Source of the DNA: an uncultured Syntrophaceae bacterium
Lineage (GTDB): Bacteria > Desulfobacterota > Syntrophia > Syntrophales > UBA2185
Assembly: GCA_964541605.1 (NCBI GenBank)
Contig: CAZIQY010000005.1
Coordinates: 1,220-65,219, forward strand
DNA length: 64,000 nucleotides
Direction of reading: 5' to 3'
The translations under genes and the position numbers were made by a program. This document shows, in pieces, positions 1-64,000 of the stretch. Positions within the stretch are counted from its first letter, which is position 1. Each line of letters starts with the position of its first letter. Under the pieces are notes generated by a model. The model was given only the letters and a program-made list of their open reading frames with translations. It had not been told where the DNA came from and did not search any database.

Positions 1-1491
1 AATCATGTCCATGGTATGCTGCAGGACCTTGTCCATGTCGAAAGTGGAGGCAGCCAGGGCGCCGCCTATTTGTCTCAAGGTATCCAGTTCCTGGTTCCTC
101 CTGGCGAATGCGATGAGCAGCTTTTCTTTTTCAATGGCGCGGGAAAGGCCATCTGCCATGGCTTCTATCAATGTCTCCTTGCCTGTCAAGGATTCATGCT
201 GAACATTGCATAAAATCAGAATACCCGTCACAAGTCCTTCCACCTTCAATGGCGTCAATAGGACGTTGTGTGATGTATGATCCGAAAAAATCTCTTTCTC
301 AACCGGGTGGGTTAAACTGCTGGTTTCTTGAAGAATCAGGGGCCTCTGCTGTTTGATGAGCCTGTCGAGAACCGTCCCCTCGTACAGGTACGAATGGCCT
401 TTGTTCAGTGTGGCAGGAACAAAGGCCAGGAGATCCACAATGTATAACGACTGTTTGATGTCTTCATCTCGGGCCATGACGATGGCGATGTCATAGGGAA
501 CCACATTCTTTATTTCGGATAACATGACGTGAAGAAGCTCGCTGCCCCGAAAGCTTGAGTTGATAATCGAAGAAAGGTTTTCCATGACTTTGAGCTGCAT
601 GGCCCGGTCCTCGTTTTCTCTCAAGAGCCGGAGATTGTCGTAGGTAAAAGCGGCATTGCTCAACAGAGGGATCAGAATATCCACATCCTCCTGTTTAAGG
701 GGTTTTTCCGACTTCCTTCTGGAGATGGTCAGCACGCCGATGACGTCGTTAATCGTTTTTAAAGGCATGCATATAAACGATTTCGTGGAATACTGGGGAC
801 GGGATTGACGCCCGAAGCGTATGTCCGTTTCAATGTCTTCAACCAGAAGAGGGGCTTTATTGATCACGGCATACTTGGCAACGCTGTCGGCAAAGCTTCT
901 GCGATCCCCTTTTTTTGCGAAATCGCCCAGGCCGATGCCGGCCTCGATGACAAAGACATCCCTCTTTGGTTTCTCCAGGATCATGACGGATCCGATATCG
1001 GCGCCGGCCAGCTTCAGGGCTCGCTCCAGCGTGATATAAAGCAGGTCCTCGGTGTTGAATGTCATATAGCAAAGATCGGACAGTTCTTTCAGGGTGGAGA
1101 TTTCTGCTGTCTTTTTCTCCAGATTTCTGAAACTGCTCCCCAACTCATGTTCGAGGCTCTTAAAGGAATGTACAATGCCCTTCAATTCATCTTCCGCCGG
1201 GGGCGTCTGAGATGAAGAAAACTCCGTCTCCATGGTTTGAGAGATGTCTCTGGATATCCGGGCAATCTCGTCGAACATCTTGCGCAGCATGATGAAGCCG
1301 AAGAAGGAAAAAAGAAGGAATGCCATGAAATAAATGGGGATGTATTCGTCGCTCAGGATATCGTACTTCATGGCGAAGTACATGAATCCCCCAATGGGCG
1401 CCAGAAAGAAAAGGCCGAAGATGACGGAGAGTTTATAGTAGAGTCCCTTATTTTCCAGAGAGAGATTCTTGAGCCAATTCCCGGGATTCAT
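1..1491 (-). CDS. Membrane-anchored GAF-domain sensor protein (partial; C-terminus lies beyond the left window edge)
   Basis: The minus strand is open from the ATG at 1491-1489 to position 1 with no stop, so it is absent from the ORF track. My translation is MNPGNWLKNLSLENKGLYYKLSVIFGLFFLAPIGGFMYFAMKYDILSDEYIPIYFMAFLLFSFFGFIMLRKMF... It has two N-terminal hydrophobic helices followed by two GAF-like blocks (..GSVMILEKPKRDVFVIEAGIGL..FICMPLKTINDVIGVLTI.. and ..VTGILILCNVQHE..). It starts 21 nt downstream of the REC-HD-GYP gene. Confidence 0.7.
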   Translation of the reverse strand, partial: MNPGNWLKNLSLENKGLYYKLSVIFGLFFLAPIGGFMYFAMKYDILSDEYIPIYFMAFLLFSFFGFIMLRKMFDEIARISRDISQTMETEFSSSQTPPAEDELKGIVHSFKSLEHELGSSFRNLEKKTAEISTLKELSDLCYMTFNTEDLLYITLERALKLAGADIGSVMILEKPKRDVFVIEAGIGLGDFAKKGDRRSFADSVAKYAVINKAPLLVEDIETDIRFGRQSRPQYSTKSFICMPLKTINDVIGVLTISRRKSEKPLKQEDVDILIPLLSNAAFTYDNLRLLRENEDRAMQLKVMENLSSIINSSFRGSELLHVMLSEIKNVVPYDIAIVMARDEDIKQSLYIVDLLAFVPATLNKGHSYLYEGTVLDRLIKQQRPLILQETSSLTHPVEKEIFSDHTSHNVLLTPLKVEGLVTGILILCNVQHESLTGKETLIEAMADGLSRAIEKEKLLIAFARRNQELDTLRQIGGALAASTFDMDKVLQHTMDMI

Positions 1492-1512
1492 GGCACCTGT
1501 CTCCTGAATACT

Positions 1513-2541
1513 TTAAATGAAATTGAAACCCTTCTGATGGAATAGCTTGAGGCAATTCTCGACGACGTTTGTGTCATAGAGTGTGCCGCTACTGCTTGAA
1601 ATTACCTCCAGGGCCTTGTCTATGCCGAGAGCCGGGCGGTATGGACGGTGCGAGGCAATGGCCTCCACCACGTCCGATACCGCCAGGATCTTTGACTCAA
1701 TCAGTGTGTCTCTGCCGGTTAAACCGTCGGGATAGCCGGACCCGTCCATCCTTTCGTGATGCTCTAAAACGATCCTCGCTATGGGCCAGGGGAAATCAAT
1801 ATCTTTCAGGATGTCATAACCCGCCTGGGAATGCGTCCTGATCAATCCCATTTCCATATCCGATAATTTGCCGGGTTTGCTGAGGATCTCCGCGGGAACG
1901 GATATTTTGCCGATATCGTGTATAGCCCCGGCCATTCGGATGCCGTCTGTCAGATCCTTCGGAAGAACCATTTCCTTCGCAATGGCACATGCCAGCGTTG
2001 CCACCCGTTTTTGATGACCCGCCGTGTAAGGATCTCTTGTTTCCACGGTCAGGGCAAGGGTCTGAATCGTAGCGCCCATGGCCTTTTGAAGATTTTCCAT
2101 GGTGAGTCTCAGTTGCTCTTCAGCCTGACGGTTCTCTTTCAGGATCCTTCTTTCTCTGAGCACCCGTTTGAGGCGAATGATTATTTCCTTGAGACCGACC
2201 GGTTTGTGTACAAAGTCGCTCGCACCGAAGTCCACTATGATATCTTCATAGCTGAAGTCATTAACAAACCCCGTCATTATGATCACATCGGTGTCATATT
2301 TTTCTTTGATGATTTTTGTCAGTTCTATGCCGTCCATGAGGGGCATGTTGATGTCCGTGATGGCCACATCCACAAACTCCTTTTCCAGAATGGTCAAAGC
2401 TTCCCTGCCGTTGCCGGCGACGGAACACTGGTATCCTGTTAATTTCATGGCTTCATACAGACTGTCGCGGATGGATTTTTCGTCATCTACGATGAGAATA
2501 TGAATCTGCTCGGTGTGTGTTTTCGTATCTGTCCATGCCAT
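1513..2541 (-). CDS. Response regulator with receiver (REC) and HD-GYP phosphodiesterase domains (RpfG-like)
   Basis: The N-terminus ILIVDDEKSIRDSL...DVAITDINMPLMDGIELTKIIK is a typical REC domain. The C-terminus carries HDIGK and HHERMDGSGYPDGL, the HD-GYP signature. A GGAAGG RBS lies upstream of the ATG at 2541. Confidence 0.9.
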   Translation of the reverse strand: MAWTDTKTHTEQIHILIVDDEKSIRDSLYEAMKLTGYQCSVAGNGREALTILEKEFVDVAITDINMPLMDGIELTKIIKEKYDTDVIIMTGFVNDFSYEDIIVDFGASDFVHKPVGLKEIIIRLKRVLRERRILKENRQAEEQLRLTMENLQKAMGATIQTLALTVETRDPYTAGHQKRVATLACAIAKEMVLPKDLTDGIRMAGAIHDIGKISVPAEILSKPGKLSDMEMGLIRTHSQAGYDILKDIDFPWPIARIVLEHHERMDGSGYPDGLTGRDTLIESKILAVSDVVEAIASHRPYRPALGIDKALEVISSSSGTLYDTNVVENCLKLFHQKGFNFI

Positions 2542-2609
2542 TGTTCAACCTTCCGATGAGCTGTTGCCCCCTTTTTTTGACTGCGACAAGTGAACTGATC
2601 AGATAATAT

Positions 2610-3050
2610 TTACGGTTTTTCCGGTTCTGCAGCTTTCAGGAGGTTGTCGGTGATTTTCTCGTGAATGAGTTGCGATGCCATATTGTTGCCGGACATTCCG
2701 ATCCGGATGGACACCAGGGTTTGTGTCTGCGAGGCATATTCAACGTTTATCTGGACTTTCTCATCCTGTACGATGGCGGTTATCGTACCCGCCGAAATTT
2801 TCTTTTTCTTCTCGATGCCGGTCGCTTTCATATCCGTCATGGTTTTTTCACAGACCTTCCAGACTTTATCGATGGAAAAGTTGTAATTTGAGGTTAAGTA
2901 CCCGTCCGTAAAGATGAAATTACCCGATCGGATCCCCATGGTTCTGCCACCTACGGTAAAGGCTGTGTCGCAGCCTGAAATCAACAGAATACCAATGCAC
3001 AATATGAGAATTCCCCGAAATATGTCTGACTTCATTTTCTTTGTTTTCAT
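2610..3050 (-). CDS. Small lipoprotein (DUF3568-like)
   Basis: The signal peptide has a lipobox (ILLISGC). The internal ATG at 3050 (MKTKKMKSDIF...) is preceded by AAGGAGG. The track ORF extends to 3083. Confidence 0.7.
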   Translation of the reverse strand: MKTKKMKSDIFRGILILCIGILLISGCDTAFTVGGRTMGIRSGNFIFTDGYLTSNYNFSIDKVWKVCEKTMTDMKATGIEKKKKISAGTITAIVQDEKVQINVEYASQTQTLVSIRIGMSGNNMASQLIHEKITDNLLKAAEPEKP

Positions 3051-3120
3051 TGTTTTACCTACCTCCTTAAGGTAACTTGACATATACCCCCTTAAACTGT
3101 CAGGCCAGGATCACATCCCG

Positions 3121-3208
3121 CAAGCTCCCCTCGCGGGCGGGGAACTCGGTCTCTGCGCGGATTCCCTTCCTTCTGTCCTGCCAAGCTCCCCTCGCGGGCG
3201 GGGAACTC
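3121..3208 (-). CRISPR. Minimal CRISPR-like unit: two identical 27-nt repeats separated by 34 nt (61-nt period), type I-E-like repeat sequence
   Basis: caagctcccctcgcgggcggggaactc occurs at 3121-3147 and again at 3182-3208. Its reverse complement, GAGTTCCCCGCCCGCGAGGGGAGCTTG, shares the GAGTTCCCCGC start and the G/C palindrome core of E. coli-type I-E repeats. An AT-rich, leader-like stretch (3209-3289) adjoins the repeat on the side expected for a leader. There are no cas genes in the window. Confidence 0.4.
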
Positions 3209-3289
3209 ATAAAGTCGAAAACCCAATATTTTACTAAATATAGATGAATATCAAGTACCTGTCAATGTGATTTAAAACAAACGGCTAAC

Positions 3290-4129
3290 TCATGTGAATT
3301 GATGATATGTGGCCTGGAGGACGGCCCAGAAACAGGATAAAATTGTCAGAAGGATGCAGCCCGTTGCGAAGATACGATGCATGGATGTTTCATTTTTATT
3401 TTCATGGTAGCCCATCAGGAAAGCCAGCCCAATGCCTGAAATGACGCCGCCGCCATGCGCCCAGTTGTTGATGCCCGGTATGAGCAGGCCAAAAATGACG
3501 ATTCCGATGATCCATCCCATGGCCTGCTTGTAAATGGCTTCTCCATAGAAACCCCCGCGGCTTTTCCCGTAGTAAAGAATGGCGCCGATGAGGCCGCAGA
3601 TGCTTGCGGAAGCCCCGATGGTAAAGGGAATCCCCGCCAGAAAGGATAGAAAAAATCCCGCCACTCCCGTCAATGTGTAAATAACGATAAAACGGTTGAA
3701 ACCGAATTCATGCAATACGAATGGTCCCAGTTGCCGGAGGGCCGCCATGTTGAAGAATAGATGGAGGATGCCGCCATGGAGAAAAGAGGCCGACACAAGC
3801 GTCCACCAGCGGCCGAACCCCGCGATCGGGATGGCGCCCGTCGCGCCCAAAAGGAAGAGACTCCTGTCGGAAGGCGATAGAAAGGTCAGGGGGTTTGCCG
3901 ACAATCCCAATGAAGAAGGACTCAGAAAAATCGAGAATATGTAAAAACCGACATTGATATAGACGATGATTTTGACGATATCGACGAATCCTTTTGAAAA
4001 CAGACCCCAAAGACGGTTCTTTAACAGGGAACCGGGTTTCGATAACCCGCAATAAGGACAGGTTGGTTCATCCGCACTGATGAGCTTGCGGCAGTTGGGG
4101 CAAAGCATGGAGTTCTTCTCCATAACCAT
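3290..4129 (-). CDS. Rhomboid family intramembrane serine protease with an N-terminal zinc ribbon
   Basis: CPNCRKLISADEPTCPYCG is a zinc ribbon. There are multiple TM segments. The rhomboid motifs are HGGILHLFFNM and GASASICGLIG (catalytic Ser), with a later AHGGG. The alternative start at 4123 (MEKN) has better RBS spacing. Confidence 0.85.
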   Translation of the reverse strand: MVMEKNSMLCPNCRKLISADEPTCPYCGLSKPGSLLKNRLWGLFSKGFVDIVKIIVYINVGFYIFSIFLSPSSLGLSANPLTFLSPSDRSLFLLGATGAIPIAGFGRWWTLVSASFLHGGILHLFFNMAALRQLGPFVLHEFGFNRFIVIYTLTGVAGFFLSFLAGIPFTIGASASICGLIGAILYYGKSRGGFYGEAIYKQAMGWIIGIVIFGLLIPGINNWAHGGGVISGIGLAFLMGYHENKNETSMHRIFATGCILLTILSCFWAVLQATYHQFT

Positions 4130-4137
4130 AAACCTCT

Positions 4138-5358
4138 TTAAAAAAAACGCATCATGACGGGAATGGCGATAAACGTCCCGATGGATGTGGTCAGGTTGAC
4201 AAAAGCAACGAGGAGCAAGATGCGCGTAATTTTGTTGCGAAAGAAACCACCGATGGTGGTGACGTCATCAGTCAGTTCAAGAAAGTCCTTCACCTGGGGT
4301 TTCCGGACGGTTGCCTCGGTGAGACCGGCGATCCAGCCGGCGGCAATCAGGGGATGCAGCGTGGTAATCGGTGCAGCGATGGCTGACGCCGCGATGGTGA
4401 CGGGATGAGCCAGAAGGATCATGGCGCCGAGGGCGGAACATGTCGCCGTAATGATGGTCCACCATTTGATCATATTCATGCTTGCCTCAGATCCCGAATA
4501 AAAGAACCCGGCGATGAAAAGACCGAGGATCGCCCCCGAGAGCACCCAGCCCACAAGCTTCGACCAGAGGCTCGGCGGCGGGATCCGGTTGATCTCTTCC
4601 ATATCAACGGCGTGACCCATGTTCTCGATAATGCCCGGTACATGTCCGGCGCCCACGACGGCGACAATCTTGTGTCCTGGGGCATGGGCGATGGAATGGG
4701 AAAGATATTGATCTCTTTCGTCTATCAGGATGGTTTTCAAATCCGGCAGCTTTTCTTCCATGGCTTGCAGAGCCAACTCCAGCATGTCATATTTTTTGAG
4801 TCTCTCTATATCTTCCTCCGTGATTTGGCCTGCGATGAAGAGCGACAGAATCATCTCCGGAACGACCTTCATTCTGGTCAGGAAACCCATCTTCCGCCAT
4901 GCCCGCAAAAGGGTGACGCGGATCTCCCTGTCGGCAAGGACAAGGTCTGCGCCTGCTTCTTCCGCCCTGTTAATGGCCCGGAGCATTTCCTCTCCGGGTC
5001 GAATATTGAATTTCCGGGCGATCTTTCTCTGAAAAGACACCATCAGCAACTGAGAAAGAAGGAGGGATGTTCGTTTCTCCCTGATGACTCTGACAATGTC
5101 CGTTTCCTGCCACTTGTCTTTTTGTCTGATGGCCTCATAGCGGGATGTGCAGAGTTCAACACAGACCACATCCGGTTTTTCTTCGTCGATCAGCCGTTCC
5201 ACAAGATCGGCGCTTTCCTTGGAGACGTGGGCCGTTCCGATGAGGATGATGTCTCTGCCGTTCCATGTCAATCGGTGTACGTTTTCGTTTACCATGTCTT
5301 CCAAATCCCCGTCTGAATAGGAGGTATTTTTATGGTTATTCGGATCGGTTTGCGGCAT
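4138..5358 (-). CDS. TraB/PrgY (GumN-like) family protein with a C-terminal membrane domain
   Basis: RDIILIGTAHVSKESADLVERLIDEEKPDVVCVELC is the TraB-family N-terminal signature, and GAGHVPGI is present. The C-terminus has 4-5 TM helices. The track ORF runs to 5547. I prefer the ATG at 5358 (MPQTDPNN) because the extension overlaps a REP-like repeat. Confidence 0.75.
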   Translation of the reverse strand: MPQTDPNNHKNTSYSDGDLEDMVNENVHRLTWNGRDIILIGTAHVSKESADLVERLIDEEKPDVVCVELCTSRYEAIRQKDKWQETDIVRVIREKRTSLLLSQLLMVSFQRKIARKFNIRPGEEMLRAINRAEEAGADLVLADREIRVTLLRAWRKMGFLTRMKVVPEMILSLFIAGQITEEDIERLKKYDMLELALQAMEEKLPDLKTILIDERDQYLSHSIAHAPGHKIVAVVGAGHVPGIIENMGHAVDMEEINRIPPPSLWSKLVGWVLSGAILGLFIAGFFYSGSEASMNMIKWWTIITATCSALGAMILLAHPVTIAASAIAAPITTLHPLIAAGWIAGLTEATVRKPQVKDFLELTDDVTTIGGFFRNKITRILLLVAFVNLTTSIGTFIAIPVMMRFF

Positions 5359-5592
5359 GCGTGTTTTAAGCTCCCCAGAAGAATGTTCTTTCCGTGACAG
5401 GGCTGTCGAGATTTTCCCGTCATTAGCAGCATTCACATTGGTTGTAAAGCCCTTCTTTCCTTTTGACTTGACATGCCATGTTATCTCGTTTATTTTTTCC
5501 GGGAGATTCCAATGACGATGAGCCGGCAAAAAGACTGAGAAACCCATGTTTTGCCATTCCGGACTTTATCCGGAATCCATATACTCGTTGCT

Positions 5593-5612
5593 ACTCCCGC
5601 GAAAGCGGGAGT
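5593..5612. repeat. REP-like GC hairpin (actcccgc-gaaa-gcgggagt), same family as the elements at 38.0 and 38.6 kb
   Basis: It is a perfect 8-bp stem with a 4-nt loop, flanked by ggaatcca/tccag motifs as in the other copies. Confidence 0.6.
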
Positions 5613-5749
5613 CCAGTATTTTTCTCTGGATTCCCGGTGGAGCCTGCCCTCGAAAGTGCTTGTCGGGGGCGTGAATAACCATATGAGGTCAAATACGACT
5701 TTTTTCGAAGGCGTCAATTACCGAATACCATGGCATTGATGAGGATCGT

Positions 5750-6433
5750 ATGGATATAAACAGGTGGGCTGAGAATCTGATAGAGGAAGTTTCCGAGAAG
5801 TGGGAGCATTCGGAAAAGAAATATGATTTCAGTGAACAGGGATTCCGTGTTTTTGATTCCCCCGTCTATCCGTGTCCCGACCTGATGGTAATCGGGCACT
5901 TCCCCGCTGTTGAAAACAAGCTATCCGCAGGGGAATATGATTCTCCGCTTCCGGAAGTGCAGGAAAAACTTTATCATGATTCAAAAATTGAAAGGAAGAT
6001 GAAATACCTGTTCGAAGGCGTCGACAGAGATGAGTGGCTGGAGAAGAGCGTCAAACTGAATCTCATTTTCTTCCGAAGCGAGGATGAAGCGCAGTGGGAA
6101 GGCATGGAGAAACGTGTGCGGGATGATCTGGAAACGTTCTGCTTTATGAAGATGAACGACATTATCGATACCCTGAAGCCGAGGTACATCGTTACGGAAG
6201 GACTGAAGGTTTTTGATATCCTGATACGTTCCGTCCTGATGGGTTGTGATGATCCGGAAGTGAAGATAGGCGTCGGCGGCAGAAAGATCTACGCCAGGAG
6301 CCGCTATGGACACAGCCATATCATCGGTCTGGCGCATCTGACAAAGGATCGGTATAGCTATCCCGACTGGAATGACATCAAGAAGTATTTGAAAGCGGAT
6401 TTAAAAGAACTGGAGCAAATGTGCCTCCATTAA
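5750..6433 (+). CDS. Hypothetical protein (227 aa); weak resemblance to the uracil-DNA-glycosylase-like fold
   Basis: It is a clean ORF with normal amino-acid composition. The motif order LMVIGHFPA ... LNLIFFRS ... IIGLAHLT loosely mirrors UDG-superfamily motifs, which is only suggestive. Confidence 0.55.
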   Translation: MDINRWAENLIEEVSEKWEHSEKKYDFSEQGFRVFDSPVYPCPDLMVIGHFPAVENKLSAGEYDSPLPEVQEKLYHDSKIERKMKYLFEGVDRDEWLEKSVKLNLIFFRSEDEAQWEGMEKRVRDDLETFCFMKMNDIIDTLKPRYIVTEGLKVFDILIRSVLMGCDDPEVKIGVGGRKIYARSRYGHSHIIGLAHLTKDRYSYPDWNDIKKYLKADLKELEQMCLH

Positions 6434-6482
6434 ACATTTTCGAAGGCAAATTGCTTGCTGAAGGGAACGTAGAGATAAGATC

Positions 6483-6782
6483 ATGATGATTGAGAAGATT
6501 CAACTGAAGAATAAACAGGCGGAAGGCTTCGTTATCCCTCTTGGTTCTCTCAATCTGGTGGGTGTGGTGACGGATGTCGGCCTCGCCGGCTGCGGGGCTT
6601 TTGATGTTTCGGCGCTGGAAAATTTCAATTATCCGGCAGTCAAGGTCAGATCGGAAAAGGGAGTTCCTGTTGCGACCATTGAAGATTTGCTTTTGGGTAT
6701 TGTGAAGGAGGCAAATGCCGGGGCGGTGAAACTGGGTATTTGTGTCGGTATGACGGGCAGAGAAGCGCTTGAGAAGATGTAG
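6483..6782 (+). CDS. DUF1805 (YunC-like) domain protein
   Basis: It is 99 aa. The pattern LNLVGVVTDVGLAGCGAFDVSALENFNYPAVKV...GMTGREALEKM is characteristic of the YunC/DUF1805 family. Confidence 0.75.
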   Translation: MMIEKIQLKNKQAEGFVIPLGSLNLVGVVTDVGLAGCGAFDVSALENFNYPAVKVRSEKGVPVATIEDLLLGIVKEANAGAVKLGICVGMTGREALEKM

Positions 6783-6815
6783 GATCGGAAAAATAAAAAA
6801 AGGAGGATTCTGAAC

Positions 6816-7355
6816 ATGACCAAGGAAGAGAAGATTGAGGAGATCAGGCAGCGGGCGAGAAAGAATTTTTCACTGGGATACAACTGTGCGGAGTGCGTCA
6901 CGGAAGCGGTTTTCAGCCTGGTCGATACGGGGATGTCGCCGGATGTGAAGAAGCTGGCGACGGGATTCGGCGGCGGCGTCGGCCTCTACGGCGATACCTG
7001 CGGCGCCCTCATCGGTGCGGTCATGGCCGTGAGCGCCGTCCATGGGAGGACATCCCTTCCGGAAGGAGAAGCGAAGGAAGCCGCCATGAAAGGCAAGGAG
7101 CAATTGTATGGAAACCCGGGACTTTACCGGCTGTTCAATCAGATCCCGAATAGAATGAAAGCCAAATACGGAAAAACCATCTGCAGGGACCTGACCTCCC
7201 AGTGGCATGCAACCTGGTTGTGCCGCGATCATGCCCTTTTCTGCCGTGAAATCATTACGGATGTGGCAGGGATTGCGGCCGATATGATCCTTTCGGATAA
7301 GGAAGAACTCGCATCAAAACCGTTCGGCGACAACGTGGAAAATCTGAAGGATTGA
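6816..7355 (+). CDS. C_GCAxxG_C_C family putative redox-active protein
   Basis: It contains GYNCAECV and GDTCGALIGAVMA, the family signature. A strong RBS (AAAGGAGG) lies upstream. Confidence 0.85.
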   Translation: MTKEEKIEEIRQRARKNFSLGYNCAECVTEAVFSLVDTGMSPDVKKLATGFGGGVGLYGDTCGALIGAVMAVSAVHGRTSLPEGEAKEAAMKGKEQLYGNPGLYRLFNQIPNRMKAKYGKTICRDLTSQWHATWLCRDHALFCREIITDVAGIAADMILSDKEELASKPFGDNVENLKD

Positions 7356-7382
7356 TGTTCTAAAGAATGACGGAGATACATC

Positions 7383-8138
7383 ATGTTAAGAATTGAAGAT
7401 TTGCAGGTGAGGATCGGGGATCGGGAAGTCCTGAAACACATCGATCTTGAGATCAGGGAGGGTGAAACCCACATTCTCTTTGGTCCGAACGGCTCCGGGA
7501 AAACGACGTTATTGATGACCATTATGGGTTACCCGCAGTATGCCATCACGGCAGGCAAGATTTTCTTCAAGGGAGAAGACATCACTTATATGCCTATTTA
7601 TGAACGGGCCAGGCTGGGTATCGGCATGTCTTTCCAGCGTCCCCCAACCATTCATGGCTTGAAGACGAAGCAGATGGTGCAGATATGCGCCAAAGGCGAC
7701 ATTGATGTGAATAAACTGGCGGCGAAGGTCAATTTTGAGGAATTCCTGGAGCGCGACATTAATGCCGGTTTTTCCGGGGGAGAAATCAAGCGTTCGGAGT
7801 TGCTGCAATTGATGGCCCAGAAGGCGGATCTTCTTCTTTTTGATGAGCCGGAATCGGGCGTCGATCTGGAAAACATTTCTCTCATCGGACAGTCCATCAG
7901 CAGTCTTCTTCAAAGGGATTTCCATGTGGAACCGGACAGAACGCAAAAGCAGATGCGCCAGGCGCGGACCCAGATGGGACTCATCATCACCCACACAGGG
8001 TTCATTCTGGATTATGTAACGGCCGATAAGGGGCAGGTACTTTATGAAGGCGTTTTGAGCTGCCGAAGCAACCCGCAGGAAATCTTCAGGTGTATAAAAG
8101 GAATGGGATACCAGGAGTGTGTGCGATGCACGATTTAA
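7383..8138 (+). CDS. sufC: Fe-S cluster assembly ATPase SufC
   Basis: It has Walker A (GPNGSGKTT), the signature FSGGEIKRSELLQL and Walker B (LLLFDEPESGVD). The next gene, which overlaps it, is SufB/D-like. Confidence 0.85.
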   Translation: MLRIEDLQVRIGDREVLKHIDLEIREGETHILFGPNGSGKTTLLMTIMGYPQYAITAGKIFFKGEDITYMPIYERARLGIGMSFQRPPTIHGLKTKQMVQICAKGDIDVNKLAAKVNFEEFLERDINAGFSGGEIKRSELLQLMAQKADLLLFDEPESGVDLENISLIGQSISSLLQRDFHVEPDRTQKQMRQARTQMGLIITHTGFILDYVTADKGQVLYEGVLSCRSNPQEIFRCIKGMGYQECVRCTI

Positions 8139-9337
8139 ACGACAAAGCTGACCGGGCAAAGGAAAAAAAGGCCGTGCTGGGGCCGGATATCGATCTGGGG
8201 ACATTTACGGACGAACCCGTACCCCACCCCTATATGGAAGATCTGAGCAAGCTTGAAGAAGAAGACAAACAGAAGATCCTCCAGGCGGGCGTCGATGCCA
8301 GCGGGATCGGAAGATCGGGCACGTATCTGCAGATGGATACGGCGGTTCTTCATGCCCATTCAAAGCATGAAGGCCTCGAGGTTATTCCCATCAAGCGGGC
8401 CTTGAAAGAATGCGACTGGATCAAAGACTATTACTGGAAGCTGGTCTCCGTCGATGCGGACAAATACACGGCCCGGACCCATCTCAATCTGCATAACGGT
8501 TATGTCATCCGGGCCCTTCCGGGGAGCAAGGTCATTTATCCGGTACAGGCCTGTCTGTATATTGACAAGGAGAATCTGAGCCAGTACGTCCACAACCTGA
8601 TCATTGCCGAAGAAGATTCGGAGCTTCACATCATCACGGGTTGTGCAACAGCCCCCCATATGAAAAGGGGCCTCCATGTCGACATATCGGAATTTTTCGT
8701 CAAGAAGAACGCCAAACTCAGCTTTACCATGATCCACAACTGGGCGGAGGACATGATGGTGAGGCCCCGCTCCGTGGGCATCGTGGAAGAGGGGGGGCTG
8801 TTTTTGAACAATTACATCTGCATGAAGCCGGTCAAGTCCCTTCAAATGTATCCCACCACACACCTGATAGGAAAAGGAGCGGTATCCCGATTCTACAGCC
8901 TTCTTGTGGGAAGCGCAGGTTCCGAACTGGACGTAGGAGGCCGGATTTTCCTGAAGGAGGAGAATACAAGAGCGGAGATCATCGCCCGGGCCATCAGCAA
9001 CGGTGGACGAATTATTTCCCGGGGCGATCTGATCGGTGAAAAGCCCGGAGTGAAGGCCCATCTGGAATGCCGGGGCCTTCTTCTCAGAGGGGGTCTCATT
9101 CATGCCATTCCGGAACTGCAGGGCAAGGTGGAGGGGGTGGAGATGTCTCACGAAGCGGCCGTCGGCAAGATCGCCCAGGAGGAGATCCTCTATCTCATGG
9201 CGCGGGGGCTCACGGAAGATGAAGCCACCGCCACCATCGTCCGGGGATTCCTCAGTGTCGATATTCCCGGTCTTCCTCCGCAGTTAAAGGCGGAGATCGA
9301 CCGTGCCGTTGACATGAGCGAAAAAGACCTGATGTAA
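8126..9337 (+). CDS. SufB/SufD family Fe-S cluster assembly scaffold protein
   Basis: The C-terminal region GRIISRGDLIG...AHLECRGLLL...IPELQ...MSHEAAVGKIAQEEILYLMARGLTEDEATATIVRGF is typical of SufB/D. The ATG at 8126 overlaps the sufC stop. The track ORF starts at 8090. Confidence 0.85.
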   Translation: MHDLNDKADRAKEKKAVLGPDIDLGTFTDEPVPHPYMEDLSKLEEEDKQKILQAGVDASGIGRSGTYLQMDTAVLHAHSKHEGLEVIPIKRALKECDWIKDYYWKLVSVDADKYTARTHLNLHNGYVIRALPGSKVIYPVQACLYIDKENLSQYVHNLIIAEEDSELHIITGCATAPHMKRGLHVDISEFFVKKNAKLSFTMIHNWAEDMMVRPRSVGIVEEGGLFLNNYICMKPVKSLQMYPTTHLIGKGAVSRFYSLLVGSAGSELDVGGRIFLKEENTRAEIIARAISNGGRIISRGDLIGEKPGVKAHLECRGLLLRGGLIHAIPELQGKVEGVEMSHEAAVGKIAQEEILYLMARGLTEDEATATIVRGFLSVDIPGLPPQLKAEIDRAVDMSEKDLM

Positions 9338-9391
9338 ATTTTCAGGTTCTTTCTCAAACTGAGCGGGTAAATAATATTCCCCTCCCCTCAA

Positions 9392-9414
9392 TCCCCTCCC
9401 GTCAAGGGAGGGGA
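9392..9414. repeat. GC-rich hairpin (tcccctccc-gtcaa-gggagggga) downstream of the suf genes; REP-like or a terminator stem without a T-tract
   Basis: It is a perfect 9-bp inverted repeat read directly from the sequence. No U-run follows it. Confidence 0.5.
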
Positions 9415-9549
9415 ACGTTACCCACTTGATGTGAGAAAGAGCCAATTTTTTTAAACTATTAAGATTCCTCGTCACTGTCGCTCCTCGGAATGACACAACT
9501 TGGATGTATGGATAAGGTGTCGAGTCATCGTGATTGTGAAGGAAACCGG

Positions 9550-10452
9550 ATGAATCGCCGGCATTTTCTGAAGACGGCTATGATTACCGGGGTAAGCCTG
9601 ACCCTGCCGGATGTTCTGCATCCGTTTGGAGGCAATCTCCAAGCCGCTGAAAAGGCGGATCTCGTCGTCGCTCGCGGGCCGTCACCGGAAAGAATCACAA
9701 AAGCCGCCGTGGACGGTCTGGGTGGGATCAGAAGATTCATTTCCAGAGGGGACGTCGTTGTCGTAAAACCGAATATCGGCTGGGACCGCACGCCTGAGTA
9801 TGCGGCCACTACCAATCCGGAAGTGGTTTCCACGGTCGTGCGGCTGTGCTATGAGGCGGGCGCGAAAAGAGTAAAGGTTTTCGACCACACAGTCAGCGAT
9901 CCGCGGCGGTGTTATAAACAGAGCGGAATTTCCGATGCCGCAAGAGCTGCGGGAGCTGAGGTAAGCTATATCGATGACCGGAAGTTCCGGGAAGTGAAAC
10001 TGAACGGCCACGCACTGAAATCATGGCCCATTTATACGGAGGTCATACAGGCGGACAAGATCATCAATATGCCCATCGCAAAAACGCACGGCCTTTCCAC
10101 CCTGACCCTGGGGATGAAAAACTGGATGGGCGTCATGGGAGGATGGCGGGGCAGGATTCACCAGAGGATCGACGGAAGCCTCGTGGATGTGGCCATGCTG
10201 ATCAAGCCCGCTCTCATCGTCCTCGATGCGGTGCGCATCCTGACGGCAAACGGACCGCAGGGCGGGGACCTTTCCGACGTGAAACGGCTCAATACCGTCA
10301 TCGCCGGGACGGACCAGGTGGCCGTCGATGCCTTCGGCGCGACCCTGTTCGGATTGAAAGGGGCCGATATCGGCCATATTGCTCTCGGACACAGGGCAGG
10401 CCTCGGCACGCTGGATCTCTCCCGATCAAGAATCAAGAGAATAAGTCTGTAG
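9550..10452 (+). CDS. Tat-exported DUF362 domain protein
   Basis: MNRRHFLKTAMITGVSL is a twin-arginine signal. The body (VVVKPNIGW...INMPIAKTHGLSTLTLGMKNWMG...GTDQVAVDA) matches DUF362. The track ORF starts at 9490. Confidence 0.8.
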   Translation: MNRRHFLKTAMITGVSLTLPDVLHPFGGNLQAAEKADLVVARGPSPERITKAAVDGLGGIRRFISRGDVVVVKPNIGWDRTPEYAATTNPEVVSTVVRLCYEAGAKRVKVFDHTVSDPRRCYKQSGISDAARAAGAEVSYIDDRKFREVKLNGHALKSWPIYTEVIQADKIINMPIAKTHGLSTLTLGMKNWMGVMGGWRGRIHQRIDGSLVDVAMLIKPALIVLDAVRILTANGPQGGDLSDVKRLNTVIAGTDQVAVDAFGATLFGLKGADIGHIALGHRAGLGTLDLSRSRIKRISL

Positions 10453-10487
10453 ACGGCCATTGCCCGCACGGTTTGGGGAATATTTTC

Positions 10488-10516
10488 TTGACAATCATCT
10501 CCATAGCAAGTAATAC
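10488..10516 (+). promoter_or_regulatory. Candidate sigma70-type promoter for the vapBC module
   Basis: TTGACA (10488-10493), a 17-nt spacer, then TAATAC (10511-10516), about 45 nt upstream of the ATG at 10564. Confidence 0.5.
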
Positions 10517-10563
10517 TTAAATCAAGGTTTAACTTAATTTTTAGTTGGAATAATGGAGAGGCT

Positions 10564-10788
10564 ATGCTCACGGCAAAAGTTTTATCCAAGGGGCAGGTGG
10601 TCATTCCCAAGGAAGCCCGCGATAAAATCGGACTTGTCACAGGCGATCGTGTAGAGGTAAAAGTCACGGATGAAGGACTGTTGATTCTTCCCCTGAAGAA
10701 AGGGATCACAGACGACTATGCCGGTGTTGTCAGGGGCAGACTGTCTCTGGATGAACTGGAGCGGCTGTATGCTGAACAGCCTGAATGA
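10564..10788 (+). CDS. AbrB/SpoVT (MazE-like) family antitoxin
   Basis: LSKGQVVIPKEARDKIGLVTGDRVEV is the swapped-hairpin AbrB motif. It is 74 aa and overlaps the following PIN gene. Confidence 0.85.
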   Translation: MLTAKVLSKGQVVIPKEARDKIGLVTGDRVEVKVTDEGLLILPLKKGITDDYAGVVRGRLSLDELERLYAEQPE

Positions 10789-11278
10789 TTTCGACAGTAC
10801 CGAAGAAATCTTTGTCGATACAAATATTTTTCTGCACCATGCTTTTGCCGCCAATCAAAATTCCATCGCTTTTCTGAAAAGGGCGGAAACGCGCTCCCTG
10901 AGACTTTACACCTCCACGCTGGTTTTGGAAGAAATGATTTGCAAACTGATGATGCAGGCGTCATCGAATTTTTTGGATCGCGTCACGACGGATCATATCA
11001 AACAGTTTCTCCAGGACGAGGGGAACAGACAGAAAATCATGGAGCCTGTGGGAAAATATCTGGAATACATACGGACGCTACAGTCCATCTGCCTGCAGGT
11101 TCTCGATTTCTCGGAGAAGGATATGCGGGACGCCGTTGGGATGATCTCCCTTTATGGTCTGATGCCGGCTGAAGCAGTCCATATCGCGATCATGTCCCGC
11201 AGGAAAATCAGGCATCTGGCGACCGGCGACCGGGATTTTACCGTCGTTGAAGGCATCACCGTCTGGTCGCCGGGGTGA
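10769..11278 (+). CDS. vapC: PIN-domain ribonuclease toxin (VapC-like)
   Basis: IFVDTNIFLHH (first acidic residue), LVLEE and ATGDRDF are the conserved PIN acidic positions. The ATG at 10769 overlaps the antitoxin end by 20 nt. Confidence 0.8.
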   Translation: MLNSLNDFDSTEEIFVDTNIFLHHAFAANQNSIAFLKRAETRSLRLYTSTLVLEEMICKLMMQASSNFLDRVTTDHIKQFLQDEGNRQKIMEPVGKYLEYIRTLQSICLQVLDFSEKDMRDAVGMISLYGLMPAEAVHIAIMSRRKIRHLATGDRDFTVVEGITVWSPG

Positions 11279-11357
11279 TCCGACAGGGATTGACATTCGG
11301 GCGATCAAACCGGTATCCATACGCTGGCGGTACGGATTTGGCCATAAGAGGATTGCA

Positions 11358-14300
11358 ATGCCTGTTCTCAAACGTAAGCAGACCGTACTAAAACTCTTGG
11401 AGCAACTGCGGGGGCTCGATACCCTGAAGGAACTGTGCTGGACGGAGCTGAATTACGAGCGCGAAAACAAGCCGCTCAGCATGCGCAGCTGGCCGGACTC
11501 TGCCAGAAACGCGCTGCTCGACGATCCCATCCTGTTTGCGAGCGGCGGCGAAGATCATGCGTTTCATGTGGTGTATTGCCGCCTGGCATCCGATAGCCTG
11601 CAGAGAAATCTTGAGCGGCCAATCGTCAGTCAGTTGATCCGTGAGCACCCTTACGGCCTGTTTGTATTTTCCGACACAGCGCAATCCGCCTGGCATTTCC
11701 TGAACATCAAGTATGACGAAAAGGCGGAGAAGCGGCGCCTTTTCCGACGGATTACCGTGCGCGCCGACGGCGGTTTGCGCACAGCCGCCGAGCGGCTGCA
11801 GATGCTGGATCTTGCATCGTTCGGGAAAGAGCTGTTCGGCATTCCCGCCCTGGAGATTCAAAAACGCCACGATGACGCCTTCGACGTCGAATCGGTTACC
11901 AAGGCGTTTTACAAGGAACTCGCCAACTGGTACTTCTGGGCGCTGAAGCACGTTCATTTCCCCAAGGACGCGCCAAAGGAGGCTGACGGGCACGACCACA
12001 TCGGTGTGATTCGCATGATCACACGGTTGATCTTCTGCTGGTTCGTAAAGGAAAAAGGACTGATTCCCGAAACGCTGTTCAATCAGCGCCGCCTGAATGA
12101 ACTGTTAGATGGATTCGCACCGGACAATAACGCTGGGAGCGGCTCCGTCTTCTATAAGGCAATCCTGCAGAATCTTTTCTTTGCCACTCTGAACACCGAG
12201 ATGGACAAGCGCGGCTGGGCGCGGGATGAGCAGAACTTCATGGCGCACAGTCTTTACCGTTATCGCGATCTGTTCAAGAAGCCCGATGAGGCGCTGGCAC
12301 GGTTTAAGAACATTCCCTTCCTCAACGGCGGCTTGTTCGAGTGTCTGGACAAGGATCTGGGCGAAAGCGCCAGGCCGCGTTACGTGCGCATTGACGGCTT
12401 TTCCAGACGGCCGGACAGCCAACCGGTTGTCCCGGATTTCCTGTTCTTCGGATCTGAGCGCGAAGAAGACCTCAGCGCGGACTACGGCGACAAAAAGTTC
12501 AGGAAAGTCCGGGTGCGCGGGCTGATCGACACCCTTCAACGATACCGCTTCACGATTGAGGAAAACACGCCCATCGAGCAGGAAGTCGCCCTCGATCCGG
12601 AGTTGTCCGGCAAGGTGTTCGAGAACCTGCTTGCCGCCTACAACCCCGAAACCGGTGCCACCGCCCGCAAACAGACCGGCTCCTTTTACACCCCGCGCGA
12701 GATCGTGGATTACATGGTGGATGAGGCGTTGATCGCATTTCTGAAAGGAAGTTTTTCCACCGAGAACGCAGAGGCCGCGGAGAAGAGACTCCGGCGGCTG
12801 GTGTCGTGGGAGGAGAACGGCCACGATTTCGACAACCGGGAAACCGAAACGCTGATCACCGCGATTGACGGACTGAAGGCGCTGGACCCGGCAGTAGGCT
12901 CCGGCGCGTTTCCGATGGGCATTCTGCACAAGCTCGTGTTCATCCTGGGAAAACTCGATCCGCGCAACGAGCAGTGGGAACAACGGCAGATCCGGCGTGT
13001 GCGCGACGCCGTGGCCACGGCGGAGAAGATAGAAGACGCCGCCATCCGCGAGCGGACGGTCAGGGAACTGGAACAGCAAATCGTCGGCATCGAAGAGGCG
13101 TTTGAGCGCAACGAGCTGGATTACGGGCGCAAGCTCTACCTGATCGAGAACTGCCTCTACGGCGTGGATATTCAGTCCATCGCCGTCCAGATCGCCAAGA
13201 TGCGGTTCTTCATCTCGCTGATCGTTGACCAGCGGGCGGACCCGGACGCAGCAAACCTCGGTGTGCGCCCGCTGCCCAACCTGGAAACCAAATTTGTCGC
13301 CGCGAACACGCTGATCGGTATTGATCGCCCCGGTCAACAAATATTGCGGTATGACGACATTGCCGCCAAAGAGACGGAATTACGCAAAGTGCGGGAAAAA
13401 CACTTTAATGCGAGGACTCCTGCCAGCAAAGCCATGTACCGCGAACGAGACAAGAAACTCCGTTCTGAAATAGCAGCATTGCTCAAGAAAGATGGCTGGG
13501 GCGGTGAAGTCGCGAAAAAGCTTGCTGACTGGGATCCCTACGACCAGAACGCCTCCGCCTCTTTCTTCGATCCCGAGTGGATGTTTGGCGTGATGAAGGG
13601 GTTCGACATAACTATTGGAAATCCGCCCTACGTTCGTGCAGACGAACAATCCAACTGGAATCGCCGCCAGCGTGAACAAATCCTTGCCGGTGGAAACTAC
13701 GAGACGCTTTGGGAAAAGTGGGATCTCTTCGTACCTTTCATCGAAAAGGGCTATAAACTGCTCAGTCCCGGCGGCGTTACCACGCTCATCGTTTCCGATG
13801 CCTTCTGCCACGCCAAATACGCGCAGAAGCCGCAGAACTGGTTTCTCCAGCACGCCCGCATTCTGCGCCTCGACTTTTGCAGTGGCCTGCAAATTTTCGA
13901 TGCCGCTGTCCACAACCTCATTTACTTTTTTCAGAAGGCAGACGGTGCACGCAACGTTCCTAAACGCCGAGTTCACCTTGAGGAATTTGGTAACGTCAGC
14001 CTCCTGCCTTCTGATGAGCAATCAAAACTTACCTACCGAGCGTTCTTCCCGGAGGACCGAGAAGCAAGAATGGTTAGCGTCCCTGCAAAATCACTTGGAG
14101 AGATTTGCTACATTAGCGTTGGGATGGTCGTTCACGCAGACGAAAAAGTAGCGCAAGGCGCATTCGAGCTTGAGGATTTAGTTTCCGACCGAAGGGATGC
14201 CACGCATCCGTGCCGCTTTGTGGAAGGTAAGCACCTCGAAAAGTGGCTGCCATCGACGAACAAGTGGCTTGAATGGGGCACAGACCGTGCACCAAGCTTA

Positions 14301-14855
14301 TTCAGGCGACCAACGTTTCCCGAACTCTATTCTGTGACAGAGAAGATATTCACCCACCGGACAGCAGGTGAGGGACTACGCAGTTGCTATGATGAGGATC
14401 AGACGCTGTGCAACCACACGATCATGGTCTGTCTACCATGGCACGGACTGAAAGGAGTTCGCAATGCATCAATCAAGAAGTCGGCGCGTTACAAGGATGA
14501 ACGCACGCCACGCCCGGATTTACCCAAGCGGGAGGAACTGGAAGCCACCAGCCGCCGCTTTGTCGTGAAATATCTGCTCGGCGTGATGAACTCGACCATG
14601 GCGCGCGATTTCCTCCGTGCCAACCGCCGCAGCAACACTGACCTCTACCCGGATGATTGGAAAAAACTCCCCATCCCCGACGTTGATTCCTCCGCCCAGG
14701 AACCTATCATATCTTTAGTTGACCGCATCCTCGATGTCAAAAAGGCCGACCTATCTGCGGACACCTCGGCGATAGAGAAGGAGATTGACCGGATGGTATA
14801 TGAGCTTTACGGTCTGACGGAAGAAGAGATTGCGATTATCGAAGGGAGAGAATAA
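11358..14855 (+). CDS. Large gamma-class N6-adenine DNA methyltransferase (Eco57I / PglX / DrmMI-like architecture)
   Basis: It has motif X (TGSFYTPREIVDYMVDE), motif I (LDPAVGSGAFPMGIL) and motif IV (IGNPPYVRADE), followed by a long C-terminal TRD-like region. The start at 11358 (MPVLKRKQ) is preferred over the 11247 extension. Confidence 0.9.
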   Translation: MPVLKRKQTVLKLLEQLRGLDTLKELCWTELNYERENKPLSMRSWPDSARNALLDDPILFASGGEDHAFHVVYCRLASDSLQRNLERPIVSQLIREHPYGLFVFSDTAQSAWHFLNIKYDEKAEKRRLFRRITVRADGGLRTAAERLQMLDLASFGKELFGIPALEIQKRHDDAFDVESVTKAFYKELANWYFWALKHVHFPKDAPKEADGHDHIGVIRMITRLIFCWFVKEKGLIPETLFNQRRLNELLDGFAPDNNAGSGSVFYKAILQNLFFATLNTEMDKRGWARDEQNFMAHSLYRYRDLFKKPDEALARFKNIPFLNGGLFECLDKDLGESARPRYVRIDGFSRRPDSQPVVPDFLFFGSEREEDLSADYGDKKFRKVRVRGLIDTLQRYRFTIEENTPIEQEVALDPELSGKVFENLLAAYNPETGATARKQTGSFYTPREIVDYMVDEALIAFLKGSFSTENAEAAEKRLRRLVSWEENGHDFDNRETETLITAIDGLKALDPAVGSGAFPMGILHKLVFILGKLDPRNEQWEQRQIRRVRDAVATAEKIEDAAIRERTVRELEQQIVGIEEAFERNELDYGRKLYLIENCLYGVDIQSIAVQIAKMRFFISLIVDQRADPDAANLGVRPLPNLETKFVAANTLIGIDRPGQQILRYDDIAAKETELRKVREKHFNARTPASKAMYRERDKKLRSEIAALLKKDGWGGEVAKKLADWDPYDQNASASFFDPEWMFGVMKGFDITIGNPPYVRADEQSNWNRRQREQILAGGNYETLWEKWDLFVPFIEKGYKLLSPGGVTTLIVSDAFCHAKYAQKPQNWFLQHARILRLDFCSGLQIFDAAVHNLIYFFQKADGARNVPKRRVHLEEFGNVSLLPSDEQSKLTYRAFFPEDREARMVSVPAKSLGEICYISVGMVVHADEKVAQGAFELEDLVSDRRDATHPCRFVEGKHLEKWLPSTNKWLEWGTDRAPSLFRRPTFPELYSVTEKIFTHRTAGEGLRSCYDEDQTLCNHTIMVCLPWHGLKGVRNASIKKSARYKDERTPRPDLPKREELEATSRRFVVKYLLGVMNSTMARDFLRANRRSNTDLYPDDWKKLPIPDVDSSAQEPIISLVDRILDVKKADLSADTSAIEKEIDRMVYELYGLTEEEIAIIEGRE

Positions 14856-14956
14856 AATTTTGCAAATGGCTCATCCGGTTCTTGCATACTTGTCCCGGGT
14901 GTCTTGCTCCTGCTATCTGTTTGATATAACCCACATGGAAATGCAGGTGTAAAAAA

Positions 14957-15964
14957 ATGGAAATTACGAAATCTCAGCTTATAAAGGAACCAAAATACTG
15001 GGGTCGCCATATCGTCATACTTGGGGCTGGGGCAAGTGTCGCATCGTTTCCTCACGGTGACGCTAATGGAAAAAGACTGCCGACGATGGATAACTTAATT
15101 GAGATGCTTGGTCTCGAATCGGCATTAGAACGGGGAGGGGTTAAGAATAGCCGTCGCAACTTTGAAGATCTTTACAGTGAGTTGTACGAGAATGATCCTG
15201 GATCACCATTTCTCAAAGAAATTGAGGAGATCATATATACTTATTTTGACAGTCTAAAACTCCCAGAATTACCAACCGTGTATGACCATTTATTGATGTC
15301 CCTTAGGCCCAAGGATATTGTTGCAACTTTTAACTGGGATCCATTCCTCTTTGATGCGTGGAATCGAAATAAGGATAAAGTTCCAGTTCCGGAGATTATT
15401 CACCTTCACGGCAACGTCCGCTTAGCGTATTGCCCAGAGCACCCTGTCTATGGTGAACACGGCATGTATTGTCCAGAATGTGATAGAGAGCTTATCCCCT
15501 CTCGGCTACTCTACCCTGTCGCAATGAAGAACTATGTCAACGACCCTTTTATCAAAACAGAATGGGAAGTTTTAAAGAAAGGTCTGCGTCAGGCAAGGAC
15601 CATAACAATTTTTGGCTATGGAGCACCGACTACGGATAAAGAAGCAGTTGATATTATGAATAGTGCATGGGACAAGGACAATCGATTAATCGAAAGAACG
15701 GAGGTCATTGATATAAAAGACAAAGAAGTCCTGTGGACGCAGTGGGAACCTTTTATAATAAGAACTTACCTTGATTGCCCTGAGAACTTTTATCAATCAC
15801 GTTTAGCAGACTATCCGAGAAGAACTTGTGAAGCGTTATTAGCTCAAACATTTTATGGCCAATGGGTTGAGAATAACCCCTTGCCATCGGATGCTAATTT
15901 TGATGAACTATTCCTTTGGCTAAAGCCATTAGTTGAGGCTGAGCATGTATTGGATGCTGTCTGA
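14957..15964 (+). CDS. Short SIR2-like (SIR2_2 family) protein with an inserted CxxH...CxxC zinc knuckle
   Basis: IVILGAGASVASFP (Rossmann start), VATFNWDPF (equivalent to the TTNYD motif, catalytic Asn), IIHLHGNV (catalytic His), CPEHPVYGEHGMYCPEC, and TIFGYGAPTTDKEAV. The gene is visibly AT-richer than its neighbours. Confidence 0.8.
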   Translation: MEITKSQLIKEPKYWGRHIVILGAGASVASFPHGDANGKRLPTMDNLIEMLGLESALERGGVKNSRRNFEDLYSELYENDPGSPFLKEIEEIIYTYFDSLKLPELPTVYDHLLMSLRPKDIVATFNWDPFLFDAWNRNKDKVPVPEIIHLHGNVRLAYCPEHPVYGEHGMYCPECDRELIPSRLLYPVAMKNYVNDPFIKTEWEVLKKGLRQARTITIFGYGAPTTDKEAVDIMNSAWDKDNRLIERTEVIDIKDKEVLWTQWEPFIIRTYLDCPENFYQSRLADYPRRTCEALLAQTFYGQWVENNPLPSDANFDELFLWLKPLVEAEHVLDAV

Positions 15965-16082
15965 GAATTTATAGAGGCTTTTAGTTCACAACTAAAGGGC
16001 GTCCAGCACGTCCGTTATTGAACTGGCCCCCGTCAAGTGAGTGGAGAAAGTCTTTTATCAGGAGAAGGAGAATCCCATTTTG

Positions 16083-16805
16083 ATGATACCAATTCAAGAC
16101 ACAACCAGTATTTTCAACATTTACTGTGACGAGAGCTGCCACCTGGAGCATGATCACCAGCCGGTGATGCTTTTCGGTGCCGTGTGGTGCCTTCAGGAAG
16201 AAGTTGCTCGATTCACCGAAGCTATTCGGAAGCTAAAGGAGAAACATCATGCAAGGGGCGAGTTGAAATGGTCGAAGGTTTCCGCCTCGCGGGAATCGTT
16301 CTTCCTGGCCATGATCGATCTTTTCTTTTCAAGTCCTGGTCTCAATTTCCGATGTCTTATCGTCAACGACAAGGCGAAGTTGGATCATGCCTATTACAAT
16401 CGCGGAAGCCACGATTCCTTTTACTACAAAATGTACTATTACCTGCTCCGCAACATTATTTCCGATATGAATCGGTATGACATCTATCTGGATATCAAGG
16501 ATACCAGAAGTCAGTTGAAAATTGATTTCCTCCACGAGGTGTTGTGCAACAGCTTGAATGATTTTGACCACAGGGTAATCCGCAGAATCCAGCATGTTCG
16601 ATCTAAGGAGGTGGAACTGCTTCAACTGGCCGATTTTTTGATGGGGGCAATTGCATATAAAAACAGAAATCTTATTGAAAACAAAACAAAAATGGTGGTT
16701 ATCGATAGGATCTGCCGGTTATCCGGGAGGAGCCTGCAAACCAGCACTCCGCCGTGGGAAGAGAAATTCAATCTCTTTATTTTCACGCCGAGGGAGACAT
16801 GCTGA
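16083..16805 (+). CDS. DUF3800 family protein
   Basis: IFNIYCDESCHLEHD ... GELKWSKVS ... LQLADFLMGAI is the characteristic DUF3800 motif order. The track ORF starts with GTG at 16041. The ATG at 16083 lies downstream of AAGGAG. Confidence 0.8.
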   Translation: MIPIQDTTSIFNIYCDESCHLEHDHQPVMLFGAVWCLQEEVARFTEAIRKLKEKHHARGELKWSKVSASRESFFLAMIDLFFSSPGLNFRCLIVNDKAKLDHAYYNRGSHDSFYYKMYYYLLRNIISDMNRYDIYLDIKDTRSQLKIDFLHEVLCNSLNDFDHRVIRRIQHVRSKEVELLQLADFLMGAIAYKNRNLIENKTKMVVIDRICRLSGRSLQTSTPPWEEKFNLFIFTPRETC

Positions 16806-17293
16806 TGGCAGATTTACCGGATTTTTTGCCTCCAATTATTGATTTAGGGGGAACATGGGAGGAAATCCTATATCGACTGTATTCGGTTTTCCGCCATGAT
16901 TTTAAAGAAAGCTCTGTTAGACACAATGGTATGAGGGTTATTTTCGACGGCAGGATCATGCCGGACGGTCAGGGAAAGGAAGAGGGTTTCTGGCATGTCG
17001 TTTCAGGGAAGGATACGGAATGCAAAGAAAGGTTGATCGATTATCGCCGGGCTGAGCGCCTGCCTTGGGCAAGACCCATGATGGAAAGCTCGGCAAGAAA
17101 TGAAATCAAGGTCTTCGATTACGATCATGGCACTAAGGATGTCGGCGTGAGACGTTATGTCTGGTTGGCCGATTATGATTATGTACTTATTCTCCAGAAG
17201 AAGAAAAGGGCCATGTTTTGGGTGACTGCTTATTATATTGATTCGAATCGGGGGCGAAGGGATCTGATGCGGAGGTATGAGCAAAGGGCCTAA
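16805..17293 (+). CDS. Hypothetical protein (about 163 aa), translationally coupled to DUF3800
   Basis: Its ATG overlaps the DUF3800 stop (TGATG) and has a GAGGGAG RBS. I recognise no family. The track ORF starts at 16754. Confidence 0.6.
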   Translation: MADLPDFLPPIIDLGGTWEEILYRLYSVFRHDFKESSVRHNGMRVIFDGRIMPDGQGKEEGFWHVVSGKDTECKERLIDYRRAERLPWARPMMESSARNEIKVFDYDHGTKDVGVRRYVWLADYDYVLILQKKKRAMFWVTAYYIDSNRGRRDLMRRYEQRA

Positions 17294-17353
17294 AAAACAG
17301 CGACCGCCTTTCCAAGCGGCCCCCGAGCTCCTGCCACCTCCATTGGTGGATGA

Positions 17354-17375
17354 GTTGGTTTACATGTAAACCAAC
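17354..17375. repeat. Perfect 22-bp palindrome gttggtttaca|tgtaaaccaac in the non-coding gap of the island
   Basis: Read directly from the sequence. It lies 61 nt after the stop of the 16805-17293 gene. Confidence 0.7.
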
Positions 17376-17658
17376 CCTTGCCGTTTGTCAAGGACATTAT
17401 TTTTCAGATCATGAAAGCATACTTGATAATGTTCCGCTCGATTGCGGACGGGATTCGCCGTTGCGACAAGAAGGTTCAGATTGCGCTTTGCAAAGAGGTG
17501 TCGCAGGTTTGGAAAGCCGTTGGTTTGGAAGGAAAAGGACTGTTTTGCAACTGCATCGGTTGACGGATGATGGGATTGATGCGCGTATGCCATACTCTAT
17601 AGAAATATCTTGTATTTATTGGCAAATTATTCAATAATTCTGCTCAAGGACAATCATC

Positions 17659-18039
17659 ATGGTTGATATCGATAAACAGATTTCCTATTGGAAGGAAAAC
17701 GCCGACGAAGATTGGGAAGTTGCTCAGCAACTCCTTGAAAGCGGTCGAATCCGCCACGGTTTGTTTTTCGCTCACCTGGCACTGGAAAAGATGCTCAAGG
17801 CGCTTGTTTGCAAAAATACCGGTGATCTGGCACCTCGAATCCACAACCTGAACCGCCTGAGCGGGTTGGCTGGTGTTGTGGCAAATTCAGAGCAGTTGGA
17901 CATTCTGGCGGAAATGAATGCATTCCATATTGAAGGACGCTACCCCGAAACGTTGACGAAGCCGCCAACGATAGAGGAAGCCGTCCGGTATATGAAGCGG
18001 GCAGAGGAGGTGCTTCGATGGTTAACGAGTCTGTCGTAA
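17659..18039 (+). CDS. HEPN domain protein (toxin-type partner of the following nucleotidyltransferase)
   Basis: It is 126 aa and helical. The pattern WEVAQQLLESGRIRHGLFFAHLALEKMLKAL ... IHNLNRL ... HIEGRYPE is typical of small HEPN proteins paired with MNT. Confidence 0.8.
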   Translation: MVDIDKQISYWKENADEDWEVAQQLLESGRIRHGLFFAHLALEKMLKALVCKNTGDLAPRIHNLNRLSGLAGVVANSEQLDILAEMNAFHIEGRYPETLTKPPTIEEAVRYMKRAEEVLRWLTSLS

Positions 18040-18353
18040 AAGGCGTTAGAAATTACCTGCGGGCCTTGCAGGATCAGGGACTGATCGTCAACTTCGGGGT
18101 GGTTTTCGGATCGCAGGTTCAAGGCATGTCTGATATGTGGAGCGATATCGATTTACTGGTTATTTCTCCCCGCTTCGATGATCTGCGGGAACGTGGAGAT
18201 ATTGATCTTCTTTGGCGTGTTGCAGCTCGCACCGATAACCGCATCGAACCGATCCCCTGCGGCGAACGGCAATGGATTGAGGACGATTCCAGCGCCATCA
18301 TTGAAATCGCCCGGCGCGAGGGCCAGCCGATCGCCATATCGGAAGACACATAA
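18018..18353 (+). CDS. Minimal nucleotidyltransferase (MNT) domain protein
   Basis: VVFGSQVQGMSDMWSDIDLLVIS is the GS-x(n)-DxD polymerase-beta-type NTase motif. It overlaps the HEPN gene by 22 nt. Confidence 0.85.
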   Translation: MVNESVVKGVRNYLRALQDQGLIVNFGVVFGSQVQGMSDMWSDIDLLVISPRFDDLRERGDIDLLWRVAARTDNRIEPIPCGERQWIEDDSSAIIEIARREGQPIAISEDT

Positions 18354-18355
18354 TC

Positions 18356-18409
18356 ATGCCTGCCCACGACATCATCGACAACCGCCGGAAAAAACTGGTG
18401 GATCATATC
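18356..18409 (+). pseudogene. Diverged duplicate of the first 18 codons of the PLD-SNF2 helicase gene
   Basis: Bases 18356-18409 and 19101-19154 are identical at 48 of 54 positions (hand alignment). MPAHDIIDNRRKKLVDHI aligns with MPAHDIIDNRQEKLVDHI, and the upstream ataatc is also shared. Confidence 0.65.
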
Positions 18410-18440
18410 GACTGTCTTGCGGCGAAAAAGGAAATAAACA

Positions 18441-18469
18441 TTGACAGGAGCTGTACGAAAAGAGATACT
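18441..18469 (+). promoter_or_regulatory. Candidate promoter of the phd-relE module
   Basis: TTGACA (18441-18446), a 17-nt spacer, then GATACT (18464-18469), 28 nt upstream of the RBS GAAGGAGG and the ATG at 18497. Confidence 0.5.
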
Positions 18470-18496
18470 TCCAAAAGTACAGATGAAGGAGGACGT

Positions 18497-18772
18497 ATGC
18501 CGAAAAGCCTGTCCATCATTGAAGCAAGAAAAAAACTGACGAATATTCCGGAACTTTTTGAGCAGGAGGCGGATCTGGACGTCGTCGCCATAACCAGGCG
18601 GGGAAAGCCGGTCATGGCCATTATGCCCTGGGAGCTTTACGAAGCCCTTGAGGAAACCCTGGAGATTTTGGGGGATGAGGCACTGATGATGCAACTTAGA
18701 GAAAGCATAGAGGAGCTGAAAGCAGGACAGCTTATCCCGTGGGAAGAAACCGGCGCCGGGGCGGGGCGGTGA
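18497..18772 (+). CDS. Phd/YefM family antitoxin
   Basis: MPKSLSIIEARKKLTNIPELFEQEADLDVVAITRRGKPVMAIMPWELYEALEETLEILGD is the Phd/YefM pattern. A strong RBS precedes the ATG. The track ORF (from 18356) adds the helicase-derived fragment. Confidence 0.85.
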   Translation: MPKSLSIIEARKKLTNIPELFEQEADLDVVAITRRGKPVMAIMPWELYEALEETLEILGDEALMMQLRESIEELKAGQLIPWEETGAGAGR

Positions 18773-19086
18773 TGTGGCCTGTTTTCATCACGCCGGCGGC
18801 GCAACGGATGCTTCAGGCAATTCCGGACGGGCGGATCAGGGGAAAGATCGGGGATGTCATTGACCGTCTTCGGCAGGACCCGGAAAAACAGGGGAAAGCT
18901 CTGTTGGGTGAGCTTGCGGGATACCGGAGTATTCGGGCCGTTGGGCAGCGGTATCGCATTGTCTACAAGGTCGAGAAAACGAGGGTGATCGTCATTGTCG
19001 TGGCTGTCGGCCTTCGTAAAGAAGGAGCAAAAAGAGGCATCTACGCCCTCGCCAGGAAACTTCTCCGCCTTCGGCTGACGGAGTGA
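18772..19086 (+). CDS. RelE/ParE family toxin
   Basis: GYRSIRAVGQRYRIVYKVEKTRVIVIVVAVGLRKE is the typical RelE/ParE C-terminal core. Its start overlaps the antitoxin stop (TGATG). Confidence 0.85.
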   Translation: MWPVFITPAAQRMLQAIPDGRIRGKIGDVIDRLRQDPEKQGKALLGELAGYRSIRAVGQRYRIVYKVEKTRVIVIVVAVGLRKEGAKRGIYALARKLLRLRLTE

Positions 19087-19100
19087 GGGAGGGATAATCT

Positions 19101-22100
19101 ATGCCTGCCCATGACATTATTGACAACCGTCAGGAAAAACTGGTGGATCATATCAACCGGATTCTTGACTCCAGCGACGCGGCGCGATTTGCCGTGGGTT
19201 ATTTCTTCCTTTCAGGACTGACGGCCATTTCGGAAAAACTCTCCCGCATCAAGGAATTACGGCTGCTCATCGGCAATACGACCAACCGGGAAACCCTGGA
19301 ACAGTTGGCCGAAGGGTATCACCGTCTGGAGATGGTTGCCGACGCTGCCGAGGCGGAGCGGTATCCGAAACGGAGCGACATCAGACAGATGTCGGTGGAG
19401 ACAACGTACAGCATCCGGACGGGCATGGAACTGATGGATCAGACGGACGAAGGGGAATCGCTGGTCAAATCCCTGGTGCGCATGATCGAAGAAAAACGCC
19501 TCAAGGTTCGGGTTTACATGCGGGGTCGTCTCCATGCGAAGGCGTATATCTTCGATTACGGCGCCGTTTACGACCGCAGCGGCAAACCTGTAAATCGTCA
19601 CGAAGAAGGAATCGCCGTGGTCGGCTCTTCCAACCTGACCCTCTCCGGCGTCACCCACAACACGGAACTCAATGTGATCGTCCAGGGAAACGACAACCAT
19701 GCAGAGCTTGTCCGATGGTTTGAAGACCTCTGGAAAGAGGCGCAGGAGTTCGACGAGACCCTGATGCAGGAGATGAAGGCATCCTGGGCGATAGCGCCGG
19801 TACGGCCCTATGACATCTACATGAAAACCCTCTATGCCCTGGTCAAGGACCGCATTGAAGGAGGAGACGATCAGGATGTTCTCTGGGATGATGAGATCAC
19901 GCGAAGACTGGCGGATTTCCAGAAGGTTGCCGTCAAGCAGGCTGTGCAGATCATCCGGGACTATGGCGGGGCTTTTGTATCCGACGTGGTGGGTCTTGGA
20001 AAATCCTATATCGGCGCCGCCATTGTCAAGCACTTCGAACGCGTGGAACACGCCCGACCTTTAATTATCTGTCCGGCAACGCTGGTCGAGATGTGGGAAC
20101 GCTATAACGAGGTCTATCAGCTCAATGCCCGGGTTCTGTCCATGGGGTATCTCCGGGAAAGGGACGACCAGCCGGTACAATTTCTCAAGGAAGAGGTAAT
20201 CTACCGGGATCGAAACTTCCTGCTTGTCGATGAAAGTCATAATTTCCGCTATGCCGACACCCAGCGTTACAAGATGGTGGAGGCATTCCTGGAGACAGGA
20301 AAGAAATGCTGCTTCATTACCGCCACCCCCCGGAACAAGAGCGCCTGGGATGTTTACTACCAGATGAAGCTCTTCCATCAGGATGACAAGACGGAGCTGC
20401 CCATAGATCCGCCCAATCTGAAAGAATATTTTCGCCTGATTGAAAAGAGAGAAAAAGACCTTCCCGACCTGTTGTCCAATCTTCTTATCCGCCGAACACG
20501 GAATCACATCCTTAAATGGTATGGATTTGACTCTGAAACCCATCGACAGATCGATCCTTCCCATTTCAGAGATTATCAAGACGGCCGACGCCGGGCTTAC
20601 GTCATGGTGGCGGGGAAGCACCAGTTCTTCCCCAAACGGGAGCTGGAAACGATTGAATACAGCATTGAAGAAACCTACCAGGGTCTCTATCACGAATTGC
20701 GCGGATATCTCGGCAAAGCCTCCCGGAAGGGACAGCCGGTCAAGCCGCCGCCCAACGAGCTCACCTATGCCCGATATGGCCTGTGGCATTATGTCGTCAA
20801 AGAGAAACAGAAAAAGGAGCCCTATGCCAGCCTCCACCGGGCCGGTTCCAACCTGCGCGGCCTGATTCGGGTTTTACTTTTCAAGCGCTTTGAATCGAGC
20901 GTTTATGCCTTCCAGGAAACGGTACGCCGTCTCTTGACTGTACATAAGCGATTCGTGGAAGCCCTTTCGCAAGGATTCGTACCCGCCGGGGAGGATGCCC
21001 AGGCCATCCTTTATGAACCGAATCAGGACGAAGAGCAGGACCTGATGGATGCCCTCCGTCAGGTCTCCGGCAAATACAATGTCGCCGATTTTGACCTGCC
21101 AAGACTGAAGGAACACATTGCTCACGATATCCGATTGCTGGAAAAGATGCTGAAACTAATCGATCCCATCACGCCTGATCAGGATGCCAAACTCCAGACG
21201 CTGATAAAAAAACTTAAGGAAAAGCCGCTGTTGGACGGTAAGCGGCTGATCTTTACCCAATACGCCGATACAGCACGATACATCTTTGAAAACCTTAATC
21301 CCGGGAGCGCGCGGCAGGATATTGACGTGATCTTCAGCGGAGACAAGAGCAAAGTCAGGGTTGTCGGGCGCTTCGCTCCCAAGGCAAACCCTGAATACCG
21401 CTTCACTGCTGGAGAGAAAGAATTGATGATGGTCGTTGCCACCGACGTCCTCGCCGAAGGTCTCAATCTTCAGGACTGCGACAAGATCATCAATTATGAT
21501 CTTCATTGGAATCCGGTCAGATTGATCCAGCGATTTGGTCGCATTGACCGGATCGGCTCGGAACACGATGTGGTCTATGGTTTCAATTTCATGCCTGAAA
21601 CCGGAATTGAGCGCAATCTCGGTCTCCGCGAGAAACTTCATCACCGCATTCAGGAGATTCATGATACGATCGGGGAAGACTCGGCTATCCTCGACCGATC
21701 TGAGCAACTGAACGAAGAGGCGATGTACGCCATTTATGAAAAGAAAGGCAGCCAGCTTTCGCTGTTCGAAGAAGAGGAGGAATTTCTGGATCTCAACGAG
21801 GCGGAAGAAATCATGAGGCAGTTGCGCCGCGACAATCCTACGGAATATGATCGAATTGCCGGCCTTCGGAACGGCATCCGTACGGTAAAACCTTCAGCAA
21901 CCAAGGGACTCTATGTCTTCTGCCAGGCGGGCAGGTACCAGCAGCTATTCCTTTTAAACGCAAGGCGGGAGATTACCTCCAGAGATATACCCCGCATCCT
22001 CGGCGTGATCAAATGCGATCCTGAACTGAAAGCGCTCGATATTCCGCCCGGTTATAACGCCGACGTGATGCGTGTCAAACGACAATTTGCAGAGACGGTC

Positions 22101-22436
22101 AAGCAACGACAGGCGGAACTGGAACACACGCTATCGTTGTCACAGGGACAGCGTTATGTCCTCCGTGAACTGAGAGTATTGTTTGGTCTTAGTAATGACG
22201 ATGAAATAAAGATCCAAATTAACATTCTTGAAAAAGCCTTTCGCGGTCCGATGACCACGGCGATCAACCGTGAACTAAACCACATCCGTCGCAATGGGAT
22301 GACAGGTGAACATCTTATGCGGGCATTGACGGAGCTCTATCATCAGCACAGCATGAGGGATTGGTCGGAGCGACGCAACCGGAGATCTGAAGATCAGATC
22401 ATACCGAAGATCGTCTGTAGCGAGGGACTGGCGTAA
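19101..22436 (+). CDS. PLD-family nuclease fused to an SNF2-family helicase (1111 aa)
   Basis: The N-terminal single HKD motif is RLHAKAYIFDY plus GSSNLTLSG. The SNF2 core comprises VVGLGKSYIG (I), LLVDESHNFR (II), ITATPRNKS (III), VATDVLAEGLNLQ (V) and QRFGRIDRIGS (VI). About 300 aa at the C-terminus are unassigned. Confidence 0.9.
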   Translation: MPAHDIIDNRQEKLVDHINRILDSSDAARFAVGYFFLSGLTAISEKLSRIKELRLLIGNTTNRETLEQLAEGYHRLEMVADAAEAERYPKRSDIRQMSVETTYSIRTGMELMDQTDEGESLVKSLVRMIEEKRLKVRVYMRGRLHAKAYIFDYGAVYDRSGKPVNRHEEGIAVVGSSNLTLSGVTHNTELNVIVQGNDNHAELVRWFEDLWKEAQEFDETLMQEMKASWAIAPVRPYDIYMKTLYALVKDRIEGGDDQDVLWDDEITRRLADFQKVAVKQAVQIIRDYGGAFVSDVVGLGKSYIGAAIVKHFERVEHARPLIICPATLVEMWERYNEVYQLNARVLSMGYLRERDDQPVQFLKEEVIYRDRNFLLVDESHNFRYADTQRYKMVEAFLETGKKCCFITATPRNKSAWDVYYQMKLFHQDDKTELPIDPPNLKEYFRLIEKREKDLPDLLSNLLIRRTRNHILKWYGFDSETHRQIDPSHFRDYQDGRRRAYVMVAGKHQFFPKRELETIEYSIEETYQGLYHELRGYLGKASRKGQPVKPPPNELTYARYGLWHYVVKEKQKKEPYASLHRAGSNLRGLIRVLLFKRFESSVYAFQETVRRLLTVHKRFVEALSQGFVPAGEDAQAILYEPNQDEEQDLMDALRQVSGKYNVADFDLPRLKEHIAHDIRLLEKMLKLIDPITPDQDAKLQTLIKKLKEKPLLDGKRLIFTQYADTARYIFENLNPGSARQDIDVIFSGDKSKVRVVGRFAPKANPEYRFTAGEKELMMVVATDVLAEGLNLQDCDKIINYDLHWNPVRLIQRFGRIDRIGSEHDVVYGFNFMPETGIERNLGLREKLHHRIQEIHDTIGEDSAILDRSEQLNEEAMYAIYEKKGSQLSLFEEEEEFLDLNEAEEIMRQLRRDNPTEYDRIAGLRNGIRTVKPSATKGLYVFCQAGRYQQLFLLNARREITSRDIPRILGVIKCDPELKALDIPPGYNADVMRVKRQFAETVKQRQAELEHTLSLSQGQRYVLRELRVLFGLSNDDEIKIQINILEKAFRGPMTTAINRELNHIRRNGMTGEHLMRALTELYHQHSMRDWSERRNRRSEDQIIPKIVCSEGLA

Positions 22437-22451
22437 TAAACTGAAGCTTGT

Positions 22452-24005
22452 ATGCCCATGCTGAAAAACATCCGGAGAACATTTCAGGGCCTTTTTCTGC
22501 TGGTTTTTCTTTGGCTTTTTCTGCAGACAGAATCGAAAGGGGCAAATGAACTCGGTTATCCCGTCAAGATTTTTCTCGACATGGATCCCCTCATTTTCAT
22601 CACGACAGTCCTGTCGTCCCGCTCTTTAGACCACATTCCTTACCTTGCTGTTGTGATCATCATTGCCACTGTATTGTTGGGAAGGTTTTTCTGCGGCTGG
22701 CTCTGTCCGCTCGGCACCCTGAATAATCTGGCGGGTTCCCTGAGAAGATGGCGTTTCAATACCGCCCCGAGAAACTGGCACAGACTGAAGTATTATATTC
22801 TCATCTTCCTTTTGACATCTTCTCTTTTTTCCCTGCAGCTTGTCGGTGTTCTCGACCCGCTGTCTTTGCTGATACGATCTTTTTCCCTGAGCGTTTATCC
22901 CCTCATCAGCTATGCAACCGGCGCCATGTTCGATACGTTCTATGGTTTGAATGTTCCGGTTCTCGTCAGCGTCACCGAGGCCATATACGGTTTCCTGAAA
23001 AAAGTTATTCTTCCCTTCCAGCAGCCCTTTTTTCTTCAGAGCGTTTTTGTGGCCCTCTTGTTTTTTCTTATCTTGGGTTTGAATCTTGTGGAAAGAAGGT
23101 TCTGGTGCAAGTATCTGTGCCCCTTGGGCGCCCTCCTGGGCCTTCTATCCAGATATGCCGTTCTCAAAAGAACCGTCAGTGAAGGCTGTGACTCCTGCGG
23201 GGCATGCGGAGCATTATGTCAGGGGAATGCGGTTCCTGATGAAAAGAAAGGCTGGAAAAATACGGAATGCGTGCTCTGCATGAACTGTGACGACGTGTGT
23301 CCGAAGAATGCCGTCCGTTTCGGTTTCGCGGGGGAATCCGCGAGGGCGTCCATGGATCTGGGCAAGAGAAGGATCGTCGGTTCCATTCTTGCCGGAGTCT
23401 TTGCCGTTCCGTTGTTGAGGGTGTCGCCGGTTGCGAAACCTTCCTACGGAGATCCGTCCCTGATCAGGCCGCCGGGCGCGCTCGGTGAAAAGGCGTTTCT
23501 ATCGCGTTGTGTCAAATGCGGTGAGTGCATGAAGGTCTGCATCACCAACGGCCTCCAGCCGACCTTGCTGGAAGCGGGTCTTGAGGGAATCTGGTCCCCC
23601 GTACTCGTTCCCCGGATAGGCTATTGCGAATTCCGATGCACCCTGTGCGGGCAGGTCTGCCCCACCGGCGCCATCAGAAAGCTGGACATGGAAGAGAAGG
23701 CGAAAATCAGGATAGGTCTTGCCATGATCGATAAAGGGAGATGCCTTCCCTATGCCTTTGCAACTTCCTGTATTGTCTGTGAGGAGGTCTGTCCCACGGC
23801 AAAAAAAGCCATCTGGTTCGAGAAAGCCATTGTCAAAAACAGGGATGGGAAGGAACTGGTGTTGAAGCAACCCCGGGTGGATCTTGAACTGTGCATCGGC
23901 TGCGGCATCTGTGAGGCGAAATGTCCCGTCATCGGGCAGCCCGCCATCACTGTCACCAGCGCAGGGGAAACACGCTCCCCGGCCAGGCAACTCCTTATTT
24001 CTTGA
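22452..24005 (+). CDS. Membrane-bound polyferredoxin (NapH/MauN-like N-terminus plus several 4Fe-4S domains)
   Basis: FFCGWLCPLGTL and RFWCKYLCPLGALLGL are NapH-type CxxCP motifs within TM segments. Four or more CxxCxxCxxxCP clusters follow. It starts 15 nt after the helicase stop. Confidence 0.85.
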   Translation: MPMLKNIRRTFQGLFLLVFLWLFLQTESKGANELGYPVKIFLDMDPLIFITTVLSSRSLDHIPYLAVVIIIATVLLGRFFCGWLCPLGTLNNLAGSLRRWRFNTAPRNWHRLKYYILIFLLTSSLFSLQLVGVLDPLSLLIRSFSLSVYPLISYATGAMFDTFYGLNVPVLVSVTEAIYGFLKKVILPFQQPFFLQSVFVALLFFLILGLNLVERRFWCKYLCPLGALLGLLSRYAVLKRTVSEGCDSCGACGALCQGNAVPDEKKGWKNTECVLCMNCDDVCPKNAVRFGFAGESARASMDLGKRRIVGSILAGVFAVPLLRVSPVAKPSYGDPSLIRPPGALGEKAFLSRCVKCGECMKVCITNGLQPTLLEAGLEGIWSPVLVPRIGYCEFRCTLCGQVCPTGAIRKLDMEEKAKIRIGLAMIDKGRCLPYAFATSCIVCEEVCPTAKKAIWFEKAIVKNRDGKELVLKQPRVDLELCIGCGICEAKCPVIGQPAITVTSAGETRSPARQLLIS

Positions 24006-24042
24006 TGTCCGGTTTCTTGCCGGTTCGCGTTTTCAAACGTTC

Positions 24043-24540
24043 CTACATGAATCTCTCGAAACGCTCTTTTCCGGCCTTGCAGATGGGACAGGTCAGGGGC
24101 GCTTCCTCCCGCGCGCACAGATAACCGCAAACTTTGCAGCGCCAGACAGGGTATGGCAACGACCCTTCCGCTTTGCCCGGCTCGGGAGAAGAAAGTTGGG
24201 TTCTCTTCTCTTCGGGAGGTCTTCTGTCGGGAATGGAAGCGAGCTTCTTTTTCTTTTCGAGAATTTCCCTGGAGATATAGAGGGCGCAGTAACAGGCGCC
24301 GTGGTCGTTCAGATCCGCATCGCGGTAATCGCAGGGGCAGATGATGTCCGTATCCTCTGCCCTGACGCCTGATGCAAGACGGCAGGGGCATGCCCGGTAT
24401 CCGAACCGTTCCTGATTGGTGAGCAAACCCCTGATCAGTTCCATCGTAAAATCATCATCCGGATTCAGCAGATATCCCCCCGCCTTGGCGCCTTCCGTCA
24501 GTTCTTTAAGAACCTGTTTGATTTTTTCGGCGGCAATCAT
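24043..24540 (-). CDS. Ferredoxin:thioredoxin reductase catalytic-subunit-like protein fused to a C-terminal rubredoxin-type zinc/iron ribbon
   Basis: [10 protein letters not shown]...[23 protein letters not shown] is the FTR-beta CPC...CxC/CHC cluster. The C-terminus [10 protein letters not shown]...[13 protein letters not shown] is a rubredoxin fold. Confidence 0.8.
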
Positions 24541-24818
24541 TTGAAGGCATCCCTTATCTTTTCTTCATCGAACCCGACGATGCAGCGCGCCTTGTCGATG
24601 ACGAGCGACGGGAAGGTGCAGTCGGGATTCCATTGTTTGAGTTCGGTTTTTGTTTCCGTTTTTTCCTTGTCATCGAGCAGATCCACATCTACAAAAAAAT
24701 AATCGACGTTCATCTGCTCGAGCAGGCTTTTTGTTTTTTTGCACCAGACGCACGTACTTAAGGCGTACAGCATTACAAACCCTTTTTTGTCTCCCTGAAA
24801 ATGGTATATGCCGCTCAT
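24537..24818 (-). CDS. Glutaredoxin/NrdH-like small thioredoxin-fold protein
   Basis: The active site is [11 protein letters not shown] (CxxC). It is 93 aa and has an AAAGGAGAA RBS. Its stop overlaps the FTR-like gene start. Confidence 0.75.
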
Positions 24819-25004
24819 ATACTTTTCTCCTTTCCGTATCTAATCCTTCAGATTTTTCGCTGCAGCATGATCAACCCTTCCTCCCTGGAATTTTCAGCAG
24901 GACTCGTCTATCATATCGCCGATAACGATTGGCTGTTTCCGTTAGTACATCGAAAGCGCGCATCCTGTCAATATCCGGAAACGCCGTCCATCCATTACAA
25001 GGCG

Positions 25005-25223
25005 CTACTTTCTCACTTCGATTTTTTGTGCGCCCTTCATCGGATTTTCACGGGTATTGCTGACGGGCCCCGATTTCTGACCCTTATTGTCCCGAACTTC
25101 AATTTCTTTTTGCGGCACTGCTTTTGGCGGCGCTTCCCTAGTCTCCGTTCCGGGGCTGAACAGCATGATGGGGATGGATATAATGACGGCCATGCCGACC
25201 AGAAACCATAAAAATTTTTTCAT
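25005..25223 (-). CDS. Small membrane/secreted protein (72 aa)
   Basis: It has an N-terminal TM/signal segment (FLWFLVGMAVIISIPIMLF). Its start overlaps the upstream gene stop (ATGA), implying translational coupling. Confidence 0.55.
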   Translation of the reverse strand: MKKFLWFLVGMAVIISIPIMLFSPGTETREAPPKAVPQKEIEVRDNKGQKSGPVSNTRENPMKGAQKIEVRK

Positions 25224-26395
25224 GATGTCTTCCCTGCGGATTCCCGTATTGGTTTCTTCTTCTTGTGAATGAGGTCAATGATCGTAATTTCGGGAGCGGC
25301 CAGAAAACGGATCGGCGGTCCCCATGTCCCCGTTCCCCGGTTCACATAGAGACGGGATTGCCCGGGCAGTTCGAAATAACCCGCATGGTTTGGGAAAAAG
25401 ATCCGGGTAATCAGACTGAAAGGAAATATTTGTCCCTTGTGGGTATGTCCCGAAAGCTGCAGGTCGAACAGGCCTAAAGCATCGGCGTTCACGGCCGGTT
25501 GATGTTTGAGGAGCAATGTAAAGCGATCCCTGTCGAACTTAGACAGCAGTTCTCTTTCCGAAATTTCCCTCGCCAGGCCGTAACTTCTTCCCGCGGGATC
25601 ATCGACCCCCGCAATGTTGATCAGCCCTGCGGCCGTCTTGCCCTCGCCTCTCAGAACCGTGAAGCCACAGTCCTTCATGAAATCGACGGATTCGTCAATG
25701 CCTGCATAGAATTCATGGTTTCCCGTAATGGCGAATTTCCCGTATCGGGGTTCTATGCTTTTTAACAGCTTCACGGGTTCAGCGAGGTTATTGATCTGAC
25801 TATCCAGGAGATCGCCCGTTGACACAAGAATGTCCGGCGCCGCTTTATTTATCTCGTCGACGATCCTTTTCAGGCGCTTCTCTCCGACGATGATTCCGAT
25901 ATGGACGTCGGAAATCTGGACGATTCTGATCTTGCCGATAGTCTCCGGGATTTTAGCGGATTCAATGGAGATAACGTCTATCCGCGGGTTCTTCGCTTCG
26001 ACGTAACCGTACATGTTGACGCCCGCTGATACCAGGATAGCCATTATAAGGGTCAACAGCGGGGATGGATTCAGGTGGGCGAATCGGCCGGGGACGGCAA
26101 TAGCCGCCGCATGAACCGTGAATCGATAGAGATCGAGCGCGAGTGACACAACAAAAAAAATGAAAAGCACGCCCATCCAGATATATCCCGTGTAGGCGGT
26201 GAAACGGGCCGGGGCGTCCAGGCCATGCCGCTCCAGAATCCGCACGGCGATCGGAGCAAAAATCATGATCGCAAACAGAATAATCAGGCCGACAGTACTT
26301 CCCGTACCCAGGGGGACGGCGCTCCGTATCTTCGCAAGGAGATAAAGATGCATGCCGCCGTAAATGAGTATAAATGTGATGAGAAAAAGGGCCAT
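25220..26395 (-). CDS. Membrane-anchored metallophosphoesterase (YkuE/calcineurin-like)
   Basis: It has four or more N-terminal TM helices, followed by IVQISDVHIG, TGDLLD, GNHEF and SGHTH phosphoesterase motifs. Confidence 0.85.
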   Translation of the reverse strand: MALFLITFILIYGGMHLYLLAKIRSAVPLGTGSTVGLIILFAIMIFAPIAVRILERHGLDAPARFTAYTGYIWMGVLFIFFVVSLALDLYRFTVHAAAIAVPGRFAHLNPSPLLTLIMAILVSAGVNMYGYVEAKNPRIDVISIESAKIPETIGKIRIVQISDVHIGIIVGEKRLKRIVDEINKAAPDILVSTGDLLDSQINNLAEPVKLLKSIEPRYGKFAITGNHEFYAGIDESVDFMKDCGFTVLRGEGKTAAGLINIAGVDDPAGRSYGLAREISERELLSKFDRDRFTLLLKHQPAVNADALGLFDLQLSGHTHKGQIFPFSLITRIFFPNHAGYFELPGQSRLYVNRGTGTWGPPIRFLAAPEITIIDLIHKKKKPIRESAGKTS

Positions 26396-26422
26396 TGCCG
26401 ACTGCAGAAAGCGTCTCCTCTC

Positions 26423-27478
26423 TTATGGCGTCCGACGTTTCATGTCTCTTTGAGGGGGCCTGGTTCCGGGTCGCCGGTCGCCGGTCAGAGACTTCAATTG
26501 TTTACATGCCATTTGATTGCCCAGTTTACAGGCTTTCTGAAAGCTTGTCCTGGCGTTTTCCTTGTTGCCGGTTTCCTTGAAAGCGTATCCCAGCGATGCA
26601 TATATCCTGGCAAGGGCGAATCTTGGTGCGTTTGGCTTTAGTTCGATGGCCCGCTGAAGGTCTGCTATCGCTTTTTCGTGCTCGCCGTTCCGGCTATAGG
26701 TAATGCCGCGCCCGGTATAGGCTCTCGGATCATCAGGTTTCATTGCAATGATTTTGTTGAAGTCTGCGACGGCAAGATTATATTGTTGCTTTTTGGTAAA
26801 CAACAGGGCTCTCTGTCCGTATGCCTTCAACATCTGCGGGTCTTCCGCTATGGACTGCGAAAAGGCCTCGATGGCATCGTCTGTCCTGTTATCAAGGGCG
26901 TACTGCATTCCTTTTTCAAACCATTGATTGACCTCAAAGGTTTTTTCCTGCTTCGTGATCTTTGCGACAATCTGCTTCCTGTCTGTTTCGTCCTTTGAGG
27001 AAGCGAGCTTTGTTTTCAGGTTTTCGATTTCCTGCTGGCTCTTTTCATAGGCATCCTTCATTCTGGCATAATCGTCGGCAAGGCCCTGCTCCCTGATCTT
27101 CTCCGCCATGACTTCCACCCTGTCGGGATGAACGACCGCCTTTATCTTTACCCAAAATTTTATGGCATCTCCCGTCATAGACCGTTTCTTGTCCAGAACG
27201 GTCACTTCCATAATGCCGGATGCAAGGACCTGAACCTCGTCTTCCTCAATCTGGAAGTTTTTCATTCTGGAATAGCTTTTGACGTAAGTCCCCGCCTGTT
27301 CGACGGCGAATCTCTTCGCCTGTTCAACAGCCTTGCTTTCCGCAATGACGGGTGTTTCCCCGTCGCCCATGTTGTAGATTCCCTCTGATACGATTTCCGT
27401 CGTTTCGGAAAAACCCGAAACCGGAATAATGAGTATCAGAAACATCATTGCCGCCATCAGCATGCTTTTCATAGTCAT
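26423..27478 (-). CDS. Secreted TPR-repeat protein with an LPP20-like N-terminal domain
   Basis: It has a signal peptide and a coiled-coil middle region. The C-terminal TPR repeats include AYGQRALLFTKKQQYNLAVADFNKII and AYTGRGITYSRNGEHEKAIADLQRAIEL. Confidence 0.7.
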   Translation of the reverse strand: MTMKSMLMAAMMFLILIIPVSGFSETTEIVSEGIYNMGDGETPVIAESKAVEQAKRFAVEQAGTYVKSYSRMKNFQIEEDEVQVLASGIMEVTVLDKKRSMTGDAIKFWVKIKAVVHPDRVEVMAEKIREQGLADDYARMKDAYEKSQQEIENLKTKLASSKDETDRKQIVAKITKQEKTFEVNQWFEKGMQYALDNRTDDAIEAFSQSIAEDPQMLKAYGQRALLFTKKQQYNLAVADFNKIIAMKPDDPRAYTGRGITYSRNGEHEKAIADLQRAIELKPNAPRFALARIYASLGYAFKETGNKENARTSFQKACKLGNQMACKQLKSLTGDRRPGTRPPQRDMKRRTP

Positions 27479-27708
27479 GATTCCTTTGTTGTCAGGATCT
27501 TGTTTCTGATGTCCGTTTATAAGTAACCTGAAACGCTTCCGGCACGCCCAACTCTTTAAACGGGGGAACGTAATGTTCCGGCAGATAATGAAATCCCCGG
27601 AGTTGACTTTGTTGCGTGATCACTGTAAGTATTACAGAAAATAGGGTCAGGTGTGTGAAAAGTCAAGCATGAAATGGGGAGCGAAAACGATTTTGAGGAG
27701 GTATTGAA

Positions 27709-28506
27709 ATGGATTGGGGAATGAAAAACCGTATGTCACAGTTGATTCAGCCGGACGGCCGCTGTTTTTTCCTGCCCATCGACCATGGCTATTTTCAGGG
27801 GCCGACGTCCTGTCTGGAGAAACCGGGGGAAACCATCAAACCCCTTCTTCCCTATTGTGACGCCATTTTTGTGACCAGAGGGGTGTTGCGTTCCGCCGTG
27901 GATCCGCAAAACACCAAGCCCATCATTCTCAGGGTGTCAGGCGGCGCCAGCGTGATCGGCAAGGACCTCGCCAATGAGCGTATCACCACATCTATTGAGG
28001 AGATAATCCGTCTTAATGCCAGTGCTGTAGGGATATCCATTTTTGTGGGCAGTGACTACGAACAGGAGTCTCTGACAAATCTCTCGGACCTGGTCAATCA
28101 ATGCGAGGATTATGGAATTCCGGTCATGGCGGTCACGGCGGTTGGCAAGGAACTGGAAAAACGTGATGCCAGATACCTGGGGCTCTCCTGCCGCATTGCC
28201 GCCGAACTGGGAGCACGGGTCGTCAAGACATACTGGTGTCAGGACTTCGACAGGGTTGTTTGCGGCTGCCCCGTACCGGTGGTCATGGCGGGCGGACCGA
28301 AGTGCGAGACGGAACTTGAGGTCATGGAATTTGTCTATGACGGGATACAAAGGGGCGCCATCGGTGTCAATCTTGGCAGAAATATCTGGCAGAATCCGCA
28401 TCCCGTTGCCATGATCAGGGCGTTGCGTGCGGTCATTCATGAAAATTATACGGCAAAGGACGCCTATGACCTCTTCAACAGTCTGAAAAATAAAACAGCA
28501 GGGTAG
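27709..28506 (+). CDS. Class I aldolase of the DhnA/LsrF/ADH-synthase (DeoC/LacD) family
   Basis: GRCFFLPIDHGYFQGP ... ILRVSGG ... GARVVKTYW ... PVVMAGGPK is the family pattern. The substrate cannot be determined from the sequence. Confidence 0.75.
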   Translation: MDWGMKNRMSQLIQPDGRCFFLPIDHGYFQGPTSCLEKPGETIKPLLPYCDAIFVTRGVLRSAVDPQNTKPIILRVSGGASVIGKDLANERITTSIEEIIRLNASAVGISIFVGSDYEQESLTNLSDLVNQCEDYGIPVMAVTAVGKELEKRDARYLGLSCRIAAELGARVVKTYWCQDFDRVVCGCPVPVVMAGGPKCETELEVMEFVYDGIQRGAIGVNLGRNIWQNPHPVAMIRALRAVIHENYTAKDAYDLFNSLKNKTAG

Positions 28507-28512
28507 AAAACC

Positions 28513-29544
28513 ATGCGCGTAGCCATGTACTACAATAACAGGGATGTCCGACTGGAGGAGATGCCGAAACCAAGGATCGGTCCGGGCGAAATTCTCGTCA
28601 GGGTGATGGCAAGCGGCATCTGCGGAAGCGATGTCATGGAATGGTATCGCATCAGAAAGGCCCCTCTGGTTCTCGGACATGAGATTGCGGGAGAAATTGC
28701 CGATGTGGGAGAGGGTGTGACGCGATACCGCGTCGGCGACAGGGTCTTCGTTTCCCATCACATTCCCTGTAACACGTGCCACTACTGTCTGAGGGGTTAT
28801 CATACGGCCTGCGAGACATTGCATACGACGAATTACGATCCCGGCGGTTTTGCCGAATATGTCCGGATACCGCGGCTCAACGTGGACAGGGGGGTCTTCC
28901 TGTTGCCGGAAGAGCTTTCCTTTGAAGACGGCGTCTTTATCGAACCCCTCGCCTGCGTCGTTCGCGGACAACGGGTGGTGAATCTTCAACCCGGTCAATC
29001 CGTTCTCATTCTCGGCAGCGGTATTTCCGGATTGCTCCATCTGCTTCTGGCTCGAAGCCTCGGGGCAGGACGGATCATTGCCACGGATGTCAGTGAATAC
29101 CGGATGCAAATGGCGAGGCAATTGGGCGCGGATGCGGTAATCCATGCCAGCGAAGACATTCCCGATCGTATGCGGCAGGTCAATGATGGAAAACTTGCCG
29201 ATCTTGTCATTGTCTGTGCCGGGGCGCCGGCGGCGTTTGGCCAGGCTATGAAATCCGTGGATCGCGGCGGCACGGTTCTGTGTTTTGCCACGACGGAGCC
29301 GGGCGTTGATCTGGCCGTTCCGATCAATGAATTCTGGCGTAATGAAATCAAGCTGATGCCGTCATACGGAAACAGTCCGCTGGATGCCGTAACGGCCATA
29401 GAACTGATTCGATCCCGCCGTGTACCCGTGGAAAAAATGGTTACACACCGCTTGCCTCTGAGTGAGACAGGTTTCGGGTTTCAGCTTGTTGCAGAAGGCG
29501 GGGAATCCATGAAGGTAATCATCAAACCTCATGAAGGTGTTTGA
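28513..29544 (+). CDS. Zinc-dependent medium-chain alcohol/polyol dehydrogenase
   Basis: It has GICGSDVMEW and GHEIAGEI (catalytic Zn), CNTCHYCLRGYHTAC (structural Zn) and LILGSGISGL (NAD fold). Confidence 0.9.
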   Translation: MRVAMYYNNRDVRLEEMPKPRIGPGEILVRVMASGICGSDVMEWYRIRKAPLVLGHEIAGEIADVGEGVTRYRVGDRVFVSHHIPCNTCHYCLRGYHTACETLHTTNYDPGGFAEYVRIPRLNVDRGVFLLPEELSFEDGVFIEPLACVVRGQRVVNLQPGQSVLILGSGISGLLHLLLARSLGAGRIIATDVSEYRMQMARQLGADAVIHASEDIPDRMRQVNDGKLADLVIVCAGAPAAFGQAMKSVDRGGTVLCFATTEPGVDLAVPINEFWRNEIKLMPSYGNSPLDAVTAIELIRSRRVPVEKMVTHRLPLSETGFGFQLVAEGGESMKVIIKPHEGV

Positions 29545-29555
29545 ATTCTTCCCTG

Positions 29556-30011
29556 TCAGTAGATGCCGAGCTGACAGCCGGCTGCCAGGGTGCTTCCCAG
29601 TTCACGGCATTTTTCAAGGTCCGCTTCTGTCGGATTTCCCCGGGAGATGACGGGGTGACATACGATTTTAAACTTGTAGCCCTGGGCAATCCGTTCGATC
29701 GCTCTCAGGGCGCCGGTGCCGTCATTGCCGGCGCTGATAAAGATAACGCAAGGTTTTCTGAAAACTTTATCTTGGGCGGGATAAAACGTCCTGTCAAAGA
29801 AATCCTTGATCATGCCGGACATATAGCCGAAGTTTTCCGGCGTACCGATCGCCAGTCCGTCGGATCCTAAAAGATCTTCGACAGTGGCATCCCGTGCTCT
29901 TTTCAGAACGACGTCCGTCTTTTCGATGTTCCCTGCGCCATCGGCGACAGCCAAGGCCATCTTTTCCGTGTTTCCGGTCTGGGAATGATAGATGATAAGG
30001 ATTCTGGACAT
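29556..30011 (-). CDS. Flavodoxin-like FMN protein (WrbA/NADPH-FMN reductase-type)
   Basis: ILIIYHSQTGNTEKMA is the FMN phosphate loop. It is 151 aa. Confidence 0.8.
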   Translation of the reverse strand: MSRILIIYHSQTGNTEKMALAVADGAGNIEKTDVVLKRARDATVEDLLGSDGLAIGTPENFGYMSGMIKDFFDRTFYPAQDKVFRKPCVIFISAGNDGTGALRAIERIAQGYKFKIVCHPVISRGNPTEADLEKCRELGSTLAAGCQLGIY

Positions 30012-30113
30012 AACGTCTTTGTAAATATTTTATTCGTACTACTTGACAATATATTCCATTCTATTAGAATTATAAACAAAAGACAATACATCAATTAAAA
30101 TGGAGGGAGAGAT

Positions 30114-30278
30114 ATGCCGACATATGAATATCGTTGTGATGGATGCAAGCATAAGTTTTCAGTAATACAGAGTCTCCGTGAACATGAGAAGACCAAGGTG
30201 ACTTGCCCGAAATGTAAAAGCAGAAAGGTTAAGCAACAAATCTCGATCTTTACGGCGAAGACCAGCAGAAAAAGTTAA
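30114..30278 (+). CDS. FmdB-family zinc-ribbon protein (54 aa; below the ORF-track size cutoff)
   Basis: My translation is MPTYEYRCDGCKHKFSVIQSLREHEKTKVTCPKCKSRKVKQQISIFTAKTSRKS. It has the signature MPxYEYxCxxC...CPxC and a GGAGGGAGAG RBS. Confidence 0.8.
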   Translation: MPTYEYRCDGCKHKFSVIQSLREHEKTKVTCPKCKSRKVKQQISIFTAKTSRKS

Positions 30279-30382
30279 GGAATCAAAGCGGTCAGAGGAT
30301 GTGGCAAACTGTTCTGACGGGGCTTGCTTCCTGCGGGCAGTGCTTCGTGTGTTCAGATCCTGCATTCTAACAGTTCGTTTGT

Positions 30383-30841
30383 ATGGGGGAAGAGGTAATG
30401 ATGGGGAAAATTTCTGTTTTTTTATCCTGTATCGGCATGCTCATATTGTTCGGTCATAGTGATTGTGCCGCGTTCAGATGCGGTGATGGATTTGTCAGCG
30501 AAGGCGCCTCAAAAACCAAGGTGATTCTGGAATGCGGTCAACCCACTTCGAAAGAAAAGGTCGGTGTCAAAAAGGAAACAAGTGAAGCAACCACAAAGGG
30601 GAAAAAAGGCGATAAAAAAGCAAAGCGACAGAAAAAAGATAAGAAGTACAGCAAGGACAGTCGTCCCGCTGTTCGGGGAGAATATGACAAGGTGTCAAAA
30701 AAACGGATTGAAAAATGGTATTACAACTGCGGCGATAATGACTTCATCTACGTTCTTACTTTCGAGGGTGGTGTATTAAAGAAAGAAGAGACGGAGGGCT
30801 ACGGCAAGGGAAAGTCTGATTGTAAGGGCAAAGGTCATTAG
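30383..30841 (+). CDS. DUF2845-like secreted protein with a lysine-rich insert
   Basis: It has a signal peptide. The framework CGDGFVSEGASKTKVILECGQP ... EKWYYNCGDNDFIYVLTFEGGVLK is DUF2845-like, and the central insert is KKGDKKAKRQKKDKK. Confidence 0.7.
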   Translation: MGEEVMMGKISVFLSCIGMLILFGHSDCAAFRCGDGFVSEGASKTKVILECGQPTSKEKVGVKKETSEATTKGKKGDKKAKRQKKDKKYSKDSRPAVRGEYDKVSKKRIEKWYYNCGDNDFIYVLTFEGGVLKKEETEGYGKGKSDCKGKGH

Positions 30842-31058
30842 TATAGGAAAGCCCCCGCCCCTGCGGTTGGAAAACGTCACCAGGGAATCATCATAGGGAA
30901 TAATTCCCCAAAGGGAGGGGAATACTTCCTCAGAAAAGGCGGATATTTTTGCCCTGTCTCCGCGATAACTTATTATTATTACATGAGATTTTAATTTTCA
31001 TTGTCCTGGTATAGTCCTTGCTAAATTATAGGAAAACTGATCGGAAGGAGGTGATACA

Positions 31059-31283
31059 ATGAAAAAGCTGATGTCAATTATCGTTTCTATCCTTTTTGCA
31101 CTTTCGCTGACAGGCCTCTGCTTCGCTCAGGCTCCGGCCCCCAAGGCTGCTGAACCCGAGAAGAAGGCAGAAGAGAAGAAGGCGCCAGAGAAGAAGAAGA
31201 AAGCAAAGAAGGCAAAGAAGGCAAAGAAAGAGAAGGCAGAGAAGAAGGCTGAGGAACCAGCGAAGGCTCCCGAAAAGAAATAA
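31059..31283 (+). CDS. Small secreted Lys/Ala/Glu-rich protein (74 aa)
   Basis: It has a strong RBS (GGAAGGAGGTG) and the signal peptide MKKLMSIIVSILFALSLTGLCFAQA, followed by AEPEKKAEEKKAPEKKKKAKKAKKAKKEKAEKKAEE. A terminator follows. Confidence 0.65.
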   Translation: MKKLMSIIVSILFALSLTGLCFAQAPAPKAAEPEKKAEEKKAPEKKKKAKKAKKAKKEKAEKKAEEPAKAPEKK

Positions 31284-31319
31284 GTGGCTTACTCTTTGTC
31301 CGCGTAAAAGAAATTATGT

Positions 31320-31353
31320 AAAAGGGGCTCCGAGATATCGGGAGCCCCTTTTA
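31320..31353. terminator. Bidirectional rho-independent terminator
   Basis: The sequence is aaaa-GGGGCTCC-gagatatcg-GGAGCCCC-tttt, lying between two convergent genes (31059-31283 on the plus strand, 31356-31946 on the minus strand). Confidence 0.8.
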
Positions 31354-31355
31354 AT

Positions 31356-31946
31356 TTATACAATATCGTCATCGTCCCCGACGAACTGTGGCAGCGCGTA
31401 TAAATCCAGTTCTTTTGCCGCTTCAATGCCGGCCCGTAGCGCCTTCAGGTTGAGCTCCTGTGTGCCTTCGGGAACCCGACCCATCAGTGCCGATTCCAGA
31501 CCTTCCATAGATACCGCCTTGCATAGATAACCGAAAGCTCCCAGGGCCACCATGTTGGATGCCATCTCTCTGCCGATTATCTGTCGTGCGATCTGGGTGA
31601 AAGGAATAGCGGCCACTCTGCCTGTCGGCACCTCCCTCACCAGGGTATTGTCGACAACCAGCAAGCCTGCGGGTTTCAGGTCCAGAAAATAAGTGTCGCA
31701 TGATGCCTGGTTCATGGCCAGAAGAAGAGATGGCCTTGAAGCTTTTGGATAATCAATTTCCATGCTGCTGATGACAACATCCGCCTTGCATGTTCCTCCC
31801 CTGGCTTCCGGTCCGTAACTCTGGGTCTGACATACATGTTTTCCGTCATAAACTCCGGCCGCTTCAGCCAGAACGATAGCGGCCATGATAATCCCCTGGC
31901 CGCCTGATCCACAGAACCGAATTTCCTGACGATATTCCTTTTCCAT
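31356..31946 (-). CDS. 2-oxoacid:ferredoxin oxidoreductase, gamma subunit (copy 1)
   Basis: It has GSGGQGIIMAAIVLAEAA and SYGPEARGG motifs. It is the last gene of a delta-alpha-beta-gamma operon. Confidence 0.9.
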   Translation of the reverse strand: MEKEYRQEIRFCGSGGQGIIMAAIVLAEAAGVYDGKHVCQTQSYGPEARGGTCKADVVISSMEIDYPKASRPSLLLAMNQASCDTYFLDLKPAGLLVVDNTLVREVPTGRVAAIPFTQIARQIIGREMASNMVALGAFGYLCKAVSMEGLESALMGRVPEGTQELNLKALRAGIEAAKELDLYALPQFVGDDDDIV

Positions 31947-32018
31947 CCTCTATCCTTTTTCCCCTGCCTTTTGACGGTTTGGTAAATTGAAGATTTCATT
32001 TCGACCATGACATAAATA

Positions 32019-32879
32019 TCATAATCGCGGTTGTGGTTTTATGCCTTTGCACATTTGTTGATATTTTTCCAGGTAAGACGGTTTATCGAGATCCGTCAGT
32101 ACACCGATGCTGAACCTCCCTTTCAGGTCTTCGGGCGGCAATTTTGTAAACTTTTCAGAAGGGACGGCGGACTCTTTTAACCATTTCATCATCTTTACCG
32201 GGCTTCCCATCATGTTTCGTCGTCCGAATTGAACGTGGCAGTTTGAGAGAACTTCAATGACGCTGAATCCCTTTTTTAATATGGCCTTACCGATCATCTG
32301 GTCGAGAAGCTGCGTATGATAGACCGTGCCGCGTCCGACAAACGACGCCCCGGCAACCGCACCCAGTTCTGCAATATTGAACGCATTTTCAATCTGCCCG
32401 TATGGCGTGGTCGCTGTGATACATCCGGGCGGTGTTGTCGGCGAATGCTGTCCCCCTGTCATGCCGTAAACCAAATTATTGATGATGATAGCCGTCAGGT
32501 CCATATTTCGCCGGGCGGAATGAATAAAATGGTTGCCGCCGATGGCTGTGGCATCCCCATCGCCCATGATCACAATGACGTGAAGCGACGGTTTTGCCAG
32601 TTTAATTCCTGTCGCAAACGTCAGGGCCCGTCCGTGGGTCGTATGCAGGGTGTTGAAGTCTGCATATACGGTCATACGCCCTGAACATCCTATGCCGGAA
32701 ACCAATACCACATCATCCTTTTTCAACCCGGACCGGTCAATGGCTCGAATCAGAGCGCCCAGTACGATTCCATTGCCACAACCGGGGCACCATATGTGGG
32801 GAAATTTCTTGTCATGACGCAGATATTTATGGATCAATCTGGTGATTTCTTCAGCCATTTCTTCTTTTCTCGCGTTCAC
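32019..32879 (-). CDS. 2-oxoacid:ferredoxin oxidoreductase, beta (TPP-binding) subunit (copy 1)
   Basis: It has HIWCPGCGNGIV and GDGDATAIGGNHFIHSARRN motifs. Confidence 0.9.
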   Translation of the reverse strand: MNARKEEMAEEITRLIHKYLRHDKKFPHIWCPGCGNGIVLGALIRAIDRSGLKKDDVVLVSGIGCSGRMTVYADFNTLHTTHGRALTFATGIKLAKPSLHVIVIMGDGDATAIGGNHFIHSARRNMDLTAIIINNLVYGMTGGQHSPTTPPGCITATTPYGQIENAFNIAELGAVAGASFVGRGTVYHTQLLDQMIGKAILKKGFSVIEVLSNCHVQFGRRNMMGSPVKMMKWLKESAVPSEKFTKLPPEDLKGRFSIGVLTDLDKPSYLEKYQQMCKGIKPQPRL

Positions 32880-34021
32880 ATTTTTATAAGACGCCCATAA
32901 ATTTCTTCGGGCGTAATCAACTGACCATCCATGCGGTTGAGTTTATCCACACGTGAATCCGTCTGGTTGACCCGCTTCACCTCCCGGCTGATCTGTCCCA
33001 TGTTCATTTCCGGTATCAGTACCGCCCGGCACTGCCTGAGCACATCTTCTACGAAACGCCGGGGGAAGGGGAAAATGGTGATCAATTGTAAAAGTCCCGC
33101 ATTGATACCCAATTGACGGGCCTCGATCACGGCCTGGCGGGCAGAACGGGCCACAGAACCATAGGCGATCACGGCCACTTCCGCATCGTCCATCATAAAG
33201 GGTTTAACCTTCTGAATTTCATGAAAACCCTGGGTTATCTTGCGAAACAGGCGATTCATCAATGCCGTTACCTCGTCGGGTCTCTGGGTCGGGAAACCAC
33301 GGACATCATGAGCAAGACCCGTTACGTGGTAAGGATAGCCCTCTCCGAAGGCCGCCATGGGCGGCACCCCCATGATGTTGTCCTCGTAAGGGATATACCA
33401 TTCGGGCGGCATTGCGGGTTTAATCCGGTTTACCATGTCGACTTCTCCGGCTGTCGGCAGCGTGACCGTTTCCCGGGTATGGGCAACCACCTCGTCGGAC
33501 AGGATGATGACAGGTACCCGGTATTTTTCAGAGAGCTTGAACGCCAGGACGGTTATTTCAAAACAGTCCCGAACCGTCGAGACGGCGAGGACGATAATGG
33601 GATGGTCGCCATGCGTTCCCCAGCGGGCCTGCAATACATCCCCCTGGGAAGGGTGCGTGGGAAGGCCGGTGCTCGGGCCTCCTCTCATGACATTGACAAC
33701 AACGCAGGGGACTTCGGCCATGCAGGCGAACCCGATGTTTTCAGACATGAGGGAAAACCCCGGTCCGCTTGTTGCCGTCATGCTCTTGACACCGGCAAGG
33801 GAAGCGCCGATGACCGCTCCCATGCTGGCAATTTCATCTTCCATCTGAATAAAGACGCCGCCGACCTGGGGCATGCGACTGGAGGCTTTTTCACTGATTT
33901 CCGAAGCTGGGGTAATAGGGTAACCGGCAAAAAAACGGCATCCGGCGGCGATCGCGCCTTCGACTATCGCTTCGTTGCCCTGCATGAGGAGGACTCTTTT
34001 CTTTGGTTTCATGCCGGTCAT
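32876..34021 (-). CDS. 2-oxoacid:ferredoxin oxidoreductase, alpha subunit (copy 1)
   Basis: It has GNEAIVEGAIAAGCRFFAGYPITPASEI and MEDEIASMGAVIGASLAG motifs. Confidence 0.9.
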   Translation of the reverse strand: MTGMKPKKRVLLMQGNEAIVEGAIAAGCRFFAGYPITPASEISEKASSRMPQVGGVFIQMEDEIASMGAVIGASLAGVKSMTATSGPGFSLMSENIGFACMAEVPCVVVNVMRGGPSTGLPTHPSQGDVLQARWGTHGDHPIIVLAVSTVRDCFEITVLAFKLSEKYRVPVIILSDEVVAHTRETVTLPTAGEVDMVNRIKPAMPPEWYIPYEDNIMGVPPMAAFGEGYPYHVTGLAHDVRGFPTQRPDEVTALMNRLFRKITQGFHEIQKVKPFMMDDAEVAVIAYGSVARSARQAVIEARQLGINAGLLQLITIFPFPRRFVEDVLRQCRAVLIPEMNMGQISREVKRVNQTDSRVDKLNRMDGQLITPEEIYGRLIKM

Positions 34022-34338
34022 GACGAATTTTCCTTCTTTCCCTGATTGCGCTCTTTAACCGCAATGGCAAAATCCGGGCAGTGCAGTTCACAGAAGCGGC
34101 ATCCGACGCATTCATCGGGATGTTCTATGACAGGGGCGCCCATATCATTCAAACCGATCACTTTTTTGGGGCAGAAGGCGCTGCAAATGCCGCAGGATTT
34201 GCACCACGCAGGAATGATCACGGGGGTATATGATTTTTTTCGTTTCGTGGCGTCTTTCTCTGTGGGACTTTTGGGCTTTGCTGTCATTTCAATTTTATTA
34301 TTCCCAGCGTGTTCAGCCATGCACACAGCTGCAAGCAT
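34018..34338 (-). CDS. 2-oxoacid:ferredoxin oxidoreductase, delta (2x[4Fe-4S] ferredoxin) subunit (copy 1)
   Basis: It has CKSCGICSAFCP and CVGCRFCELHCP motifs. The true start may be an internal Met. Confidence 0.8.
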   Translation of the reverse strand: MLAAVCMAEHAGNNKIEMTAKPKSPTEKDATKRKKSYTPVIIPAWCKSCGICSAFCPKKVIGLNDMGAPVIEHPDECVGCRFCELHCPDFAIAVKERNQGKKENSS

Positions 34339-34506
34339 TTTTTTACGTATCCATCATCATTGGCCGGTAAAGATCACAAAAAGCGTCATTCGGCCCGGAA
34401 AATGTTAAAAAAAAAGCAGGGATCTCGAGACCTGACCGGTCTTAAATATGCGGCGTCATTAGCATGACAGGGGATTTCAAGTCAAGGGGGATTTTATAAA
34501 AGACTG

Positions 34507-34558
34507 TTGACAGCCGAGGCAGATTTTGTTATAAGAAACATCGTTTCGCAATACGAAA
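34507..34558 (+). promoter_or_regulatory. Candidate promoter plus palindromic operator upstream of the IclR gene
   Basis: TTGACA (34507-12), 17 nt, then TATAAG (34530-35). Immediately downstream is the inverted repeat TTTCG-caata-CGAAA (34544-34558) and a further CGAA..TTCG repeat. Confidence 0.45.
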
Positions 34559-34648
34559 TTCAATATTCGCATCCTGAACGCAACACCCTGTCGTCCAAAT
34601 CATGGACAAGAGCTTCTTTCAATCACGATATATGAGGATAAAGTTCCC

Positions 34649-35470
34649 ATGAATCCGAAAACTTTACATCCTAAACCGAACAATCTTGTCCAAACGGTTG
34701 AAAGGGTGTCTTTGATTCTTGATATGGTGGGGCAATACCACCATGGGGTAAGCATCAAAGATTTATCTGTGGGACTTAGTCTTCCCAAAGGTACCGTTCA
34801 TCGTATTCTCTCTTCTCTTTTATATTTTGGTTATGTACGTCAGGATTTAGAGACAAAAAACTACTTCCTGGGGTTAAAGTTAATGGAACTGGGAGCTCTT
34901 CTTGCCAATCAACTTGACCTCCGTAAGGTTTCAAGACCGGCTCTCAGGAATCTTGTAGAGAGAACAAGGGAAACGGCGCACATGGTCATCCTTGACAGGA
35001 ACGAGGTTGTTTATATCGATAAAGTGGAAAGCCAATTTGAAACAGGCGGTCTAAAGATGGCTTCGAGAGTGGGCTCGAGAAATCCGATGCACAGTTGTGC
35101 CGTTGGAAAGGTCATGCTTTCCAATTTTTCAAAAGAGGAAATGGATGAATTTCTGACAGAAAGAAACTTGCCACAAAGAACACCGAATACGATCACCGAT
35201 CCTGTCCGTTTGAAAGAACATCTGCAAGTGGTTAAAAGTCAGGGGTATGCTATTGATGATGAAGAAAATGAAAGAGGAATTCGCTGCGTTGCGGCCCCCG
35301 TTTTTAACGAAAAAGGCGTTGTATTGGCTGCAATCAGTATTTCCGGTCCCGCCTTCCGGGTTACAAAAAAGGCAATCCAGGATATTTTGAAGAAAGAAGT
35401 CATGAAGGCGGCTTCCGATATTTCACAACGATTAGGCTTCAAGGAGGAAACGGGATGTGAACCGAGATGA
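34649..35470 (+). CDS. IclR family transcriptional regulator
   Basis: It has an N-terminal wHTH (VERVSLILDMVGQYHHGVSIKDLSVGLSLPKGTVHRILSSL) and a C-terminal IclR effector domain (..YAIDDEENERGIRCVAAPVF..AISISGP). Confidence 0.9.
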   Translation: MNPKTLHPKPNNLVQTVERVSLILDMVGQYHHGVSIKDLSVGLSLPKGTVHRILSSLLYFGYVRQDLETKNYFLGLKLMELGALLANQLDLRKVSRPALRNLVERTRETAHMVILDRNEVVYIDKVESQFETGGLKMASRVGSRNPMHSCAVGKVMLSNFSKEEMDEFLTERNLPQRTPNTITDPVRLKEHLQVVKSQGYAIDDEENERGIRCVAAPVFNEKGVVLAAISISGPAFRVTKKAIQDILKKEVMKAASDISQRLGFKEETGCEPR

Positions 35471-35813
35471 GATGATCGGAGGGGTTATCATCTTCCTGTT
35501 TGGAGGGATTACCGCTATCCTATCTTTGAAGATGCCGCTCGGTACATTTCGCATGGCGGGTCCGGGATTATTCCCTCTGTGTTTGGGCATAATTCTCATG
35601 ATCTTATCCGTAATGTTCTTGATTAACATTAAATACGGTAAAAAGTCGACCACAGAGGATTTGGAAGACGTGGTTCAGACTCCCCGTTCTACCAAGCAAA
35701 TGTTGCTATTCCTGGGAGCAACCACGCTCGCGGTCGCTGGTTTTAACACATTGGGCTTCCCGCTTACGTCTTTCCTTCTCATGGCGCTTTCGGCGTCGGC
35801 TTTGTGGGAGTGA
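35457..35813 (+). pseudogene. Truncated tctB-like gene (small subunit of a tripartite tricarboxylate transporter), C-terminus missing
   Basis: It has the TctB-like TM pattern (IGGVIIFLFGGITAILSL, LFPLCLGIILMILSVMFL, LLFLGATTLAVAGFNTLGF) but ends inside the fourth helix. No tctA or tctC gene follows. Confidence 0.5.
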
Positions 35814-36514
35814 AGAACAGCAGCCATTTTGGCATTGCGGGATATACTGCGATGCAGGCGGTGAAAAAGAATATGATAGGCATTGCGATCAGCCATACCG
35901 ATGCATCCGTGATCCCCTTCGGGGGAAAGATGCCTGCCGTGGGAACCAATCCCCTTGCCGTGGCCGTTCCCACAAATAAAGATTATCCGGTATTGTTGGA
36001 TATGGCAACGAGCACAGCCTCTCTCGGGAAAATATTAAATGCAAAAAACAAGGGTGAAAAAATTCCGCCGGATTGGGCGGTTGACGAAGAGGGCATTCCG
36101 ACCAGCGATCCTGTAAAAGTAAAATACCTGATGCCGATGGCCGGTCCGAAAGGTTATGGTCTGGCATTGATATTTGATATCCTGTCAGGCCCGCTTACGG
36201 GAGCACTCTTTGGAAAGAAATTGCCGTTGATGTACGGCGATTATGATAAACACCGCGAACTGGGGCACTTCATCGGCGCCATTAAAATCGATAACTTCAT
36301 CCCGATTGAGGAATTCAAGCGGAATGTCGGCATCATGATTGATGATATTCACGATACGCCCCCTGCAAAAGGATTTGATCGCGTCATGGTGCCGGGAGAA
36401 AAAGAGTATCTGACGCTGCTGAAATACGAAAAAGAAGGTATCCCGATTCCCTCCGAGACCATAAAAGAACTGCAAGCCGTCGCTAAAGAACTGAATGTGG
36501 CGTTTACATTATAA
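35747..36514 (+). pseudogene. 5'-truncated Ldh_2 family (malate/L-lactate/ureidoglycolate dehydrogenase type 2) gene
   Basis: The open frame begins only 19 codons before (G)VKNSSHFGIAGYTAMQAVKKNMIGIAISHTDASVIPFGGKMPAVGTNPLAVAVP. In full-length family members this block sits roughly 110 residues from the N-terminus (from memory). The track ORF 35804-36514 uses a GTG start. Confidence 0.55.
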
Positions 36515-36530
36515 TGTTTCAGATGGATTC

Positions 36531-37961
36531 TCAACGGGATTGACGATTATCCGTTACAAGAATTTTCGGTTCCATCATGTCGCAGATGGCATATTTCACG
36601 CCTTCTCTACCAAGACCGGAATCCTTGATTCCCCCGTAGGGCATGTGGTCCACCCGGAATGTCGGCACGTCGTTAATGATGACGCCTCCCACCTCCAATC
36701 GATCAAAAGCCATATTGATGTCGTTCATGCGGTTTGTAAAGACCCCGGCCTGGAGTCCGAATGGCGTGTCATTGACCAGACGAATGGCTTCTTCAAAATC
36801 CGTATAGGGTTCGACCGTAACGACAGGTCCGAAAATCTCAAGGCAGTTCACTTTCATGGACGCTTCCGTGTTTGTGAGAACCGTCGGTTCAAAGAACGAT
36901 CCCTTTCGGTTCCCCCCGCAGAGGATGGCCGCTCCACGCTGAACGGCTTCCGTCACCCAGCTCTCGACCCTGCGGGCATTGGGCTCGTCGATCATGACGG
37001 AAATCTGTGTTTCGGGATGCAGGGGATCGCCCGATTTCAGGGTTTTTGCACCCTCAACAAATTTTTCCGTAAAGTCATCGAAGACGGGTTTCTCCACGAA
37101 TATTCTCTGGGCATGAATACAGACCTGACCGGAATAGGCAAAACCTCCGATCAGGCATCTTTTCACGGCGAAATCAATATCGGCGCTTCGGGTTACGATG
37201 ACGCCGGCGTTTCCTCCGAGCTCAAGCACCACTTTCTTCTTACCCGCTTCTCGCTTCATCTGCCATCCGACCTTGGGTGAGCCTGTAAACGTGAGCAGCT
37301 TGAATCTTTCATCGGTCACCAGCTTTTCCCCCGTTGTTCTGTTCATGGGGATGATAGACAATGCGCCTTTTGGAAGCGGCGTTTCATCAACAATCCTTGC
37401 AAGTTCAAGCGTGGACAGCGGGGTTGCGGATGCGGGTTTCAAGATGATGGGGCATCCCGCCGCAATGGCCGGCGCGATCTTATGGGCTGCAAGGTTCATC
37501 GGGAAGTTGAATGGAGAAATTCCGGCCACCAGGCCGAGGGGAAAATATTTAACCATACCTTCCCTGTTGACACCGGCGGAGCTCCAGTCGAGGCTGATAT
37601 ATTCTTTGGGAAGCCGTTTTGATTCCTCTGCCGCAATCAGGAAAGTCTGAGCGGAACGATCAATTTCAGCGGCTGCATAGACCATGGGTTTTCCCGCTTC
37701 CTGTGCAAGAACACCGGCCAGGTAGTCTTTTTTGAGAATTAATTCTTTGGAAACATGGAAGAGAATTTCATAACGCCGGAAGGAGCTCAGGCTCTTCATG
37801 GTGTTTTCAACAGACTGCGCCCTGTCAATGGCAGCCTCGAGTTCATTTTCACCGGCAAGATACGTTTCGGCAAATGCCCGGCCTGTATATGGATTGGCAA
37901 CCTGCAGGATTTCAGATGTTTTTTGAAAAGAACCCCCGACATAAATATCGTATGTATTCAT
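36531..37961 (-). CDS. NAD(P)+-dependent aldehyde dehydrogenase
   Basis: It has ALDH-family motifs: FPMNLAAHKIAPAIAAGCP, VLELGGNAG and GFAYSGQVCIHAQR (catalytic Cys). It is 476 aa. Confidence 0.9.
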   Translation of the reverse strand: MNTYDIYVGGSFQKTSEILQVANPYTGRAFAETYLAGENELEAAIDRAQSVENTMKSLSSFRRYEILFHVSKELILKKDYLAGVLAQEAGKPMVYAAAEIDRSAQTFLIAAEESKRLPKEYISLDWSSAGVNREGMVKYFPLGLVAGISPFNFPMNLAAHKIAPAIAAGCPIILKPASATPLSTLELARIVDETPLPKGALSIIPMNRTTGEKLVTDERFKLLTFTGSPKVGWQMKREAGKKKVVLELGGNAGVIVTRSADIDFAVKRCLIGGFAYSGQVCIHAQRIFVEKPVFDDFTEKFVEGAKTLKSGDPLHPETQISVMIDEPNARRVESWVTEAVQRGAAILCGGNRKGSFFEPTVLTNTEASMKVNCLEIFGPVVTVEPYTDFEEAIRLVNDTPFGLQAGVFTNRMNDINMAFDRLEVGGVIINDVPTFRVDHMPYGGIKDSGLGREGVKYAICDMMEPKILVTDNRQSR

Positions 37962-38020
37962 CCTGTTTCTCCTTTCCGTTTTTGTAAAAGTCTTAATCCC
38001 GTCATTCCCGTGCCTCCCCT

Positions 38021-38088
38021 GTCATCCCCGCGCAGGCGGGGATCCATGCAGCCTTTTGTACACCTGGATTCCGTGTCAAGCACGGAAT
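38021..38088. repeat. REP-like element cluster (27-nt unit gtcatccccgcgcaggcggggatccat plus hairpin attccgtg-tcaag-cacggaat)
   Basis: The hairpins are read directly from the sequence. The 27-nt unit recurs as a perfect reverse complement at 38650-38676. Confidence 0.75.
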
Positions 38089-38329
38089 GACGGTAAAGGT
38101 TTTGTTTTCATACTATTGACGAAGAATACGAATTCATCACATCATTTTTGTTAATGGTGTTCGACATGAAGTCGAGAAATAAATGACGCAAAATTCATGT
38201 GATGTCAAGAAAAAGCGTTTTATGCGTCCGCAGGTAAAACAGGCTTTTTTGTCTGTTGACACCGTGTCATCCTTTTCCTATACTGCCCCAAGCCGAATGA
38301 TATTGTTTGCCGGAGAGAAGATTGATCTC

Positions 38330-38596
38330 ATGAAATACTGGAGAAAACCCCTTGATCTGGAAAGCATCAAGGCAAGCAGGGGAAGGGTGATTGTTATCGC
38401 GGACCGGTGCAAGGGCTGCGGATTCTGTGTTGAATACTGTCCGCGAGATGTGCTTGCCATGTCGTCGGCATTCAATGTGAGAGGGTATCACACGCCCGTG
38501 GTGCTCAATGAGTCGAAATGTGTTAATTGTCATTTCTGTGAAGATCTGTGTCCCGAATTTGCGATCTTTTCCTTGGAGGCAACTGAAGCAGAATGA
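38330..38596 (+). CDS. 2-oxoacid:ferredoxin oxidoreductase, delta (ferredoxin) subunit (copy 2)
   Basis: It has [12 protein letters not shown] and [12 protein letters not shown] motifs. The start at 38330 (MKYWRK) is preferred, because the track ORF from 38183 runs through non-coding-looking sequence. Confidence 0.8.
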
Positions 38597-38612
38597 AGGC
38601 ATGAAGCGTTCA

Positions 38613-38676
38613 TCCCGTGCAAACGGGAAGCAATACCCTCGTAATAACAATGGATCCCCGCCTGCGCGGGGATGAC
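38613..38676. repeat. REP-like elements within the korD2-korA2 intergenic spacer (hairpin tcccgt-gcaa-acggga plus an inverted copy of the 27-nt unit)
   Basis: 38650-38676 (atggatccccgcctgcgcggggatgac) is the exact reverse complement of 38021-38047. The spurious ORF 38530-38721 translates it as VIPAQAGIH. Confidence 0.75.
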
Positions 38677-38724
38677 AGTGGTGTAGGGAATGATGACACA
38701 GCCTCTTCGTAAGAATGACAATTC

Positions 38725-39906
38725 ATGTTTTCAGGAGATAAACGCGTGGCCGCTAAAGCCGTATTGACAGGAACCTATTTTATGAATGGAGATGATGCCT
38801 GCTGCGAGGGTGCTCTGGCCGCCGGATGCCGCTTTTTCGCGGGTTATCCGATCACACCGGCGACTGAGATCGCGGAGCGCATGTCACGCAGGCTTCCGGA
38901 TCTCGGGGGGGTATATATTCAGATGGAGGACGAGATTGCCTCTATGGCGGCCATCATGGGAGCAAGCTGGGGAGGCGTGAAGGCCATGACCAGTACGTCC
39001 GGTCCGGGATTTTCTCTGATGATGGAGAATATCGGTCTCGGCATCTGCACCGAGACGCCCTGCGTCGTCTGTAACGTGCAGCGGGCAGGACCAAGCACGG
39101 GGCTCCCGACGCTTGTCGGCCAGGGAGACATGATGCAGGCCCGCTGGGGGTCGCACGGCCACTACGAAATGATTGCACTTTCTCCCTCCAGCCCTCAGGA
39201 GATGTTTGATTTCACTATCCGTGCCTTTAACTTAAGCGAACAGTACCGTATACCCGTCATCATTATGGCCGATGAAGTGGTCGGCCATTTGACCGAGCGA
39301 GTGGTGATTCCGCCTGAGGGGGAAATCGAGTTGGTCGCACGGCGAAAACCTGCCGTGCCTCCGGATGAGTATCTGCCGTATCGGCCGGATCAAGACGGGG
39401 TGGCTCCCATGGCCGGCTGCGGCGAAGGTTACCGGATCCACATCACGGGGCTCACCCATGACGAGCACGGTTATCCGGGAATGAACGTCGAAACGCAGGC
39501 GCAGATGGTCAATCGCCTGATCGGGAAAATCCGCAATAACAAAGACAGGATCATCCGGACGGAAAATATTTGCCTGGATGATGCCGAGGTCGTGATTGTG
39601 GCATACGGGATCAGTGCGCGGTCGGCCACGCGGGCTGTCCGTGAGGCGCGGTCAGCGGGAATACGCGCCGGTCTCATAAAACTTGAAACGGTCTGGCCCT
39701 TTCCCGAGACGCTGATCCGGGACATTGCGAGGCGCGTGCGCGCTCTCATCATGCCTGAAATCAACGCCGGCCAGATGGTTCTTGAATTGGAGCGCTGCGC
39801 CGGAGGCGCCTGCCCTGTAAGGCTGGTCTCTCACCTCGGTGGCTCCATCATCCATCCCGGGGCTATCCTTGGCGCCATGAAAGATGCCTTGAAGAGGAAA
39901 CAATGA
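38725..39906 (+). CDS. 2-oxoacid:ferredoxin oxidoreductase, alpha subunit (copy 2)
   Basis: GDDACCEGALAAGCRFFAGYPITPATEI and MEDEIASMAAIMGASWGG parallel copy 1. Confidence 0.9.
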   Translation: MFSGDKRVAAKAVLTGTYFMNGDDACCEGALAAGCRFFAGYPITPATEIAERMSRRLPDLGGVYIQMEDEIASMAAIMGASWGGVKAMTSTSGPGFSLMMENIGLGICTETPCVVCNVQRAGPSTGLPTLVGQGDMMQARWGSHGHYEMIALSPSSPQEMFDFTIRAFNLSEQYRIPVIIMADEVVGHLTERVVIPPEGEIELVARRKPAVPPDEYLPYRPDQDGVAPMAGCGEGYRIHITGLTHDEHGYPGMNVETQAQMVNRLIGKIRNNKDRIIRTENICLDDAEVVIVAYGISARSATRAVREARSAGIRAGLIKLETVWPFPETLIRDIARRVRALIMPEINAGQMVLELERCAGGACPVRLVSHLGGSIIHPGAILGAMKDALKRKQ

Positions 39907-40799
39907 AAGTCCGAAAAACAAAAGAGAGCCCGCCGCCGCATCCCCTGGAAAAATTGCTCAGAAGCGAGCGGCTTCCGCACATCTGGTGTTCCGGTTGCGG
40001 GATCGGCACCGTTTTCAGTTCCGTGATGGCAGCGATCCAGAAATCCGGTTACGATCCTGACAGGATCGCCGTCGTTTCCGGGATTGGTTGTACCGCACGT
40101 ATGGCCGGATATATCCGACTGGATTCCTTTCATACAACCCACGGCCGGGCCATACCGTTTGCCACTGGCCTGAAACTGGCCAGACCGGATATCAAGGTAC
40201 TCGTCATCTCCGGCGACGGCGACCTTTTGGCTATCGGAGGCAATCATTTCATCCATGCGGCGAGGCGGAACATCGACATCACCGTTGTCTGCGTGAACAA
40301 CTTAAACTACGGAATGACGGGCGGTCAGCTTGCACCGAGCACCCCTCTCGGCGCGAAGACCACCACCAGCGCCCTCGGGTGTCCCGAGGAACCTTTCAAT
40401 TTCTGCTATCTCGCCTCGGCGTGCGGCGCCGTGTATGTGGCGCGATGGACCACCCTGCATATCCGAAGAATCACGAATTCCATTACCGACGCCATGCAGA
40501 AGAAGGGCTTCGGCTTTGTCGAGATCCTCGCCCCGTGTCCCACATCGTTCGGGCGCCGCAATAAAATCGGCAGCGCCCTGGACATGCTGAAGTTTTATCA
40601 TGAGCGTTCGGTGATTCGTAACGACATCGATCCGAAGGATGCCTCCGTGGACTTTGAAAATCACATTGTCCTCGGAAAGTTTGTGGATACGGAAAGACCG
40701 ACATTTATGGACAACTATCAGATGGCGTGCAATGGCCGGATCGGCAACTGGCTGGATCCCAACAGAGCGATTGCACCGGAAAATGAGGCGGGTCGGTGA
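39903..40799 (+). CDS. 2-oxoacid:ferredoxin oxidoreductase, beta subunit (copy 2)
   Basis: It has HIWCSGCGIGTV and GDGDLLAIGGNHFIHAARRN motifs. Confidence 0.9.
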   Translation: MKVRKTKESPPPHPLEKLLRSERLPHIWCSGCGIGTVFSSVMAAIQKSGYDPDRIAVVSGIGCTARMAGYIRLDSFHTTHGRAIPFATGLKLARPDIKVLVISGDGDLLAIGGNHFIHAARRNIDITVVCVNNLNYGMTGGQLAPSTPLGAKTTTSALGCPEEPFNFCYLASACGAVYVARWTTLHIRRITNSITDAMQKKGFGFVEILAPCPTSFGRRNKIGSALDMLKFYHERSVIRNDIDPKDASVDFENHIVLGKFVDTERPTFMDNYQMACNGRIGNWLDPNRAIAPENEAGR

Positions 40800-41380
40800 T
40801 CATGAATCAAGAAAAACATGTCCTGATAACGGGTTTCGGCGGTCAGGGAATCATCATGGCCGGTGACATCCTGGGGAAGGCCGCCACACTCCATGATAAA
40901 AAATTTGCCGCCATGACACAGGCCTACGGCCCGGAGGCGCGGGGCGGCGCCTGCTCTGCCCAGGTTATTATCAGCGGTGAGGAAATTCTCTTCCCCCATA
41001 TTACGGAGCCGGAGGTGATCATCTGCCTGAGCCAGGAAGGCTATTCTAAAAATGTGGGAAGCCTTCGTCGCCGGGGTACCATCATTTGGGACACAGACCT
41101 TGTCCGGACGAAAAAACTTGATCCCGGGTGGACCGCCTACCATATTCCGGCAACCCGTTTTGCCGAAGAGCTGGGAAACAAAATGATGGCGAATATCGTC
41201 ATGCTCGGTTTTTTAGCGGCGGTATGCGATCTGGTGAGCATCCGGGCCGTGCGGGAAGCCGCCCTGTCTTCCGTGCCGGGGGCGACGAGGGAAACGAACG
41301 CGCGGGCCTTTGAGCGTGGACGTGAGTATGGCGAGGCCATTCTCAAGAGCAGAGCAAAAAAGGACAGGCTCAAAGATTAG
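40796..41380 (+). CDS. 2-oxoacid:ferredoxin oxidoreductase, gamma subunit (copy 2)
   Basis: It has GFGGQGIIMAGDILGKAA and AYGPEARGG motifs. Confidence 0.9.
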   Translation: MIMNQEKHVLITGFGGQGIIMAGDILGKAATLHDKKFAAMTQAYGPEARGGACSAQVIISGEEILFPHITEPEVIICLSQEGYSKNVGSLRRRGTIIWDTDLVRTKKLDPGWTAYHIPATRFAEELGNKMMANIVMLGFLAAVCDLVSIRAVREAALSSVPGATRETNARAFERGREYGEAILKSRAKKDRLKD

Positions 41381-41382
41381 CG

Positions 41383-44300
41383 ATGCGCAAACGTTCCTCA
41401 TCCCGTGCCCTGAAAAGGGCGGTTCTTTTAATCGGCTCCGGTTACGGCGCCCTGAAGGTGGCGCAGGATCTTTCGCAATCCGGTCTGCCCCTGGTCTGGG
41501 TTACGAAGGCGATTCACTTCCTGGAGCTTCCGGGGGGAGTGGAACATTTTACCGAGTGGCCCATCGATCTGGATTACCAGTTCCGTCCACTTTATCTGCA
41601 GGTTACACGCCATCCGCTGGTGACGGCCATGACCCATGCGCGGGTTGAAGCCATCAGCCGGGGGGCTGACGGATATCGGGCCGACATCGTACAGGATCCC
41701 GTATATGTGGACTATGATCTCTGCACGGGCTGCGGGCGGTGCATGGATGTCTGCCCGCTTCAGGACTCGGACCATCCTCCCTTGAGAAGAACGCCGGCTT
41801 ATTGCCCTTCACGCGCCCTGGATATGGATAAGCGCACGCTGAGCCCTTGCCGGACGAGCTGTCCTCTGGGTGTAAATGTTCAAGCCTACATGGCGCTTAC
41901 CGCGGCTTCCCGCTTCGATGAAGCCCTTGATGTCATCCGCCAGGACAATCCCCTGCCGGGCATCTGCGGGCGTGTCTGCCATCACCCCTGCGAGGAGGCC
42001 TGCCGCCGCGGCACACTGGATGAAGGGGTGGCCATCTGCGCCGTCAAGCGGTTTCTTGCCGATCTGGAGGCGACAAAGCAGCGGCCAAGGCTGCCCGAAG
42101 CGACAAATAAGGAAAGATCGGAGGAGGTGGCAATCATCGGGGGCGGACCGGCGGGTCTCACTGCCGCCTATTTTCTCAACAGGGAAGGCTTTCGTGTCAC
42201 CATATTTGAATCCCATCACGAGGCGGGCGGTATGCTCCGGGTGGGAATCAACGCCTTCCGGCTTCCCCGTCATGTCCTGGATGCGGAGATACAGGCCATT
42301 GTCGACGCCGGAGTGGAAATCCGTACGGCAGAGCCGGTACATTCAATAAAAGACCTGTTCGACCGGGGCTTCCGGGCCGTGATCCTGTGCACGGGTGCGC
42401 ATAGCGATCTTCGTCTTGGCATTCCCGGCGAGAAGGCGGAGGGTGTCTTCGGCGCCCTGGAGATGCTGAGGAACCTGAACACGGGAATGGTCGCCAATAT
42501 TCGGGGCCGCGTGGCCGTCATCGGCGGCGGCAATTCTGCCATCGACGCGGCCCGCGCTGCCATCCGGCTGGGAGCGGAGGAAGTGACCGTCTGTTACCGC
42601 AGAAAGCGGAACGACATGCCGGCTCATTCTTCAGAAATCAGGGCGGCGAAAGAAGAGGGGATAAAGGTAGAATTCCAGGTGGCGCCGGTACGCGTTGTTA
42701 CCCGGAAGGGAAGGGTGGCGGGCATCAGGATGATTCGCATGAAACCCGGCGCCCTCGATGACAGCGGGCGTAGAAAACCGGAACCGGTCAAGGGGTCGGA
42801 GTTCTTTAGACCCGCCGACACTCTCATCGTTGCCGCGGGACAGCGCCCCCAGCTGCGGGAAACAGATCTCGGAAGCCCGTTTGTCTTCGGCCGCAGTGAC
42901 AGGATTCACGTCGATAAGGCATTTTCCACTTCGCAGACCGGCGTTTTTGCCGCCGGGGATGTCGTGACAGGGCCTGACACCGTCGTCGGTTCCATGTCAC
43001 AGGGACGCCGTGCCGCGGCGCGGGTGGTCGAATATCTGACGGGAGCGTTTCCCTTCTGGGGCAAGCCGCAGGACGAGCCCCGCGGCGCGGGAGAATACCT
43101 TGAAATATCCGGAAACGTTCCCCGCAGGGCACGGCAGGCGACAATCCCACGGCAGCCCAAGGTGAGACGTCGCGACTTTGATGAGGTGGATCAGGGCTTC
43201 ACCCCCGAACAGGCGGTTGCCGAGGCGTCTCGCTGTATTCAATGCAGTTCCTGTTGTGAATGCCGCCTTTGCGAGGCAGCCTGTGGTGAAATCGGCGCCA
43301 TTGATCATTTCAGAGATTTCAGGCGTGTGACCATTTCGAGCCCCGCGGTGATCGTGGCAAGCGATGAAGAGGCGGCACACCTGAACATCACCCATCAGGC
43401 GGGCATTTATCGCATGGGAGACTTCCGGCGCGCCACCGACCTCGTAAATGTGTTGATGGCTGGAAGCGCAGCGGCGGGCCGGGCCATGGCGGAGTGCGCC
43501 TCGTTGAGGATTCCGGGAATCCCCGAGGCACCGGTTTCCTCCGGATTTGGACCGGATGCGCGGTTCGCGGTGTTCACATGCACATGCAATGGAACCCTGG
43601 CACCCCCGGGCGCTCTTGATCGTATCCGGAACATGGCAAAAGGTATGCCCGGCGTGGTTCACAGTGAGCTGGTGTTTTCCGCCTGCCACCCGCGCGGAGC
43701 GGAACAGATTGCCGCCGCTGTGAAGCGGCACGGAGTAGGAAGGGTCATTCTGGCTTCGTGTGTTTGCTGTCCTCTGGAGTTTCAGTGCATTTCCTGTAAC
43801 GATCAGCGAAATCGCGCCCGGATCCATCTTTTTGACAGGCTCGGCCTTGACCGTAACCGGGTTGAAACGATCAACATCAGGGATCATCTTGGCGCAGACG
43901 AGCCGTCCGAGGATGTGCTTGTGGATAGAATGCGCGATTTTCTGCGGGAGGCTTTCATCCGCGCAAGGTTCATGGGGCCGCTCCGGCAGGGCGTCACGAA
44001 AATCGGGAACCGGATCCTGATCCTTGGAGGATCCGACGTAGGTCTGAGCTGCGCCCTTAACCTGAATATGCAGGGGTTCAAGGTTCGACTGGTTCATAAA
44101 TGTCTTCTGCCGGGGGGCAGGGATCTGTCGAAGGATATCCGGGAAAGGCCGGTAAACCGCATCGCGGGAAAATCCATTGCACAGATTAATGAGGCCCTGG
44201 TTGAGGGGATCAAGGGGCACCTGGGAGATTTTACGGTGACGGTCCGGGACGAAGACGTGCGCAGGCAGCTTCAAGCCGATATTGTCTGTCTTGCCGACCT

Positions 44301-44754
44301 GAATGTTTTGTCTCTGGCGATTCCCGTGGGCATGTTCGGCCTTAAAAAGTTCTATCGCTACAACTTCAAGTTCTTTCACAGTCCGCAGATCGGCGTTTAC
44401 CGGGTGATGCCCAGGACGCTAAAGAGAGTCACGGCCTTCCAGGCGGGAGCCGCCCTGGCGGCGCACGTGGCCACAACGGCTGCCGAGGCCTTTCTGAAAG
44501 ACCACGAGCTCAGTCCCAGGGTGGACAGGGAGCGTTGCCGCGGTTGCGGCCGATGCGTGGAAATATGTCCTTTCGACGCCGTTACCCTCGTTCCCAATGA
44601 GCGCGGCTTATACACGGCGAAAGTATTGCGCCACAACTGCGTCGGATGCGGCGGCTGCGTGGGACGCTGTCCCGTGACGGCCATGGATATGCCCTATTTT
44701 ACCAACCGCCTCCTCGAAGAGATCGTGGCGGGCGCACTGGCAGGGAGAGAATGA
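41383..44754 (+). CDS. Giant HdrA-like / NADPH-oxidoreductase (GltD/NfnB-like) fusion flavoprotein (HdrL-type, 1123 aa)
   Basis: The domains, in order: an N-terminal FAD fold (VLLIGSGYGALKVAQ); CTGCGRCMDVCP; a GltD-type region (CPLGVNVQAYMAL..NPLPGICGRVCHHPCEEACRR, VAIIGGGPAGLTAAYFL, VAVIGGGNSAIDAAR, AAGDVVTGP); CIQCSSCCECRLCEAAC; an HdrA-like C-terminal half (ILILGGSDVGLSCA); and a terminal 2x[4Fe-4S] domain (CRGCGRCVEICP, CVGCGGCVGRCP). Confidence 0.8.
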   Translation: MRKRSSSRALKRAVLLIGSGYGALKVAQDLSQSGLPLVWVTKAIHFLELPGGVEHFTEWPIDLDYQFRPLYLQVTRHPLVTAMTHARVEAISRGADGYRADIVQDPVYVDYDLCTGCGRCMDVCPLQDSDHPPLRRTPAYCPSRALDMDKRTLSPCRTSCPLGVNVQAYMALTAASRFDEALDVIRQDNPLPGICGRVCHHPCEEACRRGTLDEGVAICAVKRFLADLEATKQRPRLPEATNKERSEEVAIIGGGPAGLTAAYFLNREGFRVTIFESHHEAGGMLRVGINAFRLPRHVLDAEIQAIVDAGVEIRTAEPVHSIKDLFDRGFRAVILCTGAHSDLRLGIPGEKAEGVFGALEMLRNLNTGMVANIRGRVAVIGGGNSAIDAARAAIRLGAEEVTVCYRRKRNDMPAHSSEIRAAKEEGIKVEFQVAPVRVVTRKGRVAGIRMIRMKPGALDDSGRRKPEPVKGSEFFRPADTLIVAAGQRPQLRETDLGSPFVFGRSDRIHVDKAFSTSQTGVFAAGDVVTGPDTVVGSMSQGRRAAARVVEYLTGAFPFWGKPQDEPRGAGEYLEISGNVPRRARQATIPRQPKVRRRDFDEVDQGFTPEQAVAEASRCIQCSSCCECRLCEAACGEIGAIDHFRDFRRVTISSPAVIVASDEEAAHLNITHQAGIYRMGDFRRATDLVNVLMAGSAAAGRAMAECASLRIPGIPEAPVSSGFGPDARFAVFTCTCNGTLAPPGALDRIRNMAKGMPGVVHSELVFSACHPRGAEQIAAAVKRHGVGRVILASCVCCPLEFQCISCNDQRNRARIHLFDRLGLDRNRVETINIRDHLGADEPSEDVLVDRMRDFLREAFIRARFMGPLRQGVTKIGNRILILGGSDVGLSCALNLNMQGFKVRLVHKCLLPGGRDLSKDIRERPVNRIAGKSIAQINEALVEGIKGHLGDFTVTVRDEDVRRQLQADIVCLADLNVLSLAIPVGMFGLKKFYRYNFKFFHSPQIGVYRVMPRTLKRVTAFQAGAALAAHVATTAAEAFLKDHELSPRVDRERCRGCGRCVEICPFDAVTLVPNERGLYTAKVLRHNCVGCGGCVGRCPVTAMDMPYFTNRLLEEIVAGALAGRE

Positions 44755-44755
44755 C

Positions 44756-45187
44756 ATGGAGCCCGTCCGGATCCTTGGAATTTGCTGCAACTGGAGCCCT
44801 TTTGTCTGCTATAACGCCGCCGGGATGACGGGATTGAATATGCCGTCAAACTTTCGTCTGATACGGGTCATGTGCATCGGCCGCATCAATCAGGCCCTGA
44901 TATTGAGGGCATTTGAGTTCGGAGCGGACGGGGTCATCCTTCTGGAATGCAAGGACGAGGATTGCCGCTATGGCCCGGGCCCGGAGGTGGGTCATGAAAA
45001 CGTGAACCGCGTCCGCAAACTTCTTCACCTGCTGGGAATCAGTCAGGAGCGCTTGGTGGAGCGTACCTTTGGCGCCCACGAAAAAGTGGCGCTTGTCCAG
45101 ACTGTGTGGAAGTTTGCCGTGGAAATTGACGCGCTGGGTCCTCTAAAGAAAAGAAGCGACGGGAAACCGGTAAGGACAACGATGTGA
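44756..45187 (+). CDS. mvhD: MvhD/FlpD-like (methyl-viologen-reducing hydrogenase delta subunit family) protein
   Basis: ILGICCNWSPFVCYNAAG...LIRVMCIGRINQALILRAFEFGADGVILLECKDEDCRYGPG is the MvhD-family pattern. Confidence 0.85.
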   Translation: MEPVRILGICCNWSPFVCYNAAGMTGLNMPSNFRLIRVMCIGRINQALILRAFEFGADGVILLECKDEDCRYGPGPEVGHENVNRVRKLLHLLGISQERLVERTFGAHEKVALVQTVWKFAVEIDALGPLKKRSDGKPVRTTM

Positions 45188-46347
45188 ACGATCCCAGAAT
45201 CGATCAGATGATTGTGGATATGTCGCTGTACCAGTGCCTCGAATGCGGCAAGTGCACGGCATCCTGCCCGCGGAGGCTTTCGGGGAAGGAATACTCTCCC
45301 CGGCTTCTGGCGCACAAGGTGATCGCCGAGCGGGAAGACGAGGCCTACATCGAGAATTCGGTCTGGGAATGCCTGACCTGCGGCATGTGCCGCGAACGAT
45401 GCCCCTCCGGCGTGGATTTCAACCGCTTCATCCTGGAAATGCGCGCCATGCTTGCCGAGACAAAGGGATTGAAAGGTTACCGGGCCCATGACGGCGCCAT
45501 CCATTCCTGGATGAGAATGATGACCACCCCCGGCCTCAAGCAAAACCGTCTCGACTGGGTTGATAGTGATATCCAGGTTGCCCGTTCCGGCGAGGTGGCG
45601 TTCTTTGCCGGGTGTGCACCCTATTTTGACGTATTTTTTGCCGGCATCGAGGTGGACACGATCTCCATCGCGAAAGACAGCATACGGCTCCTCAACTTCC
45701 TGGACATCAAGCCGGTCCTGCTGCCGGATGAACGGTGCTGCGGCCATGACCTGCTATGGTCGGGAGACGTTGAAAATTTCGAAGCCCTCTGCCGGCTGAA
45801 CTTCAAGACCTTCAAAGATGCCGGGATCAGGGAGATCATCGTTTCGTGTCCCGAGTGTTACCAGGTCTTAAGTGAACACATGCCCGGAATCGTTTCCGGT
45901 TTCGACATAAAAGTCACTTTGCTTATCGACCTTCTGCAGCAGGAATTGAAGAAGGGTGGACTGGCCTTCCGGCCGCTTAAAAGAAAAGCCACTTTTCAGG
46001 ACCCGTGCCGGCTCGTTCGCATGCTGGACCGCTCTTCCGGTCCGCGGGAGCTGCTCGGCCTCGTTCCGGAAATGACGTTTGTAGAGATGGAAAACTCCGG
46101 CAGGGGCGCGCTTTGCTGTGGAAACTGCGGTTTCATCAATTGCGATGCCTATTCCAAGCAGATTCAGGTGGCGCGGCTCAAGGAGGCGAAGGCGACCGGC
46201 GCCGATCTCCTCATTACCGCGTGTCCCAAGTGTATGATCCACCTGACCTGCACGATCCGGGACCGGATGAGGCACGGGAAAAAGATAAAGATGGAAATAC
46301 GGGATCTGGCATCCGTTCTCGCTGACGGGATCGAATACAGCGGATAG
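45184..46347 (+). CDS. HdrC/HdrB-like fusion (HdrD-type: 2x[4Fe-4S] plus two CCG domains)
   Basis: It has [12 protein letters not shown] and [12 protein letters not shown], followed by CCG motifs ([24 protein letters not shown]). Its GTG start overlaps the mvhD stop. Confidence 0.8.
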
Positions 46348-46364
46348 AGGAGAGAGGGGGATCA

Positions 46365-48794
46365 ATGCAGGAAATAAATCAAAATGACGTCATCAGGGTG
46401 GGCGTCTATGTATGCCGCTGCGGATCGAACATTGGCGGAGTCGTCGATTGCGCCGCCGTGGCGGACTACGCGGGCAAACTCCCGGGAGTGGTCATATGCC
46501 GGAACCAGGGCTACACGTGCTCCGAACCGGGTCAGAATCAGATCAAGGCGGACATTCGGGAATACGGCCTGAACCGCGTAGTGGTCGCTTCGTGCTCACC
46601 CCGGCTCCATGAAGCAACATTCCGGCAGTGTGTCGGCGAAGCGGGAGTTAATCCGTACCTTCTTGAAATGGCGAACATCCGTGAACAGTGTTCATGGGTA
46701 CACGGTCATGATGCCGGGAAAGCGACAACCAAAGCCATGGACCTGGTGCGCTCCGCCGTTGTACGGGTCCGCCTGCTGGATGCGCAGACGGAAATGGAGG
46801 TTCCGGTGCGGCGCTTCACCCTCGTCATCGGCGGCGGGGTGGCGGGAATCCAGGCCGCCCTCGACCTGGCGGATGCGGGGTACAAGGTGGTGCTCGTCGA
46901 GAAACAGCCAAGCATCGGGGGTATCATGGCCAGACTGGACAAGACGTTTCCCACCATGGACTGCTCCATCTGAATACTCGGGCCGAAGATGACGGATGCC
47001 GGTCGGCATCCCAACATTACGCTGCTGACGATGAGTGAAGTGCAGGAGATCCGGGGGTTTGTGGGGAACTTTCACGTTCGTATCCTGAAGCGGGCGAGAT
47101 ACGTGAAGGAGAAGGAGTGCACGGCCTGCGGGGATTGTGTCGAGGTGTGCCCCGTCATTATCCCTGATGAGTTCAACATGGGACTGAGTTCCCGCCGGGC
47201 TATTTTTTCGCCGTTTCCCCAGGCGGTTCCTTCTGCCTATGCCGTGGACATCAGCCAGTGCCTCGGCCATAATCCCATCATCTGCGGGAAATGCATCGAG
47301 ATGTGCAAGAAGCGATGCATCGACTTCGACATGAACGACGAGGAGGTGGCTTTCGATGTCGGCACCATCATCGTGGCCACGGGGATGGAAACCTACGATC
47401 CGACTATCCTCGATGAATACGGGTACACCCGGCATGAGAATGTGCTGACGAGCATGGAACTGGAGCGGCTGATCAATGCGGGCGGTCCTACCGCGGGCAA
47501 GGTCATCCGCCTGACGGATGGCAAAATTCCACAATCCGTTTCCTTTGTCCAGTGTGTGGGGTCCCGGTCACAGCGTCGGGGCCGGCCATATTGCTCGAAC
47601 ATCTGCTGCATGAACACGGTGAAGAATACGATCATGCTGAAGGAGCATTACCCGGACATGGAGATCAAGGTGTTTTATATCGATATCCGGGCCTTCGGGA
47701 AGGGATTTGAAGATCTCTTCCGGCGCAGCAAAGGCATGGGCGTCCGTTACATCAGGGGACTTCCCGGCGACATCAGACAGGAGCCCGAAACCCGGGACCT
47801 GATTCTGACCGTGGAAAACACGGCAACGAACGCTTTGGACACCCACAGAGCCGAAATGGTCGTTCTGGCTACGGGCGTCGAGCCCCCTGCCGACATGAAG
47901 GCCATTCAGGAGATGCTGGCGCTCCAGACAACGTCGGATGGTTTCTACCTCGAGGCCCACCCGAAGCTTCAGCCGGTGGATTCTGCCACCCGCGGCATCT
48001 TCTTTGCCGGCTGCGCGGAGGGTCCCAAGGACATCAAGGATTCGGTCACCCAGGCGTCCGCAGCCGCTGCCCGGGCCATGCGTCTCATGAATCCCGGTGT
48101 GCTCACGGTGGAGGCGATTACCGCAGAGGTCGATCCTGAAAAGTGTAACTTCTGTGGATTGTGCGCCAAGGTATGCCCTTACAATGCCATCCAGGTGGAT
48201 ACCAGGGCAAAGTTGCCGGCGAAGGTAACCGAGGCGGCATGCGCGGGATGCGGCACCTGCGCGGCTGAATGCCCGACCATGGCCATTACCATGAATCATT
48301 TCACCGACGCGCAGATCGAAGCGCAGATCGATGCGCTTCTGGATAAGGATGCCGCCGACCGGATCCTCGTCTTTGCGTGCAACTGGTGCTCCTACGCGGG
48401 AGCCGATTTCGCCGGCGTGTCACGGCTTCAGTATCCTCCGAATACCCGCCTGATCCGGACCATGTGTTCGGGCAGGGTGCACGAGAAGTTCATCTGGCGT
48501 TCTTTTGAAAGGGGCGCTCCGGTCGTCCTGGTTTCCGGCTGCCATATCGGCGATTGCCACTACATCAACGCCAATCACTGGACGGAACGGCGCGTCAGGC
48601 GGATATGGAAGAAGATGGAAAAACTGGGCCTCCGCACCGAGCGGCTGGGGCTTGAGTGGATCAGCGCGGCGGAGGGACTCCGCTTTCAGCAGGTCATGGA
48701 ACGCATGGAGCGCATCCGACAAAGCGTCTGTCCCGAAGAAATCACGGAAACCTTGCGCATCCTGAACATTCCGGGAGAGCGGTCACGAGATTAA
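46365..48794 (+). CDS. hdrA: Heterodisulfide reductase subunit A-like flavoprotein with in-frame UGA (selenocysteine) and a C-terminal MvhD domain
   Basis: Track ORFs 46365-46973 and 46989-48794 are in the same frame and are separated only by the TGA at 46971-46973. Read-through gives [19 protein letters not shown], the conserved HdrA FPTxDCSxC-ILxPK motif, with Sec at the position where other HdrA carry Cys. A hairpin follows the TGA. The C-terminus [18 protein letters not shown]...GCHIGDCHY is an MvhD domain. Confidence 0.85.
46994..47011 (+). promoter_or_regulatory. Candidate bacterial SECIS hairpin
   Basis: GGATGCC-ggtc-GGCATCC is a 7-bp perfect stem with a 4-nt loop containing G and U. 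It starts 21 nt after the UGA. Confidence 0.55.
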
Positions 48795-48798
48795 TTTG

Positions 48799-50100
48799 TT
48801 AATCCCTGTAGAAGTTTATCCCGTCAATCCAGACGGCTGCCCTGGTGTCGGGGTTTTTGTTGCTGTCGATGCCCACCATGAAAGATTCCACCCGGAAAAG
48901 TCTCAGGACCTGATCTCCCGGCCTGGCGCCATACCTCTCCGAACCTCTCCGGATCCAACCTCTGGCAACAACCAGTTGGTCAAAGGGGATTCGAATTTTT
49001 TCCCATTTTGTATCGGCTTCGAAATATGCGGTCCAGTTGTCGATCCTGTTTACGTCGTCCGGCAGCGAGCATAAAATATGAACCTGACCTACAATTTTTT
49101 CCGATGCCCTGGCATAGAACTCGATGCCGTTATAAAGTGAAAGATCCCGTTTTCTGCGGTTTTCCGCCTGGGCATACATCCGCCTGTCTCCACGAAAATC
49201 AAATTCGATTTTCATGGATTTCTTCGAATCCGTAGCCCCCGCTCCCCGATCGATCCCGACCCGCCAGTATGACGACGAAGCCTTGCCTGTTCCCCTTTCC
49301 GCCTGTCGATACATGATCTGCCAGGACGGATCCGGGGTTGCGCCTTCGAAATCTTCATGCCATGGTCCGGAATCGCGAATCTCCGTCGCTTTGAATAGTT
49401 TTGTCTTCAGAGCAATGGCCGCGTGCGCCTGACCGGTGCGCACATTGATCACTCTCAGGTTAATGTCCCATTCATCCTGCGTTTCCGCCAGCGTCCCGGT
49501 CAAGACGAGATCAGCAATGAAGAGGCTGCCGATCACCTTGTCCGGCTTTTCCCGCGTCAAACCGCTCAAGCTCAATTGCAGCTCACCCATGACCGATTTG
49601 AGCTTCGATCTTTCGACAACAATGAATTGATCTGTATCGATCAGGGCTGATGTCAGTCCTTCCAGCGTGACTCGACCCGCCTCTTTCTGGGCTCCCTTGA
49701 TGACTTCAAAATCCACAACAGCGATGGTCTTTTTCGGGATTTTCAGTTTCACGACCGTTCCAGCGGCATAGGCAACAGGTTTCTCCAAAGTGACTTTCAC
49801 GGTATTGCCGCGTATTTCCTTCACCAGAGCGGATACCCCGTCAATATCCGTCGTCATACCCTCGATCAGGTGGCACTTTTGAACAACCTGCCCTGCAATT
49901 TCACTGACCGCCGATCCCGGTGTCCGCCTGATTTCGGGTATCTTGATCATTAATGTCATTTCCCGGGCGTTGACTGCCTGAACGGTGCCGTTTATTTCCA
50001 GCAGCTGGCCGGTCTCGGTCCGGTCCTGTCTGGTCATGCCGGCACAGGCAACGAGGATGAGAAGCGAAGATGTAACGATACAAAAGGATTTCCAGTTCAT
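48799..50100 (-). CDS. Lipoprotein with a CsgG/LpoB-like central domain and a C-terminal CIA30/carbohydrate-binding-like domain
   Basis: The lipobox is LILVAC. The block KKTIAVVDFEVIKG...LIDTDQFIVVERSKLKSVMGELQLSLSGL...ADLVLTGTL is typical of CsgG/TolB-N-like periplasmic modules. The C-terminal assignment is weaker. Confidence 0.55.
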   Translation of the reverse strand: MNWKSFCIVTSSLLILVACAGMTRQDRTETGQLLEINGTVQAVNAREMTLMIKIPEIRRTPGSAVSEIAGQVVQKCHLIEGMTTDIDGVSALVKEIRGNTVKVTLEKPVAYAAGTVVKLKIPKKTIAVVDFEVIKGAQKEAGRVTLEGLTSALIDTDQFIVVERSKLKSVMGELQLSLSGLTREKPDKVIGSLFIADLVLTGTLAETQDEWDINLRVINVRTGQAHAAIALKTKLFKATEIRDSGPWHEDFEGATPDPSWQIMYRQAERGTGKASSSYWRVGIDRGAGATDSKKSMKIEFDFRGDRRMYAQAENRRKRDLSLYNGIEFYARASEKIVGQVHILCSLPDDVNRIDNWTAYFEADTKWEKIRIPFDQLVVARGWIRRGSERYGARPGDQVLRLFRVESFMVGIDSNKNPDTRAAVWIDGINFYRD

Positions 50101-50122
50101 TGTGCACCTCCTTTTAACGAAT

Positions 50123-52024
50123 TCACCTAAAGGTGTTTTCTTTATTGTCCGGGATCATTTGACCGAAGGATCTTTTTGATCTTTCAATAATTTTCTCATA
50201 ATGCCGGCTGTTCCGCTGGACGTAATAATACACATCCGCATAGGAAAATTTTTCCCGGTTGGTTTCGAAGTAATCTTTGAAATGGTTCGTCGATCCGATT
50301 TTTTTTTCGAACAGTTCTCCCCAGCTGTTCTGATACAGAATAAAAAAATCGATAAAATCGTTTTCGTTCCGAGCGCCCTCAAAACTTACGATAACCATGA
50401 TTTTCGTTATCCTTTCAGACTTCAGGAAATTCCCGAAATCAATGGTGGTAATGTCATATGCGCCGAATATCTCCCCTATTCTTCTTGCCAGATTCATAAT
50501 TTCCTGGACGGTGACTGGCGTGGGATTGGGGCTCATGTGGACGTTTCCCGAAAGGTAAATGTCATTCCAGATCAGGTAGGCCAAGCAATATACGACATCC
50601 GGGCTCTCAACGATTATCCTGGAAGGATCTTTGTAGGGGTGAACCTGCCATCTTTTTCCGCCATAACGGAAAATCAGCGCGGGTAGATTCTGACTTTCGA
50701 TGGGCTTATGCATGATGGGAATCTTGTTTGGCTTTTTCTCGAGACAGGATGAAAGCTTTCTGCCGATGATGGTCAGATCCTGAGGAGCGATACCCTGGGC
50801 TATGCCTTGTTGCTGGGCCTCAATGCCCTTATATATGTTCAGCAGCAGCGTCAGCACCCGATCGCCGAATTCCGTCTGTTCATGTAGCGGCCACCTCGAG
50901 AATTCATTGAGGCGACAGATTTCGTCCCGGTCAATCGGATACTTTTGAAACAATTCCCTGGCCAGAATCTCCTTCAGAGTCACCTTTTTTGAATGGAATT
51001 TGATTTCATAGCGCAGATAGAAGCATTTTTTTATGAATTCAAACGTGTCGGCATCGATATCGCGTTTGTGCCTTAAAATGGCTTCCATGGTATACATGCT
51101 GGGGTCGATAAATACGGGATTCGCGGCCTGGCTGAAGATAGAATGCCGGAATTGATGACACAAAAGCTCCTCACGCGGTGATACGAGGAGCATTTCGAGA
51201 AGGAGCATCTTGATGATTGATTTGAGGGGATGGGTCAGGGATTTGTTGAACTGCCACAAAGCGGCGCCCAGGTATTCCCCGCGGTCAACCGTCTCTATGT
51301 TGCCGAGATCGATGAAATCGTAGTCCCCAAAAACATCGCGTCCATATTCATCAAGAAGTTCGTCGTAATCTGCGGGTCTGTCTTCATCATAGCAAACCCA
51401 CCAGAGCGGTATCTTCCCACAGATCAGGATGGACGTCCTGTAAAATTCCTCCTTCAGGATATTCTTTTGCGTGCTCCCCGAGCTTTCATCTCCTACATTG
51501 CCGTAGTGGCAATTTCTGATGTCATCGAGATCACTGATGAAGAAAAAGACGGGCATTTTCAGATATGAATCAAACCAGTCCTTGATAAGATTGACCTTCT
51601 GGTTAAACTGCTTTGCTGTCTTTTCGTCAAAGACTTTCTGGTCGATGCAGATCCACAGATCGCAGTCGGATCGTGACGTCTGACTGATGGTTCCCACGCT
51701 TCCGATGCTGTAGATTCCATGAATCAGGTTCACGTCGGCAGGAAATCTTAAAAAGGTTCCCTCTTTTTTTATCCTGAACATATTTTTAAATACGATTTCC
51801 CGTTTTATGAAATCCTTTTCCCTGTCAACGCCATACACCTTGAAAGGTTTTTCCAGATCCTTGACATGACCGGGAATGGAAGGATGGTTGACACTCAGAA
51901 GCCATGGAAGGAGATAAAGGATCGCTTCGCTGTCTCTGGGAGCCAGTTGGGAAAATATTTTTTTCCTGAAATGGTTATATGCGATGTAGGTCTTCTTGTT
52001 TTGCAGAAACCGCATGGATTGCAT
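50123..52024 (-). CDS. cyaA: Class I adenylate cyclase (CyaA-type catalytic region, 633 aa)
   Basis: Several blocks match E. coli CyaA as I recall it. [20 protein letters not shown] aligns with [40 protein letters not shown] aligns with [53 protein letters not shown] aligns with [58 protein letters not shown] aligns with [27 protein letters not shown]. Confidence 0.9.
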   Translation of the reverse strand: [633 protein letters not shown]

Positions 52025-52270
52025 GGATGACTCGCCTCCGTGAAAATGGGCAGTATCAATTTCTCTAAATAACGGGTACTTCCGGAAATGTCAATTCATT
52101 GATGTTTCGTAACGGGCCATCGGACTTCTTGAAAATAACCCCGCCTTGATCTGTCGGCAGGAACGCCGGGAATGTGAAAAAATGGACATCTGAATGTCCT
52201 TGATAATAGTCGGCCGGTATGACAACATATAGCACCGAAAAAAACAATGTGAGATCATATTATATACAGT

Positions 52271-53191
52271 ATGTCTGGGAACATTCGCCGTCCTTTCTGG
52301 GCGCTCGACCTTTTTGATTTCTACATCCGGCGGAAAGTCTTCGGCAAGAAAATACCGCTGCTGGCCAGTTTCAAGCTGACCTACCGGTGTAACCTGTCCT
52401 GCAGCGCCTGTCCGTTTCACCGGCGCGCCGCTGATGATCATTCCCATATAACCTGGGACCTTGCCATAGAGGCGTTGGACGCCCTTAAACAGCGAGGCAC
52501 GAGGATTATCGCGTTTGAAGGCGGAGAACCTTTCCTTTGGCGGGACGGGAGTCATGATCTTCACGAACTGGTTCATTGCGCGAAGAAGCGCTTTCTCCGT
52601 GTGGCGGTGACCACCAACGGCACATTTCCCCTGGATGTCCCGGCCGATGTCATCTGGGTCAGCATAGACGGGCTGAGCGAGACCCATGACCGCCTGCGAA
52701 ACGGCTCTTTCGATCGGATATGGTCGAACCTGGCGGTTTCCCGTCATCCCCGTGTCATGGTGCATTTCACAATGAACCGGTACAACTGGCGCGAACTGGA
52801 TCAACTGGTGGATCAACTGAGGCATGTCCCTGCCGTGAAGGGATTATCGGTGCAACTGTTCTACCCGTACGATCAGGGTGAATCACCGCTTGCCCTTTCA
52901 CCCGGCGAACGTGAGATGGCTCTGGAAAATGTTATCCGGCTCAGGAAGACCTATCCGGTGATCAACTCCGAACGGTGTTTGACGGCCATGATCCGGAACG
53001 ACTGGAAATGCCACGACGACGTGCTGATCAACGTCGATCCGGACGGAAGACTGACCCAGGGGTGCTACGTGAAAAACAGAGGCAATATCGATTGCCGGGC
53101 GTGTGGTTTTACTCCCGTGGCGGAGGCCTCCGGCGCATTGGATTTGCATCCCGGCTCTCTCCTGGCAGGCTGGCGGGCATACCTGTCCTGA
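52271..53191 (+). CDS. Radical SAM protein
   Basis: It has FKLTYRCNLSCSACPF (CxxxCxxC), IAFEGGEPFL and VTTNGT motifs, plus a Cys-containing C-terminus (CYVKNRGNIDCRACGF). The antisense ORF 52091-52825 is rejected. Confidence 0.85.
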   Translation: MSGNIRRPFWALDLFDFYIRRKVFGKKIPLLASFKLTYRCNLSCSACPFHRRAADDHSHITWDLAIEALDALKQRGTRIIAFEGGEPFLWRDGSHDLHELVHCAKKRFLRVAVTTNGTFPLDVPADVIWVSIDGLSETHDRLRNGSFDRIWSNLAVSRHPRVMVHFTMNRYNWRELDQLVDQLRHVPAVKGLSVQLFYPYDQGESPLALSPGEREMALENVIRLRKTYPVINSERCLTAMIRNDWKCHDDVLINVDPDGRLTQGCYVKNRGNIDCRACGFTPVAEASGALDLHPGSLLAGWRAYLS

Positions 53192-53218
53192 GTAATACGT
53201 GCCACATTCGGTGGCGCT

Positions 53219-53659
53219 TTATCTGACCTTGTACACCTCATTATAAACCTGAAGATCGATGGCGTCGAAAAAATTGTCGTAGTGTTTTTTTTCGAGGAGT
53301 CTCCTCATCTCCCAGCCTTTGGAGGTTTTCTTCTCCATAATGACGGAAAGAGTCACCTCGCTTTCTTTCCAGTTGATTTTTTTTACCGTTGCAATGCTTT
53401 TGGTTCTCCAGTCATCCTGGATGGTAGGGTCCGATTCCACCCGGCCCTTCCGGGAATCTATCTTCGCATTTCCCAATCCCTTCTCTTTAAAGACATGTGC
53501 TATGGCCCGAAGAATGACATCCTCGTTGGCCTCGTAGACGCGTGTGAATTCATCCGGCTTGGAAATAACCTCTCCTTCTTCCTTGCACGCAGTCAGAAAT
53601 AAAACGAAGATCAGAATGACGGATAATATAAAAATGTGAAGACATCGCTGCTGTTTCAT
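53219..53659 (-). CDS. Small lipoprotein, function unknown
   Basis: It begins MKQQRCLHIFILSVILIFVLFLTAC, with a lipobox. The track ORF extends to 53683. Confidence 0.65.
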   Translation of the reverse strand: MKQQRCLHIFILSVILIFVLFLTACKEEGEVISKPDEFTRVYEANEDVILRAIAHVFKEKGLGNAKIDSRKGRVESDPTIQDDWRTKSIATVKKINWKESEVTLSVIMEKKTSKGWEMRRLLEKKHYDNFFDAIDLQVYNEVYKVR

Positions 53660-53758
53660 GTCCGTAACTATAACACCTTCCATAAGTTTTTATTTCCCCC
53701 GGCTTATTTTAAGTAATATATCAGATTCTTGCCCGGCTGTGTATATTTTCATTTGCTC

Positions 53759-53787
53759 TTGACACACCCCTGCCTCTTATCTATACT
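53759..53787 (+). promoter_or_regulatory. Candidate sigma70 promoter upstream of the M20 amidohydrolase gene
   Basis: TTGACA (53759-64), 17 nt, then TATACT (53782-87). This leaves a leader of about 140 nt before the ATG at 53932. Confidence 0.55.
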
Positions 53788-53931
53788 TTCTCATCGAAAA
53801 GACCAATCCTTATAGCAGTTTAGAAATAGTGGGATTCGAATCGGTTCTGCGGGGTCCGGTGGGCTTCTTTCCGGGAGGACAGTGAAGCGCACAGAAATCG
53901 TTATGACAGCAATCGGGGAAGGAAATCGAAG

Positions 53932-55107
53932 ATGGCAATCAACGAAAAGATCGGAGCAATGCTTGAAGAGATGACGCGATGGCGGCATGAGCTTCATATC
54001 CGGCCCGAAACGGCCTTTACGGAACGGGAGACGTCCGATTTCGTGGCCGAAAAACTGCTTTCTTTCGGTCTCGACGTCCATCGGGGACTTGCGGGCACCG
54101 GGGTCGTGGCCACCATTCAAAGAGGGGGGGGGAATCTTCCGGCGATCGGCCTCAGGTCCGATATGGACGCCCTCGATATTACCGAGGCTACCGGTCTACC
54201 CTACGCTTCCCGTAACGAGGGGAAGATGCACGCCTGCGGCCATGACGGCCATATGACCATGCTTCTGGGGGCGGCGAAGTATCTGTCGGAAAACGATACG
54301 TTCCGGGGAACGGTCCATTTTATCTTCCAGCCTGCCGAGGAAAACGAGGGGGGAGGGGGGAGAATGGTCAGGGAAGGACTCTTCGATAAGTTTCCCGTTC
54401 AGTCCGTTTTCGCCATGCACAACTTTCCTGTTTTGCCGGAAGGAAAATTTGCCATCTGCAAGGGGCCCATGATGGCGGCGTACGATGTCTTCGACATCCG
54501 GGTTACAGGAAGGGGCGGCCATGCCGCCACGCCTCAGAACGTGAAGGATCCTGTCCTCGCCTCAGCTCATCTGATCAGCCTTCTCCAGAGCATTGTAAGC
54601 CGCGACGTCAATCCGACGCAGGCGGCAGTAGTCAGCGTTACAGAGATCCATGGCGGCACGTCATACAATATTATTCCCGATACGGTCAGGATGCGGGGGA
54701 CGACGCGACATTTCCTTCCCCAGGTGCAGGACCGGGTGGAGTTACGCATGGGGGAGATATGCGCTGGTCTGTCCTCTTCCCTCGGGGTTGCCGTCGATAT
54801 GACCTACGAGCGTCGCTACCCCACGCTGGTCAATACGGATAATGAAACGGAAGAGGCGATCCAGGCCGCGACTCTGGTGGCGGGGAAGGACATGGTATTG
54901 CCCGACATCACACCGGTCATGACATCGGAGGATTTTGCTTTTATTCTGAGAGAACGACCGGGGGCATATATAGGGATCGGCGCCGGGCATCCCAGAGAAA
55001 ACGGCCTGCTGCACCAGGCGCGGTATGACTTCAACGACCGGATATTACCCATCGGCGCCAGCTACTGGGCGGCTCTGGTGGAAACGGTCCTATCGAAAAC
55101 CGGTTAG
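53932..55107 (+). CDS. M20D family amidohydrolase (hippurate hydrolase / N-acyl-amino acid amidohydrolase type)
   Basis: It has RSDMDAL, MHACGHDGH, FQPAEE and NxPxL motifs. It is 391 aa. Confidence 0.9.
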   Translation: MAINEKIGAMLEEMTRWRHELHIRPETAFTERETSDFVAEKLLSFGLDVHRGLAGTGVVATIQRGGGNLPAIGLRSDMDALDITEATGLPYASRNEGKMHACGHDGHMTMLLGAAKYLSENDTFRGTVHFIFQPAEENEGGGGRMVREGLFDKFPVQSVFAMHNFPVLPEGKFAICKGPMMAAYDVFDIRVTGRGGHAATPQNVKDPVLASAHLISLLQSIVSRDVNPTQAAVVSVTEIHGGTSYNIIPDTVRMRGTTRHFLPQVQDRVELRMGEICAGLSSSLGVAVDMTYERRYPTLVNTDNETEEAIQAATLVAGKDMVLPDITPVMTSEDFAFILRERPGAYIGIGAGHPRENGLLHQARYDFNDRILPIGASYWAALVETVLSKTG

Positions 55108-55111
55108 TTAC

Positions 55112-55510
55112 TTATAGTTGTTCCTTGTAGACACCGCTGCAGATAATCAAGTCATCCACTTTCCTGAAGTACACGGTTTTGGGCAGCACCTCTTTTGTTA
55201 CCGGGTTGTACCATTTATATTCAACCCAGCCGCTTCCGTTCGTGTTGGCGGTATCAACGATTTCCTTGATGAAAGACTTGCCGTCATAGTCCTTGATGTC
55301 AACGAATTCCTCTCCGACAAATTTCTCATTGACGCCATGTGCGAGCATGGTTCCTTTCGGATTTAAGGCGTAAATATACATTTCATCCTGGACGAACTGC
55401 CCGTTGGGATTCGTGTATTCAGCCAGAGCGATTCTTTTGCCGGATGCTTTATAAAAAGCGACGGCATTCTCAACCCAGCGTTTGGCATCCTCTACCGCTC
55501 GTTTCGTCAT
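55112..55510 (-). CDS. Stand-alone single-Cache (sCache_2-like) domain protein without a signal peptide
   Basis: YIYALNPKGTMLAHGVNEKFVGEEFVDIKDYDGKSFIKEIVD...GSGWVEYKWYNPVTKEVLPKTVYFRKVDDLIICSGVY is the Cache pattern. Confidence 0.7.
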   Translation of the reverse strand: MTKRAVEDAKRWVENAVAFYKASGKRIALAEYTNPNGQFVQDEMYIYALNPKGTMLAHGVNEKFVGEEFVDIKDYDGKSFIKEIVDTANTNGSGWVEYKWYNPVTKEVLPKTVYFRKVDDLIICSGVYKEQL

Positions 55511-55558
55511 AAGGCTCCTTTCCTGTATCAGCAGTTTACATGTTTTTTATAAATGCGG

Positions 55559-56725
55559 CTAATATTTTCCTTTTAGCCAGTTTTCGATGATCGTTTTGCA
55601 GTCATCGCCGGCATCGTCATAGAGGCCGATAATCTTTCGTTCATAAATGGCTCTCTGTACCGAATCCGATGCATGCGCGGCGTTCTGCAGGATATTCTGC
55701 CCGAAAGCGGAACGGATGGTGCCTTCCGCGGCCTTAGTCGGGTCGGCTACGCCCAGGCGATCACGGATTTTCCCGACTGCGCTGAATCCGCGATAAAGAA
55801 TTGCCAGCGCGCGGTGCATGCCGGGCTTATGACGATCCCCCGGCGATACCCTGTTCGGGTCGACACCGGTCATATATTTCACAATCAACGAGAACTCATG
55901 AGTCACGTACTTTCCGATAATGACGTCGGCCATGGTGTTGTATTCCGCATCGCTGATTTCAAATTCAAAGAGACTCTCAATGCCTTCTTTGATTTTATCC
56001 GCTACACGGAACTTTTTTCTTTTGAACGTATCCCGAAGAAACCCATAGAACTCCTCACCCTGGGCCGCGCTCATCCGAATCATACGTGCCCCGACGATCC
56101 GTAGCCCTGTTTTGGCAAACATGTCGATCATGTTACCCGGCCGGACGGAATGCTTGAAAAAATTGTCCGGTTTTAATATGACGAGGGTTGTTTCCCCCGC
56201 GGCGTACTCCTCGTAGACGCCGGAATCGTTAAATCCAAGATTTGCGAACAACTCCAGGTTGTCTCTGGCATAGTCGGGATTCGTCGGTACGAGCACGGCC
56301 GGTTCGAAATACCGGACCGTTCCATCAGGAGTGGTGACATAGTCGGAATACGTCCCGCGAATGGTTCCAAGCATGGCTTCCGATTCTGTTTCCGTTGTGA
56401 GCTTTCCTACGACGTCGTAGATCCTCTCTACGGCATTAAAACCTTCAAACAGTAAAAACAGACAACGGTTCGGCTGGCCGAGGATGTTTTTCTGCCGCAG
56501 ATTCTGATCGATGTAATCGACGAGCGCTTTTTCCACTTTGAGATCGATACACAGACTTTTTACACGCCGGATGTATTCGTCCACAAACTCATCCGATGGG
56601 AGCATCATTCGGACGCCTATCAGATCACATCCGGAGAACGACATGAGCCTGGCGACGATATTGCCCGTACGTGCTTTGATGAGACTGTAGGGGGTGATGA
56701 GCACGTATGTGAGTTCTGTTGTCAT
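55559..56725 (-). CDS. Tandem nucleoside-diphosphate-kinase-like domain protein
   Basis: Domain 2 has TTLVILKPDNF...GTIRSAFGQNILQNAAHASDS, the NDK N-x-x-H-x-SD active-site motif. Domain 1 (TYVLITPYSLIK...GTIRGTYSDY) lacks the His. Confidence 0.75.
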   Translation of the reverse strand: MTTELTYVLITPYSLIKARTGNIVARLMSFSGCDLIGVRMMLPSDEFVDEYIRRVKSLCIDLKVEKALVDYIDQNLRQKNILGQPNRCLFLLFEGFNAVERIYDVVGKLTTETESEAMLGTIRGTYSDYVTTPDGTVRYFEPAVLVPTNPDYARDNLELFANLGFNDSGVYEEYAAGETTLVILKPDNFFKHSVRPGNMIDMFAKTGLRIVGARMIRMSAAQGEEFYGFLRDTFKRKKFRVADKIKEGIESLFEFEISDAEYNTMADVIIGKYVTHEFSLIVKYMTGVDPNRVSPGDRHKPGMHRALAILYRGFSAVGKIRDRLGVADPTKAAEGTIRSAFGQNILQNAAHASDSVQRAIYERKIIGLYDDAGDDCKTIIENWLKGKY

Positions 56726-56855
56726 ATGATCAGTCTTCGTCTAGCTTGGAAATATGTCTCTGAATGGAAGTCTGATAAAACTATACCACGTTCCTCTCTA
56801 TTTCTCAAGATGACACAATGATATTTAGATGGCTGTCGCATTTTTTTACCACACC

Positions 56856-57539
56856 TCAGATGTATTCGGCCGGATCAATGATACCGGCCTCCCGAAAGCC
56901 TTTTTTTCTCAAAAGACAGCTGTCGCACTGTCCGCAGGCTTTTCCGGTTGATCGGGGATCGTAGCAACTGTGCGTAAAACGATAATCAACGCCCAGTTCC
57001 GTGCCTTTCCGGATAATATCCGCCTTGGTCATCCTGATGAGGGGGGTTTGGACGGTAATTTTCAATGTGCCTTCTACGGTTTTTTTCAATGCAAGATTTG
57101 CCATCTTTTCGAATGCCTGAATATACTCGGGCCGGCAATCGGGATATCCCGAATAATCCATGACATTCACACCGATGAATATGTCTGAAGCTTCCAGTAC
57201 TTCAGCCCATGCCAGTGCGCAGGAAAGGAAAATGGTGTTCCTGGCAGGCACGTAAGTTACGGGAATTCCGGCCTTTATCTTCTCTTCGTTTCTTGATTTG
57301 GGAACGGGGATTTCGTCCGTGAGCGCAGATCCCCCGATTACGCCCAGATCGATATCCATGACGATGTGTTCCTTTGCGCCGAGAGCTGCCGCTACCTGGC
57401 GCGCGGCCTTAATCTCCACGGCATGCCTTTGTCCGTAGCGGAAACTCAGGCTGTATATCTCATAGCCTTCATCCCTCGCGATGGCCATTGTGGTGGTGGA
57501 ATCGATTCCACCACTTGACAGAACGACAGCTTTTTTCAT
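56856..57539 (-). CDS. queC: 7-cyano-7-deazaguanine synthase QueC
   Basis: It has [15 protein letters not shown] (PP-loop), YGQRH and the C-terminal zinc site CYDP...[14 protein letters not shown]. The start at 57539 is preferred over 57638. Confidence 0.9.
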
Positions 57540-57779
57540 GGGCAAACCTTTTGAACTCCTCATCACATTAATAATCTTCGATTGAATACTATGATACCAC
57601 GGTTTCAATTGAAGTTCTTCGATTTTTCGCATAAACATGTCCCCCGGGATGCGCCTTGAAGAACTAAAGTCAAAATCAGGAAGATGGCAGATTAATATAC
57701 CTATTCATGACGCAAAAAGAGATTGACAGAATGTTTGGTTGTGTTATGAAACAAAAAAACGTAATACGGTGAACTGACG

Positions 57780-58196
57780 ATGTCCGAACTGGTTCGTTTC
57801 GGGGTTTCCCTGGAAAAACCCCTCCTGGAGAGTTTCGATGCCCTGATCCGGGAAAGGCAGTACACAAACCGCTCGGAAGCCCTGCGGGATCTGATCCGTC
57901 GGGAACTGGTCCAGAGAGAATGGCGGGAGGGCCGCGATGTGGCCGGCGCCATCACGCTGATCTACGATCACCACAAGCGGGATGTCCTTGCAAAAGTGAC
58001 CGACACCCAGCATAAATTCCAGGAAGTGATCATCTCTACCCAGCACATCCACCTCGATCACCACAACTGCCTGGAGATCGTGGCCGCCCGGGGGAAGGCC
58101 GAAGCGGTGCAGAAGCTGGCCGATGCCCTGACCTCCATCAAGGGGATTCGTCATGTAACCCTGAGCATGTCCAGCACGGGGCGGGAGATCGGGTAG
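57780..58196 (+). CDS. nikR: Nickel-responsive transcriptional regulator NikR
   Basis: It has an N-terminal ribbon-helix-helix (VRFGVSLEKPLLESFDALIRERQYTNRSEALRDLIR) and a C-terminal ACT-like Ni domain with the H..H..C pattern (HHKRD, STQHIHLDHHNCLE). Confidence 0.9.
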   Translation: MSELVRFGVSLEKPLLESFDALIRERQYTNRSEALRDLIRRELVQREWREGRDVAGAITLIYDHHKRDVLAKVTDTQHKFQEVIISTQHIHLDHHNCLEIVAARGKAEAVQKLADALTSIKGIRHVTLSMSSTGREIG

Positions 58197-58219
58197 CCGT
58201 ATTATTTTTTTATCCGCGC

Positions 58220-58246
58220 GTGTTACGAATATTGAAAACATAACAT
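58220..58246 (+). promoter_or_regulatory. Candidate NikR operator
   Basis: GTGTTAC-N13-ATAACAT is an imperfect inverted repeat about 70 nt upstream of the transporter ATG. It resembles the GTGTTAC-N13/14-GTAACAC NikR box that I recall from comparative genomics of delta-proteobacteria and archaea. Confidence 0.5.
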
Positions 58247-58315
58247 TGATGAACTCGTAAAAAGTCAGAAAAGCCCTACTTTGTTATTCTGATATTCCAT
58301 GAAGGAGGAAACGCC

Positions 58316-59362
58316 ATGCACATGGCAGATGCTTTGCTTTCTCCGGCCGTAGGGACGGCGTTGTGGGCCGGAACGGCAGCGGTCAGCGGGTATGCTTCGG
58401 TGAAGCTGAAGGAACGGATCGATGACAGAGAGATTCCCCTTATGGGAGTTCTCGGCGCCTTCATTTTTGCGGCACAGATGATCAATTTCACAATCCCCGG
58501 GACGGGTTCGAGCGGACACCTGGGGGGAGGGATGATTCTGGCCATCATCCTCGGCCCACATGCGGCCTTTCTCGTCATGGCATCGGTCCTGATGGTCCAG
58601 GCGCTCTTCTTCGCCGACGGCGGACTGCTTGCCCTCGGCTGCAATATCTGGAACATGGGGGTCTACCCCTGCTACCTCGTCTATCCCCTCATCTACAAGC
58701 CATTGACGGGAAATAGCAAAAATCCCGGCCGCATCCTTGTCGCGTCCGTGGTGAGCGTTGTCGTCGCCCTGCAACTCGGCGCTTTCTCCGTCGTCATGGA
58801 AACGCTTCTGTCCGGAAAGAGCGAACTGCCCTTCGGCGCCTTCGTCCTTCTGATGCAGCCGATTCACCTGGCCATCGGCGTCATCGAAGGGGTGGTGACC
58901 GCCGGCATCATCAACCATGTCCGCAGCGCCAGACCCGAACTCCTCGACAGCATTGCCGCCTCCCGCCCCCTTGACACAGCGATTTCACTGAGGAAGGTCA
59001 TGGTGACGTTCGCGGTGTTGGCGGTCATCACCGGCGGAGCGCTCTCCTGGTTCGCTTCCACCTATCCTGACGGTCTGGAGTGGTCCATCGAAAAGGTTTA
59101 CGGCAAGGGCGAACTGCCGGAAGATGAACACGGGATTGCCGCAAAGTTGAAGGGTATCCAGGAAAAGACGGCGTTCTTCCCTGATTACAACTTGAAATCT
59201 GCTGGAAAGGAACCGAAAAAAGCGGAAGCGGCGCCTGCCTGGCCCGGTGCCGATGCCGGAACGTCCGCCGCCGGCATCATCGGCGCGGCGATCGTACTTG
59301 GCTTGATCCTTCTCATCGGCATGGGGATCAGAACGTTCCGGGGGAGAAATGCGCAAACATGA
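58316..59362 (+). CDS. ECF-type Ni/Co transporter substrate component CbiM/NikM with a C-terminal PDGLE (NikN/L-like) extension
   Basis: It begins MHMADALLSPAVG, the typical CbiM/NikM N-terminus with metal-ligand His2. There are multiple TM helices, and the C-terminal part contains PDGLEWSIEKV. Confidence 0.85.
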   Translation: MHMADALLSPAVGTALWAGTAAVSGYASVKLKERIDDREIPLMGVLGAFIFAAQMINFTIPGTGSSGHLGGGMILAIILGPHAAFLVMASVLMVQALFFADGGLLALGCNIWNMGVYPCYLVYPLIYKPLTGNSKNPGRILVASVVSVVVALQLGAFSVVMETLLSGKSELPFGAFVLLMQPIHLAIGVIEGVVTAGIINHVRSARPELLDSIAASRPLDTAISLRKVMVTFAVLAVITGGALSWFASTYPDGLEWSIEKVYGKGELPEDEHGIAAKLKGIQEKTAFFPDYNLKSAGKEPKKAEAAPAWPGADAGTSAAGIIGAAIVLGLILLIGMGIRTFRGRNAQT

Positions 59363-60168
59363 CCTTTGACTCTTTGTATTATGACATCGGCCGGCTTGAC
59401 CGGCTTTCCTACCGGGACACATTCGTACACCGTCTGGACCCGCGCATCAAAGTGATCGCGGCGATCCTGTTTTTGTTCACCGTCATCTCCTTTCCCAAGT
59501 ATGAGGTTGTCGCGCTGGCGCCTTTTTTCCTGTTTCCGGTGCTGCTGATAACCATCGGCGAAATCCCCGCCCTGTTCATTCTCAGGAAAGTGCTGCTCGT
59601 TTCACCCTTTGCCGTTCTCATCGGCATCTTCAACCCGCTGCTCGATGCCGGGACCGTCGCCGTCATCTCCGGAGTCCCTGTATCGGCCGGGTTTCTCTCT
59701 TTCCTTTCAATTCTCCTGAAGTTTATCCTTACGGTCAGCGCGGCGCTCCTGCTCATCGCGACAACATCTTTTCCCGGTGTCTGTCATGCGCTCAGACGAT
59801 TGGGCTTCCCGGCGATCTTTGTAGCGCAACTCCTCTTTCTGTATCGTTATCTCTTTGTGCTTATGGAAGAGGCGATGCGGGTCATCCGCGCAAGGGACAT
59901 GCGGTCATTCGGTACGCGCGGCACGGAAATGAAGGTGTTTGCGCGTCTTATCGGGACACTCCTGTTCCGAACGGTGGATCGTGCGGAAAGGATTTATCAC
60001 GCCATGCTTTCCCGCGGATTTATGGGAGACATCCCGATCCTCAGGAAGTATCATATTACGACAATCGATCTGGCGTACCTGGCGATGACGATCGTTTTTC
60101 TCGTGATCTTCCGTTTTTTCCGGGTCACCGAAGGGATTGGCCGCATTGCACAGGAGCTGTTTCGATGA
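59359..60168 (+). CDS. ECF transporter transmembrane (T) component CbiQ/NikQ
   Basis: It has RLDPRIKVIAAILF and the ARxxR-type coupling motif region (RVIRARDMRSFG). It overlaps both neighbours. Confidence 0.85.
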   Translation: MTFDSLYYDIGRLDRLSYRDTFVHRLDPRIKVIAAILFLFTVISFPKYEVVALAPFFLFPVLLITIGEIPALFILRKVLLVSPFAVLIGIFNPLLDAGTVAVISGVPVSAGFLSFLSILLKFILTVSAALLLIATTSFPGVCHALRRLGFPAIFVAQLLFLYRYLFVLMEEAMRVIRARDMRSFGTRGTEMKVFARLIGTLLFRTVDRAERIYHAMLSRGFMGDIPILRKYHITTIDLAYLAMTIVFLVIFRFFRVTEGIGRIAQELFR

Positions 60169-60920
60169 GCCATCATATCATTGAGTTCAGGAACGTCTCC
60201 TTCCGCTATCCCGATGGGACGGAAGCGCTCAGGAATATCGATTTCAGGATCACCCATGGGGAATCGGTCGGCGTCATCGGCGCCAACGGGGCGGGAAAAT
60301 CCACGCTTATCCAGCATATGAACGGCTGCCTGATGCCGACGTCGGGATCGGTGACGATCGGCGACCTCCTGCTCACGCGCAAGACAAGGCGCGAAATCCG
60401 GAGGAAGGTCGGTGTCGTTTTTCAGAATCCGGACGATCAGCTTTTCATGCCGACGGTCTTTGACGATGTTGCATTCGGTCCGCTCAACCTCGGCATGGAT
60501 GAAACACGCGTGCGGGAGCGGGTCCATGAGGCCCTGAGCACGGTGCACGGCCTCGATCTGTGCGACAAACCGCCGCACCACCTTTCCGCCGGACAGAAGA
60601 GGGCTGTCTCCATCGCCTCGGTCATGGCGATGGAACCCGACATTCTGGCGATGGACGAGCCCGCCGCGAACCTTGACCCAAGGTCGAGGCGGTTGCTGAT
60701 CGCGCTGCTCAAAACCTTCAGTCATTCCAAGATCATCGCCTCGCACGACCTCGACATGATTCTCGATGTCTGTGAACGCTGCATCGTGCTCAGAGACGGC
60801 AGAGTTGTCGCGGACGGTCGGTCGGCAGAGATCCTCACAGACGAGCGGCTGCTGGAAGAAAACAGCCTGGAGCTGCCGTTGACGCTCCAGACACGCCGAT
60901 GGAGAGAGGATACGGAATAA
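60165..60920 (+). CDS. ECF transporter ATPase CbiO/NikO
   Basis: It has Walker A (GANGAGKST), the signature LSAGQKRAV and Walker B (ILAMDEPAANLD). Confidence 0.9.
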   Translation: MSHHIIEFRNVSFRYPDGTEALRNIDFRITHGESVGVIGANGAGKSTLIQHMNGCLMPTSGSVTIGDLLLTRKTRREIRRKVGVVFQNPDDQLFMPTVFDDVAFGPLNLGMDETRVRERVHEALSTVHGLDLCDKPPHHLSAGQKRAVSIASVMAMEPDILAMDEPAANLDPRSRRLLIALLKTFSHSKIIASHDLDMILDVCERCIVLRDGRVVADGRSAEILTDERLLEENSLELPLTLQTRRWREDTE

Positions 60921-61129
60921 TTCGTACATTCATCAGTGAAATCATTAATGATTCAACGACAGATGTAGTCATCCCGATTGTAAGTGCCTGTATCTTCTGG
61001 CCTTAAGGATATGAGGCAAAGGTGTGATCAATATACAGGCATGCTTGGTGAAGCTTGGTTACAGTGCAGTTGTGCGAGATAACTGTTTCCAAAATCGAAA
61101 GAATAAGATAAAACCATAAATGAGGATAA

Positions 61130-61408
61130 TTGATGAATATTTATATGCTTGAACCTATCGATAAGAATCACAAGATTTGGCAGTCAAGTAAAATGAAAAA
61201 TACTATCATCGTCCGCGCTGAAAACCCAGATAAAGCAAGGAGAATAGTTCAATTGGAATATTGGTTTGGTGAAGACATACCAGTACCAACAGACGAATTT
61301 CTCGGATGCCCCTGGCTACAAGAAGAATACGTTTCATGTACGATTATCGAAAACTCTAAGTATGATGAAAAGGGAGATACTGGTATTTTAGATGAATTGT
61401 CATGCTGA
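61130..61408 (+). CDS. Hypothetical small protein in an AT-rich islet
   Basis: It is a 92-aa ORF and I recognise no family. The local composition is strongly AT-rich compared with the flanking genes. Confidence 0.4.
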   Translation: MMNIYMLEPIDKNHKIWQSSKMKNTIIVRAENPDKARRIVQLEYWFGEDIPVPTDEFLGCPWLQEEYVSCTIIENSKYDEKGDTGILDELSC

Positions 61409-61684
61409 CTTAAATTTCCCTTGCCCGGTGATCATTCTTTGAAATGGCATAGATAGAACGTCTTTTTTTATCTGCTCCGGCAACCATGAAGCTCAGCTCA
61501 TACCTGCATGATAAAATTGATTGTAGGCCATTCCTGACGGTCTCAGCATGGCGATGCGGTAAGGGGGCTATCCTCTTGGAACGTCCACTTTCCCTTGACA
61601 CGGGAGCGCCATCCCTTTATAGTTACCAGCAAACAGGAACCAATTCCAGCCCTTAAACAAACCGTCCAATTCAAGGTGCCCGCC

Positions 61685-64000
61685 ATGAAGGGAAAGTCAT
61701 CAATAATTATCCTTTACTTCATCCTGCTTGTTTCATGTTTACCTGGCGCAGTGCCAGCCGCTGAACCGCCCAAGGAGCCCATTCTGCGCATTGAAACGGG
61801 GATGCACACGGCGATGATCGGGCGGATCAGCGTGGATCGGGAGAACCGCCTCCTCGCCACTGCCTCGGACGACAAGACTGTCCGGCTCTGGGACGCCGGG
61901 ACGGGGGCGCTGATTAGGATCATCCGGCCACCCATCGGGGAGGGGAACGAGGGAACGCTCTACGCCGTGGCCCTCTCGCCGGACGGGCAGACCGTCGCCG
62001 CCGGGGGGTGGACTCAATATGAAGGCGGAACATCTCAAGCGATTGACTATGCCATCTACCTCTTCGACGCAGGGACAGGCCGTCTCCTCCGGCGGCTGAT
62101 GGGCCTTCCCAATGTGATCGACCACCTCGTCTTCTCCCGAGACGGCCTGTATCTCGCTGCCTGCCTGGGGGGCAAGAACGGTATCCGGATCTATCTTACC
62201 AGCGACTTCACCCTCGCCGGGGAGGACAAAGACTATGGCGGCCAAAGCTACGGTGCGGACTTTGACGCCACTGGGGGACTCGTGACGACATCTCTGGATG
62301 GGTATCTACGACGCTACGATGCTCGTTTCCGGCTCATCGCCAAAGAGAAGGCTCCAGGGGGAACTTTGCCCTTTGCCGTCCGCTTTTCCCCCGACGGGCG
62401 GGAGATCGCCGTGGGGTTTAAGGATACCACGGCGGTGAATGTCTTGTCCGGGAAGGACCTCGCCTTTCACTGCGCCCCAGATACGCAGGGGGTGGTGGAC
62501 ATCGGCGATTTGAGCAGCGTCGCCTGGTCCGCCGATGGCCATCGCCTCTACGCTGGGGGACGCAATCCAGGACAGTTCGACAGTATATGGAAACACTTCA
62601 TCCGTTCCTGGTTCGAGAGGGGCAGGGGGAGCTACATTGACATCCCGGCAGCGGACAACACGATCATGGACCTCCAGTCCCGGCAGGGCGGCGGCGTCTT
62701 CTTTGGGGCCAGCGATCCCGCCTTCGGAGCATTTGACGGTAAGGGGAACTCCCTCTACACACGGAACCCCGTCATCGGCGATTACCGGAATAATCGGGAA
62801 GGTTTCCAGGTTTCCCCCGACGGTGCCGTGGTCCGTTTCGCCTATGAATATGGCGGCAATTCTCCATCTGTTTTTTCCCTTACGGAACGTCGTCTAACCA
62901 TTGGCGCAACTGTTCCCGACGGCGTCGCACTTGCCACCCCCCGGACGGCGGCCTCCGGTCTGACGGTGACGGACTGGGAAAATAATTATCATCCCAAGCT
63001 CAACGGTGCCCCCCTGAAACTCAATCCATATGAAATCTCCCGTTCCCTCGCAGTCGCCCCGGACGGCGAGACCTTCCTCCTTGGGACGGAATGGTTGCTC
63101 CGCCTCTTCAACTCCCGGGGTAAGGAACTCTGGCAGGCCCCCGGTTCCGGCAACGCCTGCGCGGTGAACATAGCCGCTGACAATCGCTTTGCCCTCGCTG
63201 CCTTTGACGATGGGACGATCCGCTGGTACAACATGAAGGACGGTAAGGAGGTTTTAGCTTTCTTTCCCCACAAGGACCAGAAACGCTGGGTGGTCTGGAT
63301 TCCAGAGGGCTTCTTTGACAACTCCGGGGGCGGGGCCAGACTTGTCGGTTATCACCTAAACCAGGGCAAAGACAAAGAGGCTACATTCATTCCGATGGAG
63401 AATCTTTATGATGTCTTTTACCGGCCCGATATCGTGGCCACCAAGTTCAAAGGTGAAGACATCTCTCCCCTGATCACCCTTACCGCTAAGGAGGCCCTGA
63501 AGAATCCACCCCCGCTCGCCGAATTCACTACAAAGATGACTGGGACGGACAAAACCCACATCAAAGTCTGTTACCGGATTTCCTCAAAGGGTGGCGGGAT
63601 CGGGGAAGTGCGACTCTTTCATAACGCCAAGTTGATCAAATCCGATGGTCATTATCGGGAATACGCCCGGTCAAAGGAGACGCCCATGCAACTGGCCGCC
63701 CTCAACAGCCGTGCGATTCAGGCGGATCAGAAGAGAAGCATTCAGGTGCGTTATAAGGAGCAAAGTATCATCGCCAGCGCCGCCAAAGGGGAAGCCTATG
63801 AAGATTGCGCTGATGTCGAGGTCATTGCCGGGGAGAATGAACTCAGCGTGGCCGCCTTCAACAAAGACAATACGGTGCAGGGATTTTTGGAGACCATGAC
63901 CTTCAACGCCAACGTCGCCCCCGTTGAACCACGGGTCTATGTCCTCATTGCCGGGATTGACCGTTATCAGGACAAATCGGCGAAACTCAACTATGCCGTC
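61685..64000 (+). CDS. Secreted WD40/beta-propeller repeat protein with a C-terminal caspase-like (peptidase C14) domain (partial; runs off the right edge)
   Basis: The frame is open from the ATG at 61685 to the window end (772 codons, no stop, so it is absent from the track). It has the signal peptide MKGKSSIIILYFILLVSCLPGAVPAA and WD-like repeats (LATASDDKTVRLWDAGTG, ALSPDGQTVAAGG, LAAFDDGTIRWYNMKDG). The last residues, RVYVLIAGIDRYQDKSAKLNYAV, match the start of bacterial caspase/orthocaspase domains. Confidence 0.75.
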   Translation, partial: MKGKSSIIILYFILLVSCLPGAVPAAEPPKEPILRIETGMHTAMIGRISVDRENRLLATASDDKTVRLWDAGTGALIRIIRPPIGEGNEGTLYAVALSPDGQTVAAGGWTQYEGGTSQAIDYAIYLFDAGTGRLLRRLMGLPNVIDHLVFSRDGLYLAACLGGKNGIRIYLTSDFTLAGEDKDYGGQSYGADFDATGGLVTTSLDGYLRRYDARFRLIAKEKAPGGTLPFAVRFSPDGREIAVGFKDTTAVNVLSGKDLAFHCAPDTQGVVDIGDLSSVAWSADGHRLYAGGRNPGQFDSIWKHFIRSWFERGRGSYIDIPAADNTIMDLQSRQGGGVFFGASDPAFGAFDGKGNSLYTRNPVIGDYRNNREGFQVSPDGAVVRFAYEYGGNSPSVFSLTERRLTIGATVPDGVALATPRTAASGLTVTDWENNYHPKLNGAPLKLNPYEISRSLAVAPDGETFLLGTEWLLRLFNSRGKELWQAPGSGNACAVNIAADNRFALAAFDDGTIRWYNMKDGKEVLAFFPHKDQKRWVVWIPEGFFDNSGGGARLVGYHLNQGKDKEATFIPMENLYDVFYRPDIVATKFKGEDISPLITLTAKEALKNPPPLAEFTTKMTGTDKTHIKVCYRISSKGGGIGEVRLFHNAKLIKSDGHYREYARSKETPMQLAALNSRAIQADQKRSIQVRYKEQSIIASAAKGEAYEDCADVEVIAGENELSVAAFNKDNTVQGFLETMTFNANVAPVEPRVYVLIAGIDRYQDKSAKLNYAV

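Follow-up and report, generated by a model that had tools for sequence, protein, structure and literature searches.

Introduction

Methylation-based defence systems with helicase-nuclease effectors, such as type III, type ISP, DISARM, BREX, and MANTIS, differ in methylase loading and in licensing of the nuclease. MANTIS (BREX-related type 2, formerly Gao_RL) consists of MtsA, MtsB, MtsC, and MtsD, where MtsC is the methylase and MtsD is the HKD-helicase effector; it further needs the DUF499 AAA+ ATPase (MtsA) and the DUF3780 protein (MtsB), and the methyltransferase (MTase) does not methylate DNA without these two proteins. MANTIS hemimethylates asymmetric 6-bp sites, and the target-recognition domain (TRD) of MtsC determines the specificity of methylation as well as that of restriction by MtsD. 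MtsD forms a dimer that has one PLD site, its structure resembles that of SauUSI, and its nuclease activity has not been reconstituted in vitro to date.

Class 1 DISARM comprises DrmD, DrmMI, DrmA, DrmB, and, optionally, DrmC, with DrmA and DrmB (DUF1998) being the defining components. SauUSI-type type IV enzymes are stand-alone PLD-helicases with a C-terminal modified-base-binding domain and no cognate MTase. HEPN and Abi genes are also known to be embedded in RM, BREX, and BREX-related loci, where they have been interpreted as backup effectors.

Here, we analyze a 64-kb stretch of DNA (the window), in which genes encoding an adenine MTase and an HKD(PLD)-SNF2 helicase lie on the same strand and flank 4245 nt of cargo (positions 14856–19100), as an earlier note on this DNA had described (Table 1).

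Results

Table 1. Features of the locus (window coordinates) and the data supporting their assignment.
Feature	Position	Strand	Basis
PIN-domain protein	10718..11278	+	Pfam PIN 6.3e-9; directly 5′ of MTase
Gamma-class N6-adenine DNA methyltransferase, Eco57I type, 1165 aa	11358..14855	+	Pfam Eco57I 3.7e-28
MTase conserved N-terminal domain, aa 1–200	11358..11957	+	Median identity 55%, highest within MTase
MTase motif X, TGSFYTPREIV, aa 440–450	12675..12707	+	
MTase motif I, LDPAVGSGAFP, aa 509–519	12882..12914	+	
MTase motif IV, NPPY, aa 755–758	13620..13631	+	
MTase C-terminal region, presumed target-recognition domain, aa 871–1165	13968..14852	+	Profile alignment to CamA/BseCI TRD region
Cargo protein, 335 aa	14957..15964	+	No Pfam, PADLOC or NCBIfam match
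Cargo PDC-M04, two-gene candidate defence system	16041..17293	+	PADLOC matches to both genes
PDC-M04A, DUF3800 protein	16041..16805	+	PADLOC 5e-92; Pfam DUF3800 1.7e-17
PDC-M04B	16754..17293	+	PADLOC 1.4e-44
Non-coding relic, 3′ end of radical-SAM (SPL-like) cargo cassette	17429..17577	+	blastn
Cargo TA pair, HEPN + minimal nucleotidyltransferase	17659..18353	+	Pfam
HEPN	17659..18039	+	Pfam HEPN 6.3e-21
Nucleotidyltransferase	18018..18353	+	Pfam NTP_transf_2 3.1e-6
Helicase 5′-end relic, 57 nt, copy of first 19 codons	18356..18412	+	Direct repeat D1
Cargo Phd/YefM antitoxin + ParE-family toxin	18494..19086	+	Pfam PhdYeFM 7e-11, ParE_toxin 1.3e-8
HKD(PLD) nuclease fused to SNF2 ATPase, 1111 aa	19101..22436	+	Pfam PLDc_2, SNF2-rel_dom, ResIII, Helicase_C
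PLD nuclease domain, single HKD motif (H145, K147, D152; GSSN aa 175–178)	19173..19733	+	Pfam PLDc_2
Helicase C-terminal tail, aa 822–1111	21564..22433	+	Median identity 67% across loci

Both core ORFs lie where the earlier note had placed them, and its reading of their domains holds as well: the MTase is of the gamma class, given the motif order X-I-IV and the Pfam Eco57I match, and the helicase combines a single-HKD PLD nuclease with a complete SNF2 core in one polypeptide, according to both motifs and Pfam domains. As the MTase start, ATG at 11358 is favoured over the alternative TTG at 11247, since DNA homology with three related loci begins at 11340–11358. The (N/D/S)PP(Y/F/W) motif is retained in 33 out of 33 family MTases. 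The MTase family profile matches CamA and BseCI (5.7e-51 and 8e-41, respectively) over the part following motif IV and the TRD, and its middle part matches PglX/BrxX (about 1e-19) and MmeI (1e-17). Median identity across loci is 26% for the catalytic core; the C-terminal region is hypervariable, similarity being detectable in only three out of 32 family MTases, and terminates in a conserved EIDxxVYxLYGLTxEEI motif. We propose that the MTase is the modification and specificity subunit.

The N-terminal domain of the MTase has no Pfam match and no PDB match by profile search, and its AlphaFold2 model (pLDDT 87.6) yields no significant Foldseek match, only weak ones to restriction-endonuclease folds. 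In the family alignment, Ser105, Trp112, and Asn116 of this domain are invariant, Lys118 is at least 90% conserved, and S105-(D/N)106 … N116-x-K118 stands in place of D…ExK; no β-strand carries an invariant acidic residue, in agreement with the absence of a nuclease motif claimed for the MTase earlier. The domain is a candidate docking interface with the helicase, and a better one than the helicase tail. Its identity correlates with helicase identity (rho 0.39–0.74), a relation confounded by common ancestry.

In the helicase, Pfam domains PLDc_2, SNF2-rel/ResIII, and Helicase_C occupy aa 25–211, 270–471, and 700–819, respectively. The HKD motif RLHAKAYIFDY (aa 143–153) is followed by GSSNLTLSG (aa 175–183), and the SNF2 core contains Walker A GLGKS, DESH, TATP, and QRFGRIDRIG (aa 810–819); these motifs, among them HKD, Walker A, DESH, and VI, show a conservation of 90% or more across 40 homologues. 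The PADLOC model C3a139 “HKD+Snf2” matches the protein at 2e-82, and the family profile matches Sulfolobus SNF2/Rad54 and RapA. More than 5800 homologues exist, the best 120 of them having 73–94% identity and a length of about 1111 aa. Identity across phyla is 73–77%, suggesting horizontal transfer of the helicase, which we propose to be the ATP-dependent restriction effector.

The C-terminal tail is kept in the Haloferax and Thermococcus relatives and lost from the match in the Synechocystis/Pelobacter clade. Neither Pfam nor Foldseek finds a nuclease in it, and Foldseek with a mediocre AlphaFold2 model (pLDDT 66.4) finds no similar fold, consistent with the earlier statement that the tail carries no recognized motif. 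Its suggested role as a specificity module is not borne out: the tail is about 67% conserved, whereas the C-terminal regions of the MTases are hypervariable, and thus, as in MANTIS, specificity most likely resides in the MTase. The helicase regions being 67–81% identical across loci, the gradient of conservation (helicase > MTase N-terminal domain > core > TRD) fits one conserved effector serving many specificities.

Co-localization, on which the earlier note had made its reading depend, is indeed observed. An Eco57I-type MTase gene lies upstream of the helicase gene on the same strand in 41 out of 45 related loci having at least 5 kb of upstream sequence, with gaps of between about 0 nt and 8.5 kb (at most 100 nt in nine loci). 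Distant relatives (27–33% identity) from Haloferax, Thermococcus, Pelobacter, Rhodococcus, and Synechocystis are still paired, and their MTases are collinear with that of the window, including the N-terminal domain. Both gene orders are seen among these bacteria and archaea: the two genes are separated by 6 nt in Haloferax, abut in reversed order in Pelobacter, share a 17.7-kb plasmid in Rhodococcus, and are separated by TA cargo in Thermococcus and Synechocystis. Thus, the MTase and the helicase form a conserved two-gene unit in many bacteria and archaea. The family is frequent in environmental representatives of both domains and is also present in Akkermansia MAGs.

No third partner recurs: in flank clustering of 67 loci, no gene is found in more than four. 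DUF499 and DUF1998 are absent from 59 large ORFs in the flanks of related loci and from the window, DUF499 is absent from cargo ORFs, and DUF3780 is found neither among Pfam matches of window ORFs or 121 cargo ORFs nor as a conserved small neighbour. Overall, no gene with DUF499, DUF3780, or DUF1998 occurs within about 10 kb in the 67 loci, most of which are MAG contigs, so this absence applies to the contig neighbourhood rather than to the whole genome. All other large ORFs in the window encode housekeeping redox and metabolic functions, with no DrmA/DrmB among them, as noted before, and the window has no PglZ or BrxC. The pair also falls within no curated family model, in line with the previously claimed architecture outside named types. 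As the defence-annotation libraries searched do not cover the pair as a system, its family is probably under-counted.

The PIN gene is the left boundary of the defence island, outside the core pair; PIN homologues are cargo between the MTase and the helicase in three related loci. The relic at the 3′ side of PDC-M04 has 80–88% blastn identity to six related loci, the radical-SAM (SPL-like) cassette is still intact in related loci, and the end of a cluster c3 protein matches the window ORF 17378–17563. Inside the same relic lies a degenerate copy of the MTase 3′ end, also present in one of the six loci (L013). The second relic, direct repeat D1, is 88% identical to 19101–19157, and comparable helicase 5′ relics occur in seven related loci. 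The Phd/YefM domain covers aa 51–124 of ORF 18356–18772 (nt 18506–18727), the likely start of the antitoxin being Met47 at 18494; the toxin gene occupies 18739–19086, and the cassette lies directly 5′ of the helicase in three more loci.

The earlier note was right about the 4.2 kb between the core genes. This cargo is not incidental, since across the family the space is, as a rule, occupied by TA and defence genes. About 80% of loci bear cargo, at least 85% of which is encoded on the core-gene strand; HEPN/MNT, ParE, OLD-type ATPases, PIN, and SIR2 are over-represented in it, and DUF3800 recurs as well. The largest cargo family accounts for 14 out of 121 cargo ORFs, and close relatives (helicase DNA identity of 84–91%) differ in cargo. 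Helicase 5′ relics are found in eight loci, and MTase 3′ relics, in at least seven; they mark insertion junctions. The cargo may be secondary: recombination anchored in the pair of conserved core genes would have brought in TA and defence cassettes and left the helicase 5′-end and MTase 3′-end relics.

Discussion

We consider it probable that the pair is a two-gene, ATP-dependent, methylation-based restriction module. The MTase would recognize a short asymmetric site via its variable C-terminal domain and methylate one adenine, producing a self mark. At an unmodified site, the bound MTase would recruit or license the HKD-SNF2 protein, which, having only one HKD motif, would have to pair with a second copy to form one nuclease active site, track along DNA by SNF2-type ATP hydrolysis, and then cut. 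The highly conserved helicase is probably contacted through the N-terminal domain of the MTase, and this domain could replace the AAA+ loader required in MANTIS. Given that the MANTIS MTase needs MtsA and MtsB for methylation, a loader-free pair is not guaranteed to work in the same way.

A more detailed reading, possible but tentative when taken as a whole, is that of a widespread, self-sufficient two-protein relative of MANTIS, in which the degenerate nuclease-like N-terminal domain of the MTase replaces the AAA+ loader and directly licenses a dimeric HKD-SNF2 protein, and the operon works as a trap for cassettes, into which homology-facilitated illegitimate recombination anchored in the core genes keeps bringing new TA/defence genes and new MTase specificities.

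Three other explanations seem unlikely to us. The pair could be an incomplete or split MANTIS or class 1 DISARM system, with the missing ATPase or helicase parts acting in trans. The helicase is partly similar to DrmD (PADLOC 9e-37; NCBIfam 144 bits) and to NF042964 (163 bits), the MTase weakly matches the DrmMI and PglX models, and MAG contigs cannot show the remaining genome. However, none of the scores comes near the curated cut-offs, the DUF499, DUF3780, and DUF1998 genes are missing both near the 67 loci and in the window, the Rhodococcus plasmid has the pair alone, and pairing retained across Bacteria and Archaea fits a self-contained unit.

Likewise improbable are two independent island neighbours, namely, a self-sufficient type IIG enzyme and a stand-alone SauUSI-type PLD-helicase. 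In PADLOC, the MTase matches type IIG models best (1e-55), but these matches start only at aa ~374, excluding the nuclease part, and the weak restriction-endonuclease-fold matches of the N-terminal domain, together with the weak HSDR_N similarity in the related Slr6050 (Hagemann et al.), are to be weighed against its lack of an invariant acidic catalytic residue. MtsD does resemble SauUSI structurally; still, strand and order are fixed, the genes abut in nine loci and in distant relatives, the pair stays while cargo varies, and a modification-dependent nuclease beside an active MTase would risk self-attack.

We also give little credence to the pair being a sensor or scaffold for its cargo, like EcoprrI holding PrrC, with TA/Abi backup effectors freed upon phage inhibition. 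The frequency of cargo, its composition, and its strand bias conform to this explanation, as does the published interpretation of embedded HEPN/Abi genes; yet cargo is absent from nine loci as well as from the Haloferax and Pelobacter relatives, and so the pair works without it, no cargo family is obligatory, and the insertion relics point to opportunistic capture. Finally, a non-defence role in epigenetic regulation or in transcription- or repair-coupled remodelling, as in RapA, is highly improbable: the closest solved ATPases are RapA and the Sulfolobus Rad54-like SNF2, and CamA, an orphan regulatory MTase, is structurally the nearest relative of the C-terminal half of the MTase, but the HKD nuclease domain is intact, defence and TA genes make up both the surroundings and the cargo, the TRDs are hypervariable, and helicase identity across phyla suggests horizontal transfer.

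Comparison With Described Systems

The earlier note was correct in viewing the two genes as a pair without DrmA/DrmB but chose DISARM for comparison, whereas MANTIS, with its MtsC and MtsD, is the closest characterized relative. Both systems pair an N6-adenine MTase with an effector composed of an N-terminal HKD/PLD nuclease and an SF2/SNF2 ATPase, and in both the effector is highly conserved and the MTase TRD is variable. The differences are the lack of DUF499 (MtsA) and DUF3780 (MtsB) in the window and 67 related loci, and the conserved N-terminal domain that the MTase described here has of its own. The curated PLD anti-phage family NF042964, which we take to be the MtsD family, gives the helicase 163 bits at a cut-off of 1100. 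With class 1 DISARM, the pair shares the combination of a SNF2 helicase, a PLD nuclease, and a large Eco57I-type adenine MTase, but it lacks DrmA/DrmB and has PLD and SNF2 in one polypeptide; the helicase is not a DrmD (NF038317, 144 bits vs. the cut-off of 610), nor is the MTase a DrmMI (a PADLOC match of only 6e-15 over a partial stretch). As no DrmA/DrmB, DUF499, or DUF3780 partner recurs, the pair is neither DISARM nor MANTIS. A methylase with an HKD-SNF2 effector alone would, if confirmed, be a simpler system for studying the handover from a site-bound methylase to a translocating nuclease.

The proposed logic is akin to the one in type III and type ISP systems, in that the MTase/TRD would provide site recognition to an SF2-ATPase-nuclease, with ATP-dependent communication along DNA and asymmetric, hemimethylated sites. 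In contrast to type III systems, the nuclease is an N-terminal HKD/PLD domain rather than the C-terminal PD-(D/E)xK of Res, and the MTase belongs to the gamma class and is Eco57I-like, not a type III Mod; type ISP differs from the pair in that the latter comprises two polypeptides. A gamma-class N6A MTase with a TRD at its C-terminus is an arrangement shared with types IIG and IIL (profile matches to CamA, BseCI, MmeI, and PglX), but assignment to these MmeI-like enzymes was rejected, as the N-terminus has no active PD-(D/E)xK and the matches to the type IIG models and to MmeI begin only at aa ~370. Type IV of the SauUSI kind was rejected due to the linked MTase in 41 out of 45 loci and no match to SauUSI by sequence or profile, and BREX, due to the score of the PglX model NF033452 (33.6 bits vs. 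the cut-off of 500) and no PglZ/BrxC in the window.

A distant counterpart is found on pSYSX of Synechocystis PCC 6803, with a helicase 29% identical to ours (8e-91), a collinear MTase (6e-24), and a VapC TA pair between them; the gene order is reversed, and the helicase match ends near aa 884, the tail being missing. This MTase, identified with slr6050 by plasmid, length, and position only, corresponds to Slr6050 (M.Ssp6803IV, 1100 aa), to which GA(m6A)GGC was tentatively assigned and whose knockout could not be segregated (Hagemann et al.). The helicase goes unmentioned in that study, which deals with the MTase by itself; failure to segregate would be the expected consequence of a cognate restriction activity.

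TA, Abi, or HEPN genes between core genes are also known from PrrC in EcoprrI, the hma operon hotspot, and backup effectors of BREX and BREX-related loci. In the literature on defence genes in restriction operons, we found no description of insertion junctions with duplicated core-gene ends, whereas the junctions in the family studied here carry duplicated ends of both core genes, and such relic-marked insertions provide a concrete, testable picture of how a defence island may grow inside an operon.

The methyltransferase and the helicase

The two large open reading frames (ORFs), separated by 4245 nt, and the motifs of their products are as described in the earlier note on this DNA (Table; L numbers denote related loci). 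The N6-adenine methyltransferase (MTase) gene has two possible starts; DNA homology with three close loci begins at 11340–11358, so the start at 11358, which gives 1165 aa, is correct. Motifs X, I, and IV stand in the gamma-class order, motif IV is retained in 33 out of 33 MTases, and the Pfam match is Eco57I (3.7e-28). Conservation along the protein is very uneven: the median identity is 55% for residues 1–200, 28% for residues 201–430, and 26% for the catalytic core, and the C-terminal 295 residues show detectable similarity in only three out of 32 family members. The family profile matches CamA (5.7e-51) and BseCI (8e-41) from motif IV through the TRD, and its middle part matches PglX/BrxX (about 1e-19) and MmeI (1e-17); nothing matched its first ~340 positions. 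The specificity of the pair most likely resides in the MTase's C-terminal region, and not in the helicase tail, which the earlier note had suggested as a possible specificity or MTase-docking module.

According to a confident AlphaFold2 model (pLDDT 87.6), the N-terminal domain of the MTase is a mixed alpha/beta unit. A profile search of PDB sequences with this domain yielded zero matches, and a Foldseek search against PDB, none below E = 0.07; restriction-endonuclease-fold proteins are among the few weak Foldseek matches. Residues conserved in the strands are Ser105, Asn116, and Lys118, with Asp or Asn at position 106, and to us this pattern tentatively looks like the D-x9-E-x-K nuclease motif minus its acidic residues. 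Weak HSDR_N similarity was noted by Hagemann et al. in Slr6050, an MTase of Synechocystis. A search with the domain retrieved only short fragment proteins and is uninformative on other architectures bearing it. Identity in the N-terminal domain correlates positively with helicase identity, but this correlation is confounded by phylogeny and was set aside as evidence of co-evolution. For communication between the two proteins, the best candidate is the conserved N-terminal domain of the MTase rather than the helicase tail.

The helicase, a fusion of a single-HKD phospholipase D (PLD) domain with an SNF2 core, has more than 5800 homologs, the best 120 of which share 73–94% identity with it, are nearly all 1109–1119 aa long, and are spread over Syntrophales, Planctomycetota, Terriglobia, Chloroflexota, and Thermodesulfovibrionales. 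Conservation across related loci is even along the protein (median identity to the window helicase: PLD, 75%; N-lobe, 77%; insert, 72%; C-lobe, 81%; tail, 67%). The solved ATPases nearest by the family profile are the Sulfolobus SNF2/Rad54 protein and RapA; SauUSI was not recovered by this profile. The AlphaFold2 model of the tail (residues 822–1111) is mediocre (pLDDT 66.4; residues 1–75 of the fragment are disordered) and has no Foldseek match. For related helicases, an inactive REase and an alpha+beta domain have been proposed behind the SNF2 core (PMC12839542).

Neither protein passes any NCBIfam model; the helicase scores 144 bits with the DrmD model NF038317 (cut-off 610) and 163 bits with the PLD anti-phage protein model NF042964 (cut-off 1100). 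Its top PADLOC match is C3a139 “HKD+Snf2” (2e-82), a label derived from the 2018 census of type III CRISPR neighbor genes and not from a defense system. A pattern search of viral contigs gave no match, and thus there is no sign of a phage-borne helicase. Three copies of the system look decaying, with large internal deletions in the helicase gene, of residues ~161–496 (L061), ~382–843 (L073, where the MTase is fragmentary too), and ~353–800 (L082). Two MAG contigs labeled Akkermansia muciniphila (L028, L029) encode a full-length helicase homolog (72% identity), and C-terminal fragments of an MTase lie upstream of it; if their binning is right, the family may extend to human-gut bacteria.

Table. 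Features of the window locus and of related loci
Locus	Feature	Position	Details
Window	PIN-domain gene	10718–11278	just upstream of the MTase gene
Window	MTase ORF (+)	11247 (TTG) or 11358 (ATG) to 14855	
Window	MTase motif X	aa 440–450	
Window	MTase motif I	aa 509–519	
Window	MTase motif IV	aa 755–758	NPPY
Window	335-aa cargo protein	14957–15964	no Pfam, PADLOC, or NCBIfam match
Window	PDC-M04 candidate system, complete	16041–17293	DUF3800 protein (M04A), M04B
Window	relic of SPL-like cassette	17429–17577	149 nt, non-coding, 3' end
Window	HEPN + nucleotidyltransferase pair	17659–18353	
Window	helicase-start relic	18356–18412	57 nt, 88% identical to 19101–19157
Window	Phd antitoxin + ParE toxin pair	about 18494–19086	
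Window	helicase ORF (+)	19101–22436	1111 aa; PLDc_2, SNF2-rel_dom/ResIII, Helicase_C (Pfam)
Window	single HKD motif	H145, K147, D152	GSSN at aa 175–178
Window	SNF2 motifs		GLGKS, DESH, TATP; QRFGRIDRIG at aa 810–819
L012	MTase C-terminal relic	5771–5863	
L013	MTase C-terminal relics	5204–5290, 7229–7327	
L014	MTase C-terminal relic	4815–4901	
L025	MTase C-terminal relics	7889–7981, 8459–8652	
L028	MTase C-terminal relics	874–1044, 1392–1562	
L033	MTase C-terminal relic	10160–10228	
L017	exception to pairing		MTase absent within 10 kb
L045	exception to pairing		upstream Gabija-like OLD ATPase + UvrD pair
L061	exception to pairing		helicase internally deleted
L075	exception to pairing		upstream UvrD helicase + unrelated MTase
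Haloferax alexandrinus	distant pair		MTase–helicase, 6 nt between
Thermococcus profundus	distant pair		MTase, three genes incl. AbiEii-family gene, helicase
Pelobacter propionicus	distant pair		helicase–MTase, abutting
Rhodococcus ruber	distant pair		on 17.7-kb plasmid
Synechocystis PCC 6803 (L090)	distant pair	pSYSX 43696–51129	helicase (SGL_RS01585), hypothetical gene, VapC toxin gene, MTase (1100 aa, 47.8–51.1 kb)

Conservation of the gene pair

Co-occurrence of the two genes across genomes, implied by the earlier note, is observed. In nine out of nine metagenome contexts, an Eco57I-type MTase gene lies upstream of the helicase gene on the same strand, with differing intervening genes. A scan of GTDB species genomes yielded 77 loci; among the 45 in which the helicase start is intact and the upstream sequence spans at least 5 kb, the MTase is upstream on the same strand in 41 (see Table for the exceptions). 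The distance from the MTase stop to the helicase start, available for 51 loci, has a median of 1240 nt and a maximum of 8.5 kb (nine loci with at most 100 nt, 11 with 0.1–1 kb, 17 with 1–3 kb, and 14 with more than 3 kb). The pairing is kept in distant relatives (27–33% identity) on annotated plasmids, whose MTases are collinear with that of the window, the N-terminal domain included.

No third conserved component emerged from clustering of all flank ORFs of 67 non-redundant loci: outside the cargo, that is, the genes between the MTase and the helicase, no family exceeds four of these loci. Neither DUF499 nor DUF1998 turned up when 59 large flank ORFs were scanned with Pfam, the commonest family being VWA, in four. 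The window otherwise encodes housekeeping redox metabolism, with no DUF499 gene and, as the earlier note had stated, no DrmA or DrmB. The earlier note's suggestion that the pair may form a minimal ATP-dependent, methylation-based restriction system outside the named types is backed by comparative genomics.

The Synechocystis MTase appears, by plasmid, length, and position, to be Slr6050, described as M.Ssp6803IV with a tentative GA(m6A)GGC assignment and a knockout that did not fully segregate (Hagemann et al.); the helicase goes unmentioned in that paper. A cognate restriction activity, if present, would be expected to make an MTase impossible to lose, and we infer that the PLD–SNF2 neighbor, separated from the MTase by a VapC toxin–antitoxin pair, could explain the failed segregation of the “essential” Slr6050 knockout.

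Cargo turnover

Cargo is a family-wide feature. The window and the related loci together supplied 121 cargo ORFs; at least 85% of cargo ORFs share the strand of the pair. The Pfam families seen most often in the 121 are nucleotidyltransferases (MNT, 14 ORFs), HEPN and ParE (six each), OLD-type ATPases (five), SPL-like radical SAM proteins and Mrr_N (four each), DUF3644 and PIN (three each), and SIR2 and DUF3800 (two each); further PADLOC matches are the candidate systems PDC-S09 and PDC-M05, together with the Old family. Homologs of the window PIN gene lie between the MTase and the helicase in L031, L065, and L067, and therefore one cargo family can sit outside or inside the pair. The 335-aa protein has a glycine-rich GAGAS motif near its N-terminus and a zinc-ribbon-like CPEC...C stretch. 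The G+C content is 0.44–0.47 over 14–18 kb, where the PDC-M04 genes sit inside the operon, vs. 0.53–0.57 in the MTase and helicase genes.

The cargo of the window differs from that of its close relatives L012, L015, and L049, the DNA identity with which is 81–91% in the helicase gene and 83–88% in the MTase gene; the homology runs from 11340–11358 to 22426–22435, that is, between the borders of the pair. A remnant of the SPL-like (spore-photoproduct-lyase-like) radical-SAM cassette, intact in L011, L012, L013, L015, and L049, persists in the window, and hence earlier cargo has been replaced there. Compared with L012, the window has ~835 extra nucleotides (17578–18413), comprising the HEPN/MNT pair and, behind it, a copy of the first 19 codons of the helicase gene, start codon included, which stands in frame before the Phd antitoxin gene. 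Helicase 5' relics of this kind occur in eight loci, beside toxin–antitoxin cassettes and at 0.6–3.5 kb upstream from the true start; relics similar to that of the window are present in L010, L033, L044, L045, L055, L075, and L086. Short relics that match the 3' end of the MTase gene (EIDxxVYxLYGLTxEEI) lie downstream from the actual MTase stop in L012, L013, L014, L023, L025, L028/L029, and L033. They often stand one behind each cargo gene; L025, with several copies, resembles a cassette array with an MTase relic after each cassette.

Judging by their anatomy, we infer that both kinds of relics may mark junctions left by homology-facilitated illegitimate recombination. An illegitimate crossover would be combined with one inside a conserved core gene; the event would import a cassette, at times together with a new MTase allele, leaving the end of the recipient's gene behind.

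Comparison with known systems

The closest characterized system is MANTIS (BREX-related type 2, formerly Gao_RL), which fits better than DISARM, the comparator chosen in the earlier note. MANTIS comprises the DUF499 AAA+ ATPase MtsA, the small DUF3780 protein MtsB, the N6-adenine MTase MtsC, and the HKD/PLD–SF2 ATPase effector MtsD. The window pair has MtsC-like and MtsD-like parts, whereas MtsA and MtsB are missing, and hence it is not a member of the MANTIS family. Other assignments fail: the pair is not DISARM, as DrmA and DrmB are absent; nor BREX, the MTase scoring 34 bits with the PglX model NF033452 (cut-off 500); nor type III, since the nuclease is the N-terminal PLD domain; and the MTase is not type IIG, as its N-terminal domain lacks catalytic residues. 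In the open-access literature, we found no description of the two-gene PLD–SNF2 and MTase pairing as a named system, the nearest being C3a139 as a CRISPR type III neighbor and DUF499-centered systems.

The MANTIS MTase hemimethylates asymmetric sites of 6 bp, methylation requires MtsA and MtsB, swapping the TRD of MtsC switches both methylation and restriction specificity, and MtsD is a dimer, whose subunits together form one PLD active site. The working mode of the pair is probably similar to that of MANTIS.

What the first reader, a model, noticed from the sequence alone, without database searches (positions are those of the whole stretch)
14957..17293. Compact SIR2-like / DUF3800 / unknown-ORF trio as a candidate undescribed abortive-infection module
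Three co-oriented genes sit inside the restriction pair. In 60-nt samples I counted about 40% G+C at the start of the SIR2 gene and about 60% in the MTase, so they are clearly AT-richer. (1) The first gene encodes a 335-aa stand-alone SIR2_2-type protein. The putative NADase residues are intact (TFNWD Asn, HLHG His). It also has a CxxH-x10-CxxC zinc knuckle directly after the catalytic His. That is the position of the Zn module in canonical sirtuins, and as far as I know defence SIR2 proteins (ThsA, DSR) lack a module there. (2) The second gene encodes a DUF3800 protein. (3) The third is an ORF of about 163 aa with no family I recognise, and its ATG overlaps the DUF3800 stop (TGATG). Known SIR2 defence systems pair SIR2 with SLOG, HerA, pAgo/APAZ, STAND or very large DSR scaffolds. 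I know of no described system that pairs a short SIR2 with DUF3800. DUF3800 plus its coupled partner may also be a two-gene unit independent of SIR2, since a gap of 77-119 nt separates them.
Basis: partly seen in the sequence, partly recalled or inferred. Interest (0 to 1): 0.72.

Follow-up and report, generated by a model that had tools for sequence, protein, structure and literature searches.

The report
Two defence cassettes plus hidden sRNA
The three genes are not one system: a stand-alone sirtuin-like gene sits beside an already catalogued but untested two-gene defence candidate (PDC-M04), and that candidate also carries a conserved small RNA gene absent from Rfam, with relatives inside phage tRNA gene arrays.

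Summary
The genes are real and AT-richer than their flanks. They lie between an Eco57I-family methyltransferase and a PLD+SNF2 helicase. The trio is not a conserved unit. None of 80 genomes carrying gene A has the DUF3800 gene (B) or its partner (C) within 10 kb. None of 80 loci carrying C has gene A.

B+C match PADLOC's candidate system PDC-M04 (5e-92, 1e-44). This candidate was predicted by "guilt-by-embedding" and I found no test of it. B sits directly upstream of C in 73/80 loci, usually inside restriction-modification operons.

Gene A matches no Pfam, NCBIfam or PADLOC model. Its predicted fold is SIR2 (Foldseek probability 1.0). N126, D128 and H151 are invariant, and it has a zinc-ribbon-like insert where canonical sirtuins have theirs. 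It is a solo gene in at least 452 species and is sometimes embedded in DISARM or RM systems.

A new feature is a ~65-nt small RNA gene on the minus strand (17291-17357), convergent with C. It has its own promoter and terminator and is present in at least 73/80 loci. Covariation is strong (11/15 pairs) and Rfam has no match. Homologues without B or C occur on phage contigs, ten of them inside tRNA arrays.

Most likely the stretch holds independent embedded cassettes, with PDC-M04 being a nuclease, a partner protein and an RNA.

The parts
14957..15964 (+). Gene A: a 335-aa stand-alone SIR2-fold protein. It has GAGAS, FNWD (N126, D128) and HLHG (H151) motifs and a CxxH-x9-CxxC insert (C159, H162, C172, C175). 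It is an independent cassette.
   Evidence: The ORF is listed. No profile hit was found. The AF2 model has pLDDT 87.9. All top Foldseek hits are SIR2 proteins. Residue conservation is shown. The motif register against a canonical sirtuin is shown.
16083..16805 (+). Gene B: a DUF3800 (RNase H-like) protein matching PDC-M04A. The likely start is the ATG at 16083, after the RBS at 16060-16072; the ORF opens at the GTG at 16041. The DES motif (D16, E17, S18) and QxxD motif (Q181, D184) are conserved.
   Evidence: Pfam E-value 1.7e-17. PADLOC PDC-M04A E-value 5.2e-92. Conserved residues in 53 homologues are shown. The RNase H-like fold is taken from the literature (PMC10910872, PMC7736814).
16799..17293 (+). 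Gene C: a 164-aa protein (162 aa from the ATG at 16805) matching PDC-M04B. Its start overlaps the stop of B (TGATG). Its alpha/beta fold has no match among solved structures.
   Evidence: PADLOC E-value 1.4e-44. B is adjacent in 73/80 loci. The AF2 model has pLDDT 93. No PDB fold match was found, and one uncharacterised viral match was found.
17291..17357 (-). A conserved small RNA gene of about 65 nt, convergent with gene C. It has a 5' hairpin: P0 pairs 17352-17354 with 17328-17330, and P1 pairs 17345-17349 with 17334-17338. A linker and an intrinsic terminator follow.
   Evidence: The element was found by blastn. Alignment A6 holds 62 distinct sequences. In one search, 97.6% of cells pair, 11/15 pairs show double changes, and 0/500 shuffles reach the observed values. 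G.U versus A.C counts (68 vs 5) favour the minus strand. The covariance model scores 71.3 bits, E-value 1.4e-22, in the window. It hits at least 73/80 C loci and gives no real hit in 1.2 Mb of control loci. Rfam has no match.
17302..17321 (-). Terminator hairpin of the small RNA. It is followed by GCUGUUUUUU, whose U-run (17292-17297) abuts the TAA stop of gene C.
   Evidence: Terminator scan. The single-sequence fold gives -28.6 kcal/mol, z = -2.6. Covariation of helix 3 is shown.
17386..17391 (-). -35 box (TTGACA) of the small RNA promoter. The window's -10 (TACATG) is weak.
   Evidence: TTGAC[AT] lies at a fixed 36-38 nt upstream of the hairpin in 42/62 sequences. A GATAAT, TATAAT or TCATAA hexamer lies 17 nt downstream of it.
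17354..17375 (.). A perfect 22-nt palindrome (GTTGGTTTACATGTAAACCAAC) covering the small RNA's -10 and start region. It may be an operator; this was not tested.
   Evidence: Self-hit; sequence.
11247..14855 (+). Eco57I-family (type IIG-like) N6-adenine methyltransferase. It is the upstream half of the host RM-like pair.
   Evidence: Pfam Eco57I E-value 3.9e-28. PADLOC REase_MTase_IIG E-value 1.3e-55. It lies next to the helicase homologue in L095, L096, L159, L161 and L163.
19101..22436 (+). PLD (HKD) nuclease + SNF2 helicase. It is the downstream half of the host pair.
   Evidence: Pfam PLDc_2, SNF2 and Helicase_C hits. PADLOC 'HKD+Snf2' E-value 2.3e-82.
17659..18353 (+). HEPN + nucleotidyltransferase (MNT) pair. 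This is a separate embedded cassette.
   Evidence: Pfam HEPN E-value 6e-21 and NTP_transf_2 E-value 3e-6.
18356..19086 (+). Phd/YefM + ParE toxin-antitoxin cassette. It is flanked by a 57-nt direct repeat of the helicase gene's 5' end (18356-18412 and 19101-19157, 88% identical).
   Evidence: Pfam hits; repeat D1.

Best explanation
The stretch 14.9-19.1 kb is a mosaic of independent cargo cassettes embedded between the two genes of an RM-like system (an Eco57I-type methyltransferase and a PLD-SNF2 helicase). The three genes of the finding belong to two separate units.

(1) Gene A is a solo enzyme of the sirtuin fold with an intact NAD-binding and catalytic set (GxGxS, N-x-D, His) and a zinc-ribbon-like insert. 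It most likely consumes NAD+ (inferred), either as an NADase or as a protein ADP-ribosyltransferase/deacylase. The retained zinc module, which canonical sirtuins use for protein substrates, tilts slightly towards a protein-directed activity.

(2) B and C are the PADLOC candidate PDC-M04, and the unit has a third part: a ~65-nt structured small RNA transcribed convergently and ending at C's stop codon.

Proposed mechanism (inferred, about 35%): the RNase H-like DUF3800 nuclease, made in fixed ratio with C through translational coupling, is held inactive or given specificity by the small RNA. Infection upsets this balance, for example through transcription shut-off, RNA decay or inhibition of the surrounding RM system. 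The nuclease is then released to cut nucleic acid, possibly tRNA-related RNA, and the infection aborts. Phages that carry orphan copies of the RNA, often in tRNA arrays, would be supplying an antidote or decoy.

Shown here: gene content, separability of the cassettes, conservation, RNA structure and strand, and the phage homologues. Inferred: every biochemical activity.
For: Separability:
- 0/80 gene-A loci carry B or C, and 0/80 C loci carry gene A.
- L011 (methyltransferase 89%, A 90%, helicase 72% identical) lacks B-C.
- L091 (methyltransferase 83%, B 91%, C 85% identical) lacks A.
- Gene A has no conserved neighbour. Its upstream neighbours hit 104 different Pfam families.

PDC-M04:
- PADLOC hits.
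- B lies immediately upstream of C in 73/80 loci, with gaps of -7 to +34 nt.
- Neighbours are dominated by RM components: N6_Mtase 9, Eco57I 9, ResIII 8, Methylase_S 5 and PLDc_2 5 among 84 ORFs. This matches the way PDCs were defined (10.1101/2024.01.29.577857).

Small RNA.

Phage copies:
- 13 viral contigs carry B+C+RNA.
- At least 17 carry the RNA alone.
- In 10 of those the RNA sits in a same-strand tRNA array.
- L171 has a capsid gene.

Gene A:
- SIR2 fold and invariant residues.
- Embedded in class 1 DISARM (L051) and adjacent to type IIG and type III RM genes (L065, L061).
Against: - No expression data exist. The small RNA is predicted only, and the window's own -10 box is weak.
- No activity of A, B or C has been measured, and I found no paper that tests PDC-M04.
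- Gene A also occurs among metabolic genes (L005-L010, L019, L020, L031). A defence role for it is therefore unproven.
- A different short SIR2-like gene precedes B-C in L095 and L101. This could mean the SIR2 slot is not entirely random.
- The phage RNA hits were pre-selected with a 16-nt pattern. Their E-values do not account for the size of the collection scanned.
Confidence: 0.7

Rival explanations
1. The trio is one functional system. PDC-M04 (B, C and the RNA) would be a sensor/regulator core, and the gene just upstream would be a swappable effector: a SIR2-type NAD+ consumer here.
For: - The three genes are co-oriented, share a low G+C content, and have no predicted terminator between A and B.
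- A second lineage (L095, L101) has a very different short SIR2_2-like gene in exactly the same slot: methyltransferase, SIR2-like gene, about 100 nt, then B-C.
- Other loci hold different genes in that slot: a 345-aa protein with an Rx4H motif in L091 and a 249-aa protein in L096.
Against: - 0/80 and 0/80 co-occurrence.
- B-C follows the methyltransferase or hsdS gene directly, with no intervening gene, in L163, L104, L109, L111 and L165. The core therefore stands alone.
- Gene A is solo in 80 genomes.
- The two SIR2-like genes are barely related (E about 1e-7 over the C-terminal part only). They were not inherited together with B-C, which is 73-77% identical.
Confidence: 0.1
2. The conserved element after gene C is only a cis-antisense regulator or terminator of the B-C messenger, like a type I toxin-antitoxin antisense RNA that overlaps the 3' end. 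It would not be a protein-bound cofactor or antitoxin.
For: - The transcription geometry is convergent, and the RNA's 3' end abuts or overlaps the end of C. The stop codon lies inside the hairpin in L095, L097, L099, L105 and L121.
- Read-through of B-C would create a perfect duplex of about 65 bp.
Against: - Antisense pairing does not require sequence conservation. Yet the 5' hairpin domain is more conserved than the adjacent gene (median 79% vs 65% nucleotide identity).
- Its helices covary, so a folded RNA is under selection.
- Orphan homologues exist in phages with no B-C messenger to pair with.
Confidence: 0.25
3. Gene A is not a defence gene. It is an accessory sirtuin-like regulatory or metabolic enzyme that merely landed in a variable region.
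For: - Close homologues (73-75% identical) lie among acetyltransferase, flavin reductase, isochorismatase and oxidoreductase genes in Smithella/Syntrophaceae contigs.
- Neighbours in 26 random loci include histidine kinases and MFS transporters.
- The zinc module is typical of protein-deacylating sirtuins (PMC12700824).
Against: - Distribution is patchy: 452 of about 185,000 species across many phyla, including an archaeon, at 42-90% identity.
- DNA methyltransferases are among the commonest neighbour families.
- The gene is embedded inside class 1 DISARM and next to type IIG and type III RM genes in distant taxa, and in this RM-like pair in two genomes.
Confidence: 0.3
4. PDC-M04 is an addiction (toxin-antitoxin-like) module that stabilises the RM island or a mobile element. 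It would not be an anti-phage system.
For: - The architecture (nuclease, small partner and RNA) resembles toxin-antitoxin logic.
- It sits beside HEPN-MNT and Phd-ParE cassettes.
- It is found on (pro)phage-like contigs.
- No phage assay was found in the literature.
Against: - It is consistently embedded in RM operons. Embedding predicted seven functional defences experimentally in the study that defined the PDCs.
- Phage-borne orphan RNA copies in tRNA arrays are easier to explain as counter-defence.
Confidence: 0.2

Closest known systems
PADLOC PDC-M04 (phage defence candidate from 'guilt-by-embedding'; Payne et al. 2024, bioRxiv 10.1101/2024.01.29.577857)
   Same: B and C match the M04A and M04B models (305 and 150 bits). 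They are adjacent, on the same strand, and embedded in an RM-like operon.
   Different: The catalogue entry consists of two proteins. Here a conserved small RNA gene is a near-constant third part. The host system is an Eco57I-type methyltransferase plus a PLD-SNF2 helicase, not BREX, DISARM or type I RM. I found no experimental test of PDC-M04.
DUF3800-associated RNA motifs DUF3800-I to -XI (Weinberg et al. 2017, PMC5737381)
   Same: It is a structured RNA next to a DUF3800 gene, ending in a Rho-independent terminator, and it can lie on the opposite strand.
   Different: Rfam 15 holds at least DUF3800-I and -IX. No Rfam family matched at gathering score in the related loci, or at E<=1-10 in the window. 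I could not check the original motif files. If it is not among them, this is a twelfth, unrelated structure.
Type III toxin-antitoxin systems (ToxIN) and the phage-borne pseudo-ToxI escape (from my own knowledge)
   Same: A nuclease gene comes with a dedicated small structured RNA. Phages carry copies of the RNA without the protein genes. One locus has three tandem RNA copies (L108).
   Different: The RNA is single-copy and convergent, not a tandem repeat array upstream on the same strand. The nuclease has an RNase H-like fold rather than being a ToxN/AbiQ-type endoRNase. A second protein (C) is always present. Inhibition has not been shown.
PrrC anticodon nuclease embedded in type I RM (cited in Payne et al.)
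   Same: It is a stand-alone effector cassette habitually nested inside RM operons. The phage tRNA arrays suggest a link to tRNA.
   Different: There is no sequence or fold relation, and no evidence that the RM proteins regulate B-C.
Defence sirtuins (ThsA, DSR2, SIR2-HerA, Avs5) and canonical sirtuins (CobB, Sir2Af)
   Same: Gene A shares the SIR2 fold with both groups (Foldseek E-values 5e-8 to 1e-6) and the GxGxS, N-x-D and His motifs. Like canonical sirtuins it has a Cys-rich insert right after the catalytic His. Like SIR2_2 proteins it has a G-Y-G/S motif.
   Different: It matches no sirtuin profile. It has no sensor or partner domain (SLOG, HerA, STAND, pAgo). ThsA, DSR2 and SIR2_2 proteins lack the zinc module. 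Canonical sirtuins use four Cys, whereas here there are three Cys plus a variable H/D/C position.
DUF3800 in retron type VII and in Cas12a2/Cas12a3 and Cas13-CASK loci
   Same: The same domain recurs as an accessory of RNA-containing immune systems.
   Different: Here there is no reverse transcriptase, Cas protein, TPR fusion or kinase. The RNA partner is a short, independent small RNA.

Membership tests
Pfam SIR2_2 (PF13289) / SIR2 (PF02146) | Match to the family profile at or above the gathering score | tested here: not met
   Gene A has no Pfam hit even at E<=10. A profile of 26 homologues finds no sirtuin among PDB sequences.
Sirtuin (SIR2) fold superfamily | Rossmann-type large subdomain plus small subdomain. 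GxGxS NAD loop, N-x-D and catalytic His in canonical order. | tested here: met
   The AF2 model has pLDDT 87.9. The top 50 Foldseek hits are all SIR2 proteins, probability 1.0, TM 0.4-0.6. G23, G25, N126, D128, H151 and G152 are invariant in 196 sequences. hhalign places FNWD on TQNID and HLHG on ELHG, although the score is weak (E = 0.03).
Sirtuin (SIR2) fold superfamily | NAD+-dependent catalysis (NADase, deacylase or ADP-ribosyltransferase) | not testable with these tools
   An enzyme assay is needed.
Canonical zinc-containing sirtuins | Four-ligand zinc ribbon inserted after the catalytic His | tested here: inconclusive
   C159xxH162-x9-C172xxC175 aligns with the first CxxC of a canonical sirtuin. 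The three Cys are 91-93% conserved, and the fourth ligand position varies among H, D, C and G.
Known SIR2 defence systems (Thoeris, DSR1/2, SIR2-HerA, SPARSA, Avs5) | Required partner or fused sensor (ThsB TIR, HerA, pAgo/APAZ, STAND, large C-terminal domain) | tested here: not met
   Gene A has no PADLOC hit at E<=10. It is 335 aa with no extra domain. Its neighbours are DUF3800/PDC-M04, HEPN-MNT and Phd-ParE.
Pfam DUF3800 (PF12686) | Profile match. N-terminal DE motif and C-terminal QxxD motif. | tested here: met
   64.9 bits against a cut-off of 21. D16 and E17 are at least 90% conserved, and Q181 and D184 are invariant in 53 homologues. The motif definition comes from PMC7736814.
PADLOC PDC-M04 | M04A and M04B proteins encoded adjacently on one strand | tested here: met
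   E-values 5.2e-92 and 1.4e-44. The stop and start overlap. The pair is conserved in 73/80 loci.
PADLOC PDC-M04 | Anti-phage activity | not testable with these tools
   No paper in the library names PDC-M04. Other PDCs, but not M04, were tested in PMC12881386.
Rfam DUF3800-I, DUF3800-IX and the other Rfam 15 families | Covariance-model match | tested here: not met
   No match at E<=1 over 14000-19500. Only noise at E<=10 over 17250-17420. No match at gathering score in 11 related loci.
Type III toxin-antitoxin (ToxIN-like) | Tandem repeats of antitoxin RNA upstream of, and co-oriented with, an endoRNase toxin that processes them | tested here: not met
   The RNA is single-copy and convergent in the window and in nearly all loci. 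Only L108 has three tandem copies.
Independent bacterial small RNA gene | Own promoter, folded body with covariation, intrinsic terminator | tested here: met
   -35 and -10 boxes lie at fixed spacing in 42/62 sequences. 11/15 pairs covary, and 0/500 shuffles reach the observed values. A hairpin plus U-run was found. Transcription itself was not testable.

The most novel reading that the evidence does not exclude
PDC-M04 would be a three-part ribonucleoprotein immune module. A ~65-nt small RNA would act as the obligatory inhibitor or specificity cofactor of an RNase H-like DUF3800 nuclease and its partner protein. Phages would fight it by carrying orphan copies of the same RNA, often inside their tRNA arrays. 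That would give the first function for the long-unexplained association between DUF3800 genes and non-coding RNAs. It would also point to a link between DUF3800 nucleases and tRNA-centred immunity.
Probability: 0.3. Interest if true: 0.8.

Novelty: new variant of a known kind. Interest (0 to 1): 0.6.

Why it matters
- **The proposed system.** The SIR2-DUF3800 system as proposed does not exist as a conserved unit, so it should not enter a catalogue.
- **The small RNA.** A widely distributed but untested defence candidate (PDC-M04) turns out to have a conserved small RNA gene that protein-only catalogues miss. Weinberg et al. noted in 2017 that many unrelated RNAs accompany DUF3800 genes and could offer no hypothesis. 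A compact module of two proteins and one 65-nt RNA, with RNA-only copies in phage tRNA arrays, makes that question directly testable.
- **Gene A.** It defines an uncatalogued, widespread family of solo sirtuin-fold proteins that keep a zinc-ribbon-like insert. It is repeatedly embedded in DISARM and RM systems. That makes it a new single-gene defence candidate and a possible intermediate between SIR2_2-type NADases and canonical sirtuins.

Tried and rejected
- **Sequence profiles for gene A.** Pfam, NCBIfam and PADLOC at E<=10 found nothing. PDB searches with phmmer and with a profile also found nothing. Only the fold search worked.
- **Conserved partner of gene A.** BLAST clustering of 1230 neighbour ORFs found none. 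The ~320-aa upstream neighbours are unrelated to one another. A Pfam scan of 72 upstream neighbours also found none.
- **Fused domains in longer gene-A relatives.** The extensions have no Pfam hit and are not homologous to one another.
- **Fold of C.** No significant PDB match; the weak RelE/ParE/HigB-like hits at E>0.1 were not used.
- **Conserved RNA in the A-B spacer.** None found.
- **tRNA or tmRNA at the element.** None found.
- **Small peptide in the small RNA.** A 17-codon ORF exists in the window copy. Its ATG is missing in many lineages (for example L098, L120, L122, L126, L135 and L141-L157), and the helices covary, so this was rejected.
- **Plus-strand RNA reading.** Rejected on three grounds: G.U versus A.C counts, the U-run, and the promoter position.
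- **Small RNA in annotated phage and plasmid collections.** blastn found no match.
- **L091's 345-aa gene as a hidden gene-A homologue.** It is not one.
- **Weinberg supplementary files.** They are not held in the library.


Full report
**1. What is in the sequence.** The three ORFs exist as described.
- Gene A is 14957-15964 (335 aa).
- Gene B is 16041-16805. A better start is the ATG at 16083, which follows the RBS AGGAGAAGGAGAA and gives 240 aa.
- Gene C is 16799/16805-17293 (164/162 aa). Its ATG overlaps B's TGA in the sequence TGATG.
- G+C is 0.40-0.46 across 14750-17250 and 0.52-0.61 in the flanking large genes.
- Upstream lies a 1202-aa Eco57I-family methyltransferase. Downstream, after HEPN-MNT and Phd-ParE cassettes, lies a 1111-aa PLD+SNF2 helicase (PADLOC 'HKD+Snf2', E-value 2e-82).
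- Homologues of these two large genes are directly adjacent in several metagenome loci (L095, L096, L159, L161, L163). Calling them a pair is therefore reasonable.

**2. Gene A.**
- It matches no model in Pfam, NCBIfam or PADLOC, even at E<=10. It matches no solved structure by sequence, either alone or as a 26-sequence profile. 'SIR2_2-type' is therefore not a profile-based assignment.
- An AlphaFold2 model built on the alignment is confident (pLDDT 87.9). All of its best PDB matches are sirtuins, both canonical (CobB, Sir2Af) and defence-type (SIR2-HerA, ThsA, DSR2, Avs5). Foldseek probability is 1.0 and E-values are 5e-8 to 1e-6.
- The order of secondary structure and motifs is that of a sirtuin: beta1-GAGAS, VATFNWD, IIHLHG, a beta-hairpin insert, FGYGAP.
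- An hhalign comparison with a canonical sirtuin that happens to neighbour a gene-A homologue is statistically weak. It nevertheless puts FNWD on TQNID, HLHG on ELHG, and C159xxH162 on the first CxxC of the zinc module.
- In 196 relatives (32-91% identity), N126, H151 and G152 are invariant and D128 is present in 195. C159, C172 and C175 are 91-93% conserved. Position 162 is H, D or C in about 80%.
- The spacing is x9, not x10.
- Published structures state that ThsA, FAM118, 'other SIR2_2 proteins' and DSR2 lack the zinc module (PMC12700824, PMC10981675).

**3. Gene A is a solo gene.**
- The family is large: 1957 hits in the word-indexed search, 1395 clusters at 50% identity, almost all 330-350 aa.
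- It occurs in at least 452 species across many phyla, including a methanogen.
- In 80 genome loci with 10-kb flanks, no B or C homologue was found by tblastn or by HMM.
- No neighbour family is shared by more than a few loci. The 72 immediate upstream neighbours hit 104 different Pfam families.
- Contexts are mixed. A 73%-identical homologue lies among metabolic genes. DNA methyltransferases are among the commonest neighbour families.
- In Cyanobium (L051) the gene sits inside a class 1 DISARM operon, between DrmD-DrmMI and DrmA-DrmB.
- In Sulfurimonadaceae (L065) it lies one gene downstream of a type IIG enzyme gene.
- In Geobacter (L061) it precedes a type III Mod-Res pair.
- By the 'guilt-by-embedding' criterion it qualifies as a defence candidate. 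It is not in PADLOC 2.0.

**4. B and C.**
- B is DUF3800 (Pfam E-value 1.7e-17) and matches PADLOC PDC-M04A (5e-92). C matches PDC-M04B (1.4e-44).
- The PDC systems come from Payne et al. [quoted passage not shown]
- I found no paper that names or tests PDC-M04. Other PDCs have been tested.
- In 80 metagenome loci found through C, B lies immediately upstream in 73 loci. That is 57 of the 61 loci with enough upstream sequence. Gaps are -7 to +34 nt. Gene A is present in none.
- Large neighbours in 26 non-redundant long loci are dominated by RM parts: N6_Mtase 9, Eco57I 9, ResIII 8, Methylase_S 5, PLDc_2 5, SNF2 5.
- B keeps the DE(S) and QxxD motifs. The literature assigns DUF3800 an RNase H-like fold (PMC10910872, PMC7736814).
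- C is modelled confidently (pLDDT 93). It has no significant match in the PDB and one uncharacterised viral match.

**5. The parts separate in sister loci.**
- L011 has methyltransferase 89%, A 90% and helicase 72% identical to the window. It carries A followed by an SPL-like radical-SAM gene and an AAA_21/DUF4276 pair, but no B-C.
- L091 has methyltransferase 83%, B 91% and C 85% identical. In A's place it carries an unrelated 345-aa gene. B-C, a ParE-like/HTH pair and PDC-M05 follow.
- The slot between the two host genes is therefore a small, shuffled island of independent cassettes.
- The Phd-ParE cassette in the window is still flanked by a 57-nt direct repeat of the helicase gene's start.

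**6.
- In L095 and L101 the gene directly upstream of B-C, after the methyltransferase, is a different short SIR2-like protein with motifs GAGAS, TFNYD, KLHGS and IGYSFPKTD. It lacks the Cys insert. It is related to gene A only at about E = 1e-7, over its C-terminal part.
- B-C in these loci is 73-77% identical to the window's, so the two SIR2-like genes were not inherited with it.
- Elsewhere B-C follows the methyltransferase or hsdS gene directly (L163, L104, L109, L111, L165).
- I read this as two independent landings of a common kind of cargo. A swappable-effector arrangement cannot be excluded, and I give it about 10%.

**7. A conserved small RNA gene.**
- Comparing the DNA downstream of C across loci revealed a block that is better conserved than the gene itself (median 79% vs 65% nucleotide identity to the window).
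- Read on the minus strand it is 5'-CUCAUC(C/U)ACC-loop-GGU(G/A)G-AA-GGAGCUCGGGG-[GC-rich hairpin]-GCUGUUUUUU.
- The alignment of 62 distinct sequences gives three helices in which 97.6% of cells pair. Slid controls give 34-61%. Eleven of 15 pairs show changes on both sides. There are 94 compensatory cells against 9.2 in shuffles, and 0/500 shuffles reach the observed values.
- Examples of compensatory change: P0 as CUC/GAG, UUC/GAA, UAC/GUA; P1 as CUACC/GGUAG, CCACC/GGUGG, CUUCC/GGAAG.
- Three observations place the RNA on the minus strand:
  - 68 G.U cells against 5 A.C cells.
  - The hairpin is followed by a U-run only on that strand.
  - A TTGAC(A/T) box lies 36-38 nt upstream of the hairpin in 42/62 sequences, with a GATAAT, TATAAT or TCATAA hexamer 17 nt after it.
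- In the window the -35 is perfect (17386-17391), but the -10 (TACATG) is weak.
- A covariance model built from the alignment gives one strong hit in the 64-kb window (17286-17360, minus strand, 71.3 bits). It hits at least 73 of the 80 C loci. It finds nothing real in 1.2 Mb of gene-A loci (best 16.5 bits).
- Rfam 15, which includes DUF3800-I and DUF3800-IX, has no match.
- This fits the 2017 observation that eleven unrelated RNA motifs accompany DUF3800 genes, several with terminators and on either strand (PMC5737381). It adds a new structure to that list.

**8. Phage copies of the RNA.**
- A pattern scan of IMG/VR was followed by scoring with the model. It found 13 viral contigs with B, C and the convergent RNA.
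- It also found at least 17 contigs with the RNA (30-51 bits) and no B or C, even at relaxed HMM thresholds.
- Thirty-two of the 79 pattern-selected loci score below about 20 bits. The pattern alone therefore does not produce the score.
- Several hits carry compensatory variants or tandem copies.
- L171 encodes a major capsid protein homologue.
- In ten RNA-only contigs the RNA lies inside or beside a tRNA gene array on the same strand. L228 has up to 28 tRNAs, and L194 also has a GOLLD RNA.
- These E-values do not correct for the size of the scanned collection. The point needs a proper database-wide search.

**9. Mechanism.** What follows is inference.
- B and C are translationally coupled and always accompanied by the RNA. 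DUF3800 elsewhere accompanies RNA-based immune systems: retron type VII, the tRNA-cleaving Cas12a3, and the Cas13-CASK system that signals through tRNA fragments.
- The simplest model is a nuclease-partner complex that the small RNA inhibits or programmes. Infection or inhibition of the surrounding RM system would release it. Phages would supply their own copy of the RNA as an antidote. I put this at roughly 30-35%.
- A purely antisense role for the RNA gets about 25%. An addiction-module role for the cassette gets about 20%. These overlap partly.
- For gene A, NAD+ consumption is likely from the intact catalytic set. Whether it is a defence NADase or a protein-modifying sirtuin is open.

**10. 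Verdict.** The interpretation as a three-gene module is not supported. B-C is a known, untested candidate. Two things deserve follow-up: the third, RNA, component of PDC-M04 together with its phage homologues, and the uncatalogued family of zinc-ribbon-bearing solo sirtuin-fold proteins.

Noticed in passing
window 17291-17357 (-), promoter to 17391: A conserved ~65-nt small RNA gene is convergent with gene C. It has strong covariation, its own promoter and terminator, and no Rfam match. It became part of the main explanation.
   Followed up: yes
L171, L187, L190, L193-L195, L201, L204, L205, L208, L209, L211, L213, L228, L230, L237, L238, L246, L250 (IMG/VR contigs): Orphan homologues of the small RNA occur on viral contigs without DUF3800 or C genes. 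In ten contigs the RNA lies inside or beside a same-strand tRNA array (28 tRNAs in L228; GOLLD RNA in L194). L171 has a capsid gene.
   Followed up: partly
L108 1056-1390 (-); also L199, L208, L210, L233: Several loci have two or three tandem copies of the small RNA, reminiscent of repeat-type RNA antitoxins.
   Followed up: no
window 17354-17375: A perfect 22-nt palindrome (GTTGGTTTACATGTAAACCAAC) lies over the small RNA's -10 and start region. It is a possible operator or plus-strand hairpin.
   Followed up: no
window 18356-18412 and 19101-19157: A 57-nt direct repeat (88% identical) duplicates the first 19 codons of the helicase gene in front of the Phd-ParE cassette. It looks like an insertion or recombination scar, and it gives the Phd ORF a borrowed N-terminus.
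   Followed up: partly
L095 6161-7167 and L101 1490-2044: A different short SIR2_2-like gene without the Cys insert lies directly upstream of B-C, after the methyltransferase. It is split by a frameshift in L095. This is a second lineage with a SIR2-like gene adjacent to PDC-M04.
   Followed up: partly
L051 1737-17571 (Cyanobium MAG); similar layouts in L088 and L071: In L051 a gene-A homologue (44% identical) is embedded in a class 1 DISARM operon, between DrmD-DrmMI and DrmA-DrmB. L088 and L071 show similar gene layouts but were not annotated with PADLOC. In L061 the gene precedes a type III Mod-Res pair, and in L065 it lies one gene downstream of a type IIG enzyme gene.
   Followed up: partly
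L091 3266-4303 and 5937-7636: In the sister locus, the slot of gene A holds an unrelated 345-aa protein ending in an Rx4H (HEPN-like) motif. The TA slots hold a ParE-like/HTH pair and PDC-M05A+B.
   Followed up: partly
L011 11282-14506: Next to the 90%-identical gene-A homologue lie an SPL-like radical-SAM gene and an AAA_21 (HEC-01A-like) + DUF4276 pair. SPL-like genes also appear three times among the neighbours of B-C.
   Followed up: no
window 10564-11278: A MazE/AbrB-type antitoxin and a PIN-domain toxin pair lies directly upstream of the methyltransferase. The Pfam labels come from the identical contig L001.
   Followed up: no
P0247 (C-terminal extension) and P0271 (N-terminal extension): Two longer gene-A relatives carry a homologous extension of about 130-160 aa (MPSNFRFLVICR...), on opposite ends. 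It is probably a recurrent neighbouring gene merged by gene calling.
   Followed up: no
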